Shown piece by piece: positions 1-64,000 of a stretch of DNA of 64,000 nt. The DNA is taken from assembly GCA_964291285.2 (NCBI GenBank), contig OZ219786.1, positions 1 through 64,000 of the forward strand. Reading direction: 5' to 3'. How positions within the stretch are numbered: the stretch's first letter is position 1; every line of letters begins with the position of its first letter. Under the pieces are notes generated by a model. It was not told the DNA's origin. It saw only the letters and a program-made list of their open reading frames with translations, and did no database searches. The position numbers were made by a program, and so were the translations under genes. The DNA is from Alphaproteobacteria bacterium (GTDB taxonomy: Bacteria > Pseudomonadota > Alphaproteobacteria > Bin95).

Positions 1-484
1 CTTGCAGCACCGGGATGCCGCAGCCCTGGCAGAAGCGGCGTTTCTCCCGGGGGACGCGGGTCTTGCGGTCGTATTTCTTCCGGTTGTCGAGACACGGCTG
101 GCACGCGGAACGATCCGGAGCCGGCGGCCGGTCGCCGCATCGCGGACACAGCCCCTTCGACGCGCGTTCGGCGCGGCGGGCGCGGAGCATGTCCCGCGTC
201 CGGCGGGCGTGGATGTCGCCGCAGGGCTTGCAGCGGCGCCGCCCGGGCGCCGGGGGCGTCATGCCGCAATCGAGGCACAGGCGCAGCAGGGAGCGGCGAA
301 GCTTCCGGCGCCGGTTGCCCTCACGGGCTGCGTCGAGGCAGGGGCGGCAGTTCACGCGGCCGGCCTCGGGCGGACGGTCGCCGCAATGGGAACACAGGCC
401 CGCCGCCCGGCGCGCGTTGCGCGTCCGGTCGCTGCGGCGGACAGGGTTCCCGGTGTCGGCGGGTGGATGCGGTTTGCTGGTCAT
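1..484 (-). CDS. Tandem C4 zinc-finger repeat protein (partial, runs off the left end)
   Basis: Manual translation from ATG 484 (GGAG RBS upstream): MTSKPHPP...CSHC-x11-CRPC...CLDC-x11-CKPC...CPRC-x11-CQPC...CQGC, with Arg-rich linkers. Not in the ORF track because its stop lies outside the window. Confidence 0.8.
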   Translation of the reverse strand, partial: MTSKPHPPADTGNPVRRSDRTRNARRAAGLCSHCGDRPPEAGRVNCRPCLDAAREGNRRRKLRRSLLRLCLDCGMTPPAPGRRRCKPCGDIHARRTRDMLRARRAERASKGLCPRCGDRPPAPDRSACQPCLDNRKKYDRKTRVPREKRRFCQGCGIPVLQ

Positions 485-571
485 CGCGGCTCCCGGCGTG
501 TCGGTAGCGGGCGCGGCCCGGGCCGAACGGGGGGAAGCCGATCGGACGGCCGGGCGCAGGACTCACGCTGC

Positions 572-589
572 AAACCCCTTCCCGACCTT
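572..589 (-). repeat. Conserved upstream motif, copy 1
   Basis: AAACCCCTTCCCGACCTT, about 90 nt upstream of ATG 484. Confidence 0.85.
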
Positions 590-696
590 GGGGCTGCAAG
601 GAGCGCCGCCGCGGGAGCGGTGGCCAGCGGAGAGCAATGGCGCCGGCGAAGACAGACGGGTTCCCCGCCCCGGGACGGCATGCGAGGGGAAAACGG

Positions 697-726
697 AAAA
701 GCCCCGGAACCCGCAGGCTCCGGGGC
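697..726 (-). terminator. Intrinsic terminator after ssb
   Basis: GCCCCGGA/TCCGGGGC stem followed by a T-run on the minus strand, just downstream of the ssb stop at 740. Confidence 0.65.
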
Positions 727-739
727 GGAGGGCGCGCCA

Positions 740-1153
740 TCAGGCGGAGAAGTCCTCGTAGGCTTCCGGGGGCGGCGCCGGCGGCCGGTTGCCGCCGCCG
801 TCCGGCTTCCTGTCGAGGAAGTTGATGCAGCCGCGCGGGCCGACGACGATCTCGGTGGCGAACCGGTCGCTGTCCTCGCCGTCCTTGCGCCAGCTCCGGG
901 TGCGCAGCATCCCGGTGATGTGCGCCAGGCGGCCCTTGGCGGCGTGCTTGCGCAGCATCTTCACCAGGCCGTCCTGGTAGACGGCGATCCGGTGCCACTC
1001 GGTCCGCTCGACATACTCGCCGCTCTGGCGGTCCTTGTAGACCGTGTTGGTGGCGAGGGAGAAATTGGCGACGTCGCCGCCGCCGGGCAGGCTGCGGAAC
1101 TCGGGGTCGCCGCCCAGGTTGCCGATCAGGTCGACGCGATTGAGGCCGTTCAT
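740..1153 (-). CDS. ssb: Single-stranded DNA-binding protein (element-encoded)
   Basis: MNGLNRVDLIGNLGGDPEFR...FSLATN...ERTEWHRI...G.LRTRSW OB-fold motifs; GGAG RBS before ATG 1153. Confidence 0.95.
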   Translation of the reverse strand: MNGLNRVDLIGNLGGDPEFRSLPGGGDVANFSLATNTVYKDRQSGEYVERTEWHRIAVYQDGLVKMLRKHAAKGRLAHITGMLRTRSWRKDGEDSDRFATEIVVGPRGCINFLDRKPDGGGNRPPAPPPEAYEDFSA

Positions 1154-1204
1154 GGCGTTTGCTCCCTGCAGGAGGTTGATTGCGAGCTGTTGCAACTCAC
1201 CGCG

Positions 1205-1256
1205 AAAAGCCCCTTCCCGACCTTTGCGGCGTCGATGCCGCCGAAGGCCGGGAAGG
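1205..1256 (-). repeat. Conserved upstream motif, copy 2, within a long hairpin
   Basis: CCTTCCCGACCTT (1212-1224) pairs with AAGGCCGGGAAGG (1244-1256); about 57 nt upstream of the ssb ATG. Confidence 0.85.
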
Positions 1257-1261
1257 AGGAG

Positions 1262-1474
1262 CAGGCACAGTCGCAGGAGGGAGCGGCGCCGCCTCCGGCG
1301 CCGGTCTTTTTCGTTGTGGATGTCCAGACAGGGACGGCAGGACGTGCGGCCCTCTTCGGGCGCGCGGTTGCCGCAAGTGCCGCAGAGGCCGGCAGCCAGG
1401 CGGGCATTGCGCTTGCGGGGGGCGAGGCCCGGCCGACTGGCGCAATCGTCCGGCGCGCGGGCGGTGCAGGTCAT
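1262..1474 (-). pseudogene. Truncated paralog of the zinc-finger protein, in frame with ssb
   Basis: RNARLAAGLCGTCGNRAPEEGRTSCRPCLD...RRSLLRLCL matches RNARRAAGLCSHCGDRPPEAGRVNCRPCLD...RRSLLRLCL of the 484 gene. Similarity stops at ~1262 with no stop codon before ssb. Confidence 0.65.
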
Positions 1475-1555
1475 GGCAATACCCCGTGGAACGGAACGAT
1501 GGAAGGGGAGCGGGCCGCGCGGCGCCCCCGGAGGAGCGCCGCCCGAAGGACCGGC

Positions 1556-1867
1556 TCAGGACCGCTTGCGCCGGGCCTCGGCGAAGAGGCCGGTCGCCAG
1601 GTCGCCCCAGTACTGGATGCCGGAGCCGGCGGTCTTCTCGCCCTTGCAGATCAGGATCTCGTTGCGCGCCGGACGCAGCGCGCGCACGGTCGCCAGCGAC
1701 AGGGTGAGCGGGTGGCCCTTGCCGCCCGGCAGCCGGCGGATCTCGCCGTCGATCGTCGTGCGGTAGCGCTCGACCACATAGTGCCTGTCCTGCAGGCCGC
1801 GGCCGAAGACGTGCGTGAGGAAGGTGTTCGCATCGGGGCGAAGGACGGACGCATTGGCAGCGCTCAT
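1556..1867 (-). CDS. Hypothetical protein (103 aa)
   Basis: AGGAG RBS, globular-looking sequence, preceded by the conserved motif. Confidence 0.7.
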   Translation of the reverse strand: MSAANASVLRPDANTFLTHVFGRGLQDRHYVVERYRTTIDGEIRRLPGGKGHPLTLSLATVRALRPARNEILICKGEKTAGSGIQYWGDLATGLFAEARRKRS

Positions 1868-1935
1868 GTGCGATTTCTCCTGTTCGGGAAACGGGCGCGG
1901 GAGCCGGTCGGACGGCCGCCCGCGGGAATCGCACC

Positions 1936-1956
1936 GAAAACCCCTTCCCGACCTTT
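1936..1956 (-). repeat. Conserved upstream motif, copy 3
   Basis: GAAAACCCCTTCCCGACCTTT, about 74 nt upstream of ATG 1867. Confidence 0.85.
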
Positions 1957-2116
1957 CGGACGGCAGGCCGGCAACGCCGCCCGCCGGGAAACGGCAGCCG
2001 GTCGCACAGGGGAGGCCGCAACGGCCCGGAACGCCGGGGGCGGATTGCGGGAGATGGCAGCCGGGATGCCGGCGGAAAGCCCGATGGCGGATCGATGCCG
2101 CGGGCAGGCCACCATG

Positions 2117-2150
2117 AAAAACCCCTCCCCGGCCTGTCGCCGGGGAGGGG
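2117..2150 (-). terminator. Intrinsic terminator / degenerate copy of the upstream motif
   Basis: Perfect 12-bp stem CCCCTCCCCGGC-ctgtc-GCCGGGGAGGGG followed by TTTTT on the minus strand, downstream of the stop at 2177. Confidence 0.7.
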
Positions 2151-2176
2151 CGGGAACGGCGCCAGCAGAGACCCGG

Positions 2177-2719
2177 CTACTGCGCCGGAGCGGACTCCGG
2201 GGCGGCAGGCGCCGGTTGCGGCGCCCCGGGGAAACGGGCGCGCACGAAACCGAGAAGTTCGCGATGGTTGGCGCGGTTTTCGGCGACGCCGGCGGCCAGA
2301 CGCTCCATGGCGGCCGCCTGTCGCGCCTCCGCCGCCTCGCGCTTCGCCTCGCCCGCCGCAAGGTCCGCCTTCACCCCGTCAATCCGGGCAGACAGGCGTT
2401 TCTCGGTTTCCGTCAGGTCCGCCTTCACCTCGTCGATCCGGTCGGTCAGGCGCTTTTCCACCCGGTCGATCCGGGCGCTGAGGCCGGTCTCGACCCCACC
2501 GATCTGAACGGTGAGACGCCGTTCGACCCCGCCGATCTGAGCGGTGAGACGCCGTTCGACCCCGTCGATGCGGATGTCGAACCAGGCCAGCATGCCGACC
2601 AGAAAGGCCAGGAAGACGCCCAGCACGGTGGCGGAGGGCAGGATCGCCTTCCAGCTGCCGTCGCCAACGACGAAAATGCCGCGCTGCGGGGCCGGGGGGG
2701 TGGTATCGGGAGAGGTCAT
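2177..2719 (-). CDS. Membrane-anchored coiled-coil protein with 11-aa (hendecad) repeats
   Basis: TM segment VLGVFLAFLVGMLAWF, then IDGVERRLTAQ / IGGVERRLTVQ / IGGVETGLSAR / IDRVEKRLTDR. Confidence 0.8.
   Translation of the reverse strand: MTSPDTTPPAPQRGIFVVGDGSWKAILPSATVLGVFLAFLVGMLAWFDIRIDGVERRLTAQIGGVERRLTVQIGGVETGLSARIDRVEKRLTDRIDEVKADLTETEKRLSARIDGVKADLAAGEAKREAAEARQAAAMERLAAGVAENRANHRELLGFVRARFPGAPQPAPAAPESAPAQ
2490..2569. repeat. 33-bp coding tandem repeat (about 2.4 near-identical units)
   Basis: TCGACCCC(A/G)CCGATCTGA(A/G)CGGTGAGACGCCGT at 2490-2522 and 2523-2555, partial at 2556-2569. Confidence 0.85.
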
Positions 2720-2795
2720 GGCCTCGTCTCCTGTCTGTCGGGAGTATGGGATCGGAACGCGCCGAAGGCAAGCCGCGCGCGCCCCGGCGCACCCG

Positions 2796-2816
2796 GAAAA
2801 ACCCCTTCCCGACCTT
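2796..2816 (-). repeat. Conserved upstream motif, copy 4
   Basis: GAAAAACCCCTTCCCGACCTT, about 83 nt upstream of ATG 2719; TTCCCG...CGGGAA hairpin. Confidence 0.85.
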
Positions 2817-2891
2817 CCGGCGCCGGACCGGGAACCGACGCGCCGGCGGGGAGGCTCCGGACTTCGCGGCCGCGGCGCTGCCGCCCGCCTG

Positions 2892-3908
2892 TCAGTCGAA
2901 CAGCCCGCTGGCCGCGAGCCAGGCGCGGAACCGGGCGGGCCCGAGCGCCAGCAGCTCGTCATTGGCGTCCTTCGCGCGGGGGACGATCCGGTCGAGCAGC
3001 ATGGCGGAACCGGCATGCTCCCGGCAGAGCGCGACCCAGGCGCTCTCGCCCGCCGGGTCGCGGTCCTGGACGAGGGTCGCGCGCCGGACGCCCGCGGGCA
3101 GGCCGACGCGGTGGACGCGCCCGGCGGAGAGCGCGGCGGCAACGGCGATATCCCGGCGCCCGCCCGCGCCGAGCGCCCCCGCCATGGCGAGCGCGTCCTC
3201 GACGCCCTCGGTCAGCACCAGGCGGCGCGCGTCGTCCGCCGGCCACCAGACGGCGCCCGTAGATAGGCGCCCGCTGGTGCGCTTCGGCCCCTCGATCGGG
3301 GCCTTGCGCCCCTCGCCGGTCAGGAATATTCGCTGCAGGCCCTCCAGCGTGCCGTCAAGGGCGCGGACCGGCGCGAGCAGGGCCGGCAGCTCGCGCTTCC
3401 CGCCGTCCACCTGCACCCAGACATCGGGGCGGAACCGGAGGCCTGCGGCATGGGCGGCCTCCGGGGCCAGGCCGCGGGAGGCCAGATAGCGCCCGGCCGG
3501 ATCGTCGGGCCGGACCGGCGCCGCGCCCTCGAGAACCCGTTCGAGTCCCCTCTGCCTCTCCGGCGGCGCGCCGTCCTGCCGGCGGGGGCGCTCATACTCC
3601 GGCAGGGCGAGGAAGCGGCGCGCCTCGTCGGCCGCCTCGCCGATCGTGGCGAGGCTGCGGACGGCGCGGATCAGGTCCAGCGGGCTGCCCCGGTCCTTCG
3701 GGCTCGCCCAGTCCCTCCAGTAGCCGCGCCAGCGTCCGGCGAGGTTCACCCGCAGCGAGGCGCCCTCCTCGCCGGCCGTGCTGCCCACCTGCCAGAAGTT
3801 GCCGTTGCGCCTGCCGTTCGGAAGGTAGTGGCGGCAGACCGCCTCGATATCGGCCGCGAGCAGGGCGGACAGTTCCTTCAGGCTGTGGGTTGTCGGATCG
3901 GAGGGCAA
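2892..3908 (-). CDS. Toprim-domain primase-like protein of ICE/plasmid type
   Basis: EAVCRHYLPNGRR.G..W.VG N-terminus; RYLASRGL; LQRIFL...GRKA; Toprim LVLTEGVEDALA and D.D motifs; TTG start. Confidence 0.88.
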   Translation of the reverse strand: MPSDPTTHSLKELSALLAADIEAVCRHYLPNGRRNGNFWQVGSTAGEEGASLRVNLAGRWRGYWRDWASPKDRGSPLDLIRAVRSLATIGEAADEARRFLALPEYERPRRQDGAPPERQRGLERVLEGAAPVRPDDPAGRYLASRGLAPEAAHAAGLRFRPDVWVQVDGGKRELPALLAPVRALDGTLEGLQRIFLTGEGRKAPIEGPKRTSGRLSTGAVWWPADDARRLVLTEGVEDALAMAGALGAGGRRDIAVAAALSAGRVHRVGLPAGVRRATLVQDRDPAGESAWVALCREHAGSAMLLDRIVPRAKDANDELLALGPARFRAWLAASGLFD

Positions 3909-3972
3909 GGCGCGGCCTCCCCTTTCCCCGGCCGTCCCGGCGCTGTCGCCGGGACGGCCTTGCGCGCGGCGC

Positions 3973-4335
3973 TCAGAACGGACGGATCCTGCAGAGTTCC
4001 GGATCGCGGCGCCCGCGCTCGTAGTTGAGCACCGCCCAGGCCGCGATCTCGAGCGCGGCCAACAGCGGGATTTCCATGCGCCCGGCCTGCTCCTTCGCGA
4101 AATGGAACGCCGCCTCGAGCGCGGTCTCGTCGATGGCGAGGTTGAAGCCGGACTCCCGCCCGAGCCTGGCGGTCAACTCGGAGAGCTTCTGGAGGTCACA
4201 GGTCCGCGGGCGAGGCTCGAAAGCCGGGCCCGGATCGGGCAGCGGCTCGTAGTCGTACTCGTGGAAGTCCTCGTCCGGATCCTCCCAGGCGTGCCAGTCC
4301 CGGCAGTAGCCCTCGAAGTCGATGACGTTGGACAT
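3973..4335 (-). CDS. Hypothetical protein with an acidic N-terminus
   Basis: Strong AGGAGG RBS; MSNVIDFEGYCRDWHAWEDPDEDFHEYDYE. Confidence 0.7.
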   Translation of the reverse strand: MSNVIDFEGYCRDWHAWEDPDEDFHEYDYEPLPDPGPAFEPRPRTCDLQKLSELTARLGRESGFNLAIDETALEAAFHFAKEQAGRMEIPLLAALEIAAWAVLNYERGRRDPELCRIRPF

Positions 4336-4414
4336 GCGCGTGTTCCTCCTGCGAAGTTGAGACGCCGGCCGGTCGGGGCCGGCACAGGGGCCGGGCTTTC
4401 CTTGTCTGCGGCGT

Positions 4415-5998
4415 TCATGCGCCCTCGTCTGCGGCATGGCGCGAGATCAGCTCGAGGATCGCCGCAATGTCGGGAACCGTCTCCACCTCGACGCGTCCGC
4501 GGCCCTTTGACGGGCGGACCTCGATCCGGGCGACCAGGTCCCGGATGGCGAGCAGGGCCTGCTCGCGCCGCCCGGCCCGCGCGCCGCCCGCGATGGCGCG
4601 CCGGAGCCCGGCGACCCGGTCGCGCATGAACTTCTCCACGCTGAAGCCCGCGGGCGGCGGCGGTCCCGGCAGCCGCTCCAGTTCGGCGAGCGCCTCGTTG
4701 CGCGCGCGCTCGAGGGCCAGAAGGCGCTCGCCGATGCCCGTCGAGGGGATGCCGCTCTCGATCGCGGCAACCAGGCGGGAGATCCCGGCGCCGGCGGCCC
4801 CGGCCCTCTCCCGGAGTTCCTCGCGCCGGACCGCGGTCCCGCGTTCGGCGGCGGCGAACAGGCCGCGCCAGTCGCGCTCGCGCGACAGCATCCAGGCGAA
4901 GAGCCGCCGCACGCCAAGGTCTTCCAGCATGTCCAGCCGGATCCCGCGGTTGTTGGTGCAGCTGTCCGGGTCGCGCCGGCGGGCGAGGCAACGGTAGTAG
5001 CCCATCCCGGCGATCGTCATGCGCTCGCCGCAAACGCCGCAGCGGACCCGCGCCGTCAGCGGATAGGCCGCCTTGCGGTAGCGGGTCACCACGGTGTGGT
5101 GGCGGTTCCTGCGGCGCCCGACCTCGTCCTGGACGGCCTGCCAGGCCGTGTCGTCCACGATCCGCAGTTCGGGGGCTTCCACGACGGTCCAGTCCTCGCG
5201 GGGGACGGCAACGAAATGGCGCCGCCCGGTGCCCGGGTGACGCCGGGAGCGGGTGCGCCCGTAGACAAGCCGCCCGCAGTAGATGTCGTTGCGCAGCACG
5301 CCGCTTCCTTCCCGGCCGCGCACGGCGCCAGCGGTCCAGGGCTTGCCGCCGGGCCCGGCCACGCCTTCCCGGTTGAGCAGCACGGCAATCTGCTGCGGGC
5401 TCATGCCGTCGAGATAGAGCCGGTAGATGCGCCGGACCGTCCCGGCCTCGTCGGGGTCGATCGTGCGCTGGCCCCGGACGGGCTTGCCGCTCTCGGAGAT
5501 GTAGTTGGCTATCCTGTAGCCGTATATGCAGGAGCCGATCATTCGCAGGTCGTGGAGGGCTTCGATCTGCCCCCGGCGCGTCTTGGCGCCGATATTGTCG
5601 ATGACCATCTCGCTCACAACCCCCTTGATGTGCGCATGGAGGGAGTCGACCCGACCGTCCTCCAGGCTGTACAGATTGATCCCCAGAAACCGCAGTTCGC
5701 GGTAGAGCCAAGCCATGTCGGCGGTGCTCCTGGCGAGCCGGTCCAGGCCCTCGACGCAGACGCCGTCGAACCGGCGCGCCCGGGCGTCGTCGAGCAGACG
5801 GCGAAGCCCCGGGCGCAGCTGCATGGCCGCGCCGGTGAGTTCCGGATCGGTGTATTCGCCCGCGATCACGCCGCCAAGTGCGGCGACGCGGTCGCGGCAC
5901 AGGCGCAACTGGCCCGCGATCGAGGTCATCTCCTGCAGGGGCGAGGAGTAGCGCGCATAGATCGCGAAGCGCGCGATGGCGCCGGGCGGTCCGTTCAT
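4415..5998 (-). CDS. Large serine recombinase (integrase type)
   Basis: IYARYSS catalytic serine; RPGL..LL; LDRLARS; recombinase domain; zinc ribbon CGVCG...YYRC; C-terminal coiled coil. Confidence 0.95.
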   Translation of the reverse strand: MNGPPGAIARFAIYARYSSPLQEMTSIAGQLRLCRDRVAALGGVIAGEYTDPELTGAAMQLRPGLRRLLDDARARRFDGVCVEGLDRLARSTADMAWLYRELRFLGINLYSLEDGRVDSLHAHIKGVVSEMVIDNIGAKTRRGQIEALHDLRMIGSCIYGYRIANYISESGKPVRGQRTIDPDEAGTVRRIYRLYLDGMSPQQIAVLLNREGVAGPGGKPWTAGAVRGREGSGVLRNDIYCGRLVYGRTRSRRHPGTGRRHFVAVPREDWTVVEAPELRIVDDTAWQAVQDEVGRRRNRHHTVVTRYRKAAYPLTARVRCGVCGERMTIAGMGYYRCLARRRDPDSCTNNRGIRLDMLEDLGVRRLFAWMLSRERDWRGLFAAAERGTAVRREELRERAGAAGAGISRLVAAIESGIPSTGIGERLLALERARNEALAELERLPGPPPPAGFSVEKFMRDRVAGLRRAIAGGARAGRREQALLAIRDLVARIEVRPSKGRGRVEVETVPDIAAILELISRHAADEGA

Positions 5999-6102
5999 GG
6001 CCGGTCCTTCGGGTATCGGATGACCGCACACTCTGGCAACGGGCGCCCCGCCGCGGCAACCGGGACGGCTTCCGCTCCCGGCAGACAACCGGCCGCTCGC
6101 CG

Positions 6103-6810
6103 TCATCGCCGCGCCCGGCGCCATCCGGCGGCCCGGGCGTCCGCCTCGCTGCAGAACCAGCGCTCGCCCTTCGAGGTGTTTATGCGGGTCCGGTCGTAAT
6201 GCTCGGCCCCGGGCACATGGTAGATGCGCCCGTGCCGCGAGATGTTGCCCTTGATGAGGCAGGAGGAACCCGCCTGCGGGGGAGGGGTGGCCCCGTGCCG
6301 CCGGTGTATCTCCGCCCGGCGGTTCCGGTCCTGCCTGCGCCAGCGCCAGGGCGCGGTGAAGTCGCCGGACCACAGGCCGAGCCGCCCGGCGCGGGCCGCG
6401 TCCTCGTCCGGGACATACCGCATCGACCAGCGCCGGTATGCCAGCGCCAGGCCCTGGCGCACGAGGTCCTGCTGCACGTCCCGCCCGGCCGCGAAGCAGG
6501 CCGCGACCGCGCGCCCGTAGCGGTCGCGGTCCCGGACCTCGCAGCGGACCGGGGTCCGCCCGACGAGCCTGCGCATCGCCCGCGTCGCCGCCCGCCCGCA
6601 GGCCCATCGGCGCCCGCCGCGCGAGCAGGTCTGGCGGGCCTCCGGCGCGTCGATCCCGTGAAGGCGCACACGCCGGCCCTGCACGGCAAGCGTGTCGCCG
6701 TCCACGACCCGGGCCTTGCCGGTGAGGGTTTCGGCTTCAGCCGGCAGGGCGAAGGCAAGCAGCGCGGCTGCCGCGAGAACGGAGGCGAGGCGTCGGAAAA
6801 GGCATGGCAT
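6103..6810 (-). CDS. Secreted thermonuclease (SNase) with an ExoI-like C-terminal domain
   Basis: Signal peptide; VVDGDTL...RVRLHGIDAPE...DRYGR; C-terminal CLIKGNIS..RIYHVPG...ERWFCSE..A.AAGWR. Confidence 0.92.
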   Translation of the reverse strand: MPCLFRRLASVLAAAALLAFALPAEAETLTGKARVVDGDTLAVQGRRVRLHGIDAPEARQTCSRGGRRWACGRAATRAMRRLVGRTPVRCEVRDRDRYGRAVAACFAAGRDVQQDLVRQGLALAYRRWSMRYVPDEDAARAGRLGLWSGDFTAPWRWRRQDRNRRAEIHRRHGATPPPQAGSSCLIKGNISRHGRIYHVPGAEHYDRTRINTSKGERWFCSEADARAAGWRRARR

Positions 6811-6877
6811 CGGGGTGGTTGACTCCTGGAGAGGCGCCGCGCTTTGACGAGCGCGTTCGGATAGGGCCTGTCGTTTG

Positions 6878-7156
6878 TCAGCCATTCGTCAGCAGCTCCC
6901 TGATGCGCGCCTTCGCGGCGCGGAGATCGGCGCGATACATGTCCTTCGCGCCTTTCGGGAGATGGGCGCGCAGCACCTTGCAGGGCTCCCAGACAGCGGA
7001 ACCGCGGCCGATCTTCACGAGCTCGCCCAGAACGTCGCGACGCCGGCCCTTCGCGGCACTGTGCCATTCATGTGCGACGGCAACGGTCCGGCGATCGCTG
7101 GCCGAATGGAATGCGTCCGGCTGCGTGAAGACGCGCCCGAAAACGATCCTGGACAT
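6878..7156 (-). CDS. Hypothetical protein (92 aa)
   Basis: Co-oriented ORF with protein-like composition. Confidence 0.55.
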   Translation of the reverse strand: MSRIVFGRVFTQPDAFHSASDRRTVAVAHEWHSAAKGRRRDVLGELVKIGRGSAVWEPCKVLRAHLPKGAKDMYRADLRAAKARIRELLTNG

Positions 7157-7254
7157 CGATCGCCTACCCCTCGCCCGCGTGCCTGGGCCCGGACGTTGCG
7201 GGTAACGGGATACGGGTGTCGGTCATCATTGTCTCCGGTCGATCGAGGTTCCGG

Positions 7255-7434
7255 TCAGGCGCCGCTTGCGATCCCGGCGTCGATTTCGGCCTGCTCGCGC
7301 AGCCAGTGCTCCCTGTCGGTCAGGAGCCGCTGGACGTATCCACAGCCCTGGTATTCCCTGGCCCGGGGCTCGATCCGGCTCCAGGTCTGCGCGTCGCAGT
7401 TCGGGCATCGGGGGTCCTCCGGCAGTATGATCAT
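7255..7434 (-). CDS. Small zinc-ribbon-like protein (59 aa, below the ORF-track cutoff)
   Basis: AAGGAGG RBS; MIILPEDPRCPNCDAQTWSRIEPRAREYQGCGYVQRLLTDREHWLREQAEIDAGIASGA. Confidence 0.6.
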   Translation of the reverse strand: MIILPEDPRCPNCDAQTWSRIEPRAREYQGCGYVQRLLTDREHWLREQAEIDAGIASGA

Positions 7435-7500
7435 GTGGGACAGGCCTCCTTGGGTCAGTGGGGGGCGGCAGCAGGGGCCAGCGCCGGGTCATTCAGGGCC

Positions 7501-8785
<1,285 letters not shown>

Positions 8786-8793
<8 letters not shown>

Positions 8794-8962
8794 GGGGCCA
8801 CGACCGGGTTCGAGGCTGGCGGCGCCGGCGGATGAGCGCGGCCGTCAGGACCGTGACGATAAACATGGCGACGAGAGCCGGGTAGGCGGTAAAGGCGAAT
8901 GCGTCGATGAGCACGAGCAGGTCCGGCGGGGGCTCCCTGGACGGCGTGGCATACCGGGTCAT
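8786..8962 (-). CDS. Small single-pass membrane protein (58 aa, below the ORF-track cutoff)
   Basis: Start overlaps the upstream stop (ATGA) and stop overlaps the DUF5131 start (ATGGCTGA); hydrophobic PALVAMFIVTVLTAALI followed by RRRR. Confidence 0.55.
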
Positions 8963-9423
8963 GCCGGCTTCTCCGGGTCGGGGCCTCCGGCGCCCGCGGT
9001 CCCGGCGGAGCTCGCGGCCGGCATATCCGCCATTGCCGGGGTTTCGGGGATCAACGCGGCCGCAACCACTGCCGCGCGCTCTTCTCCGAGCACCTCCCGA
9101 AGGAGTTCGACCGCCCGCTCGCGCTTGCCTTCGCGGACCATCGCCCTGAGCTTAGCCTCCAGCAGGGCGCGCATGCTGTCAGCGAGATCCGACGGCGCTT
9201 CCGCGCCGGAACCCATGTCGCGGGCGGCAGACGCCAGGGCAAGGGAGAGGCCGCGCTGTTCCCCTGCATCCAGCACCAGCGGCCGGGCAGAAGCCGTCTC
9301 CGCAAACGGGTCCACGGTCAGCGCGCATTCCCGAAGGAACCGGGCGGCCGACATGCCCCGTTCGGCGGCCCAGGTCTTGATCTGCGCCCATTCCTCCCCG
9401 GTCATGGAGACCGTGCGGTTCAT
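8959..9423 (-). CDS. Ribbon-helix-helix (MobC/CopG-like) protein, paralog A
   Basis: RTVSMTGEEWAQIKTWAAERGMSAARFLRECAL fits the RHH pattern. Confidence 0.7.
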   Translation of the reverse strand: MNRTVSMTGEEWAQIKTWAAERGMSAARFLRECALTVDPFAETASARPLVLDAGEQRGLSLALASAARDMGSGAEAPSDLADSMRALLEAKLRAMVREGKRERAVELLREVLGEERAAVVAAALIPETPAMADMPAASSAGTAGAGGPDPEKPA

Positions 9424-9449
9424 GCCGGGCTAGCGGTTGCGCGGTTTCT

Positions 9450-9962
9450 TCATGCGTCCTCTCCGAACCCGGGGCGGCCGGCGTCCGCGGTCCCGGCGGG
9501 GCTCACGGCCGGCAAATCCGCCATTGCCGGGGTTTCGGGGATCAACGCGGCAGCGATCGCCGCCGCACGCTCCTCGCCGAATACTTCCCGCAGCAGTTCC
9601 ATCGCCCTTTCGCGCTTGCCCTGGCGGACCATCGCCCTGAGCGGTTCCTCCAGCATCGCGCGGATGTCGTCCCGGTACTGCGCCAGCGCCTCCTCGTCGG
9701 CAGCATCGAGCCCGCGCGCCAGTGCCGACACGCCATCCGCGAGGCTGTGTTGCCGCCCGGCGTCCAGGACCGGCGCCCGCGCCTTGCCGCCCTTCGCCGA
9801 CAGGTCCACGTTCAGCGCGCATTCGAACCACCAGGCCGATACCGACATGCCGGCGCGGCGCGCGCCATCCCGGACCATTTCCCAGTCCTCGCCGGTGGCG
9901 CAGACAGTGCGGTGGCCAGCTTTCGACCGGCCCGCCCCCGGTCTCGTCCGCATCTTCTTCAT
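9450..9962 (-). CDS. Ribbon-helix-helix (MobC/CopG-like) protein, paralog B
   Basis: RTVCATGEDWEMVRDGARRAGMSVSAWWFECAL; C-terminal half nearly identical to paralog A (LRAMVR.GKRERA.ELLREV.GEERAA..AAALIPETPAMAD). Confidence 0.7.
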   Translation of the reverse strand: MKKMRTRPGAGRSKAGHRTVCATGEDWEMVRDGARRAGMSVSAWWFECALNVDLSAKGGKARAPVLDAGRQHSLADGVSALARGLDAADEEALAQYRDDIRAMLEEPLRAMVRQGKRERAMELLREVFGEERAAAIAAALIPETPAMADLPAVSPAGTADAGRPGFGEDA

Positions 9963-10231
9963 GTCGGTTCCCCTCGCGGCTCGCCGGCGGTCTTTGCCGG
10001 GCGCCTGCACCGCCGGCCTTCTGCCGGGCCGGCTTCCGGTGGCTGGCCGAGGGCGCCGTGCAGGCGGAATACAACCATGAACCAGGGCGCCTCCGGAATC
10101 TTCCTGACGGCCAGCCACCGGCTACGGGGATCGACGGCAATCCTCTCCAGGTAATGCCTCTGCTCCGCTCCGGAGGCCGGCCAGCGTTCGCGCCGCGCAA
10201 TGCGGCGCACGGTTTCGGCCAGGTCGCTCAT
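9959..10231 (-). CDS. Hypothetical protein (90 aa)
   Basis: ATGA overlaps with both neighbouring genes, suggesting translational coupling. Confidence 0.6.
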   Translation of the reverse strand: MSDLAETVRRIARRERWPASGAEQRHYLERIAVDPRSRWLAVRKIPEAPWFMVVFRLHGALGQPPEAGPAEGRRCRRPAKTAGEPRGEPT

Positions 10232-11301
10232 CGCCCGGCCTCGGGGCAGGCCGCGTGAATCCCGTCCGCGACCGGGAGCCCGCGCAGGGCCTCGGCGAGC
10301 TCGTCGCGCTGCCGTCGGTCGATCAGCAGGCAGAGACGGTGGAGCGCCGTGACCCGGTCGCGCGGCGCGATCTGCGACCAGGCGCTTTCCAGGCGGCCGA
10401 ATTGCTGCGCGCGCGTCGGCTCCTTCGGGGGCGCAGGCGGCGCGTCCGTCTTCTGCAGCAGCGCGGCGAGGGTTTCGGGAGGCTCATCGGTCTCGCGCAG
10501 CCGTTCAAGGGTGCGTTGTTGCTGGGCTTCCGAAAGGCCCGCGATCCGGTAGAGGTCCCCTTCCCGGCGCGCGATCGGGGTGCCTTCCAGCTCGTCCTGC
10601 AGTTCGGGCAGGATACGCTTTCCTATGCGCAGCGCGCGCGCGACCGTGCCCCTGGACAACGAGGTCAGGTCTGCCGTCTCTTCAACGAACGAAAGAGGCG
10701 GCGATAAATCAAGATCGAAGCATTCGATGTTGATTTTCTCCTGGTATTCTGCGCTCTTGCGGTCGCCGCCGTGGCGGGCGTCCGGGTGCAGTCTTCTATG
10801 AAGTTCCTCGCGCCTGGCAACGAAGCGGCCGCGGTGCAGCGGCGTGAGTTCCGATCGGATCAGGTTCTCGTCGACCTCCACCAGGGCGAGCATGTCCGGG
10901 CTCGGATCGTCGAGCACGAGGGCCTCGATCCGGCCCCATCCGAGACGCCGGGCCGCCTCCATACGGTGGGCGCCGGCAACGAGGGCGAAGCCTCCCCGGT
11001 CCAGGCCGCGCTCGTATTCGCCGGTATCGGGGTCGATGCCGAAATTGTGGCGGACCTGGATCGGGTTCTGGAGGCCGATCCGGTCCATCGACTCCGCGAG
11101 GCGTTCGACGACGGCTTCGTCGACCTCGCGCAGCCGCGGCCCGACGGCGATCTGCTCCAGGGCGATGGGCCAGGTGCTCCGCTGCCGCGCCGTCGACGGA
11201 TCGAGGCGGGAAACCCCGGCGACCGCGGCGGGATTGCGGCGGCGCCAGTCCTCGATGCGCTCGATGAACGCCCCGCCGCTGTTCTTCGGGGCCCGGCTCA
11301 T
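10228..11301 (-). CDS. parB: ParB-family partition protein
   Basis: LAESM..IGLQNPI.V; LVAGAHR.EA; ENLIRSELT; HGGDRKS; HTH. Confidence 0.9.
   Translation of the reverse strand: MSRAPKNSGGAFIERIEDWRRRNPAAVAGVSRLDPSTARQRSTWPIALEQIAVGPRLREVDEAVVERLAESMDRIGLQNPIQVRHNFGIDPDTGEYERGLDRGGFALVAGAHRMEAARRLGWGRIEALVLDDPSPDMLALVEVDENLIRSELTPLHRGRFVARREELHRRLHPDARHGGDRKSAEYQEKINIECFDLDLSPPLSFVEETADLTSLSRGTVARALRIGKRILPELQDELEGTPIARREGDLYRIAGLSEAQQQRTLERLRETDEPPETLAALLQKTDAPPAPPKEPTRAQQFGRLESAWSQIAPRDRVTALHRLCLLIDRRQRDELAEALRGLPVADGIHAACPEAGR
10706..10736. promoter_or_regulatory. AT-rich inverted repeat inside parB (candidate parS/operator)
   Basis: AAATCAAGATCGAA-gca-TTCGATGTTGATTT; 14-bp arms with one mismatch. 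Confidence 0.55.
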
Positions 11302-11975
11302 GCGACTGCCCTCAGCGCGCGCACCGGCCAGGCCAGCAGCGCGTCCGCCACGGCGCCGATCTCGGCCGCCGCCGCCCCGTGCGGATCGGACTCCACCACG
11401 CCCAGCCCGGCCCGGGTGGACCGCACGAAGGCGACGCGGTTGCGCACCGCGGCAGGCAGCATCTGCACCCCCTGTCGGGAGAGCAGGTCCCTGGCCTCGG
11501 TCTCCCAGTGCGCGGCCCGTGTCGGAACCGCGTTCAGCACCGCGACGGCCGGCGTCCCGGCCAGCGCGGCGACATCGAGGCTCGCGCGGACCGCGGCGAG
11601 GTCGAACAGCGACTGCCGGCAGGGCACGACCACGAGGTCCGCATGCCGCGCGCCGGCCACAGGACCGCCATCGGCCCCCATCGGGGTGTCGATAAGGATC
11701 AGGTCGGAGCCCTTCGCCAGGGCCCGCCCGATCTCCCGGTCGAGGCGGAGATACGGGCAATAGCGGATATCAGGCGCCGGGTCAGTGCGGAGATCGCCCC
11801 ACACGACGGCCGAGCAGTTGGGGTCGCAGTCGAGGACGGTGACCCGGCGGCCGGCCCGGACGGCATGGGCCGCGACATTGAGCGCCAGCGTCGTCTTCCC
11901 GGCCCCGCCCTTCTGGCTCACGAAGGCGAGGATGCGGGGCGCTGCAAACGCGGCGGAGTGCGATCGGTCATGCAT
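11298..11975 (-). CDS. parA: ParA-family ATPase (short plasmid type)
   Basis: SQKGGAGKTT deviant Walker A; LDCDP; IIDTP. Confidence 0.93.
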   Translation of the reverse strand: MHDRSHSAAFAAPRILAFVSQKGGAGKTTLALNVAAHAVRAGRRVTVLDCDPNCSAVVWGDLRTDPAPDIRYCPYLRLDREIGRALAKGSDLILIDTPMGADGGPVAGARHADLVVVPCRQSLFDLAAVRASLDVAALAGTPAVAVLNAVPTRAAHWETEARDLLSRQGVQMLPAAVRNRVAFVRSTRAGLGVVESDPHGAAAAEIGAVADALLAWPVRALRAVA

Positions 11976-11989
11976 GGGAGTGCTCCCTC

Positions 11990-13393
11990 CTAACGGCGGC
12001 GTCCCGCCGCCAGCGCTTGCGATGGCGGGCGGCGGGACGGCGCGGTTTCATTATCTGTTTCTTTCGGGTTAAGGGTGTCATGACCGTCACCCATGGGGGT
12101 GTCATGACTGTCACCCCTGGCCGCCGCTGGTGTCGCCCCGGAGGTGTCATGACCGTCACCCGCCGACGGGCGGGCGGCGGCGCTTTCGGCCGCCTCGCGC
12201 GCGGCCGCCTCGCGGTTCAGGTCCATGATGCGCAGCAGCGTCATCCGGTGCTGGCGCGGGTAGTCGAGGCCGGACGGGAAGGCGTGGTAGCGGTTGGCCC
12301 GGTTCCGGCGCGGGACCACCTGCAAATAGCCGGCCTCCCTGCACTTCTCGGTCCAGCGCTGGATCCGCCGTGCGGGCACTCCGAAGATCGCCTGCAGCTC
12401 CCTCACCGTGACGACCCAGCCGTCGATGTTCGGGCCGTCCCGGTAGGCGATGAACGACAGGAACGCGCGCGCGGCGACATCCTTGATGTCGTGGAGCATC
12501 ATGCACGACGCCATCCGGTCTCCCGCCATCTTCGGATCGAACTTCTCCGGCTCGGGAACCATGTAAAGCCTGGCCTCGGGATCGGCGGCGGCGCCCTCCG
12601 GCAGCGCCAGCTCCGGGGCGGGCGCCGCCTCGGCAACGCCGTATTCCAGCGTGACGCCCGGAAGTTCCTGCTCCAGGAAGCGCGCGATGCGCTCGCCATG
12701 GTCCTGGCGAACCCGGTCCCGGATGAACGCGCTCGGGGCCAGCAGCACGACGCCGGCGCCGCGGGCCTCCATGCCAAGACCGGCGAGCCAGGCATCGAAC
12801 GCCGTCTCGCCGACCGCCTCCCGCAGGCGCTCGCGGACGGCGTCCCACGCCCGCTTCACCGGCTGGGCCGGAGCTTCGGCGGGTTCGTCAAATTTGGCGC
12901 CGGCGCCAAATTCGGCCTCCCCGGCCTCGCGCGCCACCCGCGCCGGTGCTTCGGCAGGCCCGCCGGTTCCTGCAGCACCGCCGGATCCGGTGTCTGCCGG
13001 ATCGACGTCCGCGCCCTCGGGCGCCGCCTCCGGGGACGGCTCAAAATTGACGCCGGCGCCAAATTCGGCCTCCCCGGCCTCCGCCGGCCGGCGCGGCCGC
13101 GCAAGCCGTTTGAGAACGGCCTTCCCGCCCTCGAGCGAAAGCTCGGCGGCCGAAACCCCGGAGCGGTGCAGCTTCATGGCCCGGTTGCAGACGCTGTACG
13201 ACCAGCCGGCGGTTTTCAGCGTCTTCATCCAGACGCCGTGCGCACACTCGCCTCTGAGCTCGGTCAGCCAGGCGCCGAAATCGAGCAGCCTGCTGAAATA
13301 TGCGACCGAGCCGCGCGCCGCGAACTCGTAGCTGTCCTGTCTTTCCCGCAGGATTTCGGCAAGCGCGTGCGGATCGCAATACAGGGCCGTCAT
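11990..13393 (-). CDS. Putative replication initiator: DUF3102-like, DnaA N-terminal and winged-HTH domains
   Basis: GAWL.ELR...HG.W..L...WS...NRAMKL; WDAVRERLR...GETAFDAWL...LLAPSAFIRDRV; ELQAIFGVPARRIQRW...CREAGYL....RANRY; iterons near the 3' end. Confidence 0.7.
   Translation of the reverse strand: MTALYCDPHALAEILRERQDSYEFAARGSVAYFSRLLDFGAWLTELRGECAHGVWMKTLKTAGWSYSVCNRAMKLHRSGVSAAELSLEGGKAVLKRLARPRRPAEAGEAEFGAGVNFEPSPEAAPEGADVDPADTGSGGAAGTGGPAEAPARVAREAGEAEFGAGAKFDEPAEAPAQPVKRAWDAVRERLREAVGETAFDAWLAGLGMEARGAGVVLLAPSAFIRDRVRQDHGERIARFLEQELPGVTLEYGVAEAAPAPELALPEGAAADPEARLYMVPEPEKFDPKMAGDRMASCMMLHDIKDVAARAFLSFIAYRDGPNIDGWVVTVRELQAIFGVPARRIQRWTEKCREAGYLQVVPRRNRANRYHAFPSGLDYPRQHRMTLLRIMDLNREAAAREAAESAAARPSAGDGHDTSGATPAAARGDSHDTPMGDGHDTLNPKETDNETAPSRRPPSQALAAGRRR
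12074..12161. repeat. Three 19-bp iteron-like direct repeats (candidate origin)
   Basis: GGTGTCATGAC(C/T)GTCACCC at 12074-12092, 12098-12116 and 12143-12161; AT-rich tract at ~12046-12072. Confidence 0.75.
12891..13081. repeat. Duplicated in-gene palindrome
   Basis: Perfect AATTTGGCGCCGGCGCCAAATT at 12891-12912 and imperfect AAATTGACGCCGGCGCCAAATT at 13044-13065, both followed by CGGCCTCCCCGGCCTC. Confidence 0.75.
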
Positions 13394-13887
13394 GGCCGCT
13401 CTCCGCTGCCGGGCCGCTCCCGGAACACGAATGCGTCAATCCGCCGCAGAATATTTGTCCGGTTCCGGACCGTCCGGGACCTGCGGCCGGGGCCCGCGGC
13501 AGGCTTGCCCGCCAGAGGCCGGGCCCCCGGCCGGCTGGCGAATCGCCGCCCCCCGGAGCGGGCGAACGCCGGCAGACATGCGCAGGACCCGGCCGGTCCC
13601 GCGGCATTTCCGGGCAAGCCGGCGGCGTCCGCAACGCCCGCCCGCCCAAGCGGAAAGTCCGCCCCTTTCCGGCGAATGCCGTCCGCCGGACCCGCGAAAC
13701 CGCCGTCGGGCGCCCGGAGGCGGCCGGGGGCCGGGTGCTGTCTGCCCCTTCGCCCGGAATTCGGGGAAAGGCTGTCCGGTATCGATACGCGGGCGTTCAG
13801 CGCGCGGCCTGGAAAGTTCCCTGTTTCCATAGAGTTGCGGTGAAACCGGCAGCGGCGGAAAAATCCCCCGCTCTACCGACCCGGCGC

Positions 13888-13916
13888 TTGACATTGCAGC
13901 GGCGGCAGCCGATTAT
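13888..13916 (+). promoter_or_regulatory. Sigma70-like promoter for the candidate sRNA
   Basis: TTGACA-N17-GATTAT. Confidence 0.5.
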
Positions 13917-13922
13917 CCGGAC

Positions 13923-14040
13923 ACGTGATGGCCGGATATCGGGCTGCTGTTTGCTGCTGCGCTGGGTAGGTGGCATCGAACCAGGGACCGAACCGCATCC
14001 CCGAAGGCCGCCGGACCAGAACCGGCGGCCTTCATTTTTT
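13923..14040 (+). ncRNA. Candidate small RNA (~120 nt)
   Basis: Lies between the promoter and a strong intrinsic terminator; no credible ORF. Confidence 0.4.
14003..14040 (+). terminator. Intrinsic terminator
   Basis: GAAGGCCGCCGG-accagaa-CCGGCGGCCTTC-ATTTTTT; perfect 12-bp stem. Confidence 0.8.
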
Positions 14041-14053
14041 ATGCGCTTGCCCC

Positions 14054-14082
14054 TTGACCTCGACATACCCGGCAAATACCGT
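14054..14082 (+). promoter_or_regulatory. Candidate outward-facing promoter at the element end
   Basis: TTGACC-N17-TACCGT. Confidence 0.4.
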
Positions 14083-14133
14083 CTCCCTCGAACGTGCTTC
14101 GTTGAACAATCTTCCGAATGCGTCGGTCGGCGT

Positions 14134-14784
14134 GTCAGCACGTTCCTGCTGCCGCTCTTCCTGCAGAACGTCCAGGGCTATCCCGTGCTGGCTGCGGGCT
14201 GGGTGCTGTCGGCCCGGGGCGTCGGCACGGGCATTGCGATGTTCCTTGCGGGCGTGCTGGCGAACCGGGTCGCCGGCAAATATCTGATCCTCGCCGGGCT
14301 CGCCGCCGTCGGGATATCCAATGTCTGGATGACGGGTTGGAACCACCAGGTCGGGGCCGCCGAAATCGTCTGGGCGACCGTGCTGAACGGCGCCGGAATG
14401 GGCCTGATGTGGGTATCGCTCACAACCGTTACCTTCTCGACGCTCGCCCAGCGCTACCGCACCGAGGCGGCGGCGCTCTTCGCGCTGATACGGTCCATAG
14501 GCGCGTCGATGGGCACCTCCATCGTGGTCGCCGTGCTGACTCGCAGCGCCCAGGCGAACTACACGGCGTTGAAGGACTTCGTCTCGGACTACAGCGAGGC
14601 GCTGCGCCTCTCGCCCTGGGACCTCGATAATGAGGCCGCGGTAGCGGCGCTGCGGCGGGAAGTGCTGCTGCAGGCCGAAACCATCGCCTTCGTTAACGAC
14701 TTCGCGCTGTTGGCGATTACTATCGGCGTTGCCGCGCCGCTGGTGCTGCTGTTGCGCAAGCCGGGCAGGGGAGCGGGCGAATGA
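14134..14784 (+). pseudogene. 3' half of a DHA2 (EmrB/QacA) MFS efflux permease, 5' part missing
   Basis: VSTFLLPLFLQNVQGY...RSIGASMGTSI...AFVND.F are C-terminal DHA2 motifs; upstream sequence is not transporter-like. Confidence 0.8.
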
Positions 14785-15968
14785 ACCCGCGCCTTCTGCT
14801 CTGGATCATGTGCGGCCATCTGGGATTGAACCTGATCGGCCTGCACGGGTTGCCTGCATTGCTGCCGGACTTCATCGACCGCTGGACGCTCTCGGAAAGC
14901 GAAGCCGGCTGGCTTGCCGGCGCACCCTATTTCTCGTCCATCTTCGCCATACTGGTCAGCATAGGGAGCGACCGCTTCGACGCCCGCAGGTTGATAATCG
15001 CCGGCTCCGTGGCGAACGCCGTGGGTCTTCTCGGCTTCGCGACGGTTGCGGACGGCTTCTGGTCCGGGCTCGGCTTCCGTCTCGTTCAGGGGATCGGTTT
15101 CGCCTGGATCTACATGCCCGGAGTCAAGGTCATTGCCGACCGGATGCCGCCGGGTAAGGAGGCGCGGGCCGGGGCCTTCTACATATCGACGTTCCCGATT
15201 GCGGCCAGCTGTTCTTATGTCACGACCTACTGGCTGGATGCCGCAATCGGTTGGCGACTGGCCTTCGCAATGCCTGGCATTGCGGCGGTTGTAGCTGCGC
15301 TTCTCGTCTGGAGCCTGATCGCGCCGAAAATGGCGGCGGGAGGTGGTGGCGCTTCCCTGGACCTTCGTCCGGTATTCGCCAATCGGAATGCGATGAAGGT
15401 GATCCTGGCGAATTTCGGCCATTCCATCGAATTGCTGGCGCTCCGCAGCTGGATGGTCGCATTTTTCGTGTTCGCCGCGACGACGGACGGCGGCGCGCCC
15501 GACTGGAACTGGCCGCTGCTTGCCATGGCGCTTACCTTGATCGGGGCGCCGATGGGTATGGTCGGCTCCTGGCTCGGCGCGCGCTTTGGTATGGCGCAAG
15601 TTTCGGCATTGTCACTGCTGCTGTCCGGCTCCGCGGCCTGTGTGGTCGGCTTTGCGGCGGACTGGCCGTTCTGGCTGCTTCTGCTCGGGCCGGTGCTGTT
15701 CCACAATCTCTTCGTGCTGATGGATGCGGGCACGCTGGCGGGCGGCGTCATCGAGGTCAGCAGCCCCGAACTGCGCGGGCGGGCGCTCGCCCTCCACGCC
15801 TTTGCCAATGCGGCGGGCGGTTTCATCGGCCCGGCGCTGTTCGGGATCGTGCTGGAGACGACGGGCGGCGCGGGCTCCGTGAACGCCTGGGGCTACGCTT
15901 TCGCCTCGGCCGGCGTCATCGCCATCATGAGCGCAGTCTCGGCAGCCGGCGTGTCACGGCGGAAATAG
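14781..15968 (+). CDS. MFS transporter
   Basis: About 12 TM segments; SDRFDARR motif A; ATGA overlap with the upstream fragment. Confidence 0.88.
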   Translation: MNPRLLLWIMCGHLGLNLIGLHGLPALLPDFIDRWTLSESEAGWLAGAPYFSSIFAILVSIGSDRFDARRLIIAGSVANAVGLLGFATVADGFWSGLGFRLVQGIGFAWIYMPGVKVIADRMPPGKEARAGAFYISTFPIAASCSYVTTYWLDAAIGWRLAFAMPGIAAVVAALLVWSLIAPKMAAGGGGASLDLRPVFANRNAMKVILANFGHSIELLALRSWMVAFFVFAATTDGGAPDWNWPLLAMALTLIGAPMGMVGSWLGARFGMAQVSALSLLLSGSAACVVGFAADWPFWLLLLGPVLFHNLFVLMDAGTLAGGVIEVSSPELRGRALALHAFANAAGGFIGPALFGIVLETTGGAGSVNAWGYAFASAGVIAIMSAVSAAGVSRRK

Positions 15969-16997
15969 CCGTCCCGCCGTCATCGGGGCGGGGCAGCCGG
16001 TGGTGCCGGGGAAGCTCGCCGGCAGGTTCCTGAGCTTTCGGGTGGCGAGATAGGCGAAGGCCTCGGCTTCCAGCGCGTCTCCGTCCCAGCCGAACGCCTC
16101 GGCCGGCTCGGCCGCGCCGGGCAGGGCGGCCATCAGGACCGGGTTGCGCCGCCCGCCGCCGGCGACGATCCAGCGCCGCGGCGGCTCCGGGAGCGGCGCG
16201 CGCGCAACGGCCGCGGCGGTGAAGGCGGCAAGCGTTGCAGCACCGTCGGCCGGCGAAAGGACCTCGACAGGCGCGGAAGAAAAGCTCTGCCGGTCCAGCG
16301 ATTTCGGCGGCGGGGCGGCGAAATAGGGGTTGTCCAGAAGCTGCTCCAACACGCCCTTATCGACGCGCCCCTGCGCCGCCAGCCTCCCGTCCCGGTCCAT
16401 TGGCTCGCCCGTATGGCGGCGGCACCAGTCGTCGAGGAGTGCGTTTCCGGGCCCTGTATCGAAGGCGAGCATCGTGCCGTCCCGCCCGATCCAGGTGACA
16501 TTGGCGACGCCCCCGATATTGAGCACGGCAACGGGGCGGATTTCACCGGCCAGCCTGGCGCGGTGGTAAACCGGCGCGAACGGCGCGCCCTGGCCCCCGG
16601 CGGCGACGTCGGCGCTGCGGAAATCGGCGATGACCGGGATGCCGGTTTCCCTCGCCAGCCGCCCGGCGTCACCGACCTGCAGGGTGAAGCGGTCCTCAGG
16701 GCGATGGTCCAGGGTATGGCCGTGGAAGCCGATGGCCGTCACCTCCTGTGCCCCGGTCTTTTCGAGCAGACGAAAGACGGCGCGGATATGGGCGTCCGTC
16801 ACGACCGTTTCGGCGGCGTGGACCTTCCGCTCGTCACCCGCACCCAGCGCCGTGCGGATGGCTGTGCGTTCTGCCTCGCTGTAAGGCAGCGTGACGAAAC
16901 CCAGCGGCCGGACTGCATCCTCGCCGTCGGTCTCCAGCAGGGCCGCGTCCACCCCGTCCATCGAGGTGCCGCTCATCAGGCCGATCATCAGTTCCAT
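15954..16997 (-). CDS. anmK: Anhydro-N-acetylmuramic acid kinase
   Basis: IGLMSGTSMDGVD; GGQGAP; LNIGGVAN; FDTGPGN; divergent from tyrS. Confidence 0.95.
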   Translation of the reverse strand: MELMIGLMSGTSMDGVDAALLETDGEDAVRPLGFVTLPYSEAERTAIRTALGAGDERKVHAAETVVTDAHIRAVFRLLEKTGAQEVTAIGFHGHTLDHRPEDRFTLQVGDAGRLARETGIPVIADFRSADVAAGGQGAPFAPVYHRARLAGEIRPVAVLNIGGVANVTWIGRDGTMLAFDTGPGNALLDDWCRRHTGEPMDRDGRLAAQGRVDKGVLEQLLDNPYFAAPPPKSLDRQSFSSAPVEVLSPADGAATLAAFTAAAVARAPLPEPPRRWIVAGGGRRNPVLMAALPGAAEPAEAFGWDGDALEAEAFAYLATRKLRNLPASFPGTTGCPAPMTAGRLFPP

Positions 16998-17074
16998 TGG
17001 ATGCGCCCGGCTTCGTTGTCGCCTTCCGGTTGCCATGATAAACGGCGCTTCGCTCCTCCCGAACAGCGAGACCG

Positions 17075-18322
17075 ATGACCGTGCCGTCCTTTCTGGAGAC
17101 CATTCGCGAACGCGGCTTCCTGCACCAATGCACCGATGCTGGAGGGCTTGGGTCGCTCCTGCAGGGACCGCCGGTACCGGCCTATATCGGTTTCGACTGC
17201 ACGGCCGACAGCCTGCATGTCGGTTCGCTGGTGTCGATCATGCTGCTGCGCCATTTCCAGCAGGCCGGCCACAAGCCTATCGTATTGATGGGCGGCGGAA
17301 CGACAAAGGTAGGCGACCCTTCCGGCAAGGAGGAAGCGCGGCCGTTGCTTACGGACGGGCAGATCGCCGCGAACATGGCCGGCATAAGGCGCGTGTTCGA
17401 GAAGTTCCTTACCTTCGGCGACGGGCCGTCGGACGCCGTTATGGCGAACAATGCGGACTGGCTGGACGGCCTTTCCTACATCCCGTTCCTGCGGGAATAC
17501 GGGCGGCATTTCTCTGTCAACCGCATGCTTTCGATGGACAGTGTGCGCCTGCGCCTCGACCGGCAGCAGCCGCTGAGTTTCCTCGAATTCAACTACGCCG
17601 TCCTGCAATCCTACGATTTCGTCGAACTGGCTCGCCGTTTCGGCTGCCGGCTCCAGATGGGCGGGTCCGACCAGTGGGGCAATATCGTGAGCGGCATCGA
17701 CCTCGGCCGCCGCGCGGAGGGAGTCGAGCTGTTCGGCCTGACGACGCCGCTGATCGAGACCGCCAGCGGCGCCAAGATGGGCAAGACGGCCAGCGGCGCG
17801 ATCTGGCTGAATGCCGAACGCGTGTCGGCCTACGACTACTGGCAGTTCTGGCGCAATACCGAAGACGGCGATGTGGGCCGCTTCCTGCGCCTGTTTACCG
17901 AGCTGCCTATGGAAGAAATCGCGCGTCTGGAGGCACTTGAGGGCCGGGAGCTCAACGACTCCAAGAAAGCGCTGGCTGACGCCGCAACCGTTCTTTGCCA
18001 CGGCGCCGACGCGGCTTTGCAGGCAGCGGAGACGGCGCGCCGCACCTTCGAGCAGGGCGAGGCAGCGGAGGGTTTGCCGGAGATAGAGGTGCCGCGTTCG
18101 GAACTGGAAGCGGGGATCCCGGCTTTCGCCCTGTTCCGCCGGGCGGGACTGGCCGACACCGGCGGCGCGGCGCGGCGGCTGATAAGGGGCGGCGGAGCCC
18201 GCCTGAATGACGAGCCTGTCGGCGGAGAAGAGAGGCTTGTGGGTCTCGCCGATATGGAGGGCTTGGATATGTTGAAGCTCTCCGCCGGCCGCAAACGCCA
18301 TGTCCTTGTACGCCCGGGTTAG
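17075..18322 (+). CDS. tyrS: Tyrosine--tRNA ligase
   Basis: [15 protein letters not shown]; [11 protein letters not shown]; KMGKT; C-terminal S4 domain. Confidence 0.98.
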
Positions 18323-18340
18323 CGGCTCCGAAACGCGCAG

Positions 18341-19285
18341 CTACTTCGGTCCCTGCAACTGGAAAGCCGCTGCGGCGAGTCCCGCCATGGCCGGCACCGG
18401 GTGGGTGACGACGGCGCTCGGGATGGGCTGGAGAAACGCCCGGAAGCGCCCCTTGTCGGCGAAGCGGTCGAGATAGGCTGCGCGGTCGAAGCACGGACCG
18501 AGGCGGGGCAGGATGCCGCCGGAGAGATAGACGCCTCCTTTCGCGGCGAAGACGAGCGCCAGGTCGGAGGCCGCCGTCGCCAGAAAGCGCGTGAAATGTC
18601 CGACGACCGCAACCGCCAGCGGCTCTCCGGCAGCGGCGCGCGCCGTGACCTCCGATGGTTCGGGTGCCGGTTCCCGGTTTCCGGAAAGGGTGCGGTAGAG
18701 CAGCGCCAGCCCGGAGCCGGACACGACCCGCTCCACCGAGACATGACCGAATTCTTCACGAATTTCGGCCAGCAGCCCGGCTTCGGTTTCGTTCGCGGCC
18801 GCCAGCGTCATATGCCCGCCCTCGCCGCAGACCGCACGCCAGCCGCCGTCTGGTTCCGGAAGCAGGGCGGCGGCGCCGAAGCCCGTGCCGGGGCCGAGCA
18901 CTACCTTCGGAGCGCGCGCATCGGGCCGAAAGGCGTCCCCGACCGGCGAGAGGTCCTGTGCCGCGAGGGCGGGCAGGGACAGGGCCTTGGCTTCGAAATC
19001 GTTGAGAAGGCAGGCCCGCTCGACGCCAAGGGTTTCGGCTATGGCAACGGCGTCTATGATCCAGTCGCGGTTGGTCATGATCGCGCGGCCCTCGGATACC
19101 GGGCCCGCCACCGCCACCGCTGCAAACCCGACCCCGGTCTCGCCGAGATAGTGCCGCGCCGCGTCCTCAAAGGACGGGAAATCGTCGGCTGCAAGCACGG
19201 CCAGGGCCTCGGGCGGACCGCCGTCCCGGCTCAGGGCGAACCGGATATTCGTGCCGCCGAGGTCGGTGAGCAGCGCCAGGGTCAC
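18341..19285 (-). CDS. glk: Glucokinase
   Basis: DLGGTNIRFA; LLNDFEA; GPGTGFG; GEGGH; ERVVSGSGL. Confidence 0.93.
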   Translation of the reverse strand: MTLALLTDLGGTNIRFALSRDGGPPEALAVLAADDFPSFEDAARHYLGETGVGFAAVAVAGPVSEGRAIMTNRDWIIDAVAIAETLGVERACLLNDFEAKALSLPALAAQDLSPVGDAFRPDARAPKVVLGPGTGFGAAALLPEPDGGWRAVCGEGGHMTLAAANETEAGLLAEIREEFGHVSVERVVSGSGLALLYRTLSGNREPAPEPSEVTARAAAGEPLAVAVVGHFTRFLATAASDLALVFAAKGGVYLSGGILPRLGPCFDRAAYLDRFADKGRFRAFLQPIPSAVVTHPVPAMAGLAAAAFQLQGPK

Positions 19286-20661
19286 GCGAAAGGCGCCTCC
19301 GTCAGCCGCGAGACGAAAATCTCGCGCCAGCGGCTGACATCGTTGCGGCGCAGCGCCTCCATGCCCGCCTGCCAGCGTTCGACCCGCTCCTCCCGCGGCA
19401 TGTCCAGCGCCAGTTGGATGGCTTCCGCCACGCCTTCGGCGTCATAGGGATTGACGATCACGGCGCCCGGTATGGAGTGGGCGGCCCCGGCAAAGCGCGA
19501 CAACACGAGCACGCCGGGGTCCGACGGCGACTGGGACGCGAGATATTCCATCGCAACCAGGTTCATACCGTCGCGCAGCGGGGTAATGAGCCCGACCTGC
19601 GCGGTGCGCAGCAGGCCGAACAGCGTGCGCCGGGCGAAGCTCTTGTTGAGATACCGGATCGGCACCCAGTCGAAGTCCGCAAACTCCCCGTTGATACGTC
19701 CTGCCAGCGTTTCCAGCGTCCGCCTGATTTCCTCATATTCGGGAACGCCCGCGCGGGTGGGCGTCGCAATCTGCATCAGGCTCACCCGGTTGCGGTTGGC
19801 CGGATAGGCGCCCAACAGGTGGCCGAACGCCGCGAAGCGTTCCGGCAGGCCCTTGGAATAGTCCAGCCGGTCCACGCCCACGATCAGCCGGCGCCCGCCG
19901 AGGCTGGTGCGCATGCGCGCGCCGTAGCGGGCCGCTGCCGCGCCGGCGGCGGCGCGCTCGATATTGTCGGTATCGACGCCGATGGGATGGACCTCCGCCG
20001 AGGCGGTCCGGCCGAGGGCATGGAAGATGGTATCGCCCGCCATCTCGCCGGCGGCCTCCTGGATTGCGTAGTCGAGGAGGCCGCGGCGGTCGGCTTCGGT
20101 CTGGAAGCCGATCAGGTCGTAGGCGAAGAACGAGCGCATCAGCTCCTGGTGTTCCGGCAGCGCCAGCAGCAGCTCCAGCGGCGGCAGGGGCGTGTGCAGG
20201 AAAAAGCCGATGCGGTTGGCGATCCCGGCGCGGCGGAGCTCCTCCGCCATGGGGATCAGGTGGTAGTCGTGAACCCAGATGAGATCGTCGGGTTCGATGA
20301 GATCGACCAGCTTGCGGGCGAAATAGGCATTGACGCGTCGATAGCCGGCATAGTTGCGGCGGCTGAAATTCGCGAGGTCCAGCCGGTAGTGGAAGAGCGG
20401 CCAGAGCGTGCTGTTGGCAAAGCCGTTGTAGTATTCTTCGTGGTCCCGGGTCGACAGATCGAAGGTGGCGTAGGTCAGCCTGCCCGAGCGTACCTTGTGT
20501 ACGACCTCGCCTGGCACTTCGGAGACGTCGCCGCTCCATCCGAACCATATGCCCCCGGAACGCTTCAGGGCCGCCAGAACGGCGACTGCGAGCCCCCCGG
20601 AGGTCGGCTTGGTCTCATCGACAGGAGCCACGCGGTTGGAGACGACGATGAGTCGGCTCAC
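19282..20661 (-). CDS. otsA: Trehalose-6-phosphate synthase
   Basis: RLIVVSNRV; GGLAVA; WVHDYHL; GVDRLDYSKG; DGMNLVA.E. Confidence 0.97.
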   Translation of the reverse strand: MSRLIVVSNRVAPVDETKPTSGGLAVAVLAALKRSGGIWFGWSGDVSEVPGEVVHKVRSGRLTYATFDLSTRDHEEYYNGFANSTLWPLFHYRLDLANFSRRNYAGYRRVNAYFARKLVDLIEPDDLIWVHDYHLIPMAEELRRAGIANRIGFFLHTPLPPLELLLALPEHQELMRSFFAYDLIGFQTEADRRGLLDYAIQEAAGEMAGDTIFHALGRTASAEVHPIGVDTDNIERAAAGAAAARYGARMRTSLGGRRLIVGVDRLDYSKGLPERFAAFGHLLGAYPANRNRVSLMQIATPTRAGVPEYEEIRRTLETLAGRINGEFADFDWVPIRYLNKSFARRTLFGLLRTAQVGLITPLRDGMNLVAMEYLASQSPSDPGVLVLSRFAGAAHSIPGAVIVNPYDAEGVAEAIQLALDMPREERVERWQAGMEALRRNDVSRWREIFVSRLTEAPFA

Positions 20662-20674
20662 GGGCCATGCCTCC

Positions 20675-22453
20675 TCAGAACGCTTCCTCCCACGATTTCG
20701 ACAGGCGCAACGCCGACACGATCAGGCCGACCATGCTGTAGGTCTGCGGAATGTTGCCCCATAGCTCGTTCGTCTCGGTGTTCAGGTCCTCGGAAAGGAG
20801 CCCTGCCTGGTTCCGGCAGGCCAGCATGTTCTCGAACAGCCGGCGCGCCTCATCCCGGCGGCCGATCGCCGCCAGGGCATCGATATACCAGAAAGTGCAG
20901 ACATTGAATGCGTTATGAGGCGTCCCGAAATCGTCGGCTTCAACATAACGGAACACATGGTCGCCCCGGAGGAGTTCCCGCTCGACGGCGGCGACGGTGC
21001 CGAGAAAGCGCGGGTCGTCGGCTTCGCAGAAGGAAAGCTCGTGCATCAGCAGGAGAGCCGCATCCACCTCCGTGCCGCCGAATGAGCTGACATAGGCCTG
21101 CTTCTCCTCGTTCCAGCCGTCCCTTTCGATCCGGGCCCGGATCGTCCGGGCGTGCCCGTTCCACACGGAAGCGCGGTCCGGATGGTCGAGCTGCATGGCG
21201 ATCCGGGCCAGGCGGTCGCAGGCGGCCCAGCACATCAGCGCCGAGAATGTGTGGGCGCGCTCGCGCCCGCGCAGCTCCCAGAGGCCGGCATCGGGCTGGT
21301 CGTACATGCGCGCCGCCACGTCGCCGATGCGCTCCAGGGTCTCGAACAGCCGGTCGTCGCCATGCAGGTCGATGCGCTGGTCGAAAAACGCCTGGGCGCA
21401 GGCGAGCACGACGGCACCGTAGACATCGTGCTGGGTTTGCACATAGGCGAGATTACCGACGCGCACGGGCTGGTGCCCCCGATAGCCGCCCAGGCTTTCG
21501 ACGGAGGACTCGGAGAGCGTCGTCTCCATCTGCACGCCGAACACCGGTTGCAGCCGGCCATCGGGGCTCGACGCCACGATATTGAGGATATAGCGGAGGA
21601 ATTCCTCCATGGTGCGTGTCGCGCCGAGGCGGTTGAGCGCCCGTATGGTGAAATAGGCATCGCGCAGCCAGCAGAAGCGGTAGTCCCAATTGCGCTCCGT
21701 GCCCGCCGCTTCCGGCACCGAGGTGGTGACGGCCGCGACGATGGCGCCGCTGTCCTCGACCGAGCAGAGCTTGAGCGTGATCGCCGCGCGTATGACGGCG
21801 TCCTGCCACTCGAAGGGCACGGCAAGGTAGCGCGCCCATTCGCGCCAGTAGTCGTCCGTCCGCTCCTCGAATTCGCGCGCGATCTCATGCACCGGCCGTG
21901 TCAGCGCCTCGTCCTGCGTCAGGATGAGATCGACGGGCTTGTCCAGGAGGAACGACGTCTCGTCGAGCACATAGGAAACCGGCACCTCCGTCGTCAGACG
22001 CAGCACATGGTCCGGCAATATGTAGCGGACATGATTGCTGCCGCGCGTTATCTCGGCCGGCTCGGCGCCATAATTGCCAGCGGGGCGCAGCCTTATGCGG
22101 ATACGCGGCGCGCCGCCCAGACGGCGGATGCGTCGCACCAGGCTCAACGGCCGGAACAGCCGCCCGAACTGCTTGAAGCGGGGCGCGAAGTCCAGAATCT
22201 CGACCGCCGCGCCGTTCTCCGCGAACAGGCAGGTCTCGACGATGGCCGAATTGGGCCGGTATGTCTGCTCGCTGCGCAGGAAGCCTTCGATCTCGACCTC
22301 GTAAAACCCGATTTCCTTCCCGGGCTCCAGCAGGTCGCAGAACACCGGGTTGCCGTCGAAGCGCGGCATGCACGCCCAGACGATGCGCGCGCGCGGGTCG
22401 AGCAGTGCGGCGTAGCTGCTGTTGCCGATCATGCTTAGTTCGAGCGAGCGCAT
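20675..22453 (-). CDS. Glycoside hydrolase family 15 (probable trehalase)
   Basis: RNWDYRFCWLRDA; GLWELRG; GLLSED; WGN.PQTYS. Confidence 0.93.
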   Translation of the reverse strand: MRSLELSMIGNSSYAALLDPRARIVWACMPRFDGNPVFCDLLEPGKEIGFYEVEIEGFLRSEQTYRPNSAIVETCLFAENGAAVEILDFAPRFKQFGRLFRPLSLVRRIRRLGGAPRIRIRLRPAGNYGAEPAEITRGSNHVRYILPDHVLRLTTEVPVSYVLDETSFLLDKPVDLILTQDEALTRPVHEIAREFEERTDDYWREWARYLAVPFEWQDAVIRAAITLKLCSVEDSGAIVAAVTTSVPEAAGTERNWDYRFCWLRDAYFTIRALNRLGATRTMEEFLRYILNIVASSPDGRLQPVFGVQMETTLSESSVESLGGYRGHQPVRVGNLAYVQTQHDVYGAVVLACAQAFFDQRIDLHGDDRLFETLERIGDVAARMYDQPDAGLWELRGRERAHTFSALMCWAACDRLARIAMQLDHPDRASVWNGHARTIRARIERDGWNEEKQAYVSSFGGTEVDAALLLMHELSFCEADDPRFLGTVAAVERELLRGDHVFRYVEADDFGTPHNAFNVCTFWYIDALAAIGRRDEARRLFENMLACRNQAGLLSEDLNTETNELWGNIPQTYSMVGLIVSALRLSKSWEEAF

Positions 22454-22454
22454 C

Positions 22455-23180
22455 TCATCCCTCCAAATCGGCCAGCCAGGCATGGACGGCCGCCACATCC
22501 GCAAGGCGCCATTCCGCGGCGCTGGCGCCTTGCAGGCCTACACGTACCGCGACGCCGCCCCGCTGACGCACGGTGCGGAACGCAGCTTCGTCCGTTATGT
22601 CGTCGCCTGTAAATACCGGGCGCCGGCCGGTGAAGGGCGGCTCGGACAGGAAAGCGGCGACCGCCGCGCCCTTGTCGGCCCCCTCGGAGCGAAGCTCGAT
22701 GACCGCCTTGCCGTGCTGGACCGCGATGCCGCTGCGCACGCCGCCAAGGGCCGCTTCGACGGCAGCGATGGCCGCGGCGCCCAGTTCGGGCCGGGTGCGG
22801 TAATGAAGGGCCAGCGCCGCGCCTTTGTTTTCGAGCAGGAGGCCCGGATGGTCCGCCGCGAAGCGCCCGAGCGCCGCCCGCAGTTCGTCGAAGCGGGGCA
22901 GGGCGGGCGGCGGGCTGTATGCGCCGCCGGCGGAACGCCGTTCGAGACCGTGCAACCCGGCAGCTGGCAGCTCGAGAGGCGCCAGTATGCCGTCTATTAC
23001 GCGGATGGAACGCCCGCTGACGATGGCCAGCGCCGACCCGACATGCCGGGATGCGCCTTCGAGAAGCTCTACCAAATGGCTTGCGGGCCGCACGGCGTCC
23101 GGCGTTGGCGCGATCTCGACCAGCGTGCCGTCGAGATCCAGAAAGAGGGCGTCGCGCGCAGAGATACGGGGCGGGTTCAT
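22455..23180 (-). CDS. otsB: Trehalose-6-phosphate phosphatase
   Basis: LFLDLDGTL; IVSGR; LHYR; GDDITDE HAD motifs. Confidence 0.93.
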   Translation of the reverse strand: MNPPRISARDALFLDLDGTLVEIAPTPDAVRPASHLVELLEGASRHVGSALAIVSGRSIRVIDGILAPLELPAAGLHGLERRSAGGAYSPPPALPRFDELRAALGRFAADHPGLLLENKGAALALHYRTRPELGAAAIAAVEAALGGVRSGIAVQHGKAVIELRSEGADKGAAVAAFLSEPPFTGRRPVFTGDDITDEAAFRTVRQRGGVAVRVGLQGASAAEWRLADVAAVHAWLADLEG

Positions 23181-24088
23181 GCCGGTCGGCGTTGCAAGGC
23201 GCCCGCCAGGCATTGGAACAGGCCGGTCAGGTCGCGGGCCATCTGCGCGAACCCGGCCCTGGGCGCGAGCGTGGCTTCGTCCATGTAGAGCGACCGGTTG
23301 ATTTCCACCTGGAGAGCATGGCGGCCCTTGCCGGGCCGGCCGTAGCGCCTCGTCGTGTAACCGCCGGAATAGGGGTCGTTGCGCACCACGCTGTAACCCC
23401 GGTCCGAGAGATGGGCATGGGCGGCTGCGGTAACGGCTCGCGAACATGCCTTGCCGTAGCAGTCGCCCAGCACGATGTCGGCGCCTTTCGCGCCTTCGGG
23501 CCAGCGTCCGCCCCAGCTCGCAGACGGCATCGAGTGCAGGTCGATCAGGAGCGCCCGCCCGAACCGCTGGCGGGTCTCCTCGAGCAGCGCCGCCAACGCC
23601 GCGTGATAGGGTGTGTGGAAACGCTCCACCCGCTGCCGCGCCTCGCGGAAAGTAAGCTTGGTGCGGTAGATTTCGAGCCCGTTGCCGACAAGGCGCGGGA
23701 TGGTACCGAGCCCGGATGCGATGCGCGGCGTCCGGGTCTTCACATAGCGCGGCAGCGGGTCGGCGAACATCGCCGGGTCGAGTTCCCAAGGCTCGCGGTT
23801 TACATCCAGGAAAACGCGCGGGACATGCGCGCGGAGCAGCGGCGCGCCAACCTCGACCGCGCCGGCGCCAAGCCGGTCCACATGGCAGTCTTCCGACCGG
23901 CGCAACAGGTCGAGATCGAGGGGAGATGCCTCCAGCAGAGCGCGGGGATAGACCGAGCCGCTATGGGGGCTCGCCACGACAACCGGCAGCAACTGCTCGT
24001 CCGGGTGATGGACCTCATGCGCCGCGTAGTCGCAAGCCGAAGCCGATATGCGCCGGGGCGCGGCAGGCGAGAGCGTCTCGCCGTCCAT
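23177..24088 (-). CDS. N-formylglutamate amidohydrolase family protein
   Basis: SPHSG; DVNR; PYH; DLHSMPS; N.PYSGG; HALQVEINR. Confidence 0.92.
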   Translation of the reverse strand: MDGETLSPAAPRRISASACDYAAHEVHHPDEQLLPVVVASPHSGSVYPRALLEASPLDLDLLRRSEDCHVDRLGAGAVEVGAPLLRAHVPRVFLDVNREPWELDPAMFADPLPRYVKTRTPRIASGLGTIPRLVGNGLEIYRTKLTFREARQRVERFHTPYHAALAALLEETRQRFGRALLIDLHSMPSASWGGRWPEGAKGADIVLGDCYGKACSRAVTAAAHAHLSDRGYSVVRNDPYSGGYTTRRYGRPGKGRHALQVEINRSLYMDEATLAPRAGFAQMARDLTGLFQCLAGALQRRPA

Positions 24089-24103
24089 CGGCCGGCAGGG
24101 CGG

Positions 24104-24325
24104 CTAGACGCCGAAATTCTTGAAACGCTTGTTGAAGCGCGCGACCTGGCCGCCCGTATCGACAAGCCGCTGGTTGCCCCCGATCCAGGCGGGATGGGAG
24201 AGCGGGTCGATGTCGAGCCGCAAGGTGTCGCCCTCGCTGCCCCAGGTGGAGCGCGTCTTGAATTCGGTCCCGTCGGTCATCACGACGGTGATTTCGTGAT
24301 ACTCGGGATGGATGTCGGGCTTCAT
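24104..24325 (-). CDS. rpmE: 50S ribosomal protein L31
   Basis: [10 protein letters not shown]...LDIDP.SHPAW.GG...RFNKRF. Confidence 0.97.
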
Positions 24326-24457
24326 CGGCGGGGCGCTCCAGGACAGGCAGGCGGGCCTGTATAGCGAAGCGCGCTGCGGCGCTCAAGCGCCGTCGCACTA
24401 GGCGCGGCGCGGCGCGGCGGCTATTACCCGTCTTTGCGCGGCGACCGAAAAGAGGCA

Positions 24458-26296
24458 ATGAGACGACCGAACCCGGCCATATCCGCCCGAGAGGCCTCCC
24501 GCAACCTGCGCCCCCTGCGCGCGCTGGCGGGCTATCTCGTGCCGCACTGGCGGCAGGCTGCCGGCGCCTCCGTCGCGCTCATAGTCGCGGCGGGCACGGT
24601 GCTCGGCATCGGCCTCGGGCTGCGCCATCTCGTCGATAACGGCATTGCCGGCAACGATCCCGCCGTGCTGGACGCCGCTCTCGTCATCCTGCTCGGCGTC
24701 ATCCTGGTGCTCGCGGCGGCGACCTTCTTCCGCTCCTATCTGGTCGCCTGGGTCGGGGAGCGGGTGGTGGCGGACCTCCGCCGCGACGTGTTCGCCCATA
24801 TCCTGAAGCTCAGCCCGAGTTTCTTCGAGGTCACCAAGACGGGCGAAATCCTGTCCCGGCTGACCACGGACACCACCTTGATCCAGACCGTCGTCGGCTC
24901 GACGGTTTCGATGGCGCTCAGGAACGTGCTGCTGTTCGTCGGCGCCGCGGCCATGCTGCTCGTCACGAGCCCGCGGCTCACCGGGCTGGTGGTGCTGGTC
25001 ATCCCGCTGGTGCTGCTGCCGATCATGGTGCTGGGCCGGCGGTTGCGCCGCCTCTCCCGCGCGTCGCAGGACCGGGTGGCGGACGTCGGCGCGCATGTCG
25101 AGGAATCGATCTCCGCCGTCCGCACCGTGCAGGCTTTCGGCCATGAAGGCATGGATATCGTCGATTTCTCCATGCGGGTGGAAGAGGCGTTCCGCACCGC
25201 GATTCATCGCACCCGCGTGCGCTCGGCGCTCGCCGTCATCGTGATCGTGCTGGCGCTGGGGGCGGTCTGCACGATCCTCTGGCTTGGCGGCCGGGACGTG
25301 ATGTCGGGCGCCATGTCGGCGGGCGACCTCTCGGCCTTCGTCTTCTATGCTGTGGTGGCGGCCGCGGCGCTCGGCGCGCTCAGCGAGGTCGTGGGCGACC
25401 TCCAGCGCGCGGCCGGGGCGACGGAGCGGCTGATGGACCTGCTGGCCGCGCAACCCGAGATCGCCGCGCCCGCCGATCCGGCGGCGCTGCCCGAGCCCGC
25501 GCGCGGCGCCGTGGCCTTCGAGGGGACGACCTTCGCCTATCCCTCCGCGCCCGACAGGCCGGTCCTCAGCCGGTTCGACCTGGACATTGCGCCGGGCGAA
25601 ACGGTGGCCGTGGTCGGGCCGTCTGGCGCCGGCAAGTCCACCCTCTTCAACCTGCTGCTGCGCTTCTACGACCCGGTGGGCGGGCGGATAACGCTGGACG
25701 GCGTGGATATCTGCCGCGCTGACCCGGCGGCGGTGCGGGGGCAGTTCGGCCTCGTGCCGCAGGAGCCGGTCGTGTTCTCGACCACGGCGCGGGAGAACAT
25801 CGCTTACGGACGGCCCGACGCCAGCCATGCGGAGATCGTCGAGGCGGCGAAAGCGGCGGCGGCGGACGGGTTCCTCCGCGCGCTCCCGGAGGGCTATGAC
25901 AGCTATCTCGGCGAACGCGGCGTGCGCCTCTCCGCCGGCCAGCGCCAGCGCCTCGCCATTGCCCGCGCCATCCTCCGGGACCCGGCCGTGCTGCTGCTGG
26001 ACGAGGCGACGAGCGCGCTCGACTCGGAGAACGAGCGGCTGATCCAGGACGCGCTAGGCCGGCTTTCGCGCGGCCGCACCACCATCGTGATCGCGCACCG
26101 CCTTGCGACGGTGATGAATGCGGACCGCATCGTGGTGCTGGACCGGGGACGGGCCGTCGCGACCGGAACGCACGACCAGTTGCTGGCGGCGGGCGGCCTC
26201 TACGCCCGCCTCGCCGAGCTCCAGTTCACCACCGGAGGCAATGGCGCAGCGCCGGCCCCGCCGCCCCGGCCGGAGTGGATAGCGGCTAGCGGTTGA
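24458..26296 (+). CDS. ABC exporter, fused permease/ATPase (MsbA-like)
   Basis: TM domain; GPSGAGKS; LSAGQRQR; LLLDEATSALD. Confidence 0.95.
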   Translation: MRRPNPAISAREASRNLRPLRALAGYLVPHWRQAAGASVALIVAAGTVLGIGLGLRHLVDNGIAGNDPAVLDAALVILLGVILVLAAATFFRSYLVAWVGERVVADLRRDVFAHILKLSPSFFEVTKTGEILSRLTTDTTLIQTVVGSTVSMALRNVLLFVGAAAMLLVTSPRLTGLVVLVIPLVLLPIMVLGRRLRRLSRASQDRVADVGAHVEESISAVRTVQAFGHEGMDIVDFSMRVEEAFRTAIHRTRVRSALAVIVIVLALGAVCTILWLGGRDVMSGAMSAGDLSAFVFYAVVAAAALGALSEVVGDLQRAAGATERLMDLLAAQPEIAAPADPAALPEPARGAVAFEGTTFAYPSAPDRPVLSRFDLDIAPGETVAVVGPSGAGKSTLFNLLLRFYDPVGGRITLDGVDICRADPAAVRGQFGLVPQEPVVFSTTARENIAYGRPDASHAEIVEAAKAAAADGFLRALPEGYDSYLGERGVRLSAGQRQRLAIARAILRDPAVLLLDEATSALDSENERLIQDALGRLSRGRTTIVIAHRLATVMNADRIVVLDRGRAVATGTHDQLLAAGGLYARLAELQFTTGGNGAAPAPPPRPEWIAASG

Positions 26297-26378
26297 TGGC
26301 TGGTGGATAGCGCCCCGGACGCGAACCGGAGCCTTGCGCCGCCGGCGGGCCGGCGCTGTATTTTTCTCCGGTCCGGCC

Positions 26379-26411
26379 TTGACGTACCCCGCATATGTTC
26401 TATATAAGTTC
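26379..26411 (+). promoter_or_regulatory. Sigma70 promoter overlapped by an alphaproteobacterial LexA (SOS) box
   Basis: TTGACG at 26379, TATAAG at 26403; GTTC-TATATAA-GTTC at 26397-26411 matches GTTC-N7-GTTC. Confidence 0.75.
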
Positions 26412-26614
26412 CAATTATCTGGAAAATAAACGAGTGAGGCCATGACCTGACCGCCGGTGGAAGCGCCCTGCGCTCCCCGTTTTCGAATCCCGTTCGCCGC
26501 CGGGACGGCGGCAATGGCGCCTCCGGGCGCCGACGGGGAGGCGCGCGCGCATTCTGGAAACGTCCCGGCCCGGTTGGGGCGGGCGGCGGTGGCGGCGCGG
26601 CCGGGAGGAGAGCC

Positions 26615-27097
26615 ATGACGAGTGATACGGGCAAGCGCCCGGCGGAGGAACCGGCGGGCGGGCTGCCGCGGCCGAGGCGGGGCCGCGCGGTGAACGTCGA
26701 GTTGCGGGGCCTGGCGGTGGCGGCGGTGATGGAAGGCGGCATGAGCGCCGCCGCCGCGGCCCGCCATTTCGGGCTGGGCAAGACCACGGTCGTGCGCTGG
26801 GTGGCGCAGTTTCGCGAGCGCGGCCACCTGCGGCCGGGCGGGCAGCGCCGCCGCGGCGTTTCGCCGATCGAGGCGGAGCGGGAGCGGATTTTCCGGATCC
26901 TGGAAGCGCGCCCGCTGCTCAGCATCAGGGAGCTGTGCGACGCGCTGGCCGCCGAGGGCTTCGCGTTCGGAAGGTCCAGCGTGCACCGCTTCCTCCAGCG
27001 CCACCGCCTGGAGCGCGACCGTCGCCTCGGCCGCCTGCGCCGCCGGAATCGATCCTGGCTCCGGGGCGGCGAACGGGGGGCGCGGAGCCCGGCGTAG
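26615..27097 (+). CDS. Stand-alone IS630-type transposase HTH domain protein (no DDE domain)
   Basis: GGAGG RBS; ELR...VAAV.EGGMS...AARHFGLG..TV.RW...P.LSIREL...L...G.SSVHRFL.R. Confidence 0.75.
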   Translation: MTSDTGKRPAEEPAGGLPRPRRGRAVNVELRGLAVAAVMEGGMSAAAAARHFGLGKTTVVRWVAQFRERGHLRPGGQRRRGVSPIEAERERIFRILEARPLLSIRELCDALAAEGFAFGRSSVHRFLQRHRLERDRRLGRLRRRNRSWLRGGERGARSPA

Positions 27098-27127
27098 CCG
27101 GACCGGGGCCGGGCGGCGAACTCCGGG

Positions 27128-28465
27128 TCAGTCCGTCCGGCGGATCGCGTCGGCGACGATCCCGAAGATCTCCCCGATCTGGCCGTCCTCGATGATGAAG
27201 GGCGGCGAGAAGGCGAGCGTGTCGCCGGCCTGGCGGCAATAGACGCCGGACTGCCAGCAGTCGAGGAAGACGTCGTAGCCGCGCCGGCCGGGCTCGCCGC
27301 CGCGGGGCGCGAACTCGACCGCCCCCATCATGCCGATATTGCGCACGTCGATGACGTTCGGCAGCCCTTTCAGGCTGTGGACCGCGTCCTCGAAGACCGG
27401 CGAGAGGGCGGCCGAACGCTCGAACAACCCCTCGTCCCGGTAGAGGTCGAGGGTCGCGAGGCCGGCGGCGACCGCGAGCGGGTGGGCGGAATAGGTGTAG
27501 CCGTGGGTCAGCTCGACCATCCAGTCGGGGCCGGTCATGAAGGTGTCGTAGATCTCCTTCTGCATGACGACGGCCGACGCCGGCACCGTGCCGTTGGTGA
27601 GGCCCTTGGCGAGCGTCATCATGTCCGGCGTCACGCCGAAGCGCTCGGACGCGAACGCCGCGCCCACGCGCCCGAAGCCGGTAATCACCTCGTCGAAGAT
27701 CAGCAGGATGCCGTGCCGGTCGCAGATTTCGCGCAGCCGCTTCAGGTAGCCTTTCGGCGGCGGATAGACGCCGATGGAGCCGGCGACCGGCTCGACGATG
27801 ACGGCCGCGATGGTCGAGGCGTCGTGCAGATCGACGATGCGCTCGAGTTCGTCGGCCAGATGGATGCCGTGCTCCGGCTCGCCCCGGCTGAAGGCGTTGC
27901 CGGCGAGGTCCAGCGTGTGCGGCAGGTGGTCCACGCCGGGCAGCAGCATCCCGAACGCCTTGCGGTTGTTCTTGATGCCGCCGACGGAGGTGCCGCCGAA
28001 ACCGACGCCGTGATAGCCGCGCGCCCGCCCGACGAGGCGGGTCCGCTGCCCCTCGCCGCGCGCCCGGTGCCAGGCGATGGCGATCTTGAGCGCCGTGTCC
28101 ACCGCCTCCGAGCCGGAGTTGGCGAAGAACACCGAGTCCATGCCGGGCGGCGCGATCTGCATGATGCGGGACGCCAGCTCGAACGCCGCCGGATGCCCCA
28201 TCTGGAAGGTCGGGGCGAAGTCCATCGTCTCCACCTGGCGCTGCACGGCCTCGACGATGGGCTTGCGGCAATGGCCGGCATTGACGCACCAGAGCCCGGC
28301 GGAGGCGTCGAACACGCGCCGGCCGTCGCGGGCGATGTAGTGCACGCCCTCGGCGCCGACGATCAGGCGCGGGTCCGCCTTGAAGCTCCGGTTCGCCGTG
28401 AACGGCATGAAGAACGGTTCGAGATTGTTGGTGTCTGCGTGGGCGAGCGAAGCGGCGGTCGGCAT
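27128..28465 (-). CDS. Omega-amino acid/beta-alanine--pyruvate aminotransferase (class III)
   Basis: MPFTANR; GLWC.NAGH; NSGSEAVDTALK; LIFDEVITGFGR; AKGLTNG. Confidence 0.94.
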   Translation of the reverse strand: MPTAASLAHADTNNLEPFFMPFTANRSFKADPRLIVGAEGVHYIARDGRRVFDASAGLWCVNAGHCRKPIVEAVQRQVETMDFAPTFQMGHPAAFELASRIMQIAPPGMDSVFFANSGSEAVDTALKIAIAWHRARGEGQRTRLVGRARGYHGVGFGGTSVGGIKNNRKAFGMLLPGVDHLPHTLDLAGNAFSRGEPEHGIHLADELERIVDLHDASTIAAVIVEPVAGSIGVYPPPKGYLKRLREICDRHGILLIFDEVITGFGRVGAAFASERFGVTPDMMTLAKGLTNGTVPASAVVMQKEIYDTFMTGPDWMVELTHGYTYSAHPLAVAAGLATLDLYRDEGLFERSAALSPVFEDAVHSLKGLPNVIDVRNIGMMGAVEFAPRGGEPGRRGYDVFLDCWQSGVYCRQAGDTLAFSPPFIIEDGQIGEIFGIVADAIRRTD

Positions 28466-28571
28466 GGGCGGACGAAGCTCCCTGCATTGTTTCGCCGCTC
28501 ACCATAGCAGACAGCCGCCGCCCGCTGCACGCCGTCGCCTCGCTGAACGCTCTGCAGCGCTACATGGCGGT

Positions 28572-29163
28572 TTATCGGCTGCCGAGCGACATGACGCGGG
28601 CCTTGAGCGCTTCGTTCGTTCTGCCGTAGGCGGGCTCGATCCAGCTCGAATCCCAGAACCACAGGTAAAGGCCGCGGTCCACCTCGTGCTGGATGACCCT
28701 GGTTCCACCGTCAACGGGTTCGAGAAGCCATTGGTGGTCGAACGTGATGAAGCCGGTCACGCCGCCCTTCTGACGCAGCTTCCGTTCGGGGACGAGTTCG
28801 GCGACCGTTGCCGTCATCTTCAGGATTTCGCCCTTCGGATCGCGCACCTCGTTCAGAATTTCGTCGCCCTGTTCATAGGGGCCGCTGACGCTCACAAAGA
28901 CGGGATTCCATTCCGGGTACCTGGTCGTGTCCATCAGTACTTCCCACACGGCGGAAGGCGGAGCGGGAATGATCGCCTCCACATGGAATGTCTTCTTGCC
29001 GAGGAGGGTCAACGCAATGACGGCGACGACACCGAGTCCTGCGATCCATTTGATCGATGTCCGGATCGTCGAAATTGTCCTGGCTCCGAAATCGACCGGA
29101 CAAGCCCGGGCCGACCTATCTGACTGCCGAACCGACCGCAGCCGTTCAGCCGCCGCCGGCATG
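28572..29163 (-). CDS. SRPBCC domain protein (start codon uncertain)
   Basis: I.APP.AVWEVL.D...YPEWNP; TNEALKARV; preceded by a TM/signal segment KWIAGLGVVAVIALTLL. Confidence 0.75.
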
Positions 29164-29271
29164 TCGAATATCCGCGTCCCGGAGGCAAGCATGACGGCAA
29201 CCCCGTCCGGGCGTCAACGAGCGCCGGGGCCGGGGGTCTGCCTCAGCGGGACGGGCGGCGGAAGGCGGGTG

Positions 29272-29508
29272 TTACGGAATCAGTTTGAAGGCAGCGAGCA
29301 GCAGCGCGTTCGCAGCGATTACAATGCCGATAATGCGCCAGGTCATGCGGGCTTCCAGCGCCGCAAGGTCCGCCTTGGTCGCCAGCCCGTCGTGGCCTGC
29401 CCCGGACGCCTCAAGGTCGCCCGCCGTGATCGCTTCGGCCGCCTCGCGCGAAAGGCCGGCGTCTTCCAGCCGATGAACGGCGGTAATGGTATCGAAGGCA
29501 GCAGCCAT
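29272..29508 (-). CDS. DUF1640/CCDC90-like small coiled-coil membrane protein
   Basis: FDT......LEDAGLSREAAEAI; LATKADL; C-terminal TM. Confidence 0.8.
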   Translation of the reverse strand: MAAAFDTITAVHRLEDAGLSREAAEAITAGDLEASGAGHDGLATKADLAALEARMTWRIIGIVIAANALLLAAFKLIP

Positions 29509-29671
29509 GGACGGAATCTGGCGACTATCGCACGCTATGGCAAGCGGCAGCGGAAAGAGGGGGGCGATTGTCGGAACCGCGCCGCCGAAGCGGCGCGGCC
29601 CGACACGCCCCGCCCTGCCTCGCCGGACCCGACCTTACCGGGGCCTCCTCCGCTCCTGCGCCCGGCCGGCC

Positions 29672-31162
29672 TCACGCCGGAGCGAAGGTGCCGTGGAGGC
29701 CGAGGGGCAGTGGGTAGGGGAGAATCCCTTCCCAGACCGGGCCGTCGGCGAGGCGCTGCGCTTCGAAGACGGCAAGACCGGACGCGCGCCGGCGCAAGTC
29801 CAGGAACGGGCCGAGCAGCCAGCCTTCGCCCTCGCCGGGGCCGCGCGGCACGAAGAGGTGCTCCTCCGGTATCCGGTGCCGGGGCCAGCTCCAGCCGTCC
29901 GCCTCTCCGGGCGCAAGACGCACGACGCGCCGGAGCGGCCAGCCGATGTGCTCGTCCACGCCCGCCAGCGCGAAGGTCATATCATGGCGCCGGCCGAGGC
30001 GGCGCGGGTCGATGCGCGGGAAGTCGGCGGCGACCGCCTCGCTGTGCTCATACCCGGCGCTCCCGTCCGGGCGGAGAACGACCTGCCGATAGACCGGGTG
30101 CTGCGAGCGGAAGCGGGTCTCGCCCCGCATGACGTCGCGGAACTCGCGGGTGACGAAGGACGGGTCAGGCGCCTGGCAGAGGTCGAGCCGGATCGTGCCG
30201 TCCGCTTCCTCCCAGCCGTTGCCGTGATGGAAGTGGAAGCCCGGCGGAAGCTCGTGGCGGCGCTCGACTTCCAGGCTGTCCTTGTCCACGACCAGCACAC
30301 GCACGCCCAGCTCCGGCCGCCAGGCATGGGCGTCGAGAATGGGCATGTGGGCGGAGGCGAATTCGTCGAGGTCCAGCACGAAGGGCGTGAGCAGCACGAC
30401 CAGCCGCCGCTCCGTCACCACGAAATCGTGCGTCAGGCCGAGCGGCGCCATCGGCAGCACATTGACCTTCGCGAGCCGCCCCTGGGGGTCGATGCGGTAG
30501 AAGACCAGCATCGGGCGCGGCACCGGCAGGTAGCCGATGTTCCACACCGTGCCGTCGGCCTCGACCTTGGGATGGGCGGAGAAGGGCGCGCCGGCGATGT
30601 CCTTGCGCCACTCGACGAAGCCGCCGGCATCCAGCGTCCCGGGATCGAAGGCGAGCGCCGACCCGCCTTCCCAGAGCGCCATGTGGCGTCCGGCATGGAC
30701 GAGCACGGACGTGTTGGCGGCGTTCATGTCGTCGGGGCGCCGGGTCTCCGCCGGGTCGGGCGGCATCGAGCCGAAGGCGGGCAGCATGCGCCGCCCGGCC
30801 TCCGTCTCGCGCCGGCGCTTGGGCGTGTCCAGGATACGCGCCCGGTGGGTGACGCCGGCGCCGTCGAACCGGAACGCCTGGATCATGCCGTCACCGTCGA
30901 ACCAGTGGCCGTAACGGTGGCCGAAGCGGTCGTGCTCCGCCGGGCCGTTGCGCCAGAGGGTGCCGGCCAGTTCGGAGGGGAGGCGGCCGCGCAGGGTTTG
31001 CAGCGGCGCGGACAACCGCTCGGCCTGCGCGGTGGCGAAGGCGAGCGCCGCGTCTTCATCGGAAGCGCCGGAACCCGCCGCCCCTGCCGCCCCCGGGGCC
31101 AGCAAAAGGGGCAGGCTTCCGGCGGCGCGCAAGGTGTCCCTGCGGGTAAATTGCGTCTTCAT
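29672..31162 (-). CDS. Carotenoid oxygenase (RPE65) family protein with a Tat signal
   Basis: TRRDTL; L.G.LWRNGP; HWFDGDGM; FSAHPK; HDF; FHHGN; GLHG. Confidence 0.92.
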   Translation of the reverse strand: MKTQFTRRDTLRAAGSLPLLLAPGAAGAAGSGASDEDAALAFATAQAERLSAPLQTLRGRLPSELAGTLWRNGPAEHDRFGHRYGHWFDGDGMIQAFRFDGAGVTHRARILDTPKRRRETEAGRRMLPAFGSMPPDPAETRRPDDMNAANTSVLVHAGRHMALWEGGSALAFDPGTLDAGGFVEWRKDIAGAPFSAHPKVEADGTVWNIGYLPVPRPMLVFYRIDPQGRLAKVNVLPMAPLGLTHDFVVTERRLVVLLTPFVLDLDEFASAHMPILDAHAWRPELGVRVLVVDKDSLEVERRHELPPGFHFHHGNGWEEADGTIRLDLCQAPDPSFVTREFRDVMRGETRFRSQHPVYRQVVLRPDGSAGYEHSEAVAADFPRIDPRRLGRRHDMTFALAGVDEHIGWPLRRVVRLAPGEADGWSWPRHRIPEEHLFVPRGPGEGEGWLLGPFLDLRRRASGLAVFEAQRLADGPVWEGILPYPLPLGLHGTFAPA

Positions 31163-31165
31163 GCC

Positions 31166-31627
31166 TCAGGACCCCGGATAGCCGAGCGTGACCGTCACGG
31201 CGGGCCGCTCGTCGCCGGCCTCCACGGTGAAGGCGGCGTCGTCGAAGTCCGGCGGTCCGAACAGGCCGCGCGCATCGTTGGAGAAGCCGTAGCCCTCGGT
31301 CGGCATCCCCAGCAGGTTGGTGCTGAGGTCGCCGTTGCGGTCCTCGTCGTGGAAGGCGGCGACGGCGTAGTCGCCGGGCGGCAGGCCGGCGAACACAAGG
31401 TCGCCGGCTTCGGCCGCGGGTCGCATCGCCTTCTTCACGGCGCCTGCGGAATCGGGGAAGTCCACCCCGGCGGCGCGGCGGTGGACGGCGACGCGGATAT
31501 CGCCCTCGGCCGAGCGCACGCCCTCGATGCGGACCACGAGGTCGGCGGCGGAGGCGAAGGCCGGGGCCGCCAGCGCGAAGGCGGCGAGGCCAAGCGCTGC
31601 GAGCCTGTTTGCGGGGGATGCGTTCAT
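31166..31627 (-). CDS. DUF2141 domain protein (secreted)
   Basis: Signal peptide; G.YAVA.FHDE..NG.L.TNLLGMP.EGYGFSN. Confidence 0.9.
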   Translation of the reverse strand: MNASPANRLAALGLAAFALAAPAFASAADLVVRIEGVRSAEGDIRVAVHRRAAGVDFPDSAGAVKKAMRPAAEAGDLVFAGLPPGDYAVAAFHDEDRNGDLSTNLLGMPTEGYGFSNDARGLFGPPDFDDAAFTVEAGDERPAVTVTLGYPGS

Positions 31628-31712
31628 CGTTGCGTTCTCCGGTTTGCGGTATCGGGCGGCGGGTGCGCCGCGCCGGGGATGTTGACGGGGCGGCAGCCGG
31701 AGTCATGCTTCG

Positions 31713-32513
31713 ATGCGGGAACGGCAACGGATATTTCGCGGTTTGCAGGGAATGCAGTTCACGCATCGCGGATTGCGCCGGCAGGTCGCCGGCCATGCGG
31801 CGGCGCTGGCGGGCGCCGTCGCGCTGTTCGCCTTCATCGGCCCCTTCGGCACATACGATTCGATGGGCCCGTTGGGGCGCGCCGGCTACTGGGTGCTGGC
31901 GATGAGCGGCAACTGGAGCATCTGGGCCGGCTCGGTGCTGCTGGTGCTGCACCTGACGCACGGCTGGCCGCTCCGCAGCCGGGGCCCGGCGCTGGCGCTG
32001 GCGGCGGTGTTGGCCGCCGTGCCCGGAACCGCCGTCGTCTTCGCCGCCGAAACGCTGTTCCGGCCGGGTTATGTCGGCCTGGACCGGCTGCCGGAGGTCT
32101 ATCTGGGGGTAGCGGTGATCGGGCTGCTCATCAGCGCGGCCGTCCTTGCGGTCCGCAGCCGGCCCGTCCCGCAGGAGCAGGAAGCGCCGCCTGCCGCCGC
32201 CCCGTCCCGTTTCCTCGACCGCCTGCCGCACGGGATCGGCCGCAACCTCGTCTATCTCAGGATGGCCGACCACTATGTCGAGGCCTTCACCACCGCCGGC
32301 TCGGACCTCGTGCTGATGCGCTTCGCCGACGCGGTAGCCGAACTGGAAGGCGCGGACGGGATGCGGGTCCACCGCTCCTACTGGGTCGCGCGCGGGCATG
32401 TGACGGGCCCGGACCGCATCAACGGCCGCCCGGCGCTTTGCCTCACCGGCGGCCACAAGGTCCCCGTCAGCCGGACCTACCTTCCGGCCGTCCGGGCCGC
32501 CGGGCTGATCTGA
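31713..32513 (+). CDS. Membrane-bound LytTR-family regulator
   Basis: Four TM segments, then DHYVE..T..GS.LVLMRF.DA..EL...G.RVHRS.WVA. Confidence 0.9.
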   Translation: MRERQRIFRGLQGMQFTHRGLRRQVAGHAAALAGAVALFAFIGPFGTYDSMGPLGRAGYWVLAMSGNWSIWAGSVLLVLHLTHGWPLRSRGPALALAAVLAAVPGTAVVFAAETLFRPGYVGLDRLPEVYLGVAVIGLLISAAVLAVRSRPVPQEQEAPPAAAPSRFLDRLPHGIGRNLVYLRMADHYVEAFTTAGSDLVLMRFADAVAELEGADGMRVHRSYWVARGHVTGPDRINGRPALCLTGGHKVPVSRTYLPAVRAAGLI

Positions 32514-32519
32514 GCCCCG

Positions 32520-33380
32520 CTACCGAACGGTCGTGCGCCACATGGAGCGGCGCTGGGGCCATTCATAGTCGCGGATGGCGACGTGCTGGACGGCGGGGTT
32601 GTCCCACATCAGCACGTCGCCGACGGCCCAGCGGTGCCGGTAGATGAAGCGGTCCTCCACGATCAGGTCGGAGAGCCGGTCGATCAGCGGGAGCGCTTCC
32701 GAGTCGTCCATGCCGTCTATGCCGATGCACTCGCCCTTGCGCACATAAAGCGCCTTGCGGCCGGTCTTCGGGTGCGGCCGGGCGACCGGATGGCGGGCGT
32801 CGGGGTTCCTGTCGATCTGCGCCTGGGTCACGGCGACCGGCTTTTTCACGCCGCGCTCCTTGGCGGCGAAGCGGTGGACCGCCTGCAGGCCCTCGATGCG
32901 GCCGCGGGTCTCCCCGTCGAGCGCGTCGTAGGCCGCCGCGGCGCTTGCAAAGAGCGTGGGGCCCAGCGGCTCGCCCGCATCGTCGTGCGGCACTTCCAGG
33001 GCGTAGAGCAGGGTCCGGCGCGGCGGCTCCGCCGTGTAGGACATGTCCGTGTGCCAGTGGCTGCCGGCATCGGCATAGCCGAGCGCCCGGCCGCTCCCGT
33101 CCCGCAGGTTCGACACCTTGAGCACTTCCGGCACGCCTTCGAGCGCATGCTGGTCGAAGGCGTTGACCTTGATCTCCCCGAGGCGGCGGGAGAAGGCCAG
33201 CAGCTCGTGCGGCGTCAGCGACTGGCCCCGGAAACAGAGCACGCTGTAGCGGTCGAACGCCGCCTCGCACGCCTCGAACACCTCATCGGGCAGAGGCGCC
33301 GACAGGTCCACGCCGAACACGTCCGCCCCGACCGGCGCGCCGCTCGGGCGGATTTCGAAAGCTGGGTTGTCGGCGGTCAT
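32520..33380 (-). CDS. TauD/TfdA-family dioxygenase
   Basis: WHTDMSY; HPVARPHP.TGRKALY; WDN...QH. Confidence 0.93.
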   Translation of the reverse strand: MTADNPAFEIRPSGAPVGADVFGVDLSAPLPDEVFEACEAAFDRYSVLCFRGQSLTPHELLAFSRRLGEIKVNAFDQHALEGVPEVLKVSNLRDGSGRALGYADAGSHWHTDMSYTAEPPRRTLLYALEVPHDDAGEPLGPTLFASAAAAYDALDGETRGRIEGLQAVHRFAAKERGVKKPVAVTQAQIDRNPDARHPVARPHPKTGRKALYVRKGECIGIDGMDDSEALPLIDRLSDLIVEDRFIYRHRWAVGDVLMWDNPAVQHVAIRDYEWPQRRSMWRTTVR

Positions 33381-33406
33381 CGCAAGCCTCCCGGGACGGT
33401 CCGCCG

Positions 33407-34375
33407 CTATTCTCCCTGCAATCGCTCCGCCTGCAAACTCCTCGCTTCCATGCGCCGGATCAGTTCGGCGGCGACGCGCGGCACCTCGTTCACGGGCTCG
33501 TAGCGCCATTCCGCCAGCCGGCCCTCGAACGGGCGAAGGACGCCTTCCTCACGCAACGCCGCATGGAAGCGCGCCAGCCGCCGGTTGCCGCCCGCCATGC
33601 GCGCCGCATAGACGGGCCTCCCGGTCGATACCGCCTCGCTGGTCATGGAGACCGAATCTTCCGTGACCACGATATGCCGGGCGAGCGCCAGCATGCCGGG
33701 ATAGGGGTTGCAGCCGGTCCCGTCCCAGAACCACGCTTCCGGCAGGCGGGCCCTGAGCGCGGCGGTGACGCCCGGCTCGGTCCGGCGGGAGGCGGTGACG
33801 GCCATCGGCCCCTCGAGCCCCGCAAGGCCGTCCGCCAGCGCCTTTACGGTTTCCGGCGTGAAGCGGTGGGACCGGCTTCGGCCGCCGAGCAGCACGGCGA
33901 CATTCAACTCGCCGAGCCTCTCCCGCCATGCCTCCCCGGCGGCGGCGAGCGCCTCCGGCGTCAGGCGGTGGAGTGCGACCCGAGTCGCCAGCACATTGGG
34001 GCCGGAGACGCCGTCATGGCGCGGCGGCACCACAAGGTCGAAATGGTGGAGGGGGACGCGCGGATTCTGGATATGAACGGTAAAGCACCGCCCTCCCGAG
34101 GCGCGGCGGACAGCCACGGAGACCGCCGCGCTGCGCCGGCCGCAGGTAATCAGCAGTTCCGGCCAGGGCGGGCCGAGCCGCTCCGCCAGTCCGGTTTGCA
34201 GGAGGCCCGGCGCCTGCCGGTGCGCCGGCAACCACGACCAGGGGCGGCGCAGACGGACGGTCCTGACCTCGTAGCGACGCCCGACAGCCGCCGCCAGCCC
34301 CTCGGCCTGCCCGGCGGCGCCGGCCTCGCCCGTCGTCAACGCCCAGACGGGGGCGGTCGAAGCGGCTTCCGCCAC
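33407..34375 (-). CDS. Mitochondrial fission ELM1 family protein
   Basis: Q..GLA.A; WP.LLI.CGR; HIQNPR; FDLVV.P.HD; NPY.G.LA.A; VTEDSVSM.SEA. Confidence 0.9.
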   Translation of the reverse strand: MAEAASTAPVWALTTGEAGAAGQAEGLAAAVGRRYEVRTVRLRRPWSWLPAHRQAPGLLQTGLAERLGPPWPELLITCGRRSAAVSVAVRRASGGRCFTVHIQNPRVPLHHFDLVVPPRHDGVSGPNVLATRVALHRLTPEALAAAGEAWRERLGELNVAVLLGGRSRSHRFTPETVKALADGLAGLEGPMAVTASRRTEPGVTAALRARLPEAWFWDGTGCNPYPGMLALARHIVVTEDSVSMTSEAVSTGRPVYAARMAGGNRRLARFHAALREEGVLRPFEGRLAEWRYEPVNEVPRVAAELIRRMEARSLQAERLQGE

Positions 34376-34402
34376 CGGCCGCCTCCCGTTTCGCCGCCGG
34401 CG

Positions 34403-34762
34403 TCAGCGCGCCGCCGTCACCATGATCTCGACGAGGATCTCCGGGCGCGCCAGGTCCGCCTTCACGCAGGCGCGCGCCGGCGGGTTCTCGGGATCGACCC
34501 AACCGTTCCAGACCTTGTTCATGGCCGCGAAATTGGCCATGTCGGTGATCCAGAGATTGGCCGCCAGCAGGCTGGATTTGGAGGTGCCCGCGCGCTCCAG
34601 ATAGCCGTCGATCTGCTCGAGGATGTCCGCCGTCTGCGCTTCCACGTCGCCGCTCGTGTCGCGTGCCACGAGGCCGGCCAGATACACCGTGTCGCCCCGG
34701 ACCACGGCACGGCTCATCATCGGGCCCGGCGGGCTGGTGCGGTCGAATCGTTCGATGCTCAT
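34403..34762 (-). CDS. RidA family protein
   Basis: VYLAG.VA; FAAMNKVW..W; PPARACV.A.L; LVEI. Confidence 0.93.
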   Translation of the reverse strand: MSIERFDRTSPPGPMMSRAVVRGDTVYLAGLVARDTSGDVEAQTADILEQIDGYLERAGTSKSSLLAANLWITDMANFAAMNKVWNGWVDPENPPARACVKADLARPEILVEIMVTAAR

Positions 34763-34817
34763 AGGGTCTTTCTCCCGTGTTGCGTTGTGAGTAGCGATGG
34801 GGTGGCGGAGCTTTCGA

Positions 34818-35579
34818 CTATCGGCGCCGCCATGTAAAGTCCAACGCCCCGCCGCGCCGCAATATCTGTTCTATTTCAGGCAGGTAGCTGCCATTGCTGA
34901 CATGCAGGACGAATCCGGGAAGCAGCGAAACCGGCGCCCGGATATCCTTGCGTCCGCGCAGTATGACGCGGTGGGCCGGGCGGCCGTCATTCTTCGACCA
35001 GAGAGGAACGACCGCCGTCTCCCCGATTCCCGAGGCGGTATAGGCGGCAAGGTGTTCGTCCAGGCGTTCGGCGGTCAGGATCGTCGTCAGCGTTCCGCCC
35101 CGCCGCAGCATGGTGGCGGCGAAGCGCACCCAGTGCATGAGGTCGGCGCCTTGCTCGACATGGGCCCGTGCGCGCTGCCGGTTCCGCGGCGGCGGACCGG
35201 CTGTCTGCGAGAGCCAGGGCGGGTTCGCCATCGCATGGTCGAAGCTCGCGGGACCGAGCCGGGCCGGCGGGGCGCGCAGGTCGCCGACGATGACATCGAC
35301 GTTGCGCTCGAAGCCGTTCGCCTCGACATTCTTCCGGCAGAGCCCGGCGAGGTCCCGATCGTGTTCGAGTCCGGTGACGAAGCATCCTTCGACGCGGCTT
35401 GCCAGGCACAGGGCCGCCGCACCGGTGCCCGCGCCGATTTCCAGGACGTGCTCTCCCGGCCGGGCAGGCACCGCCGCGGCCAGCAGGACGGGGTCTATCG
35501 CGACCCGGTAGCCCTCGGCGGGCTGCCGCAGCCGGACCCTGCCGTCCAGCAGGGTGTCTTCGCTGACAGCTTCGTTCAC
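34818..35579 (-). CDS. tRNA1(Val) adenine-N6 methyltransferase-like protein
   Basis: LRQP..GYR..IDPVLLAA; LEIGAGTG; NPPW. Confidence 0.85.
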   Translation of the reverse strand: MNEAVSEDTLLDGRVRLRQPAEGYRVAIDPVLLAAAVPARPGEHVLEIGAGTGAAALCLASRVEGCFVTGLEHDRDLAGLCRKNVEANGFERNVDVIVGDLRAPPARLGPASFDHAMANPPWLSQTAGPPPRNRQRARAHVEQGADLMHWVRFAATMLRRGGTLTTILTAERLDEHLAAYTASGIGETAVVPLWSKNDGRPAHRVILRGRKDIRAPVSLLPGFVLHVSNGSYLPEIEQILRRGGALDFTWRRR

Positions 35580-35794
35580 AGTCCGCCGAGATCCTGCTGC
35601 GCGGATTCCAGAAGGCGGCGCGCTTCGGGATAGTCCTCGTCGGCCACCATCACGCGCCGGGGAAGGATGCCGATGCTGCCCTCGACTATGCTGGTGTGGC
35701 TGTCGAGCACAACGGCTTCCACGCCGCGCGCCGAGAGTTCGGCTACCAGCCAGGAAATCGCAACCGGATCAGTAGTTTTCAGCACAGCTTTCAA
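35576..35794 (-). CDS. DUF2007 domain protein
   Basis: L.TTDPV.IS...A.L...G....VLD.H.S..EGSIGILPRRVMV; TTG start. Confidence 0.85.
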   Translation of the reverse strand: MKAVLKTTDPVAISWLVAELSARGVEAVVLDSHTSIVEGSIGILPRRVMVADEDYPEARRLLESAQQDLGGL

Positions 35795-35874
35795 TCTGCG
35801 GTTCCCAAAGCTTGACCGGCCTTCCGCCCGCCCTATGCTCGCCTCTCCCACGCCCGAAGGTCAATCGTGCCCCC

Positions 35875-36882
35875 GTGACACTAGCGGCGACATCCCCGCC
35901 ACCGGCGCAGCCGCTGGCCGCGCTGCATGCGCTCGTCGGGGCGGACATGGCGCGCGTCAATGCGCTGATCCTCGAGCGGATGCAGAACGAGGTCGCGCTG
36001 ATCCCGCAATTGGCCGGCCATATCGTCGCATCGGGCGGCAAGCGTCTGCGCCCGATGCTCACATTGGCGTCGGCGCGGCTCTGCGGCTATGAGGGACGGC
36101 GCCATATCGAGCTCGCGGCCTGCGTCGAGTTCATCCATACGGCCACGCTGCTGCATGACGACGTGGTGGATGGAAGCATGTTGCGGCGCGGCGCGGAGAC
36201 CGCCAATGCCGTCTGGGGAAACCAGGCGAGCGTGCTGGTCGGGGATTTCCTGTTCAGCCGGTCCTTCCAGCTCATGGTCGATGCCGGCTCGTTGGAGGTG
36301 CTGGGAATCCTCGCCAATGCGTCCGCGACGATCGCGGAGGGCGAGGTGCGCCAGCTCGCCACCGTCAGCCGGCCGGAAACGGGGATTGCCGACTACCTGA
36401 AGGTCGTCGAAGGCAAGACCGCCGCGCTTTTCGCCGCGGCGTGCCGCATCGGCGCCGTCATCGCGGACCGGCCGCGCGCGGAGGCCGAGGCGCTGGAAGC
36501 CTACGGCCTGAATCTCGGCATCGCCTTCCAGCTTGTCGATGACGTGCTCGACTATTCCGCCCTGCAGGCCGATCTGGGCAAGACCGTGGGCGACGACTTC
36601 GCCGAGGGCAAGGTCACCCTGCCGGTCATTCTCGCCTACGGCCGGGGCAATGAGGAGGAGCAGGCTTTCTGGCACCAGGTCCTCTGCGAGGACGGGCGGC
36701 GGGTCGAGGATTTCGGCAGGGCCGTCGCCCTCATGCGGCGCCACGATTCCCTGTCGGAGACGCTGGACCGGGCCCGATCCAGCGCCGAGGACGCCAAGCG
36801 GGCGCTGGAGCCTTTTCCGGACGGGCCGGTGCGTGCGGTGCTGGCCGATATCGCCGATTTCTGCGTCGAGCGCGTCTATTAG
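35875..36882 (+). CDS. ispB: Polyprenyl (octa/decaprenyl) diphosphate synthase
   Basis: GGKRLRP; LLHDDVVD..RRG; FQLVDDVLD; start approximate. Confidence 0.92.
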   Translation: MTLAATSPPPAQPLAALHALVGADMARVNALILERMQNEVALIPQLAGHIVASGGKRLRPMLTLASARLCGYEGRRHIELAACVEFIHTATLLHDDVVDGSMLRRGAETANAVWGNQASVLVGDFLFSRSFQLMVDAGSLEVLGILANASATIAEGEVRQLATVSRPETGIADYLKVVEGKTAALFAAACRIGAVIADRPRAEAEALEAYGLNLGIAFQLVDDVLDYSALQADLGKTVGDDFAEGKVTLPVILAYGRGNEEEQAFWHQVLCEDGRRVEDFGRAVALMRRHDSLSETLDRARSSAEDAKRALEPFPDGPVRAVLADIADFCVERVY

Positions 36883-36887
36883 GCGTT

Positions 36888-37538
36888 TCAGGCGTCCGTC
36901 TCCGCGAGGCGCCTGTCCAGATAGCTCTCGACCGCGCCGTTCAGCTGTTCGAGATGGCGCGTGAAGAGGTGGTTGGCGCCGGGGATGACCTTGTGGTCGA
37001 TGACGATACCGCGCTGGGTGCGCAGCTTCTCGACCAGCTTCTCGACCGAGTCGGTCGTCACGACCTCGTCCTTCGTCCCGTTGACGATCAGGCCGGAGGA
37101 CGGGCAGGGCGCCAGGAAAGAGAAGTCGTACATGTTCGCCGGCGGGGCGACGGAGATGAAGCCGGAAATCTCCGGCCGGCGCATCAGCAGCTGCATGCCG
37201 ATCCAGGCGCCGAAGGAAAAGCCCGCGATCCAGACCTTGACGGGGTCCTTCCTGAGGCTTTGCATGTGGTCGAGAATGGCCGCCGCGTCGGCGAGTTCGC
37301 CTTCTCCGCGCCCGTATTCGCCCTGCGAGCGCCCGACGCCGCGGAAGTTGAAGCGCATGACCGAGAACCCGCGCCGGACGAAGCAATGGAAGAGGTTGTA
37401 AACCACCTTGTTGTGCATCGTGCCGCCATGCTGCGGATGCGGGTGGAGCATCAGCGCGATCGGGGCCGCCGGATCGTCGACATGGTGATAGCGCGCTTCA
37501 AGCCGGCCTTCGGGACCGTTCACGATAACGTCGGGCAT
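36888..37538 (-). CDS. Alpha/beta hydrolase (conserved neighbour of iscS)
   Basis: GPEGRLE; HPHPQHGGTM; RFNFRGVG.S.G; GFSFG. Confidence 0.92.
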   Translation of the reverse strand: MPDVIVNGPEGRLEARYHHVDDPAAPIALMLHPHPQHGGTMHNKVVYNLFHCFVRRGFSVMRFNFRGVGRSQGEYGRGEGELADAAAILDHMQSLRKDPVKVWIAGFSFGAWIGMQLLMRRPEISGFISVAPPANMYDFSFLAPCPSSGLIVNGTKDEVVTTDSVEKLVEKLRTQRGIVIDHKVIPGANHLFTRHLEQLNGAVESYLDRRLAETDA

Positions 37539-37656
37539 GGGCGTGGAATCCCGTTCCTTCGGTCCGGGCGGCAGGCCTGCCGCCAGCGGGGCTTTCCTTT
37601 GCGGACGAGCGCGATCTAACTGGGTCGGCGGGTTCGGGCCGTCAAGAGGCCGCATC

Positions 37657-38691
37657 ATGGCAAAACGCCGCATTTACATGGACTGGAACGCCACGGCGCC
37701 GCTGGCCCCGGCCGCGCGGGACGCCATGGCCGCTGCAATGGCCGTACTCGGCAACCCCTCCTCGGTGCATGGCGAGGGGCGTGCCGCCCGACGGCTTGTC
37801 GAGGAGGCGCGGACGCGGATTGCGGCCTTCGCCGGCGCGGCGCCGGAGCAGGTCGTCTTCACCTCCGGCGGCACCGAGGCGAATGCGCTCGCGCTGGCGG
37901 GGCGCGAGTGGCTGGCGGGGGCGAGCGAGCATGCGTCCGTGCTCGACCATGCGGCCGGTCCACGCCTGGCCGTGGACGGCGACGGACGCATTCGCCCCGA
38001 CTCGATCCCGCCAGGCAGGGCCGTCGCCCTGATGGCCGCCAACAACGAAACCGGGGCCATTCACCCTCTTGAGGAAGTCGGGCGGCGGGTGCGCGAGACC
38101 GGCGGGCTCTGGCATTGCGACGCCGTGCAGGCGGCCGGGCGGCTCGACCTGGCCGCCATCGACGCCGATTCGCTGGCGCTCTCGGCGCACAAGCTCGGCG
38201 GACCGATGGGCATCGGCGCTCTGGTGATGCGCACGGAACGCGCGCTTGACGGCGCAATCCGCGGCGCACAGGAGCGCCGGCGGCGGGGCGGCACGGAAAA
38301 TGTCGTCGGTATTGCCGGCTTCGGCGCGGTCGCCCGCCCGCTCCCCGACATGGCGGTGCTCAGCGACCGGCTGGAGGCGCAGCTTGAAGGCGCGGTGATC
38401 TACGGAAACGGCGGGCCGCGGCTCGGCAACACAAGCTGCATCGGCATGCCCGGCGTCCCGGGCGAGACCCAGGTGATGGCCTTCGACCTTGAGGGATTCG
38501 CGGTGAGCGCGGGGGCTGCCTGCTCCTCCGGGAAGGTGGATGCGTCGCATGTGCTGCTGGCGATGGGAGTGGATGAAACGGCGGCGGGCGAGGCTATCCG
38601 GATCAGCCTTGGACCAGGCCTCGTGGAAGCGGATATCGACGCCTTTGCGGAGGCCTGGAATCGCCTTGCGGCACGATTGCGAAGGCGGTAG
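37657..38691 (+). CDS. iscS: Cysteine desulfurase (IscS/NifS family)
   Basis: YMDWNATAP; GNPSS.H; FTSGGTE; SAHKLGGP; SAGAACSSG. Confidence 0.9.
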
Positions 38692-38717
38692 AAGGCGCGG
38701 CTCACAGGATGGGTGTC

Positions 38718-39044
38718 ATGCCGAAGATCACCTTTGTCAGCCCGGATGGAAGCGAGCAGACGGTCGAGCCGCCGGCGGGCATGACGATTCTGGAAATCTC
38801 GCGCAAATACGACATCGACATCGAGGGCGCCTGCGAGGGTTCGCTGGCCTGCTCGACCTGCCACGTCATCGTCGATGAGGACTGGTACGAGAGGCTGGAG
38901 GAACCGGATGAGGACGAAGAGGACATGCTCGACCTCGCTTTCGGCCTGACGCCGACCTCCCGGCTCGGCTGCCAGATCGCGGTGACGGACGAGCTTGACG
39001 GAATCCGCGTCACGCTGCCCGAAGAAACCCGGTCGCTGCTCTGA
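38718..39044 (+). CDS. fdx: 2Fe-2S ferredoxin (adrenodoxin type)
   Basis: [14 protein letters not shown]; EEDMLDLA; SRLGCQ. Confidence 0.95.
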
Positions 39045-39697
39045 TGGGCCTCTTCGACCGGCTGAAGGCGGCGGCATCCGCGGACTGGCAGGCCTATATC
39101 GACCATCCCTTCGTGCGCGCCGTCGGCGACGGCAGCCTGCCGGAGGCCTGTTTCCGCCGCTATCTGGAGCAGGACTACCTTTTCCTGGTCCATTTCGCGC
39201 GCGCCTACGCGCTGGCGGCGTTCAAGGGCGAATCGCTCGCCGACATCCGTCACGGCGCGGAAACGGCGCTCGCCATCGCCGACACGGAAATGCGCCTCCA
39301 CGTCGCCTTCTGCAAGGGATGGGGGCTGGAGGAGGCCGACATGGCCGCCCTGCCGGAAGCGCCGGCGACCATGGCCTATACGCGCTATGTGCTGGAGCGC
39401 GGGCTCGCCGGCGACCTGCTCGACCTGCATGTCGCGCTTGCGCCCTGCATCGTGGGCTATGCGGAAATCGGCCGCGCCCTCTCCGGGTCCGCGCGGGGCA
39501 ATCCTTACGGGGCCTGGATCGAGATGTATGCCGGCCGCGAGTATCAGGAGACTGCGGCCGCGGCGATTGCCCATCTCGACGACCTGTTCGCCAGGCGCGG
39601 CGGGCCGGCGCGGCTGCCGGCGCTCGAGCGCATCTTCGGCGACGCGACGCGGCTCGAGATCGATTTCTGGCAGATGGGCCTGTCGCCGAACTCGTGA
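39044..39697 (+). CDS. tenA: Thiaminase II / TenA family protein
   Basis: HPFV; YL.QDYLFL; ALAPC..GY.EIG; Y..WI..Y; LE..FW. Confidence 0.9.
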   Translation: MGLFDRLKAAASADWQAYIDHPFVRAVGDGSLPEACFRRYLEQDYLFLVHFARAYALAAFKGESLADIRHGAETALAIADTEMRLHVAFCKGWGLEEADMAALPEAPATMAYTRYVLERGLAGDLLDLHVALAPCIVGYAEIGRALSGSARGNPYGAWIEMYAGREYQETAAAAIAHLDDLFARRGGPARLPALERIFGDATRLEIDFWQMGLSPNS

Positions 39698-39701
39698 CCG
39701 G

Positions 39702-40577
39702 CTAGGTATTGCGCAGCAGGTGGATAAGGGCGGAGGTGTCCCAGCGCCCGCCGCCTTCCTGCTGGACATGCTTGTAGAACTGGTCGATGGCGGCGGTCAT
39801 CGGCAGGCGCGCGCCGTTGCGCTCGGCCTCGGCAAGGCAGATGGCGAGATCCTTGCGCATCCAGTCCACGGCGAAGCCGAAGTCGAACTTGTCATCGACC
39901 ATGGTCTGGCCGCGATTGTCCATCTGCCAGGAGCCGGCCGCACCCTTGGAAATGACCTCCAGCACGAGCGGCATGTCGAGGCCCGCCTTGAGGCCCATAT
40001 TGAGCGCCTCGGACAGCCCCTGCAGCAGGCCGGCGATCGCGATCTGGTTCACCATCTTGGTGAGTTGCCCGTTGCCGGGCGCGCCCAGCAGCGTCACCGC
40101 GCGCCCGTAGCAGGTCATCGCCGGGCGGGCGCGCTCGAACGGCTCGCTGTCGCCGCCGCACATGACGGTGAGCACGCCGTTCTCCGCCCCGGCCTGGCCG
40201 CCGGAGACGGGCGCATCGATGCAGGCGACGCCGCGTTCCCTGCCTTCCGCGTAAAGCTCGCGCGCAAGGTCGGCGGAAGCGGTGGTGTGGTCCACATACA
40301 CCGAGCCGGGCCGGATGCCCGCGAAGATGCCGTCATCGCCGTAAACGACGCTGCGCACGTCATCGTCGTTGCCGACGCAGGAGAACACGATGTCCGCGCC
40401 TTCCGCCGCCTCGCGGGGCGTTGCGGCGGTGCTGCCTCCGTGCGCGGCGGACCAGTCTTCGGCCTTTTCGCGGGTGCGGTTGTAGACGGTGACCTTGTGG
40501 CCGGCGGCGGCGAGGTGCCCCGCCATCGGGAAACCCATGACGCCGAGGCCGACGAAGGCGAGCGAAGCAGTGTTCAT
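39702..40577 (-). CDS. NAD(P)-dependent beta-hydroxyacid dehydrogenase
   Basis: GLGVMG.PMA; DAPVSGG; GQLTKMVNQ. Confidence 0.92.
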   Translation of the reverse strand: MNTASLAFVGLGVMGFPMAGHLAAAGHKVTVYNRTREKAEDWSAAHGGSTAATPREAAEGADIVFSCVGNDDDVRSVVYGDDGIFAGIRPGSVYVDHTTASADLARELYAEGRERGVACIDAPVSGGQAGAENGVLTVMCGGDSEPFERARPAMTCYGRAVTLLGAPGNGQLTKMVNQIAIAGLLQGLSEALNMGLKAGLDMPLVLEVISKGAAGSWQMDNRGQTMVDDKFDFGFAVDWMRKDLAICLAEAERNGARLPMTAAIDQFYKHVQQEGGGRWDTSALIHLLRNT

Positions 40578-40611
40578 GGCAGTGAAGTCCGCATGTCGGG
40601 AAGCTGCGCCA

Positions 40612-41427
40612 TCATAGCGGGATGCGCCGTATGAGGTCAGTCTCGATCATGCGCCAGATGTCCCAGTCGGGCGCCACCAGCAGGCCCTGGCGCGGCCCGA
40701 GCGGCCTGTAGGGCGTGCCGTCGTGCATCGCCGCGGCGCCGCCCGCCTCCTCGTGCAGCAGGCAGCCCGCGGCATGGTCCCAGGGGTTGAGCCGCGTATA
40801 GAGGCCGAAATGCACCCGGCCCACCAGCCGGGCCAGATATTCCTGTCCGACGCAGCGCGCGTTGAAGCAGTGGCCGAGGCGCCCGCGCCCGCGCCCCCAG
40901 ATCTCGCGGTAGGCGTCGCTCGTCCGGAACCTGTAGCCGTAGATGGCGCCGTTCATGTCGCGGAGGTTGGCCGGGCGGGTCACCCTGAGCCTGCGTTCGC
41001 CCATGAAGGCGCCGCCGCCCCGTTCCGCGGCCGCAAGGCGCTCGGAGAAGGGGTCGTAGATCCACCCGGCGACCGTCTCGCCGCCGATGACGAGCGCCAC
41101 GATGGTGCAGAAGAGCGGATAGCCCGAGGCGAAATTGGCGGTGCCGTCCAGCGGGTCGACGACCCAGACGGGACGGTCTTCCGCCAGCAGGTCGAGAACG
41201 CCGGCATCGTCGGCTACGGCTTCTTCGCCGACCACCGCCGAGCCGGGCAGCAGGTCCGGCAGGCGCTTCGCGAATCGGGCCTCCATCGCCAGGTCGACGG
41301 CGGTGACGAAGTCATTGGGCGACTTCTCGCCGATGTCGCCGGGATCGAGGTCGACGAATTGCTGCAGCATTTCGGCTGCGGCGGTCTCGCGGATGACCGA
41401 CGCAACCCTGTCGAGGTCCACCTTCAC
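40612..41427 (-). CDS. Inositol monophosphatase family protein
   Basis: DFVT.VD; GEE; WVVDPLDGTANF; WDHAAG; GTG start overlapping the DUF502 stop. Confidence 0.92.
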   Translation of the reverse strand: MKVDLDRVASVIRETAAAEMLQQFVDLDPGDIGEKSPNDFVTAVDLAMEARFAKRLPDLLPGSAVVGEEAVADDAGVLDLLAEDRPVWVVDPLDGTANFASGYPLFCTIVALVIGGETVAGWIYDPFSERLAAAERGGGAFMGERRLRVTRPANLRDMNGAIYGYRFRTSDAYREIWGRGRGRLGHCFNARCVGQEYLARLVGRVHFGLYTRLNPWDHAAGCLLHEEAGGAAAMHDGTPYRPLGPRQGLLVAPDWDIWRMIETDLIRRIPL

Positions 41428-42149
41428 GTCGATTCGGCCGGAATCTTCGGGATGCTGCGCTCTTCCTCGGGGCGCCGGTCGGGCGGCGTCACGATGCCGC
41501 CGGAGACCACCATCTTGATGCCCTCCTCGACGGTCATGGAAAGCGGGGTCAGGTCCCGCCTCGGCACGAAGAGCAGGAAGCCCGAGGTCGGGTTGGGCGT
41601 CGTCGGCAGGAAGATGTTCACCAGTTCGTCTTCCGTCAGGTTCTGCACTTCGCCCTCGGTCACGCCCGAGACGAAGGCGAGGCACCAGAGGCCGCGCCGA
41701 GGATATTCCACCAGCACGACCTGCCGGAAGGCGGTCGATCTGTGCGCCAGAACGGTTTCGAAAATCTGCTTGAGCGCGCCATAGACCGTACGCACGACGG
41801 GCATGCGGTTCAACAGGCGCTCGCCGGCCCGGATCAGCGTCCGGCCCATCAGGCCCGCGGCCAGATAGCCGACCAGCGAAAGCGCGATGATGAAGATGAT
41901 GAGGCCGATGCCCGGTATCGAGAAGGGCAGATACTGCTCCGGGTTGTAGCCTTCCGGGATGATGGCCCGGATCCTGGCATCGAAGAACTGGATGATCTGC
42001 CAGGCCAGCCAGGCGGTGATGCCGATGGGAGCCGTGACCAGGACTCCCGCAAGCACATAGTTGCGGAAGCGCAGCGGCAGGCTGCGCCCGAAGCGGGCCG
42101 CCCGCATGCGCGTTCTCCTGCCCCGTCTGCGCTGGCCCTTACGCGCCAT
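41424..42149 (-). CDS. DUF502 domain membrane protein
   Basis: P.V...Y...KQI.ET; VLVEYPR.G; FLPTTPNPTSGFL. Confidence 0.93.
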   Translation of the reverse strand: MARKGQRRRGRRTRMRAARFGRSLPLRFRNYVLAGVLVTAPIGITAWLAWQIIQFFDARIRAIIPEGYNPEQYLPFSIPGIGLIIFIIALSLVGYLAAGLMGRTLIRAGERLLNRMPVVRTVYGALKQIFETVLAHRSTAFRQVVLVEYPRRGLWCLAFVSGVTEGEVQNLTEDELVNIFLPTTPNPTSGFLLFVPRRDLTPLSMTVEEGIKMVVSGGIVTPPDRRPEEERSIPKIPAEST

Positions 42150-43107
42150 CGGCGCTCCTTTCATCGACGGGGCGGCAGATGCGCCCCTTGCGGCCCGGTC
42201 CGGGGCCGGAATGGTTCGGCATGATCAGGATCGCTCCGTCGTAGGGCGTCGCGATTTCCCGGTCGCCGTCACGGGCGATGACCGTGCCGGCTCTCTCGAA
42301 CACCTCGCAGCCGACATAGGGTGCGGCGAACCGGAACCGGTCGGTCCGGGCGACGATGCCATCGGTCACCTCCAGCAGGCGCGGCCGGGGCGGCGCCTTG
42401 TCGGCGATATGGTGTTCGACATCGGCCAAGTCGAGGCTTCCGGCGGCCGCGATGAAACGCAGGACCGTATCGAGCGCATGCGTGGCCGTTGCCGACGCCC
42501 AGTGCTCGCCCGCTTCCACCAGCAGCGCGACCTGCGGGTTCGCCGGATCGTTGAAGGGCTTGTGCTCGATCATCCTGAGGCCTTCGACATGGCCCGGCCC
42601 GCAGACGACGGTTCCGGGATAACCCACCTCCAGGGCGAAGGCCCGCTCCTTCTCCAGGCCGTGGCAGAGCATGAGCGGCACGGATGCCGTGCTCATGGAA
42701 TGGACGTCCAGCAGGAAATCCGCCTGCTCGAAGACCGGCCTCAGCTCGCGGGCGCGGGCCAGCTCGACGCTCCGGCGCGGACCGTCCAGGACCTCGAGGG
42801 TCCACACCCGGTTGAAGTCCTCATCGACGAAGCGCGAGGCGCCGGGGTTCTTCGGGTCGAAGCGCTCGTACGCGGCGATGTTGGCGAAAGAGAGCGTCAG
42901 CACGCCCCGCCGCGGCCGGATGCCTTGCCTGAACAGGAAATCGAGCGCGATGGCCCCGCAGATCTCGTTGCCGTGCGTGATCGCATTGACGAGCACATGC
43001 GGGCCCGGAATGCCGCTGTCGAAGCGGTGCACATAGTCGATGCCCGTATTGCCGGCCCTGTAGGGAGCGATATCGGGGGCTTCGAGTTCCACGGTGAAGC
43101 TCGGCAT
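42139..43107 (-). CDS. Succinylglutamate desuccinylase/aspartoacylase (M14) family protein
   Basis: HGNEICG; RFVDEDFNR; LLDVHSM; EAGEHW. Confidence 0.88.
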   Translation of the reverse strand: MPSFTVELEAPDIAPYRAGNTGIDYVHRFDSGIPGPHVLVNAITHGNEICGAIALDFLFRQGIRPRRGVLTLSFANIAAYERFDPKNPGASRFVDEDFNRVWTLEVLDGPRRSVELARARELRPVFEQADFLLDVHSMSTASVPLMLCHGLEKERAFALEVGYPGTVVCGPGHVEGLRMIEHKPFNDPANPQVALLVEAGEHWASATATHALDTVLRFIAAAGSLDLADVEHHIADKAPPRPRLLEVTDGIVARTDRFRFAAPYVGCEVFERAGTVIARDGDREIATPYDGAILIMPNHSGPGPGRKGRICRPVDERSADGA

Positions 43108-43258
43108 CGGGCTTTCCTCGTCATCTGCGGCTGCGGCATCTAACCCGCATTTCCGACGAAGGTCACGGCCCGGCGGCCGGTCAGCAGCCGCACGACGTGG
43201 ATTCAACGGGGTTTTGAAGGGTCTCGTCGGATCGGGCCTCGGATCGGCCGCCTGGCGT

Positions 43259-43408
43259 CCCTCATCCTGAGTAGCGCCGGCCTTCGCTCTGCGAAGGCCG
43301 GCGCGTATCGAAGGACGGCTGCCGGCAGTACGGGACGGTCCTTCGATACGCGCCCCCTTCGGCAGGCTCAGGGCAGGCCGCTGGCGCGGTCGCCACTCAG
43401 GATGAGGG
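43259..43408. repeat. REP/RIME-like palindromic element
   Basis: Terminal inverted repeats CCCTCATCCTGAGT...ACTCAGGATGAGGG with inner GCGCGTATCGAAGGAC...GTCCTTCGATACGCGC. Confidence 0.8.
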
Positions 43409-43412
43409 AATC

Positions 43413-43497
43413 TCGTCGCCCCGGCCCCGCCTGCCCTCGCGAAGGCGGGGGCCGGCGCGGCGGTGGAGAAAGATGGCCGGAACGAGTCCGGCCATGA
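43413..43497. repeat. Second REP-like palindromic element
   Basis: CCGGCCCC...GGGGCCGG and ATGGCCGGA-acgag-TCCGGCCAT stems, resembling the alphaproteobacterial TCATGGCCGG...CCGGCCATC repeat. Confidence 0.6.
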
Positions 43498-43536
43498 TGG
43501 CATGGGGCCAATTTTTCTTTTTTGTTCTAAAATTGC

Positions 43537-43566
43537 TTGACATGAGAGAAAATAAGCCGATATAAG
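43537..43566 (+). promoter_or_regulatory. Strong sigma70-like promoter with an upstream T-rich tract
   Basis: TTGACA-N18-TATAAG. Confidence 0.65.
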
Positions 43567-43785
43567 ACCCGGAGAAGGGGCCTCCGGAGCCGCTTCTCCG
43601 GCGCCGCCATGGCCGGGCGGCGCCACCTTCGAAAAAATACCCGCAATACCGACGGGAGGGGTGCGTCCCGCGTCTCCCGCGCGCAATCAGGCGCGCGAAC
43701 CGCGCCGGCGCCGACGCGCAGGCCCGCCCGCGCACGATACGCGCGGCAAAGGGTCCGCCGCTCCCGGTCGGACAAGGAGACAGGA

Positions 43786-44364
43786 ATGACCGCAACCGAC
43801 CCCCGACCCGCACTGGCGGCGGCGCTCGCCGCAAAGCTCGCGCCCGCCGCCGAAGCCCTCGCCGCTGCCTATGCCGAAGACCTGAACCCGGAGCCCCCGC
43901 CCCCCGACGACCGCGCCCGCGCCGAATGCCACCGCGCCGCCCGCGCCCAGCTCGACCACCTGCACAAGCTCCTCGCCCTGCTCGACTGGGCCGGCGCCCA
44001 CTTGCCCGAACCGCCCGCCCCGGAACCCGAAGAGGAGCCGTGGGAGCCGCCGCCCCCGGAAGAGGACGATTACGACGGCAGCGAGGACGAGTTCCACTAT
44101 GGCGGCGAGGCTTATGTCGGCAGCCAGGAAACGCCCGAGTTCAGGGCGTGGCTGGAAGACCTCGAACGCCGCCTCGGGCCGGTCCCGCTGGACCAGAGCC
44201 ACCCCGATTGCCTGAACCGTTGCACCGTCAACGAGCGGATATTCGTCGGCAGGCTGATGACGCCCGAATTCAGGGCATGGGACGAACGCCAGCATCGCCG
44301 CGCGGAGGCCTCCATCGACTCGCTGATTGACAGCGCCGGAACCCCGGAACATGACAAAACATGA
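43786..44364 (+). CDS. Hypothetical acidic, proline-rich protein
   Basis: AAGGAG RBS; helical N-terminus; PEPEEEP..EEDD; TPEFRAW twice. Confidence 0.75.
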   Translation: MTATDPRPALAAALAAKLAPAAEALAAAYAEDLNPEPPPPDDRARAECHRAARAQLDHLHKLLALLDWAGAHLPEPPAPEPEEEPWEPPPPEEDDYDGSEDEFHYGGEAYVGSQETPEFRAWLEDLERRLGPVPLDQSHPDCLNRCTVNERIFVGRLMTPEFRAWDERQHRRAEASIDSLIDSAGTPEHDKT

Positions 44365-44376
44365 CACTTCATGACA
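44350..44376. repeat. Three CATGACA direct repeats at 10-bp period
   Basis: catgacaaaa-catgacactt-catgaca, spanning the stop codon of the upstream gene. Confidence 0.7.
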
Positions 44377-44501
44377 TCTCTCTGGAGTGGGCCCCTGGTC
44401 TCGGACACGCAATGCGCGGCGGGTCTTTCCCTGCTCGCCGGCCCGGCGGCGCTGTGCAGGCCATGACACCGGCGGGAGGTCCGGGCTACAGTCCCGGCGC
44501 G

Positions 44502-45875
44502 ATGACCGATATCTCCTCCGCCACCATCGCCGAACTGGGCCAGGCGCTTCGGGCCGGCCGGGTAACGGCCCGCGGCCTGCTGGAACAGGCGCTTGCCAAC
44601 CGCAGCGAGGCGCTGGGCGCCTACAAGCTCTGGATGCCGGACCATGCCGCCCGCGCGGCGGACCTTGCCGATGCCGCGTTCGCCCAGGGCCTCGATTTCG
44701 GGCCGCTGCAGGGCCTGCCGGTCTCGGTCAAGGACCTGTTCGGCCTCGCCGGCGCGCCCACCCATGCCGGCGCGCCGAAGCCGCTGCCGGCCTCCTGGGA
44801 GGCGGAAGGACCTGTCGTCGCGGCGGTCAGGAACGGGCTCGCCGTCGTCACCGGCAAGACGCACACGGTCGAATTCGCCTTCGGCGGCGTCGGCTCGAAC
44901 CCGCACTGGGGCACGCCGCGCAACCCGTGGGGCGGGGAGTCGCACCGCGTGCCGGGCGGCTCCAGCGCCGGCGCCGGGGTCTCCCTGCTGGAGGGCACGG
45001 CGGTGGTTGCGCTCGGCTCCGACACGGCGGGTTCGGTGCGCGTTCCGGCGAGCTTCACCGGCACGGTCGGCCTCAAGACCAGCTACGGACGCTGGTCGCT
45101 CCAGGGCATCGTGCCGCTCAGCCCGTCTCTCGACACCGCCGGGGTCCTGACCCGCTCGGTCGCGGACGCGGCTTTCGCCTTTGCGGCGATAGATCCGGTC
45201 TACCGGACGCCGCCGGGGCCGGCGGACCCGGCCCGCCTCAGGCTCGGCGTGATCGAGAGCCTGTTCGAGGATTGCGGTCCGGGCGTGGCGGAGACCGTGC
45301 GCGCCGCCCTTGCCGAACTGGAGGGTCGCGGCGTGACGGTGGAATCCTTCGACCTGCCGGAAATGGCCGACGCCAGGGCGGTCTTCGCGGAAGGCGGGCT
45401 GGCGGTGCCCGAGTTCGTCGCTTTCATCGAAAACGAACTGCCCGAATTCAAGGCGACGCTTGACCCGAATGTCCGCAGCCGCTTCGAGGCATTCGGGGCA
45501 TTGACCTCGACGGAATATCTGGGCCGCAAGATGCGCATTGCGCGCGCGGCCGCGGCGGCGAACGCCCGGCTCGCCGACATCGACGCAATCGTCGGGCCGA
45601 CGACGCCGATCACCGCCCCGCTCCTGCAGCATGCAGCCGAAGGGGAGGGCTACCGGACGCACAACATGGCGGCGCTCCGCAACACCATGCCGGGCAACCT
45701 CCTGGAGCTTTGCGGACTCACGATCCCGGCCGGCCTCGACGGCTCCGGCATGCCGGTCGGCCTGCAACTCCTGGCCCCGCGCGGCACGGACGAGCGGCTG
45801 ATCTCCATCGGCCTCGCCGTCGAGGGCATTATCGGCCCGGCCTCCCGCCGCCTGGGGACCCCTCCGGGCAAGTGA
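44502..45875 (+). CDS. Amidase (AS family)
   Basis: GLPVSVKDL; GKT...EFA; PGGSSAG; GSDTAGSVRVPA. Confidence 0.95.
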   Translation: MTDISSATIAELGQALRAGRVTARGLLEQALANRSEALGAYKLWMPDHAARAADLADAAFAQGLDFGPLQGLPVSVKDLFGLAGAPTHAGAPKPLPASWEAEGPVVAAVRNGLAVVTGKTHTVEFAFGGVGSNPHWGTPRNPWGGESHRVPGGSSAGAGVSLLEGTAVVALGSDTAGSVRVPASFTGTVGLKTSYGRWSLQGIVPLSPSLDTAGVLTRSVADAAFAFAAIDPVYRTPPGPADPARLRLGVIESLFEDCGPGVAETVRAALAELEGRGVTVESFDLPEMADARAVFAEGGLAVPEFVAFIENELPEFKATLDPNVRSRFEAFGALTSTEYLGRKMRIARAAAAANARLADIDAIVGPTTPITAPLLQHAAEGEGYRTHNMAALRNTMPGNLLELCGLTIPAGLDGSGMPVGLQLLAPRGTDERLISIGLAVEGIIGPASRRLGTPPGK

Positions 45876-45905
45876 ACCCGGCGCCCGTGAAAGGAAGCGC
45901 AATCC

Positions 45906-46688
45906 ATGGCCTATGAGCCCTTCAACCTCGCCGGCAAGGCGGCGCTGATTACCGGCGGCAACAGCGGCATCGGCCTCGGCTTCGCGGAAGCCATCGCCCA
46001 GGCCGGCGGCGATGTCTGCATCTGGGGCACGAACGAGGAGAAGAACGCCGTCGCGCTCGAGGTGCTGCGGCAATACGATGTGAAGTCCGTGGCCATGCGC
46101 TGCGACGTGTCCGACGAGGAGGAGGTCGCCGAACGCTTCGCGGAGACCGTGGCCGCGCTCGGCAAGGTGACGGCCTGCTTCGCCAATGCCGGCGTGTCGT
46201 CGGACCGCCGCGCGCTCAAAGGCGGCTTCTCGACCATGACGACGGCGGAGTGGCGCCGGGTGCTGGACGTCAATCTGGACGGCGTCTTCTTCACGCTCCG
46301 CGCGGCAGCGGGCCACATGGTCGAGCAGGGCATCGCCGGCTCGCTTGCGGCGACGTCGAGCCTTGCCGCCATCATGGGCCAGGCGCGCGGCGAGCATTAC
46401 GGCGCGGGCAAGGGCGCGCTGATCGCCATGATGCGCGCGCTCGCGGTCGAATACGGGCGCAACGGCATCCGCGCCAACAGCGTCCTGCCCGGCTGGATCG
46501 AAACGCCGATGACGGCGCCGGCCTTCAACTGGGACCGTTTCCGCGACGCCGTGCTGCCGCGCGTGCCGGTCGGCCGCTGGGGCGAGAAGGAGGATTTCGG
46601 CGGCATCGCCGTCTATCTCGTCTCCGACGCCAGCCGCTACCACTCGGGCGACACTTTCGTGATCGACGGGGCTTATTCGCTGTTTTGA
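45906..46688 (+). CDS. SDR family oxidoreductase
   Basis: TGGNSGIG; NAG; YGAGK. Confidence 0.93.
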   Translation: MAYEPFNLAGKAALITGGNSGIGLGFAEAIAQAGGDVCIWGTNEEKNAVALEVLRQYDVKSVAMRCDVSDEEEVAERFAETVAALGKVTACFANAGVSSDRRALKGGFSTMTTAEWRRVLDVNLDGVFFTLRAAAGHMVEQGIAGSLAATSSLAAIMGQARGEHYGAGKGALIAMMRALAVEYGRNGIRANSVLPGWIETPMTAPAFNWDRFRDAVLPRVPVGRWGEKEDFGGIAVYLVSDASRYHSGDTFVIDGAYSLF

Positions 46689-46704
46689 TAGGGGGTTGCA
46701 GAAG

Positions 46705-47481
46705 ATGTCTGAAGGACTGGTTGAAGCAAGCATCGACAGGCGCGGCGTGGGGCGCGTCGCCATCGACAATGAGCGCCGCCTGAACTGCCTGAGCGGCGCG
46801 ACGGCGCAGGCCTTCGCTGACGCGGTGAACGGATTCTCGGGGCGCAGCGACCTCCGGGCGGTGGTGGTGACGGGCAACGGCCCGAAGGCCTTCATGGGCG
46901 GGGCGGACCTGCGCGAACTCGGCGGCCTCGACCCCGTGTCCGGGCGCGCGTTCATCAGCCGCATCCACGCCATGTCGAAGGCGCTTCGGGACTGCCCGGT
47001 TCCGGTGATCGGGCGGATCAACGGCTATTGCCTCGGCGCCGGGCTGGAGGTAGCGGCGGCATGCGACATACGGGTGGCGTCGGACAATGCCGTGCTGGGC
47101 ATGCCGGAGGTCAGGGTCGGCCTCCCGTCCGTGGTGGAGGCCGCGCTCTTCCCGCAACTGATCGGGTGGGGCAGGGCGAAGCTGCTCTGCTACACGGGCG
47201 AGAACATCGATGCGGCGGAGGCGCTTTCCTGGGGGCTGGTCGAAAAGGTGGTGCCGGCCGGCGAACTCGACGATGCCGTGGAGCACTGGGTCGGACAGAT
47301 CCTGGAAGGCGGCCCGCGCGCCATCCGGCTCCAGAAGGAGCTGATCCGCGAATGGGAGGCGATGCCGGTGAACGACGCGATCCAGGCCGGCATCCGCAGC
47401 CTCGTGCGCGCCATGGAAACCGACGAACCGAAGCGCATGATCGCCGAAACACTGGAGCGCCTGGCGAATCGCAAGGGCTGA
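46705..47481 (+). CDS. Enoyl-CoA hydratase family protein
   Basis: AFMGGADL; NGYCLGAGLE; GMPEVRVG. Confidence 0.93.
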   Translation: MSEGLVEASIDRRGVGRVAIDNERRLNCLSGATAQAFADAVNGFSGRSDLRAVVVTGNGPKAFMGGADLRELGGLDPVSGRAFISRIHAMSKALRDCPVPVIGRINGYCLGAGLEVAAACDIRVASDNAVLGMPEVRVGLPSVVEAALFPQLIGWGRAKLLCYTGENIDAAEALSWGLVEKVVPAGELDDAVEHWVGQILEGGPRAIRLQKELIREWEAMPVNDAIQAGIRSLVRAMETDEPKRMIAETLERLANRKG

Positions 47482-47486
47482 ACGGG

Positions 47487-48587
47487 CTAGGCCGCGGCCT
47501 CCGCTTCCCGGACGATCCAGCCGCCGCCGAGCACCCGGTCGCCCTCGTAGAAGACGGCGGCCTGTCCGGCGGCGATTCCATATTCCGGCTCGTCCAGCAG
47601 GATTTCCACGCCCTCGGCCTGCGGATAGAGGGTTGCGGGCCGGGGTGTAGCGCTCGACCTGATACGGACCTCGGCCTTCTGCCCCTCCGCCGGCCCCGCT
47701 CCGTCTCCGAGCCAGTTGACCTCGCGGACCCGGAAGCGGCGGCGGCCGAGCGCTTCGCGGGGCCCGACCACGACCCGGTGGCGTTCCGGGTCCAGCGCCA
47801 GCACGTAGAGCCGCCCGCCGCCGGCGGCATTGCCGAGGTCCAGCCCGCGCCGCTGGCCGACGGTGAAATTGACGATGCCCTCATGCCGGCCGAGCACATT
47901 GCCGTCCCGGTCCACGATCTCGCCCGGCTCCAGCGCGCCGGGGCGCAGCCGCGCGACGATGTCGGCGTAGCGGCCGTCCGGCACGAAGCAGATGTCCTGG
48001 CTGTCCGGCTTCTCCGCCACGGGCAGAGCGAGCCGCGCCGCTTCCCGCCGAACGCGGTCCTTGGGCATGCCGCCCAGCGGGAAGCGCAGGAAATCGAGCT
48101 GCTCGCGGGTGGTCGCGAACAGGAAATAACTCTGGTCCTTGCCGCTGTCGGCGGCCCGGTGCAGTTCCGGGCCCGGCAGGCGCTGCACATAGTGGCCGGT
48201 GGCGAGCGCGTCCGCTTCGAGGTCCCTCGCCGTTGCCAGCAGGTCGCGGAACTTCACCGTCCGGTTGCACTGCACGCAGGGCAGCGGCGTCTCGCCGGCG
48301 AGATAGCTGTCGGCGAAGTCTTCCATGACGGCGGCCCGGAAGCGGCTCTCATAGTCCAGCACGTAATGCGGGATGCCGATCCGGTCGGCGACCGCGCGGG
48401 CGTCGTGGATGTCCTGGCCCGCGCAGCAGGCGCCCTTGCGCCCGGCGGCCGCGCCGTGGTCGTAAAGCTGCAGGGTGACGCCGACGACCTCGTAGCCCGC
48501 TTCGGCGAGCAGCGCCGCCGTGACGGAACTGTCCACGCCGCCGGACATGGCGACGACCACGCGCGAGGATGCAGGAAGATCGAGCAA
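47487..48587 (-). CDS. mnmA: tRNA 2-thiouridine(34) synthase
   Basis: AMSGGVDSS; PCVQCN; ATGHY; KDQSYFL; DSQDICF; GQAAVFY. Confidence 0.97.
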
Positions 48588-48659
48588 GGAGGACGGTTCC
48601 TGTGGAGAGGTGCCCGGAAACTGGTTCAGTGCCCGCCCGGGGTCAACGGTCCGCCGCGT

Positions 48660-49397
48660 CTAAACGTGCTGGCCGCCGTTCACATGGATTTCCGCACCGT
48701 TGATGTAGCGCGAGGCTTCCGTGCAAAGGAAGAAGATCGTGTCGGCGACTTCTCCCGGCTCTCCCATGCGGCCGACCGGGATGGCGCGGACGATCTCGTC
48801 CGAACCGGGCGAGAGCATCGGCGTGTCGATTTCGCCGGGCGCGATGGCGTTGACGCGGATGCCGTCAGGTCCGAACTCCGCCGCCATCTCGCGCGTCAGC
48901 GCCGCCAGCGCCGCTTTCGACGTGGCATAGGCGGGCCCGGCGAAGCGATGCACCCGGCCCCCCGCGATCGAGGTGACATTCACCACCGACCCCTTGCCCG
49001 CCGCCAGCTCCGTCGCCAGCCCGCGCGCGAGCATCAGCGGAGCATAGAAGTTGACCTGCATGACATGGTGCCAGGCGCTGAGGCGGGTATTGCGCACGCC
49101 GAGCCTGCCGCCGTCATCGCCCTTGGGCGAGACCGCGGCATTGTTGACCAGCGCATGCACGCGGCCGTCGGTCAGCCGCTTGCGCATTTCCTCGATCGTG
49201 ACGGCGAGCCCTTCGGGGTCCGACAGGTCCACCTCGATATGGTCTTCCGGTCCCGCGCCCCACGGGCATATGCCGCCCGGAAAGGACTGCCGCGAGCAGG
49301 TGATGACGCGCCAGCCGGCATCCATGAACTTGATGGCCGTGGCATGACCGATGCCGCGGCTGGCGCCGGTGAGGATGAGGGTTCGCGTTTCCGACAT
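48660..49397 (-). CDS. SDR family oxidoreductase
   Basis: TGASRGIG; VNNA; YATSK. Confidence 0.92.
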   Translation of the reverse strand: MSETRTLILTGASRGIGHATAIKFMDAGWRVITCSRQSFPGGICPWGAGPEDHIEVDLSDPEGLAVTIEEMRKRLTDGRVHALVNNAAVSPKGDDGGRLGVRNTRLSAWHHVMQVNFYAPLMLARGLATELAAGKGSVVNVTSIAGGRVHRFAGPAYATSKAALAALTREMAAEFGPDGIRVNAIAPGEIDTPMLSPGSDEIVRAIPVGRMGEPGEVADTIFFLCTEASRYINGAEIHVNGGQHV

Positions 49398-49435
49398 GGG
49401 CCTCGGGGCAGCATAAAGGCAATGAAAATCGGGCG

Positions 49436-50995
49436 CTACCACACGCCGATGATGAATCCGCGCTTGCGGCTGCCATCGGTGCGCCGCGCAATCTCGTCGT
49501 CGGAAAGCGTGGTTCGGGTGCGCCGAGCACGGAGCCAGGCGAACAGCCGCTCGTGCAGCTCTGCGCGGGCGGCGGCATGGGCCGGGTCGCCGCCAAGGTC
49601 GGCGAGTTCCAGCGGGTCCGCGGCAAGGTCGAACAATTGCGGCCGGTATCCTTCCCAGAACACATACTTCCAGCGCTCCGTGCGGACCATGTAGCCGCGG
49701 GACTCGTCAACGCCGCGCCCGAGCGTGAGGCGGGCGGCGCGGTGGGCGTAGTCGGTCTCGGAGAACACCGCCTCGCGCCGCTCTGCCTTTTGACCGCGCA
49801 GCAGCGGCAGCAGGGAGCGGCCTTCCACCCGGTGCGGCTGGACCTCGCCGCCCGCCGCCTCCACGAAGGTCGGCACCAGGTCGATCGACTCCACAAGGTC
49901 GTCCACGACCGCGCCGGGGCGCCCGGCCGGGTCGTACAGGATCAGCGGGATGCGCACGCTTTCCTCGTGGAACAGCTCCTTCTCGCCGAGCCAGTGGTCG
50001 CCCAGATAGTCGCCGTGGTCGCTGGTAAAGACGATCATCGTGTCGTCCATCCGGCCCTGGTCCTCCAGGAAGGCGAACAGGCGGCCCATATGGTCGTCGA
50101 TCTCCTTCACCAGCCCCATATAGGCCGGGATCACCGCCCGCCGGACCTCGTCGCGGGCGAAGCTCCGGCTGTCCTCATGGGCCATGAAGGCAGCGTGGAC
50201 CGGATGCGGGTCCCGGCGCTCGTCCTCGTGCCGGTTGGCGGCGATGACGGAGTTGGCCCCGTAGAGGCCGTGATAGGGCGCGGGCGCGATATAGGGCCAG
50301 TGCGGCTTGATGTAGGAAAGATGGAGGCACCAGGGTTCTTCGCCCTGCTCGCGAATGAAGTCCATCGCCCGCCCGGTCATGTAGGCGGTCTCGGAATGCT
50401 CCGCCTTCACGCGGGCGGGCAATGGCGCATAGCGCAGATACCATCCGGAGAGCTGTTCGCCGTCCGGCCCCTCGGCGGAGTTGGCGTAGTCGTGCCAGGG
50501 GTTGGGGCTGTCGTAGCCGTGCTCCCGGAGCCAGCGGTTGTAGGCGAGGTCCGGGTCGGCGGACATGTCGGGATGCAGCCCGTCGTCCCGCTCGTAAGGC
50601 TCGAAACCGCACTCCGACAGCAATATGCCGGTGTTGCTCGCCGGATCGATGCCGAGCCGTTGCATGCCCTCCCGGTCGGCGGCCATATGCGTCTTGCCGA
50701 CCAGCGCCGTCCGCAGCCCGAGCGGACGCAGCCAGTCGCCGAGCGTGAGTTCGCCTACTGCCAGCGGGACATTGTTCCAGGTCGCGCCGTGGCTGAACAT
50801 GTAGCGCCCGGTGTAGAAGGACATGCGCGACGAGCCGCAGATCGGCGACTGGCAGTAGGCGCGGGTAAAGCGCGTTCCCTTCGCCGCCAGGCCGTCCAGA
50901 TGCGGGGTCTCCAGGGCCGGATGCCCGTAGCAGGAGAGATAATCCCAGCGTAGCTGGTCTGTCATGATGAAGAGGATATTGCGGACGCGCGCCAT
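49436..50995 (-). CDS. Sulfatase-family hydrolase (phosphonate monoester hydrolase-like)
   Basis: NILFIMTDQLR; CGSSR (CxxxR); GKTH; KPHWP; SDHGDYLGDH. Confidence 0.9.
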   Translation of the reverse strand: MARVRNILFIMTDQLRWDYLSCYGHPALETPHLDGLAAKGTRFTRAYCQSPICGSSRMSFYTGRYMFSHGATWNNVPLAVGELTLGDWLRPLGLRTALVGKTHMAADREGMQRLGIDPASNTGILLSECGFEPYERDDGLHPDMSADPDLAYNRWLREHGYDSPNPWHDYANSAEGPDGEQLSGWYLRYAPLPARVKAEHSETAYMTGRAMDFIREQGEEPWCLHLSYIKPHWPYIAPAPYHGLYGANSVIAANRHEDERRDPHPVHAAFMAHEDSRSFARDEVRRAVIPAYMGLVKEIDDHMGRLFAFLEDQGRMDDTMIVFTSDHGDYLGDHWLGEKELFHEESVRIPLILYDPAGRPGAVVDDLVESIDLVPTFVEAAGGEVQPHRVEGRSLLPLLRGQKAERREAVFSETDYAHRAARLTLGRGVDESRGYMVRTERWKYVFWEGYRPQLFDLAADPLELADLGGDPAHAAARAELHERLFAWLRARRTRTTLSDDEIARRTDGSRKRGFIIGVW

Positions 50996-51102
50996 TGCGG
51001 ATCGGCTCCCCGGCGGTACGGATATTCCTGAGAGTATAGTGCGCCTCACGCCGGCAGCGCGTATGTCTGGCCCGGCTGCAGCGGGGCGGCGATAATGAGG
51101 CC

Positions 51103-52698
51103 ATGCAGGCAGCCCTGAAGCCGAGCCGGGCGAACCCGGTCTATCCCTTTCGGAAGCCCGCCGATCTCGATGGGCGCGAGCGGCATTACCCCGTCTGCGT
51201 CGTCGGCGCGGGGCCGGTTGGCCTTGCCGCCGCTATCGACCTGAAGCTCCGGGGCGTCGATGCCGTGCTTGTGGACGAGGACGACACGGTAAGCGCCGGC
51301 TCGCGGCTCATCTGCCTCGCCAAGCGAACTCTGGAGATTCTCGCGCGCCTCGGCATCGGCCCCGAACTGGCCGCGAAGGGCGTCGTCTGGAACCGCGGCA
51401 AGGTCTTCCACGGCGACGAACTCATCTACGCCTTCGACCTGTTGCCCGAAGAAGGGCACCGCTGGCCGGCGTTCATCAATATCCAGCAATACTATGTCGA
51501 GGAGTATCTGGTGGAACGCGCCCGGTCGCTCGGCCTCGATCTGCGCTGGAAGACGCGGCTCACCGGGGTCGAGGAGCAGGACGGCGGCGTCCGCGTTCAG
51601 GTCTCGACGCCGGCAGGCGGCTACGCCTTCACCTGCGACTGGCTGCTGGCCTGCGACGGCGTGCGCTCCACCGTGCGCGGCGGCCTGGAGCTTCCGTTTC
51701 GCGGGCAGTCCTTTCCGGACCGTTTCCTGATCGCCGATGTCCGGATGAAGTCGGAGTTCCCGGCGGAACGGCGCTTCTGGTTCGATCCGCCCTTCCATGC
51801 GGGCCGCTCGGCGCTGCTTCACAAGCAGCCTGACGACATCTGGCGTATCGACCTCCAGCTCGGCCCCGACGCCGACCCCGACGAAGAAGCGAAGCCTGAA
51901 AGGGTGCTCCCGCGCATCCGGGCAATGATCGGCCCCGATACGCCCTTCGATCTGGAATGGGTCTCCGTCTATACCTTCCGCTGCCGCCGGCTGGAGCGGT
52001 TCCGCCACGGCCGCACCTTCTTTCTGGGAGACGCCGCGCACCAGGTCTCCCCCTTCGGTGCGCGCGGCGGTAATGGCGGAATCCAGGACGCCGACAACCT
52101 TGCCTGGAAGCTGGCTGAAACGATCCGCGGCCGCGCCGGGGCCGCGCTGCTCGACAGCTACGAGGCGGAGCGCATTCCCGCCGCCGACGAGAATATCCTG
52201 AACTCCTCGCGCTCGACCGATTTCATGACGCCGGTCGGCGGGGCGGCCGAGGCATTCCGGGACGCGGCGCTTACGCTTGCGCGCCGGCATGATTTCGCCC
52301 GCGCCTTCGTGAACAGCGGCCGGCTCTCGGTGCCGGCGCTCCTGGCGGCGTCTCCGCTTTCGACTCCCGACGAGCCGGAATGGGCCGGTTTCCAGGGACC
52401 GATGCAGCCTGGCGCGGCGGCCGTCGATGCGCCTCTCGGGAACGGCTGGTGGCTGGACCGACTGGACGGCGGTTTCTCTCTGCTGCACTTCGCGGAGCCG
52501 CGCGAGGCGGCTGCGGTGCTGGACAGGAAGTTGCCCGTCCATTGCGCGCGGCCGGAGGGTCTTCTGGCGTCGCGCTATGACGGGCGGCCCGGCACGACCT
52601 GGCTGTTCCGCCCCGACCAGCATGTCGCCGCGCGCTGGCGGCGCTTTGATCCCCTGCGCATCGACGCGGCTGTGGGTCGGGCGCGAGGCTGTCGGTGA
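51103..52698 (+). CDS. FAD-dependent aromatic monooxygenase
   Basis: VVGAGPVG; ACDG.RS; GDAAH.VSPFGARG.N.G.QDA.NL.WKL. Confidence 0.92.
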   Translation: MQAALKPSRANPVYPFRKPADLDGRERHYPVCVVGAGPVGLAAAIDLKLRGVDAVLVDEDDTVSAGSRLICLAKRTLEILARLGIGPELAAKGVVWNRGKVFHGDELIYAFDLLPEEGHRWPAFINIQQYYVEEYLVERARSLGLDLRWKTRLTGVEEQDGGVRVQVSTPAGGYAFTCDWLLACDGVRSTVRGGLELPFRGQSFPDRFLIADVRMKSEFPAERRFWFDPPFHAGRSALLHKQPDDIWRIDLQLGPDADPDEEAKPERVLPRIRAMIGPDTPFDLEWVSVYTFRCRRLERFRHGRTFFLGDAAHQVSPFGARGGNGGIQDADNLAWKLAETIRGRAGAALLDSYEAERIPAADENILNSSRSTDFMTPVGGAAEAFRDAALTLARRHDFARAFVNSGRLSVPALLAASPLSTPDEPEWAGFQGPMQPGAAAVDAPLGNGWWLDRLDGGFSLLHFAEPREAAAVLDRKLPVHCARPEGLLASRYDGRPGTTWLFRPDQHVAARWRRFDPLRIDAAVGRARGCR

Positions 52699-52871
52699 AG
52701 CGTGCAGACGACATATATGCGGCCCTGGTGGACGCCTACCGGGGGCTGGACGAGGCGGAAAGCCGGAGGCTCGATGCGCGCCTCATCCTGCTGCTGGCCA
52801 ACGAGGTCGACGACGCTGAACGAGTGCTCGCGCTGATTGAGGAAGCACGCGCCGCGGGTGACGCTTCCTGA
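52695..52871 (+). CDS. DUF2783 domain protein (58 aa, below the ORF-track cutoff)
   Basis: GTGA overlap; ADDIYAALVDAYRGL..AES..LDARLILLLANEV; this family commonly follows this monooxygenase. Confidence 0.8.
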   Translation: MKRADDIYAALVDAYRGLDEAESRRLDARLILLLANEVDDAERVLALIEEARAAGDAS

Positions 52872-52898
52872 AGCGGGTCAGGCGGGCCCGCCGCGGCC

Positions 52899-53729
52899 TT
52901 AGCGTCGGTCGGTCGTTGCGCCTTCCTCGCCCCGCCGCAGAGGCTGGAGCAGCATTCTGTGCAGATGCAGGTCTTCGCGTCGCCGAAACACCGAAAGGCC
53001 GATCGTCATTCCTTCGTGGCCGAGGCGCGGCTGCGCCCGGTAGGTGCCGAACAGGCGGTCCCACCAGGGCAGGTTGAAACCGAAATTGCTGTCCGTCTCG
53101 GCGGGAATGTCGGAATGATGGACCCGGTGCATGTCCGGCGTAACCACGATCCACCGCAGCATGCGGTCCAGCCATGCCGGCAGCCGCACATTGCCGTGGT
53201 TGAACATCGAGGTCCCGTTCAACAGGACCTCGAAGACGAGCACCGCGACTGCCGGCGGGCCGAGAAGGGCGACCGCCGCCATCTTGATCGCGACCGACAC
53301 GAGGATCTCGACCGGATGGAACCGCGTTCCGGTGGTCACGTCGAAATCGAGATCGGCGTGGTGCATGCGGTGCAGCCGCCAGAGCGCGGGCACCGCATGG
53401 AACATCACATGCTGGAGGTAGATCGCGAGGTCGAGCACGACGACCGCCAGCACGACTTCCAGCCAAAATGGCAATTCGACGAGATTGAGAAGGCCCCAGC
53501 CCCGGCTTTCGGCAATGACGGCCAATGCAACCGGCAGCAGCGGGACGAGCAGCCACACCAGCGCCGTGTTCAACGCCGTCAGGCCCAGATTGGCATACCA
53601 GCGCAGCCAGCGCGGGTGGATCAGCCGCCTGCGCGGGCGAGCGAGCTCCCACAAGGCCACAATGGCAAGAATGCCGAAGAAGAACCCCAGCCGGACCGCC
53701 GTTTCGTCAGCCTCGCCAAGCTCCGGCAT
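52899..53729 (-). CDS. Sterol desaturase / fatty acid hydroxylase family protein
   Basis: His boxes H..FH, HRMHH and HRVHH; NFG..L.WWDRLFGT. Confidence 0.92.
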   Translation of the reverse strand: MPELGEADETAVRLGFFFGILAIVALWELARPRRRLIHPRWLRWYANLGLTALNTALVWLLVPLLPVALAVIAESRGWGLLNLVELPFWLEVVLAVVVLDLAIYLQHVMFHAVPALWRLHRMHHADLDFDVTTGTRFHPVEILVSVAIKMAAVALLGPPAVAVLVFEVLLNGTSMFNHGNVRLPAWLDRMLRWIVVTPDMHRVHHSDIPAETDSNFGFNLPWWDRLFGTYRAQPRLGHEGMTIGLSVFRRREDLHLHRMLLQPLRRGEEGATTDRR

Positions 53730-53834
53730 TCCTCAACCCCGACGAGCGGTTATCGAGCGGTCGGCCCCACATCGCCACCCACGCGATGCACGCGATTCAG
53801 AGTATCAGACGGGCCGGTCCTGCGCGATGCCGGG

Positions 53835-55088
53835 TTAGCCGACCGGGCGGCTTTCGGCGTCGAATCGGTCTGGCGCGGGATCGACGATGCGAGGGCCGCC
53901 CGGCACGATCTCGAATATGGCGAGCGCCCGCTGGATAGCGCCGTCCGGTCGGAACCGGAAAAAGCCACCGGCGCCGAAGAAGCCGTCGGGGGCGGTAAGC
54001 ATTGCGGCATCGAGCCCGTCGCCACGCCGATCCTCCGCCAGCATGGCGGCAATCGCGGTCGCATCGTAGGCAAGCCCGGCCAGACGGGGCGGCGCTGTGC
54101 CGTACACGGCCTTGTAGCGGCGGGAGAAGAGATCGAACGCTTCCGGCGGCGGGCCCGCATACCACGCCCCAACGAGACTCGGCTCGTCAAGCGGAAGCCG
54201 GTCGGGCCTGACGCCCGTCGCCAGATAGCGCGCCTTGTTCGGGTCTATCCCGTGAAAGGCGAGCAGCGCCGCCGTCGAACGCAGCGCCTCGCCCTCCGCG
54301 GCGATCAGCACGGCGTCGAAAGGCGGGGGCCGTTCCTTGGTCTCCGGCGTGCGTTTGGCCGGCGCGCCGGCGAACACGCGCACCCGTTCGGACAGCGCCT
54401 TCGCGTCGAGGCCGGGGGAGATTGTGCCGCTGCGGACCACGATAACGCCGTGCCTGCGGGCGGCGCGCTCGGCGGCCTGGATCGCGTAGCGGCCGAAGTC
54501 CGTGTCGTAGGCAAGCAGGCCCAGCCGTTTCCGGCCTTCGGAAGCGGCATGGCCCACCAGCCGCTCCACCTCGTCTTCGGGCAAGGGACCGAAGAGCCAC
54601 ACACCCGGCCTGAGCGCCGCGCGGTCGTTCGAGAACGCGAAGACAGGGAGAGGCCGCGCCCGCACCGCCTCGGCCGCCGCCGATACATTCGAGCCGAAAA
54701 TCGGGCCGAGCATCGCTCCGGCACCACGCTGCATGGACTGCCGGGCCGCCTCGACCGCGCCGGCCGGGTTCCCCCGGGTATCCAGCGGTATCAGCACGAA
54801 GTCCTCGCCCGCGGCGTCGTAGAGCGCCAATTGGGCCGCGTTCAGCATGGCCGCGCCGAACTCCGCATGGCGGCCAGAAAACGGCGCCAGCAACGCAGCG
54901 CGGAACACTGACGGCGAAGAAGGTGCGGAAGCCCGCGCTTGCGGCTTCGGAGCAGGCGGGGCAGCCGCCGCCGGTGCTTTCGCGGGGGGCTTCGGCAGGC
55001 TAGGCTTGCCCGTTCCCGAGTGCTGACAGGCAGCAACCGCCATGCCGAGCAGCGCGAAAGAGGCGTAGCGCCAATATGCCGTGTTCAC
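53835..55088 (-). CDS. Penicillin-binding protein activator (LpoA-like lipoprotein)
   Basis: Lipobox AVAAC; ALLAP.SG; GPIF; LAYDA; divergent from rsmI; start approximate. Confidence 0.8.
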   Translation of the reverse strand: MNTAYWRYASFALLGMAVAACQHSGTGKPSLPKPPAKAPAAAAPPAPKPQARASAPSSPSVFRAALLAPFSGRHAEFGAAMLNAAQLALYDAAGEDFVLIPLDTRGNPAGAVEAARQSMQRGAGAMLGPIFGSNVSAAAEAVRARPLPVFAFSNDRAALRPGVWLFGPLPEDEVERLVGHAASEGRKRLGLLAYDTDFGRYAIQAAERAARRHGVIVVRSGTISPGLDAKALSERVRVFAGAPAKRTPETKERPPPFDAVLIAAEGEALRSTAALLAFHGIDPNKARYLATGVRPDRLPLDEPSLVGAWYAGPPPEAFDLFSRRYKAVYGTAPPRLAGLAYDATAIAAMLAEDRRGDGLDAAMLTAPDGFFGAGGFFRFRPDGAIQRALAIFEIVPGGPRIVDPAPDRFDAESRPVG

Positions 55089-55165
55089 GACCCGTCTCCG
55101 ACGGAGCAACCGGATGCGAAGCTAACGCTCCCAGCCCGGCGCGTAAAGCATCGGGCGATCCGGAA

Positions 55166-56002
55166 GTGCGCCTGCCGGCGGGCCTGTATCTGGTGGCGAC
55201 GCCGATCGGCAACGCGCGCGACATCACGCTTCGTACCCTCGACATTCTGGCTGCCGCCGATCTCGTTGCCTGCGAGGATACGCGCGTGACCCGCCGCCTC
55301 CTTCGGATTCACGGGCTGAAGGCGCGCCTCACCGCCTATCACGACCACAATGCGGAGCGGGTGCGGCCGAAACTCCTTGCTGCCATCCGGGCAGGAAAAG
55401 CCGTGGCGCTGGCGAGCGACGCAGGGATGCCGCTTGTCTCGGACCCCGGTTTCGGCCTTGTGCGCGCGGTCCGGACGGAAGGACTAGCGGTGACTTCGGC
55501 GCCGGGGGCGAATGCGGCGCTGACGGCCCTACAGCTTTCGGGCCTGGCGCCGGACCGGTTCGGCTTCCTGGCCTTCCTGCCGCCGAGACGGCCGGCCCGC
55601 CGGCGCGCGCTTGCGCCCTGGGCCGAAACACCGGCAACACTGCTCGTCTATGAGGCGGGAACGCGGCTTGCTGCCTGCCTCGCGGACATGGCGGCAGTGC
55701 TGGGCGCGCGCGAGGCGGCAGTCGCGCGCGAACTTACGAAACGCCATGAGGAGGTCGTTCGCGGCCCGCTCGACGAGCTTGCGGCGCGCTATACGGAGGC
55801 CGGGCCGCCGAAGGGTGAAATCGTCATCGTCGTCGGGCCGCCCGCGGAGGCGGCGCCCGCCGAGATTCCCGATGCACTGCTTGCAGAACGGATCGCGGCG
55901 CTCGGCCTTTCACGCGCGGCGGGCGAACTGGCGTCGGCTTCGGGGCGGCCCCGGCGCGACGTCTACCGGCGCGGACTCGAATTGCTTGCCCGTGACGGGT
56001 GA
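55166..56002 (+). CDS. rsmI: 16S rRNA (C1402) 2'-O-methyltransferase
   Basis: LYLVATPIGN..DITLR; CEDTR; SDAGMP..SDPG; ARELTK. Confidence 0.95.
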   Translation: MRLPAGLYLVATPIGNARDITLRTLDILAAADLVACEDTRVTRRLLRIHGLKARLTAYHDHNAERVRPKLLAAIRAGKAVALASDAGMPLVSDPGFGLVRAVRTEGLAVTSAPGANAALTALQLSGLAPDRFGFLAFLPPRRPARRRALAPWAETPATLLVYEAGTRLAACLADMAAVLGAREAAVARELTKRHEEVVRGPLDELAARYTEAGPPKGEIVIVVGPPAEAAPAEIPDALLAERIAALGLSRAAGELASASGRPRRDVYRRGLELLARDG

Positions 56003-56363
56003 CAGCCGCGGCCGCCGGGCCGAGCGCATCGCTGCCTGGCGGCTGCGCCTTGCGGGCTACCGCGTTCTGGTGCGCCGCTACAGGACCCCGGTCGGCGAGA
56101 TCGACCTGATCGCGCGGCGCGGCCGGCGGCTGGTCATGGTCGAGGTCAAGGCACGCCCGACCGAGGCGCTGGCGCGGCAGGCAGTGCCTCAACGCCAGCG
56201 TCACCGCATCACAATGGCCGCGCGGCATTTCCTTGCGGCCAATCCCCGCTACCGCGACTGGCCCGTCCGGTTCGATGTCGTTGCCGTGGTGCCGGGGCGG
56301 CTGCCCATCATAATCCCCGATGCCTGGAGGGACGGTGACAGCCGCCCCAGGCGGGTCGCATGA
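55992..56363 (+). CDS. yraN: YraN (UPF0102) family protein
   Basis: GRRAE..A; GEIDLIA; VEVKAR; RFDV. Confidence 0.9.
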   Translation: MTGDSRGRRAERIAAWRLRLAGYRVLVRRYRTPVGEIDLIARRGRRLVMVEVKARPTEALARQAVPQRQRHRITMAARHFLAANPRYRDWPVRFDVVAVVPGRLPIIIPDAWRDGDSRPRRVA

Positions 56364-57139
56364 CCCCGGCCGAAGCCGAGCTCCACCGGATCGGCGAATG
56401 TGGCGAAGAGCCATTCGACATCGGCGAAGCGGCCCTGCTGCTCGGCTCGTTCGACCGGCCGGGCGTGCCGCTGGACCGCTACCGCGCGCATTTCGACGAG
56501 CTGGCGGAGGCGGCGGGAAGTCCGGGCCGCCTTGCCGACACGCTTGGCGGCGCGTTCGGCTATACAGGCGACCGCGCGACCTATGACGACCTGCAGAACG
56601 CCAATCTCCTGCGCGTGATCGACCGTCGCCGGGGCCTGCCGGTCGCGCTCGGCATCCTCTATATGGCGGTAGGGCGGCGGCTTGGCGCCCATGTCGAGGG
56701 GCTCGACTTTCCCGGCCACTTCCTCATCCGGGTGGACAGGGCGGAGATCGTCGATCCGTTCGAACGGGGCGCGTCGCGGGACCCGCCGGCGCTCAGGCAG
56801 TTGCTAAAGGCGGCTTACGGCGCTTCGGCAGAACTCGAAGCGGCGCATTTCCGCACGGCCGTGGACCGCAGCGTGCTGCTGAGGTTGCAGAACAATATCC
56901 GCTTGCGCCTCGCGCGCCGCCGGCAATTCGAAGCGGCGCTTGCCGTGCTCGAACGCATGACCTGGATCGCGCCCGGCCTTGCGGAGCTGGTGCGCGAGCG
57001 GGCAATGCTGGAAGCCGCGCTCGGCCGCTTCAAGGGCGCGGTCGAAAGCCTAGAACGCTATATCGCGATGGAACCCGCCGACGGCGCCCGACTCGAAGCC
57101 GCGACCCTGATCCAGCGCTTCCGCGCCCGCCTCAACTGA
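56360..57139 (+). CDS. SirB1/transglutaminase-like TPR protein
   Basis: Y.D..N..L.RV..RR.GLP..L; FPGHFL; RLQNNI. Confidence 0.88.
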   Translation: MTPAEAELHRIGECGEEPFDIGEAALLLGSFDRPGVPLDRYRAHFDELAEAAGSPGRLADTLGGAFGYTGDRATYDDLQNANLLRVIDRRRGLPVALGILYMAVGRRLGAHVEGLDFPGHFLIRVDRAEIVDPFERGASRDPPALRQLLKAAYGASAELEAAHFRTAVDRSVLLRLQNNIRLRLARRRQFEAALAVLERMTWIAPGLAELVRERAMLEAALGRFKGAVESLERYIAMEPADGARLEAATLIQRFRARLN

Positions 57140-57228
57140 CGGGGCGGTGCACAACCCCGTGCGCGGCGGAATGGAGCGCGATATGATGCGCGGGCGTTCT
57201 GCATTTCCCGGACCGGATTCCTGCCCCC

Positions 57229-58197
57229 ATGACCCTCGCCGTCGCCGTCCAGATGGACCCTATCGAGAGCGTCGATATCGACGCCGACAGCACCTTTGCG
57301 CTCTGCCTGGAAGCCCAGGCGCGCGGCTGTTCGCTGTTCCACTACCTGCCGGATGCGCTCGTCTTCCGGGACGGGCGGCTGACGGCGCGCGGCCGGCCGA
57401 TGACGCTCAAGCGGGAGAAGGGCCGTCACGCCGCGCTCGGCGCAGCGGAGACGGTGGACCTAGCGGGCGTCGATGTCGTGATGATGCGCCAGGACCCGCC
57501 CTTCGACATGTCCTACATCACCGCGACGCACCTGCTGGAGCACATTCACCCGGGGACGCTGGTGGTGAACGACCCGGCTTCCGTGCGCAATGCGCCCGAG
57601 AAGCTGTTCGTCACCCATTTCGAAGGCGTGATGCCGCCGACCCTGATTACCCGCGACGAGGCTGAGATCGCCGCCTTCCGCGAGGAGCACCGCGACATCA
57701 TCCTCAAGCCGCTGTTCGGCAATGGCGGCGCTGGCGTCTTCCACCTGCGCGAGGACGACGAGAACCTGAACGCGCTGGTCGAAATGTTCCTGACGTCTTC
57801 GAGGGACCCCATTATCGCCCAGCGTTACCTGCCGGAAGTGCGGGAAGGCGACAAGCGCATCATCCTTGTCGAAGGCGAAGCCGTCGGCGCTATCAACCGC
57901 ATTCCCGCCGCCGGCGAGTCGCGGGCTAACATGCATGTCGGCGGCAGGCCGGTGCGGAGCGATCTGACCGCGCGAGAGGCCGAGATCTGCGAGATCATCG
58001 GCCCGGCCTTGCGGGAGCGCGGGCTCACCTTCGTCGGCATCGACGTCATCGGCGGCTATCTCACCGAGATCAACGTCACCTCGCCCACCGGCATCCAGGA
58101 GATCGAGCGCTTCGACGGCGTACGGATCGCCGCGCTCATCTGGGACGCGATCGAGGAGCGCCTTGCAGGGCAGAGCAGCGCGGGGCCGGCGCGGTGA
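57229..58197 (+). CDS. gshB: Glutathione synthetase
   Basis: QMDPI; MRQDPPFD; RNAPEK; GDKRI; EINVTSPTG. Confidence 0.97.
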
Positions 58198-59708
58198 GCG
58201 GCCGCCCGGCGGTCGCGCATGTCGCGACGGTCGCCTTCGACGGCATCGAGGTGCGCGAGGTCGATGTCCAGGTGCATCTGGGCGGCGGGATCGTGGCGTT
58301 CAACGTCGTCGGCCTGCCGGACAAGGCGGTCGCGGAAAGCCGCGAGCGGGTGCGGGCTGCGCTCGCCGCCATCGGTCTCGGACTGCCGGCGGAGCGCATC
58401 ACCGTCAATCTCGCCCCGGCCGACCTCCAGAAGGAAGGCAGCCATTTCGACCTGCCCATCGCGCTCGGCCTGCTGGCGGCCATGGGAGTCGTGCAGGTCG
58501 AGGATATCGCCGGCCATATCGCGCTCGGCGAACTCGGCCTCGACGGCGCGCTCAACGAAGTCGCGGGCGTTCTGTCGGCCGCCATGTCGGCGGTGGAGTC
58601 GCACCGCGGCCTGATCTGCCCCGCGAGCAACGGCCCGGAAGCCGCCTGGGCGGGCGATCTGGAGGTCCTGGCGCCGAAGACGCTGCTCGCATTGCTCAAC
58701 CATTTCCGGGGCCGGCAGGTGCTGGCGCCGCCCGAACCCGGCGAAGTCGCCTCGGAGGCGGATACACTCGACCTTCACGACATCAAAGGGCAGGAGACCG
58801 CCAAACGGGCGCTGGAGATCGCGGCGGCGGGCGGCCATAACCTGCTCTTTTCGGGGCCGCCGGGCGCCGGCAAGTCGATGCTGGCGGCCCGCCTGCCGGG
58901 TGTGCTGCCTCCGCTCCAGCCGGCCGAGGCGCTGGAGGTGTCGAGGATTCACAGCGCCGCAGGCGCGCTTGAAGCCGGGCGCATACCGCGCCGGCGTCCT
59001 TTCCGGGACCCGCACCATTCCTCGTCTATGACGGCCCTGGTCGGCGGCGGGCAGCGCGCCACGCCGGGAGAGATTTCGCTGGCGCATCGCGGTGTGTTGT
59101 TCCTCGATGAACTGCCCGAATTCGTCCGGCCCGCGCTGGAGGCGCTCAGGCAGCCGCTGGAAGTCGGCAGGGTGACCATCGCGCGCGCCAACCGGCATGT
59201 CGTCTATCCGGCTCGCTTCCAGCTCGTGGCCGCGATGAACCCCTGCCGCTGCGGCCATATCGACGAACCGGACCGCGCCTGCAACCGTGCGCCCCGCTGC
59301 GCGGCGGACTACCGCCGCCGCCTTTCCGGCCCGCTGCTGGACCGCTTCGATCTCTTCGTGGACGTGCCGCGCGTCGCGGCTGCGGACCTCGCGCTGCCGC
59401 CGCCGGCCGAGAGCAGCCGGCATGTCGCGGCCCGCGTGACGGAGGCCCGCGGCAGGCAGGCGGCGCGTTACGGGGAGCCCGCCCTGAACGGCGATATCGA
59501 CGGCGCGCGGCTCGCCGAGGCGGCGGCTCCGGACGAGGCGGGCGCGTCCCTCCTGCAAAGCGCAACAGAGCGCCTGCGGCTTTCGGCGCGCGGCTACCAC
59601 CGCGTGCTCCGCGTGGCACGCACGCTGGCCGACATGGACGCAAGCGGCCGGGTGGGCCGGCTGCATATCGCGGAGGCGCTGAGCTACCGCCAGGGGCTGG
59701 CGGGTTGA
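58194..59708 (+). CDS. comM: YifB/ComM Mg-chelatase-like AAA ATPase
   Basis: VGLPD..V.ES.ERV; NLAPA...KEG..FDLPIA; GPPGAGKSM; LFLDELPEF; AMNPC.CG. Confidence 0.92.
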
Positions 59709-59716
59709 CGGCCGTC

Positions 59717-60361
59717 CTACCGGCCGAGCGTTTCCAGATAGAGCGGGTCGGCGAGGTCGATAGCAGGGCCGTTGCTGTAAAATACCCAGCCCCGTACGCG
59801 GACACGCTGTCCTTCCAGCAATGCCGGCGGGAAGGCGCGCGAGATGCGGCCGCGCTTCAGGTAAATGGTGAAGTCTTCGCGCCAGTCATCGCCGAAATTG
59901 ACGAAACTGCTGCGGAAACCGCGCGTGACCGACAGAACGCGCCCCTCCACAATGGCGAAGCGGTCGAGAACCGTTCGCGCGCGTTCGGCGGAAACCGGCC
60001 GCATTTCCGGCCGCATGGTCCAGAGGCCGGGTTCGGACATGCGCGCCTGGCGTTCCAGCCGGAGCAGGGTAAGCGCGCGGCCGCGCGAGATGAGCGGCGG
60101 CGCCACCACGGCGAGGCCGCGCGCGACCAGCTCCCGCTGCAGCCAGAGCGATCCGGAGAACACATGCGCGAGGCGGCGGCCGTGCCGGTCAAGGCGGGCC
60201 GGCTGGGGCTCGTAGCGGAGGCCGGGCCGGGCCAGAAAGGCTGTGACAAAGGGCTCGGCTCCTTCGAGCAGGCGCACGTCGGCAGGTTTCAGATTACCCG
60301 CGTCCCCAAAGGCAGGGCCGGCGAGCAATACGAGCAGCAGGGCGGGCAAATGGCGCAGCAT
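59717..60361 (-). CDS. Thermonuclease-family protein with a C-terminal OB-fold
   Basis: Signal peptide; DRHGR.LAHV; E..AR....GLW; NFG.DWR.DFT; VRVRGW. Confidence 0.75.
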   Translation of the reverse strand: MLRHLPALLLVLLAGPAFGDAGNLKPADVRLLEGAEPFVTAFLARPGLRYEPQPARLDRHGRRLAHVFSGSLWLQRELVARGLAVVAPPLISRGRALTLLRLERQARMSEPGLWTMRPEMRPVSAERARTVLDRFAIVEGRVLSVTRGFRSSFVNFGDDWREDFTIYLKRGRISRAFPPALLEGQRVRVRGWVFYSNGPAIDLADPLYLETLGR

Positions 60362-60404
60362 GGGCGTCTGGAAGCCTTGCATGGTGGTCGCTAAGGTTCT
60401 GCGG

Positions 60405-61373
60405 ATGGGCGGGCGGACAGATCTATTCCCGGCGGTAGAGGCGGCTGAGAGCGGCATGCTGCCGCTGGACGACGGCCATGTCATGTATTGGGAGGAGGCC
60501 GGCAGCCCGGGCGGATTGCCGGTTCTGTTCCTGCATGGCGGGCCCGGAGCCGGCTGCACGCCAGCCTATCGGCGTTTCTTCGACCCTGCGGCCTACCGGA
60601 TTCTGCTGTTCGACCAGCGCGGCGCCGGGCGTTCCACGCCGGGCGCGGAGACCCACGCCAACACGACGCAGCATCTCATTCACGACATCGAGACGCTGCG
60701 CCGGTATCTGTCGGTGGATCGGTGGCTGGTGTTTGGCGGCTCCTGGGGCAGCACGCTCGCGCTGGCCTACGGGCAGGCGCATCCCGAACGGTGCCTCGGC
60801 TTTGTGCTGCGCGGTGTGTTTCTCGGGCGGCGGGCGGAAATCGACTGGTTCCTGCACGGCATGGGCACCTTCTTTCCCGAGGCGCACCGGGCGTTTCTCG
60901 CGCCGATCCCGAGGGAGGAGCGCGGCGCCGGCCTGCTGGCCGCCTACCACCGCCGGCTGACGGACCCGGACCCCCGCGTCCACCTGCCGGCCGCGCGCGC
61001 CTGGTCGCGCTATGAGAGCGCCTGTTCGGCGCTGCGGCCCGGCCCGGCCGACACGGCCGCGGTAGCCGGGGACCGCGCTGCCCTCGGCCTCGCCCGTCTG
61101 GAAGCGCACTACTTTACGAACGGCCTGTTCCTTCGGGACGGCCAACTCCTCGACGATCTCCACCGCATAGAAGGCCTGCCGGCGACCATCGTTCAGGGCC
61201 GCTACGATGTCGTTTGCCCGATTGCGACTGCGGACGAGCTGGCGCGCGCCTGGCCGGCCGCGGAATATGTGCCGGTGCCGGAAGCCGGCCATTCCGCTAT
61301 GGAATTCGGCATCCGCGCGGCCCTCGTCGCCGCGACCGAACGGATGAAATACCGCCTCGCCGCCATGGCGTGA
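60405..61373 (+). CDS. pip: Proline iminopeptidase
   Basis: LHGGPG; FDQRG.GRS.P; VFGGSWGSTL; GRYD; AGH. Confidence 0.95.
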   Translation: MGGRTDLFPAVEAAESGMLPLDDGHVMYWEEAGSPGGLPVLFLHGGPGAGCTPAYRRFFDPAAYRILLFDQRGAGRSTPGAETHANTTQHLIHDIETLRRYLSVDRWLVFGGSWGSTLALAYGQAHPERCLGFVLRGVFLGRRAEIDWFLHGMGTFFPEAHRAFLAPIPREERGAGLLAAYHRRLTDPDPRVHLPAARAWSRYESACSALRPGPADTAAVAGDRAALGLARLEAHYFTNGLFLRDGQLLDDLHRIEGLPATIVQGRYDVVCPIATADELARAWPAAEYVPVPEAGHSAMEFGIRAALVAATERMKYRLAAMA

Positions 61374-61392
61374 CGGTGCCGCCGGGAGCCAT

Positions 61393-62091
61393 TCAGTATT
61401 CGTCGCGGCGGCGCACCCAGGTCATCGGGAATGGCAGGTCCTGCTCGTCGCGGCCCTTCGGCACGATGTCGAGAAGCTGGTATGCGGCATTCATCGGGTC
61501 CAGCCCGCGCGAGTAGCAGGAATAGGTGTGAAAGATGCACCCGGCCGCATCCTTGCAGAACACGCTGAGCCCGGGCGCCTCGCTGCCGCGCATGGCGGTT
61601 TCGCGGTAGTTGTACATGACCGGTCCCGCCGCGAGCGTCTCTTCGTCGAAGGAAACGCCGAAATCCCGGTTGAAACCGCTGTACAGCGAGGAAACCCACG
61701 GAAAGCGCCAGCCCATGCGGTCTCGATAGGCGAGCAGCGAGGCAAGCGGCGCACGCGACACGGCGGCGAATGCAACGTCCCGGGCCGCCAGGTGAACGAC
61801 CATCGGGTCGTAGCCGTCGGCCCAGAAGGAACAGCTCGGGCAGCCCGCCTCCCAGTCCGGCCCGAACATGAAATGCGAGACGACCAGCTGGCTGCTTTTG
61901 CCGAACAGATCAGCGAGGCGGGTCTCGCCGGCTTCGCTCTCGAAGCGATAGTCCTCCGTCACTTCCACCCAGGGCAACGCTCTTCGGCCGGCCACCAGCG
62001 CATCGCGTTCGCGCGTCAATGCCTTTTCCCGATCGAGAAGCGCCTTGCGGGCCTTGAGCCACGCTTCGCGCGAGACAATTGGATGATTCAT
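61393..62091 (-). CDS. DUF899 thioredoxin-like protein
   Basis: W..AR..LL.REK; LPWV; HFMFGP....CPSCS; HTYS...RG. Confidence 0.92.
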   Translation of the reverse strand: MNHPIVSREAWLKARKALLDREKALTRERDALVAGRRALPWVEVTEDYRFESEAGETRLADLFGKSSQLVVSHFMFGPDWEAGCPSCSFWADGYDPMVVHLAARDVAFAAVSRAPLASLLAYRDRMGWRFPWVSSLYSGFNRDFGVSFDEETLAAGPVMYNYRETAMRGSEAPGLSVFCKDAAGCIFHTYSCYSRGLDPMNAAYQLLDIVPKGRDEQDLPFPMTWVRRRDEY

Positions 62092-62240
62092 GTGGCGCTT
62101 CCTGTGTTCAGTGATATGAAGTTGTCCGGGTAATGCTGGCATTTGTGCGTCAACAGCACGAATGCTGTGCGGGAGCGGGAGCCTTGGAAAACGGGAGTCC
62201 TTTCCTTCATAATAGGAATTATCCAGCCGGAGGACGAGTA

Positions 62241-63512
62241 ATGGACGGGCAGCAAGCCATCGGGAACCGGGTTGAGGCGGATGCGGGTTCGTCGGCCTAT
62301 GTGCCGCCGCTCCAGCTGACGGAGGGCCAGCCGCCGCCCGTCGCCGCGAATGGCGGCCTCTCCTACATGTCGTTCGACCGGGACGGCGACGCCGGAACCA
62401 CCGCGGCGCTGGAGGCGGCGCTCCAGCAGATCGCCGAAGGGCACAGCCAGGCGTTGATCGACCGGCTCGACAATGCGCCTCCGGGCCCGATCGAGACCAA
62501 GTGGGGGCCGGGCTTCCGCGAATATGAGGAATGCCTGGACTATATCCGCGCCAACGGTTTCGAAGTTCCCGAAGGCGGCGTGGCGTTGCCGTTGCGCTAC
62601 ACCGTTTACGAACACCCGTCCTATTCCATCGTGCCGTCCAACGCGCTCTGGCGGGACCCGGCGCGCAAGGCCGAGGCCGCCCTGTTGCGTAAGGCCGAAG
62701 ACGAGCTAAGGGACCGTAGCCTCTATTTCCCGCAGGTGTTGCGCGATGCGCGCCGGATCGGCGAGTACTATCCGGGCCTCGATGTCAGCAGCGCCGAAAG
62801 CATGGACAGGCTCGGCGTCTCGCTGGCGCACCTCGAATCCAAATGCACGAATTTCTACGACTCGGCCGAGGTAGAGCGCGTCTTCTACCCGGAGATCGAG
62901 AAGCTCCTGCTGGAGTTCTTCCCCGATGCGACCGACGCGCTGGTCTACAACCACGACGTGTTCGACAAGGACTACCAGGGCGACCGCACGGAAGACCAGG
63001 ACGCCAAGAACCCCGGCGTGAACGCGCGTTATGTCAACCTCGTGCACAACGACCTGAACGACAATAGCGGGCGGGTGCGCTGCCGCGAGCTTCTGACGAA
63101 GAACCTGCGCAACTTCGGGCGCACGCAGAACTACACGGAAGCGGAGGCCGACGCGAAGATGTCGCGGCGGTTCATGTCGATCAACCTGGCCAAGCCGATG
63201 GAGACGGTTGAGCAGTTCCCCTTCGTGCTCTGCGCCTGGCCGTCCTTCGCCGACCAGCCCTACATCAACAACTACCGCATCTATGACGACCGGGTCGGGG
63301 AGACGACGCGCTTCACCTACCGGCCGGACCATGACTGGTACTGGTTCCCGCGGCAGACGCCGACGGAAGTGTCGATGCTGAAATGCTACGACTCGGTCAC
63401 CGACGGCTCCGTATCGCGCTGGTCGTTCCACTCGGCCTGCCAGGACCCGACGGCGCCGGCCGACGCGCGTTGCCGCAAGAACGTGGTGGTCCGCTCCTAC
63501 GTCTTCTTCTAG
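62241..63512 (+). CDS. CmcJ/NvfI-family Fe/2OG-type oxidoreductase with an N-terminal extension
   Basis: V...FYPE.E.LL; VHND; P.....LC; H.WYWFP..T..EV..LK.YDS; FHSA..DP; R...V.VR. Confidence 0.75.
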   Translation: MDGQQAIGNRVEADAGSSAYVPPLQLTEGQPPPVAANGGLSYMSFDRDGDAGTTAALEAALQQIAEGHSQALIDRLDNAPPGPIETKWGPGFREYEECLDYIRANGFEVPEGGVALPLRYTVYEHPSYSIVPSNALWRDPARKAEAALLRKAEDELRDRSLYFPQVLRDARRIGEYYPGLDVSSAESMDRLGVSLAHLESKCTNFYDSAEVERVFYPEIEKLLLEFFPDATDALVYNHDVFDKDYQGDRTEDQDAKNPGVNARYVNLVHNDLNDNSGRVRCRELLTKNLRNFGRTQNYTEAEADAKMSRRFMSINLAKPMETVEQFPFVLCAWPSFADQPYINNYRIYDDRVGETTRFTYRPDHDWYWFPRQTPTEVSMLKCYDSVTDGSVSRWSFHSACQDPTAPADARCRKNVVVRSYVFF

Positions 63513-63522
63513 AAGCAAGGCG

Positions 63523-63942
63523 CTAGAACGCGGCGCAGACGGTTTCGACGGCGCGCAGCACCGACTGCTGGTCGAAGGCGCGCTTGTAGGCTTCGGCGAT
63601 CTCCTCCGTGCGCCGCACCGCATCCGCGCCGGGTTCGGCCAGGACGATCAGCAGCTTGGCGCCCTCGCGGCCGATTGCGCCCGACCCGTCGCGCCATTGC
63701 CCGGCGCCGTCCAGAACGGTCAGGCCGTCCGGGAAGCGCGGCGTGACCTCGGCGGCGAGGAAATCGCTCCATTCCTCGTCGGATACCATCCCGCCTCCGG
63801 GCCGGCTGCGGCCGAAGAACATCCGGTATTCGCCATAGCGCTCGAAACCGGGCGGGCAGGGCTGCGTCTCAGCCTGCGAGGCCGCGACGGGCAGGAGCAG
63901 CAGGACGGTGAGTGCGAAGAAGATGCGCGTCGAAACGGTCAT
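63523..63942 (-). CDS. DUF3574 domain protein
   Basis: Signal peptide; FFG; W..FL..EVTPRFPDGLTV.D..GQW; Y...F.QQSVL. Confidence 0.9.
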   Translation of the reverse strand: MTVSTRIFFALTVLLLLPVAASQAETQPCPPGFERYGEYRMFFGRSRPGGGMVSDEEWSDFLAAEVTPRFPDGLTVLDGAGQWRDGSGAIGREGAKLLIVLAEPGADAVRRTEEIAEAYKRAFDQQSVLRAVETVCAAF

Positions 63943-64000
63943 TGCCTCCTTCGAGCCGGTGTCTTCCGGTACGTCGGAAACGGTCAGGCGACGGCAGCTA

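Follow-up and report, generated by a model that had tools for sequence, protein, structure and literature searches.

The CUP elements of the IncN plasmids pKM101/R46 are described in PMC6289460 (citing Delver and Belogurov 1997) as binding sites of one plasmid-encoded regulator, ArdK. In the account of Reg576 from the Bacillus plasmid p576 given in PMC6294495, one plasmid protein represses four promoters of establishment genes through short identical motifs, with transient de-repression after transfer. The promoter-early stem-loop (PeSL) motifs of T4-like phages are presented in PMC4122927 as small composite terminator/promoter sequences that flank small variable genes and serve as exchange points between otherwise unrelated sequences. 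The stoperators of cluster A mycobacteriophages, bound by the L5 repressor, comprise more than 20 asymmetric 13-mers in short intergenic spaces, oriented with transcription, and a reversed site loses repression according to PMC9283540. An Frpo, as defined in PMC11541004, is a long stem-loop imitating the -35, -10 and UP elements of a duplex.

Here we analysed a motif array in a 64,000-nt stretch of alphaproteobacterial DNA (the window). It resembles the IncN CUP/ArdK system in that a repeated conserved element stands ahead of several establishment genes of a conjugative element, and it resembles the Frpo/ssi sequences of F-like and IncI leading regions, reported in PMC11541004, in that elements of the same orientation are repeated before ssb and other early genes. 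We propose, at a probability of about 0.38, that the motif signals the junction between cassettes, is fused to the terminator of the cassette before it and is read by a putative element-encoded factor.

The 15-mer in the window and in the genus

A first-pass annotation had claimed an invariant 15-mer at 575, 1210, 1941 and 2802, and the sequence is exact at all four places (Table 1; AAGGTCGGGAAGGGG on the minus strand, which is the sense strand, CCCCTTCCCGACCTT in plus-strand letters). A scan of the window allowing up to 3 mismatches returned 10 matches; 100 shuffles averaged 2.8, and 0/100 reached 10. That each copy is followed by an RBS and a start codon was also borne out: GGAG/GGGAG-type sites lie between every copy and its ATG, the A of which follows the motif end by 90, 57, 73 and 82 nt. 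Two further positions put forward as degenerate copies were rejected. The one at 2122 (3 mismatches) belongs to an ordinary terminator, supplying the descending arm of a perfect hairpin of 12-13 bp with a T-run, 26 nt after the stop of the coiled-coil gene; the one at 3919 has more than 3 mismatches and consists of a 13-bp hairpin plus the Toprim RBS.

The consensus promoter scan used a cut-off of 9, so the promoter downstream of copy 4 (8/12 matches) was not listed and was found by reading the sequence; it is kept in all relatives of the coiled-coil cassette. The multi-zinc-ribbon (ZnF) gene is complete in the C3 copy of the element (L009:10191-11399), and the remnant of a second ZnF gene was left by a deletion of ~940 nt that ends at the hairpin upstream of ssb.

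Table 1. Positions of motif copies, genes and other features in the window
Feature	Position	Strand	Remarks
Multi-zinc-ribbon gene (ZnF), 5' part	2..484	-	403 aa in full; contig start cuts gene
Motif copy 1	575..589	-	AAGGTCGGGAAGGGG; 90 nt before ATG (484) of multi-zinc-ribbon gene; without strong partner arm
Canonical intrinsic terminator	701..726	-	Right after ssb stop (740), upstream of motif copy 1
ssb	740..1152	-	PF00436, E 4.6e-22
Motif copy 2	1210..1224	-	57 nt before ssb ATG (1152); descending arm of strong hairpin, then CTTTTC
Ascending arm of ssb-upstream hairpin	1244..1258	-	Inverted motif copy, 2 mismatches
Remnant of second ZnF gene	1260..1474	-	First ~70 codons; in-frame into ssb
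103-aa gene (p103)	1556..1867	-	No known family
Second box, semi-conserved, directly after motif copy 3	1925..1940	-	Consensus about TTGTTCGGGYGRWAT
Second-box equivalents after other motif copies	559-574, 1194-1209, 2786-2801	-	
Motif copy 3	1941..1955	-	73 nt before ATG (1867) of p103
Canonical intrinsic terminator	2121..2151	-	After coiled-coil gene stop (2177); arm motif-like, 3 mismatches; fold z -3.07
Coiled-coil membrane protein gene	2177..2719	-	
Sigma-70-like promoter downstream of motif copy 4	2743..2771	-	TTGCCT (2771-2766), 17-nt spacer, CATACT (2748-2743)
Motif copy 4	2802..2816	-	82 nt before ATG (2719) of coiled-coil membrane protein gene
Toprim/DUF7146 primase-like gene	2892..3908	-	Motif-headed array begins just downstream
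13-bp hairpin	3920..3960	-	After 154-aa gene, then RBS of Toprim gene; z -3.38

The 16 exact copies in the whole genome are the four window sites in four copies of one ~22.7-kb integrative mobilisable element; with 16/16 inside the element, the motif is no genome-wide REP (a reversed-pattern control gave 0-4). The complete element holds 8 copies, one ahead of each of 8 consecutive genes lying between a Toprim gene and the TrwC relaxase gene, and none ahead of the 9 genes upstream of the array. The notion of a gene-by-gene cis-element shared within the ssb/primase block was upheld, the motif being confined to that block, as was that of a conjugative or mobilisable setting, given a gene content of TrwC relaxase, NikA-like protein, ParA, large serine recombinase, ssb and Toprim genes. 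Homologous elements conserve the motif in 9 of the 16 other genomes of the genus, in same-strand arrays of 3-12 copies (controls 0-1). The gene strand holds 104 copies, and the 5 on the opposite strand are all hairpin partner arms. An RBS, a start codon and an ORF follow at 33-101 nt in 101/104 copies, compared with 222/1080 random positions. A blastn search of 72,556 plasmids matched the coding part of ssb and nowhere the motif.

Terminator-like hairpins, sequence constraint and cassette junctions

A further statement, that most copies supply an arm of a stem-loop, fails in the window: of the four, the ssb copy (1210) alone folds better than shuffles (RNA z -2.9, ssDNA z -4.06, partner 1244-1258), the other three giving z of +0.30, -1.02 and +1.42 as RNA and of -0.13, -0.86 and +1.05 as template-strand ssDNA. 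Among relatives the statement holds for 54 of 113 contexts, where the 15-mer is the descending arm opposite a strong partner, and an ungapped inverted copy lies upstream of the motif in 59 of 113; the remaining half or so keep the letters with no partner arm. Strong hairpins occur in 34/43 copies of the AAGGTCGGG type versus 9/49 of the AAGGTGGGG type. Partner arms change along with the motif, with G:C in 9 and C:G in 38 cases at position 6 and A:T in 6/6 at position 12. These compensatory changes indicate that the hairpin is under selection in half of the copies, and hence that a structural terminator role explains part of the conservation. Where present, the hairpin is GC-rich, precedes a T-rich stretch and has the form of an intrinsic terminator belonging to the cassette before it. 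Of the next 8 nt, 4 or more are T in 29/54 hairpin copies versus 18/59 of the rest, and in hairpin classes the upstream stop lies 40-62 nt from the motif and within ~20 nt of the hairpin start. In every case the leader of the gene downstream starts with the 15-mer and the following ~16 nt.

The competitor that survives best is built on these features. The copies could be nothing more than intrinsic terminators or insulators that separate cassettes with promoters of their own, alike through PeSL-like recombination at them and gene conversion, with no dedicated reader. The hairpin and inverted-copy counts, the compensation at positions 6 and 12, the excess of T-rich tails and the closeness of hairpins to the upstream stop all agree with this, as do the near-motif arm of the undoubted terminator at 2121-2151, the sigma-70-like promoters downstream of the motif in two cassette classes, and block boundaries at the motif, PeSLs being composite terminator/promoter motifs that mediate shuffling in the description of PMC4122927. 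However, half of the copies keep the 15 letters with no arm to pair with, and copies 1 and 3, weak hairpins themselves, sit after separate canonical terminators (701-726 and 2121-2151). Fixed letters are unnecessary for terminators, and 12 of the 15 positions do not vary among at least 10 species-level genomes despite diverged flanks and loops, although the 113 distinct contexts behind this figure were selected with a pattern that itself fixes those 12 positions; fixed positions upstream carry little information. On balance, we regard terminators alone as an unlikely explanation of the array.

Within one element, motif variants change together. In the main element the motif reads ...GGGAAGGGG, the four mini-arrays have A at position 12 in 12/12 copies, and both copies of the C4 element carry the same three changes, one with a hairpin partner and one without; gene conversion between copies could be an alternative source of this pattern. 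When gene order was compared across elements, as the first-pass annotation had advised, cassette content differed and homology blocks began exactly at the motif (for example 6131 in the element studied here and 7035 in L012, or L012 7034-7472 and L014 5805-6245). A role as a cassette-shuffling site is possible.

Judging by a MAFFT alignment, which sets the motif against a conserved segment of p103 leaders from other taxa, the motif originated in the leader of p103. The p103/ZnF gene pair with its old conserved leader occurs in many MAGs, a ZnF homologue coming next after p103 in 73/80 loci, and in taxa that have no arrays part of the conserved gene leader still aligns with the motif.

A proposed junction signal with a putative reader, and its alternatives

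In the explanation we favour, each copy would mark a composite junction between two small gene cassettes, the 15-mer doubling as a sequence read by a factor encoded in the element. We infer such a factor from the letters kept where the hairpin partner is lacking and from the one shared variant per element. The best candidates would be the 103-aa and multi-zinc-ribbon proteins; the motif aligns with the conserved leader of their own genes. The factor may bind duplex DNA in one orientation and, as an operator-bound repressor or a transcription roadblock, silence every cassette of a resident element; after transfer into a cell that lacks it, the whole set would be expressed briefly. All genes of the block are thus probably under one switch through the shared signal. 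As a by-product, crossover at the common junction would allow gain, loss and reordering of cassettes. Support comes from specificity, coverage, conservation, position, sequence constraint, retention of the letters without a hairpin, concerted variants, the junction role, the leader origin and published precedents. Counting against it, the distance from motif to promoter varies (in one cassette class the -35 is 29 nt away, in another an extended -10 is 45 nt away), which is unusual for a classical operator; a third class, with 33 nt between motif and gene, has no room for a promoter there. The element proteins scanned also have no known DNA-binding regulator domain except in the NikA-like protein, which is outside the array, and the p103 model had no fold match at E <= 0.001.

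A signal acting in nascent RNA was also considered, and the motif is a possible antiterminator target. As an account of the whole array, this would have an element-encoded RNA-binding factor hold the purine-rich 15-mer, block the terminator hairpin or direct processing, and couple read-through and translation of successive cassettes. The coding strand carries all copies, and the commonest partner of T5 is G (39/54), a wobble pair on the sense strand only; after correction for how many G positions there are, however, opportunity alone predicts this excess of sense-strand wobbles. Leaders of the p103 and ZnF classes also show pairing between the box that follows the motif and the bases immediately ahead of the AUG, apparently with compensatory differences from one class to the other (after copy 3, GTGCGATT could base-pair with AATCGCAC, which directly precedes the ATG at 1867); the pairing was spotted by eye in aligned leaders and also appears in computed folds. 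In p103 leaders the motif can pair with the pyrimidine tract before the SD, and the homologous leader in other taxa has a conserved hairpin with double changes at 2/11 predicted pairs. On the other hand, pairing of the motif with downstream sequence is weak (mean duplex -13.7 versus -16.3 kcal/mol for shuffled upstream sequence), RNAalifold returned no structure for the mixed alignment, and the element proteins scanned include no RNA-binding domain. The visible promoters sit downstream of the motif, so that transcripts from them would lack it. We find this account rather unlikely.

It is improbable that the motif and the following box form a dedicated promoter for an element-specific sigma factor, activator or polymerase, making each cassette its own transcription unit. 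The conserved block runs unbroken for ~30 nt and ends in an A/T-containing element in a genome of 68% G+C, its distance to RBS and start is tight, and the window order is stop, terminator, motif, gene; the box/pre-AUG pairing, if real, would mean that the box is transcribed and put the start site at or just after the motif. Against this, there is no sigma-70 hexamer match at sensible spacing, the sole promoter-like site found in 1-14200 by the consensus scan at cut-off 9 being elsewhere. The Pfam hits of the element include no sigma factor and no RNA polymerase gene, and two cassette classes possess a sigma-70-like promoter of their own closer to the gene.

Single-strand signals on transferred DNA, either Frpo-like promoters or ssi priming sites for Toprim primases, about one per kilobase and speeding complementary-strand synthesis, would fit the strictly single-strand orientation, the presence in the arrays of ssb, 2-3 Toprim paralogues and, in relatives, a beta-clamp gene, and the direction of the genes towards the relaxase gene, as in leading regions. 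Several Frpo-like elements per leading region are also on record in PMC11541004. The Frpo-type promoter suggested by the first-pass annotation nevertheless failed to find support: stems are 10-18 bp and have no -35/-10 hexamers, 3/4 template-strand folds equal shuffles, and visible promoters lie downstream. With the hairpin absent from half of the copies, the frequent T:G pair at position 5 becoming a C:A mismatch on the template strand, and plasmid matches confined to ssb coding sequence, single-strand signals are quite improbable. A target of a site-specific recombinase or HUH nuclease (the large serine recombinase or the extra TrwC relaxase-domain protein) that captures and shuffles cassettes, as at integron attC sites, would suit the homology blocks starting at the motif, the differing cassette sets, the hairpin-forming, imperfect inverted repeats with one conserved arm and the presence of a serine recombinase and a stand-alone 418-aa TrwC-domain gene, yet it is very improbable given that no integron integrase is among the proteins scanned, that cassettes have their own leaders and in places promoters, that half of the copies lack the inverted arm, that part of a conserved gene leader in array-less taxa aligns with the motif, and that crossover at 15-30 nt of identity needs no special enzyme.

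Comparison with described systems

The array differs from each described system. From IncN CUP it departs in sequence, blastn against the plasmid collection having matched ssb coding sequence only, in the lack of an ArdK-like HTH protein among the element proteins scanned, and in its core, one asymmetric 15-mer that is often a terminator-hairpin arm and heads every gene of the block. The long promoter-mimicking stem-loop of Frpo was tested for at the motif copies and is absent. Homology-block boundaries look the same as at PeSLs, whose setting is, however, the hyperplastic regions of phages rather than a conjugative-type element, and whose promoter portion is of the host early type; our motif, by contrast, has no sigma-70 consensus match. 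Stoperators have the same geometry, with short intergenic spaces and orientation along transcription; unlike our motif they are not described as terminator arms in PMC9283540, and their repressor is a two-domain HTH protein with nothing similar among the element proteins scanned. The Reg576 operators are paired 7-mers at fixed places by clear sigma-A promoters, with a known RHH repressor, whereas here the promoter distance varies, the site is single and orientation-locked, and the repressor is only putative. The Reg576 regulon is the working model that we favour for the motif array.

The motif block and the element that carries it

The source genome (6.13 Mb, 68% G+C, five contigs) is rich in IS and contains four copies of a ~22.7-kb repeat with 96–99.9% identity. 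The window opens contig C2, and its positions 1–14149 are part of one copy. Since C2 starts inside the element, the window covers only 14 kb of it. The copy on contig C3 is 99.6% identical to the window copy and the second C2 copy 96–97%, the C5 copy has an insertion, and one element end adjoins a 1474-bp IS with many copies in the genome. In sense order, the element encodes a DnaA_N-domain protein, ParA and a 256-aa protein; a NikA-like protein, DUF5131, an SNase-type nuclease and a large serine recombinase; a 154-aa protein and a Toprim/DUF7146 primase-like protein (Toprim); a coiled-coil membrane protein, a 103-aa protein (p103), ssb and a 403-aa multi-zinc-ribbon protein (ZnF); past the contig start, from the C3 copy, a second coiled-coil protein, a 58-aa protein, a second Toprim and an 85-aa protein; and a 418-aa TrwC-domain protein and a 1797-aa TrwC relaxase-helicase. 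This gene set marks it as an integrative mobilisable or conjugative element. The motif block is flanked by the first Toprim gene on one side and by the relaxase genes on the other, and its genes are directed towards the TrwC genes. The two Toprim/DUF7146 paralogues of each element share 76% DNA identity over ~960 nt. Upstream of the TrwC-domain gene in the locus with the C3 copy (L009), a ~90-nt direct repeat present twice and an unusually A+T-rich patch mark a candidate oriT or promoter region, in which a motif copy is absent. A tandem array with a 105-nt period (~12 units, 92–97% identity) lies ~12 kb from the element on C3.

All genes in window 1–14149 are on the minus strand and the sense form of the motif is therefore AAGGTCGGGAAGGGG. 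The first-pass annotation had placed the exact 15-mer at four sites, each 57–91 nt ahead of a start codon with its own RBS, and all four copies are present with an RBS at each gene (see table). With up to three mismatches, the window contains 10 matches against a shuffle mean of 2.8, and 10 were reached in 0 of 100 shuffles. Two further "degenerate copies" do not hold up. The one at 2122 is an ordinary terminator, a perfect hairpin with a T-run 26 nt past a stop codon, whose hairpin arm is similar to the motif; at the one placed at 3919, positions 3920–3960 form a hairpin, after which comes the Toprim RBS, and the site differs from the motif by more than three mismatches.

The whole genome contains 16 exact copies, i.e., four sites in each of four element copies, and 26 matches with one mismatch allowed versus 0 and 4 for the reversed-pattern control. 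A genome-wide scan, as the first-pass annotation had proposed, revealed no dispersed REP/MITE: all 16 exact copies and all 37 degenerate-pattern matches fall within ssb-type blocks. The part of the element missing from the window adds four variant copies, giving eight consecutive genes that are each motif-headed; none of the nine genes upstream of the array is motif-headed at ≤3 mismatches, and one chance-like match lies inside an ORF. Five more distant relatives of the ssb block (~83% identity) are found in the genome. Four are mini-arrays of ZnF, p103 and ssb with A at position 12 in 12/12 copies, and the fifth, on contig C4, has two copies, both AAGTTTGGGAAAGGG, with the same three changes with and without a hairpin partner. 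The shared A12 and the shared C4 changes thus indicate that motif variants change in concert within an element.

Coordinates of the motif copies, the element and associated features (L-numbers, loci fetched for comparison; G000, source genome)
Feature	Location	Strand	Detail
Motif copy 1	window 575-589	minus	90 nt to ATG 484 of zinc-ribbon gene
Motif copy 2	window 1210-1224	minus	57 nt to ATG 1152 of ssb
Motif copy 3	window 1941-1955	minus	73 nt to ATG 1867 of p103 gene
Motif copy 4	window 2802-2816	minus	82 nt to ATG 2719 of coiled-coil gene
Canonical terminators	window 701-726 and 2121-2151		upstream of copies 1 and 3
ZnF-gene remnant	window 1260-1474		first ~70 codons
p103-ZnF pair	window 1556-1867 and L009:10191-11399
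Element copies	window 1-14149 (C2); C2:457343-480094; C3:1894289-1917031; C5:9367-34071
Toprim/DUF7146 paralogues	window 2934-3881 and L009 ~7939-8897
Candidate oriT or promoter region	L009 6790-7370	minus
Tandem array	G000 C3:1880651-1881923
Homology block	own 6131-6557 with L012 7035-7461
Homology block	L012 7034-7472 with L014 5805-6245
Beta-clamp cassettes	L015:8363-9517; L012:8852-9409

Motif arrays and the p103-ZnF leader in other genomes

The motif is kept in homologous elements, as had been anticipated: of 16 other genomes from this genus, nine contain the pattern AAGGYSGGGAARGGG. An order-level search detected it in 0/10 genomes of one further genus of the family, in 1/10 of another (two copies) and, in other families, as one single match in 1/16 genomes; the reversed-pattern control gave 0–1 matches per genome in relatives. 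The copies form same-strand arrays of 3–12 with a spacing of 350–1700 nt. The 18 loci fetched have 104 copies on the majority (gene) strand and five on the opposite strand, the latter being hairpin partner arms that fit the pattern by chance. An RBS, start codon and high-GC3 ORF follow 33–101 nt (median 61) past the motif for 101 of the 104 copies versus 222 of 1080 random positions. Because of this, the long ORFs in which a first ORF caller had placed 17 of the 104 copies were judged spurious calls in high-G+C DNA. Motif-headed genes in relatives include ssb, Toprim, a beta-clamp homologue, zinc-ribbon paralogues and coiled-coil membrane proteins, and many more encode small proteins without a known family. 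The DNA polymerase III beta-clamp homologue (PF02767, E 3.8e-17) sits beside ssb and Toprim genes in some arrays.

Among 401 genomes sampled from the class, nine contain p103 relatives, each in several copies, and a species-representative genome collection yielded 339, from which 80 loci were kept. These 80 (L047-L126) are from MAGs labelled Alphaproteobacteria, Gammaproteobacteria, Nitrospinota, Poribacteria and others. A ZnF homologue directly follows p103 in 73 of them, and genomes with the pair have several copies of it. Pfam and NCBIfam gave no family for either protein. p103 is predicted to be beta-rich, and for its AlphaFold2 model (pLDDT 78) no PDB structure matched at E <= 0.001; an Atlas search with ZnF returned double-zinc-ribbon leads only. 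The p103 genes share a ~100-nt leader with a central hairpin. Double changes occur in 2 of 11 predicted pairs among 50 aligned leaders (of 339), RNAalifold returned no consensus structure for 27 mixed-taxon leaders, and an Rfam search of 15 p103 loci of other taxa gave no match at the leader. In a MAFFT alignment, the motif of this genus aligns with the GAGAGG...GGCCGKGAGSGGGG part of the p103 leader, and in five genomes of other taxa roughly one such box accompanies each p103 gene, while none stands ahead of other genes. The simplest history would be that, in this genus, copies of a p103-ZnF leader signal came to stand before each gene of the block.

Anatomy of the site, promoters and cassette junctions

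The anatomy of the site was studied in 113 distinct contexts. In these contexts, 12 of 15 motif positions are invariant, a figure to be read with the caveat that they were picked with a degenerate pattern. The ~16 nt after the motif are semi-conserved, about TTGTTCGGGYGRWAT, and fixed upstream positions are nearly without information. The motif had been described as one arm of a stem-loop in most copies. This was too broad: in the window one of four copies, that of ssb, has a strong hairpin, and in relatives about half do (54/113 contexts at <= -20 kcal/mol), with an ungapped inverted upstream copy in 59/113. Pairing with the upstream 60 nt beats shuffles (z < -2) in 42% of contexts. In the 54 strong hairpins position 6 faces a complementary base in 47 (C:G in 38, G:C in 9), all six A12 variants pair with T, and the partner of T5 is mostly G (39). 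These compensated partner bases indicate that the hairpin is under selection in that half of contexts. Strong hairpins begin within ~20 nt past the upstream stop in those cassette classes, the tail is richer in T, and 29/54 have at least four T in the next 8 nt. By its sequence, the hairpin half has the form of an intrinsic terminator. The hairpin goes with motif subtype, being present in 34/43 AAGGTCGGG-type copies versus 9/49 AAGGTGGGG-type copies, and in the arrays of three other genomes (G010, G011, G016) the AAGGTCGGG-type fill the first half and the AAGGTGGGG-type the second. The hairpin-plus-tail layout may also resemble that of relaxase nic sites. An alphaproteobacterial LexA box and a small upstream ORF from the TTG after the motif were each rejected, as they fit some cassette classes only.

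The letters kept without a hairpin, the fixed orientation and the concerted variants argue for an element-borne factor that recognises the 15-mer by its sequence, and the compensated hairpins argue for an added role as a terminator arm in half of the copies. We therefore favor a composite cassette-junction signal, in which the motif would combine the terminator of the preceding cassette with a recognition site gating the next one. One rival is that the motif is read at the RNA level. For p103 and ZnF cassettes, pairing is possible between the box that follows the motif and the nucleotides immediately ahead of the AUG, and class differences keep this pairing, a feature read by eye and also visible in computed folds. 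Another rival is that the copies are plain terminators homogenised by recombination. The terminator-like half fits this, and the copies whose letters are kept without a hairpin argue against it; in the window, a terminator scan of 1-14200 listed none of the four motif copies, and copies 1 and 3 each come after a canonical terminator distinct from the motif.

A dedicated promoter fares less well than the composite signal. A consensus scan found no sigma-70-like site near any motif copy or within the motif, the sole one in 1-14200 being at 13888-13916. Inspection by eye shows TTGCCT and CATACT, separated by a 17-nt spacer, in the coiled-coil cassette (2771-2743), beginning 29 nt past the motif and kept in all relatives of this cassette; a second cassette class has an extended -10 ~45 nt past the motif, and in the 85-aa gene class the distance from motif to ATG is only 33 nt. 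With such varied distances, the motif has no fixed place relative to recognisable promoters. A sigma-54 promoter was rejected, since by eye the GG-N10-GC spacing fits copy 1 and not the other three. The suggestion of a single-strand promoter of the Frpo type was not borne out. Such a promoter is defined (PMC11541004) as a long stem-loop in the transferred strand that mimics duplex -35/-10 elements. A long stem-loop recreating -35/-10 is absent at the four copies (template-strand ssDNA fold z -0.13, -4.06, -0.86 and +1.05), and the one strong fold is an 18-bp hairpin with no -35/-10 hexamers. The Frpo-type reading thus fails its defining test. Comparison with Rfam, also proposed earlier, gave no family, with only a chance-level sX11 in window 1-14200 (24.6 bits against a gathering score of 70). 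When window 1-4400 was compared with 72,556 plasmids by blastn (word 11), the only matching stretch was 816-1130, part of the ssb coding sequence.

The remaining rivals are that the copies are priming sites or the target of a recombinase. The junctions bear on the latter. The set and order of cassettes differ between arrays, as the modular picture of the first-pass annotation implied, and each block of homology between elements starts right at a motif copy and stops just short of the following copy. The window also retains a remnant of a ZnF gene, of which an intact 363-aa version is found in the C4 element; the ~940-nt deletion ends at the hairpin, and the remnant reads in frame through the hairpin into ssb as a 244-aa ORF. 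Integron attC sites were rejected, as there is no IntI tyrosine integrase, the sole recombinase is the large serine recombinase, and the cassettes have their own conserved leaders, two classes also with sigma-70-like promoters.

A candidate reader and comparison with known systems

Scans of 18, 10 and 21 proteins against Pfam/NCBIfam revealed no ArdK-type regulator, HTH or repressor domain. A further reading, to which we give roughly a one-in-five chance, is that the 15-mer is the site of an undescribed kind of regulator, the beta-rich p103 and/or the arginine-rich ZnF, a pair conserved in MAGs of several taxon labels. Its leader signal would have been copied before every establishment gene in one genus to create a cassette array, and one factor reading the sense strand, as RNA or ssDNA, would pick termination or read-through at each junction on entry into a new cell.

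It is important to understand how such genes are controlled, as establishment genes decide the survival of transferred DNA in its first minutes in a new cell. To our knowledge, few ways of controlling them have been described, namely Frpo ssDNA promoters, ArdK/CUP and Reg576. The motif array would be a fourth layout, in an uncultured lineage: one orientation-locked 15-mer heads up to 12 consecutive genes, often appears fused to the preceding terminator and is also a seam for cassette swaps. One short site with two candidate readers offers a clean handle on the co-regulation and reshuffling of early genes by a mobile element. A second lead is the two-gene module itself, which is widespread, has no name and carries a conserved leader of ~100 nt.

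Our best guess at a mechanism is that the motif serves for repression or as a roadblock in the resident element and that the cassettes would be transiently expressed after transfer. Reg576 is a precedent for repression followed by transient post-transfer expression (PMC6294495). Stoperators (PMC9283540), a second precedent, are numerous asymmetric sites that sit in short intergenic spaces and all follow the direction of transcription, as do the 104 gene-strand copies here; they are bound by a cognate monomeric repressor. For p103 and ZnF, our candidates, neither a fold nor a family is known. Recombination at the shared junction could be a by-product, as in PeSLs, where small genes are inserted, deleted and replaced at a conserved composite terminator/promoter motif (PMC4122927), much as homology blocks start at the motif here. 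In IncN CUP/ArdK (PMC6289460), a third precedent for the mechanism, a repeated conserved element that is bound by the plasmid's own ArdK regulator precedes several establishment genes, and here the motif precedes 8/8 array genes.
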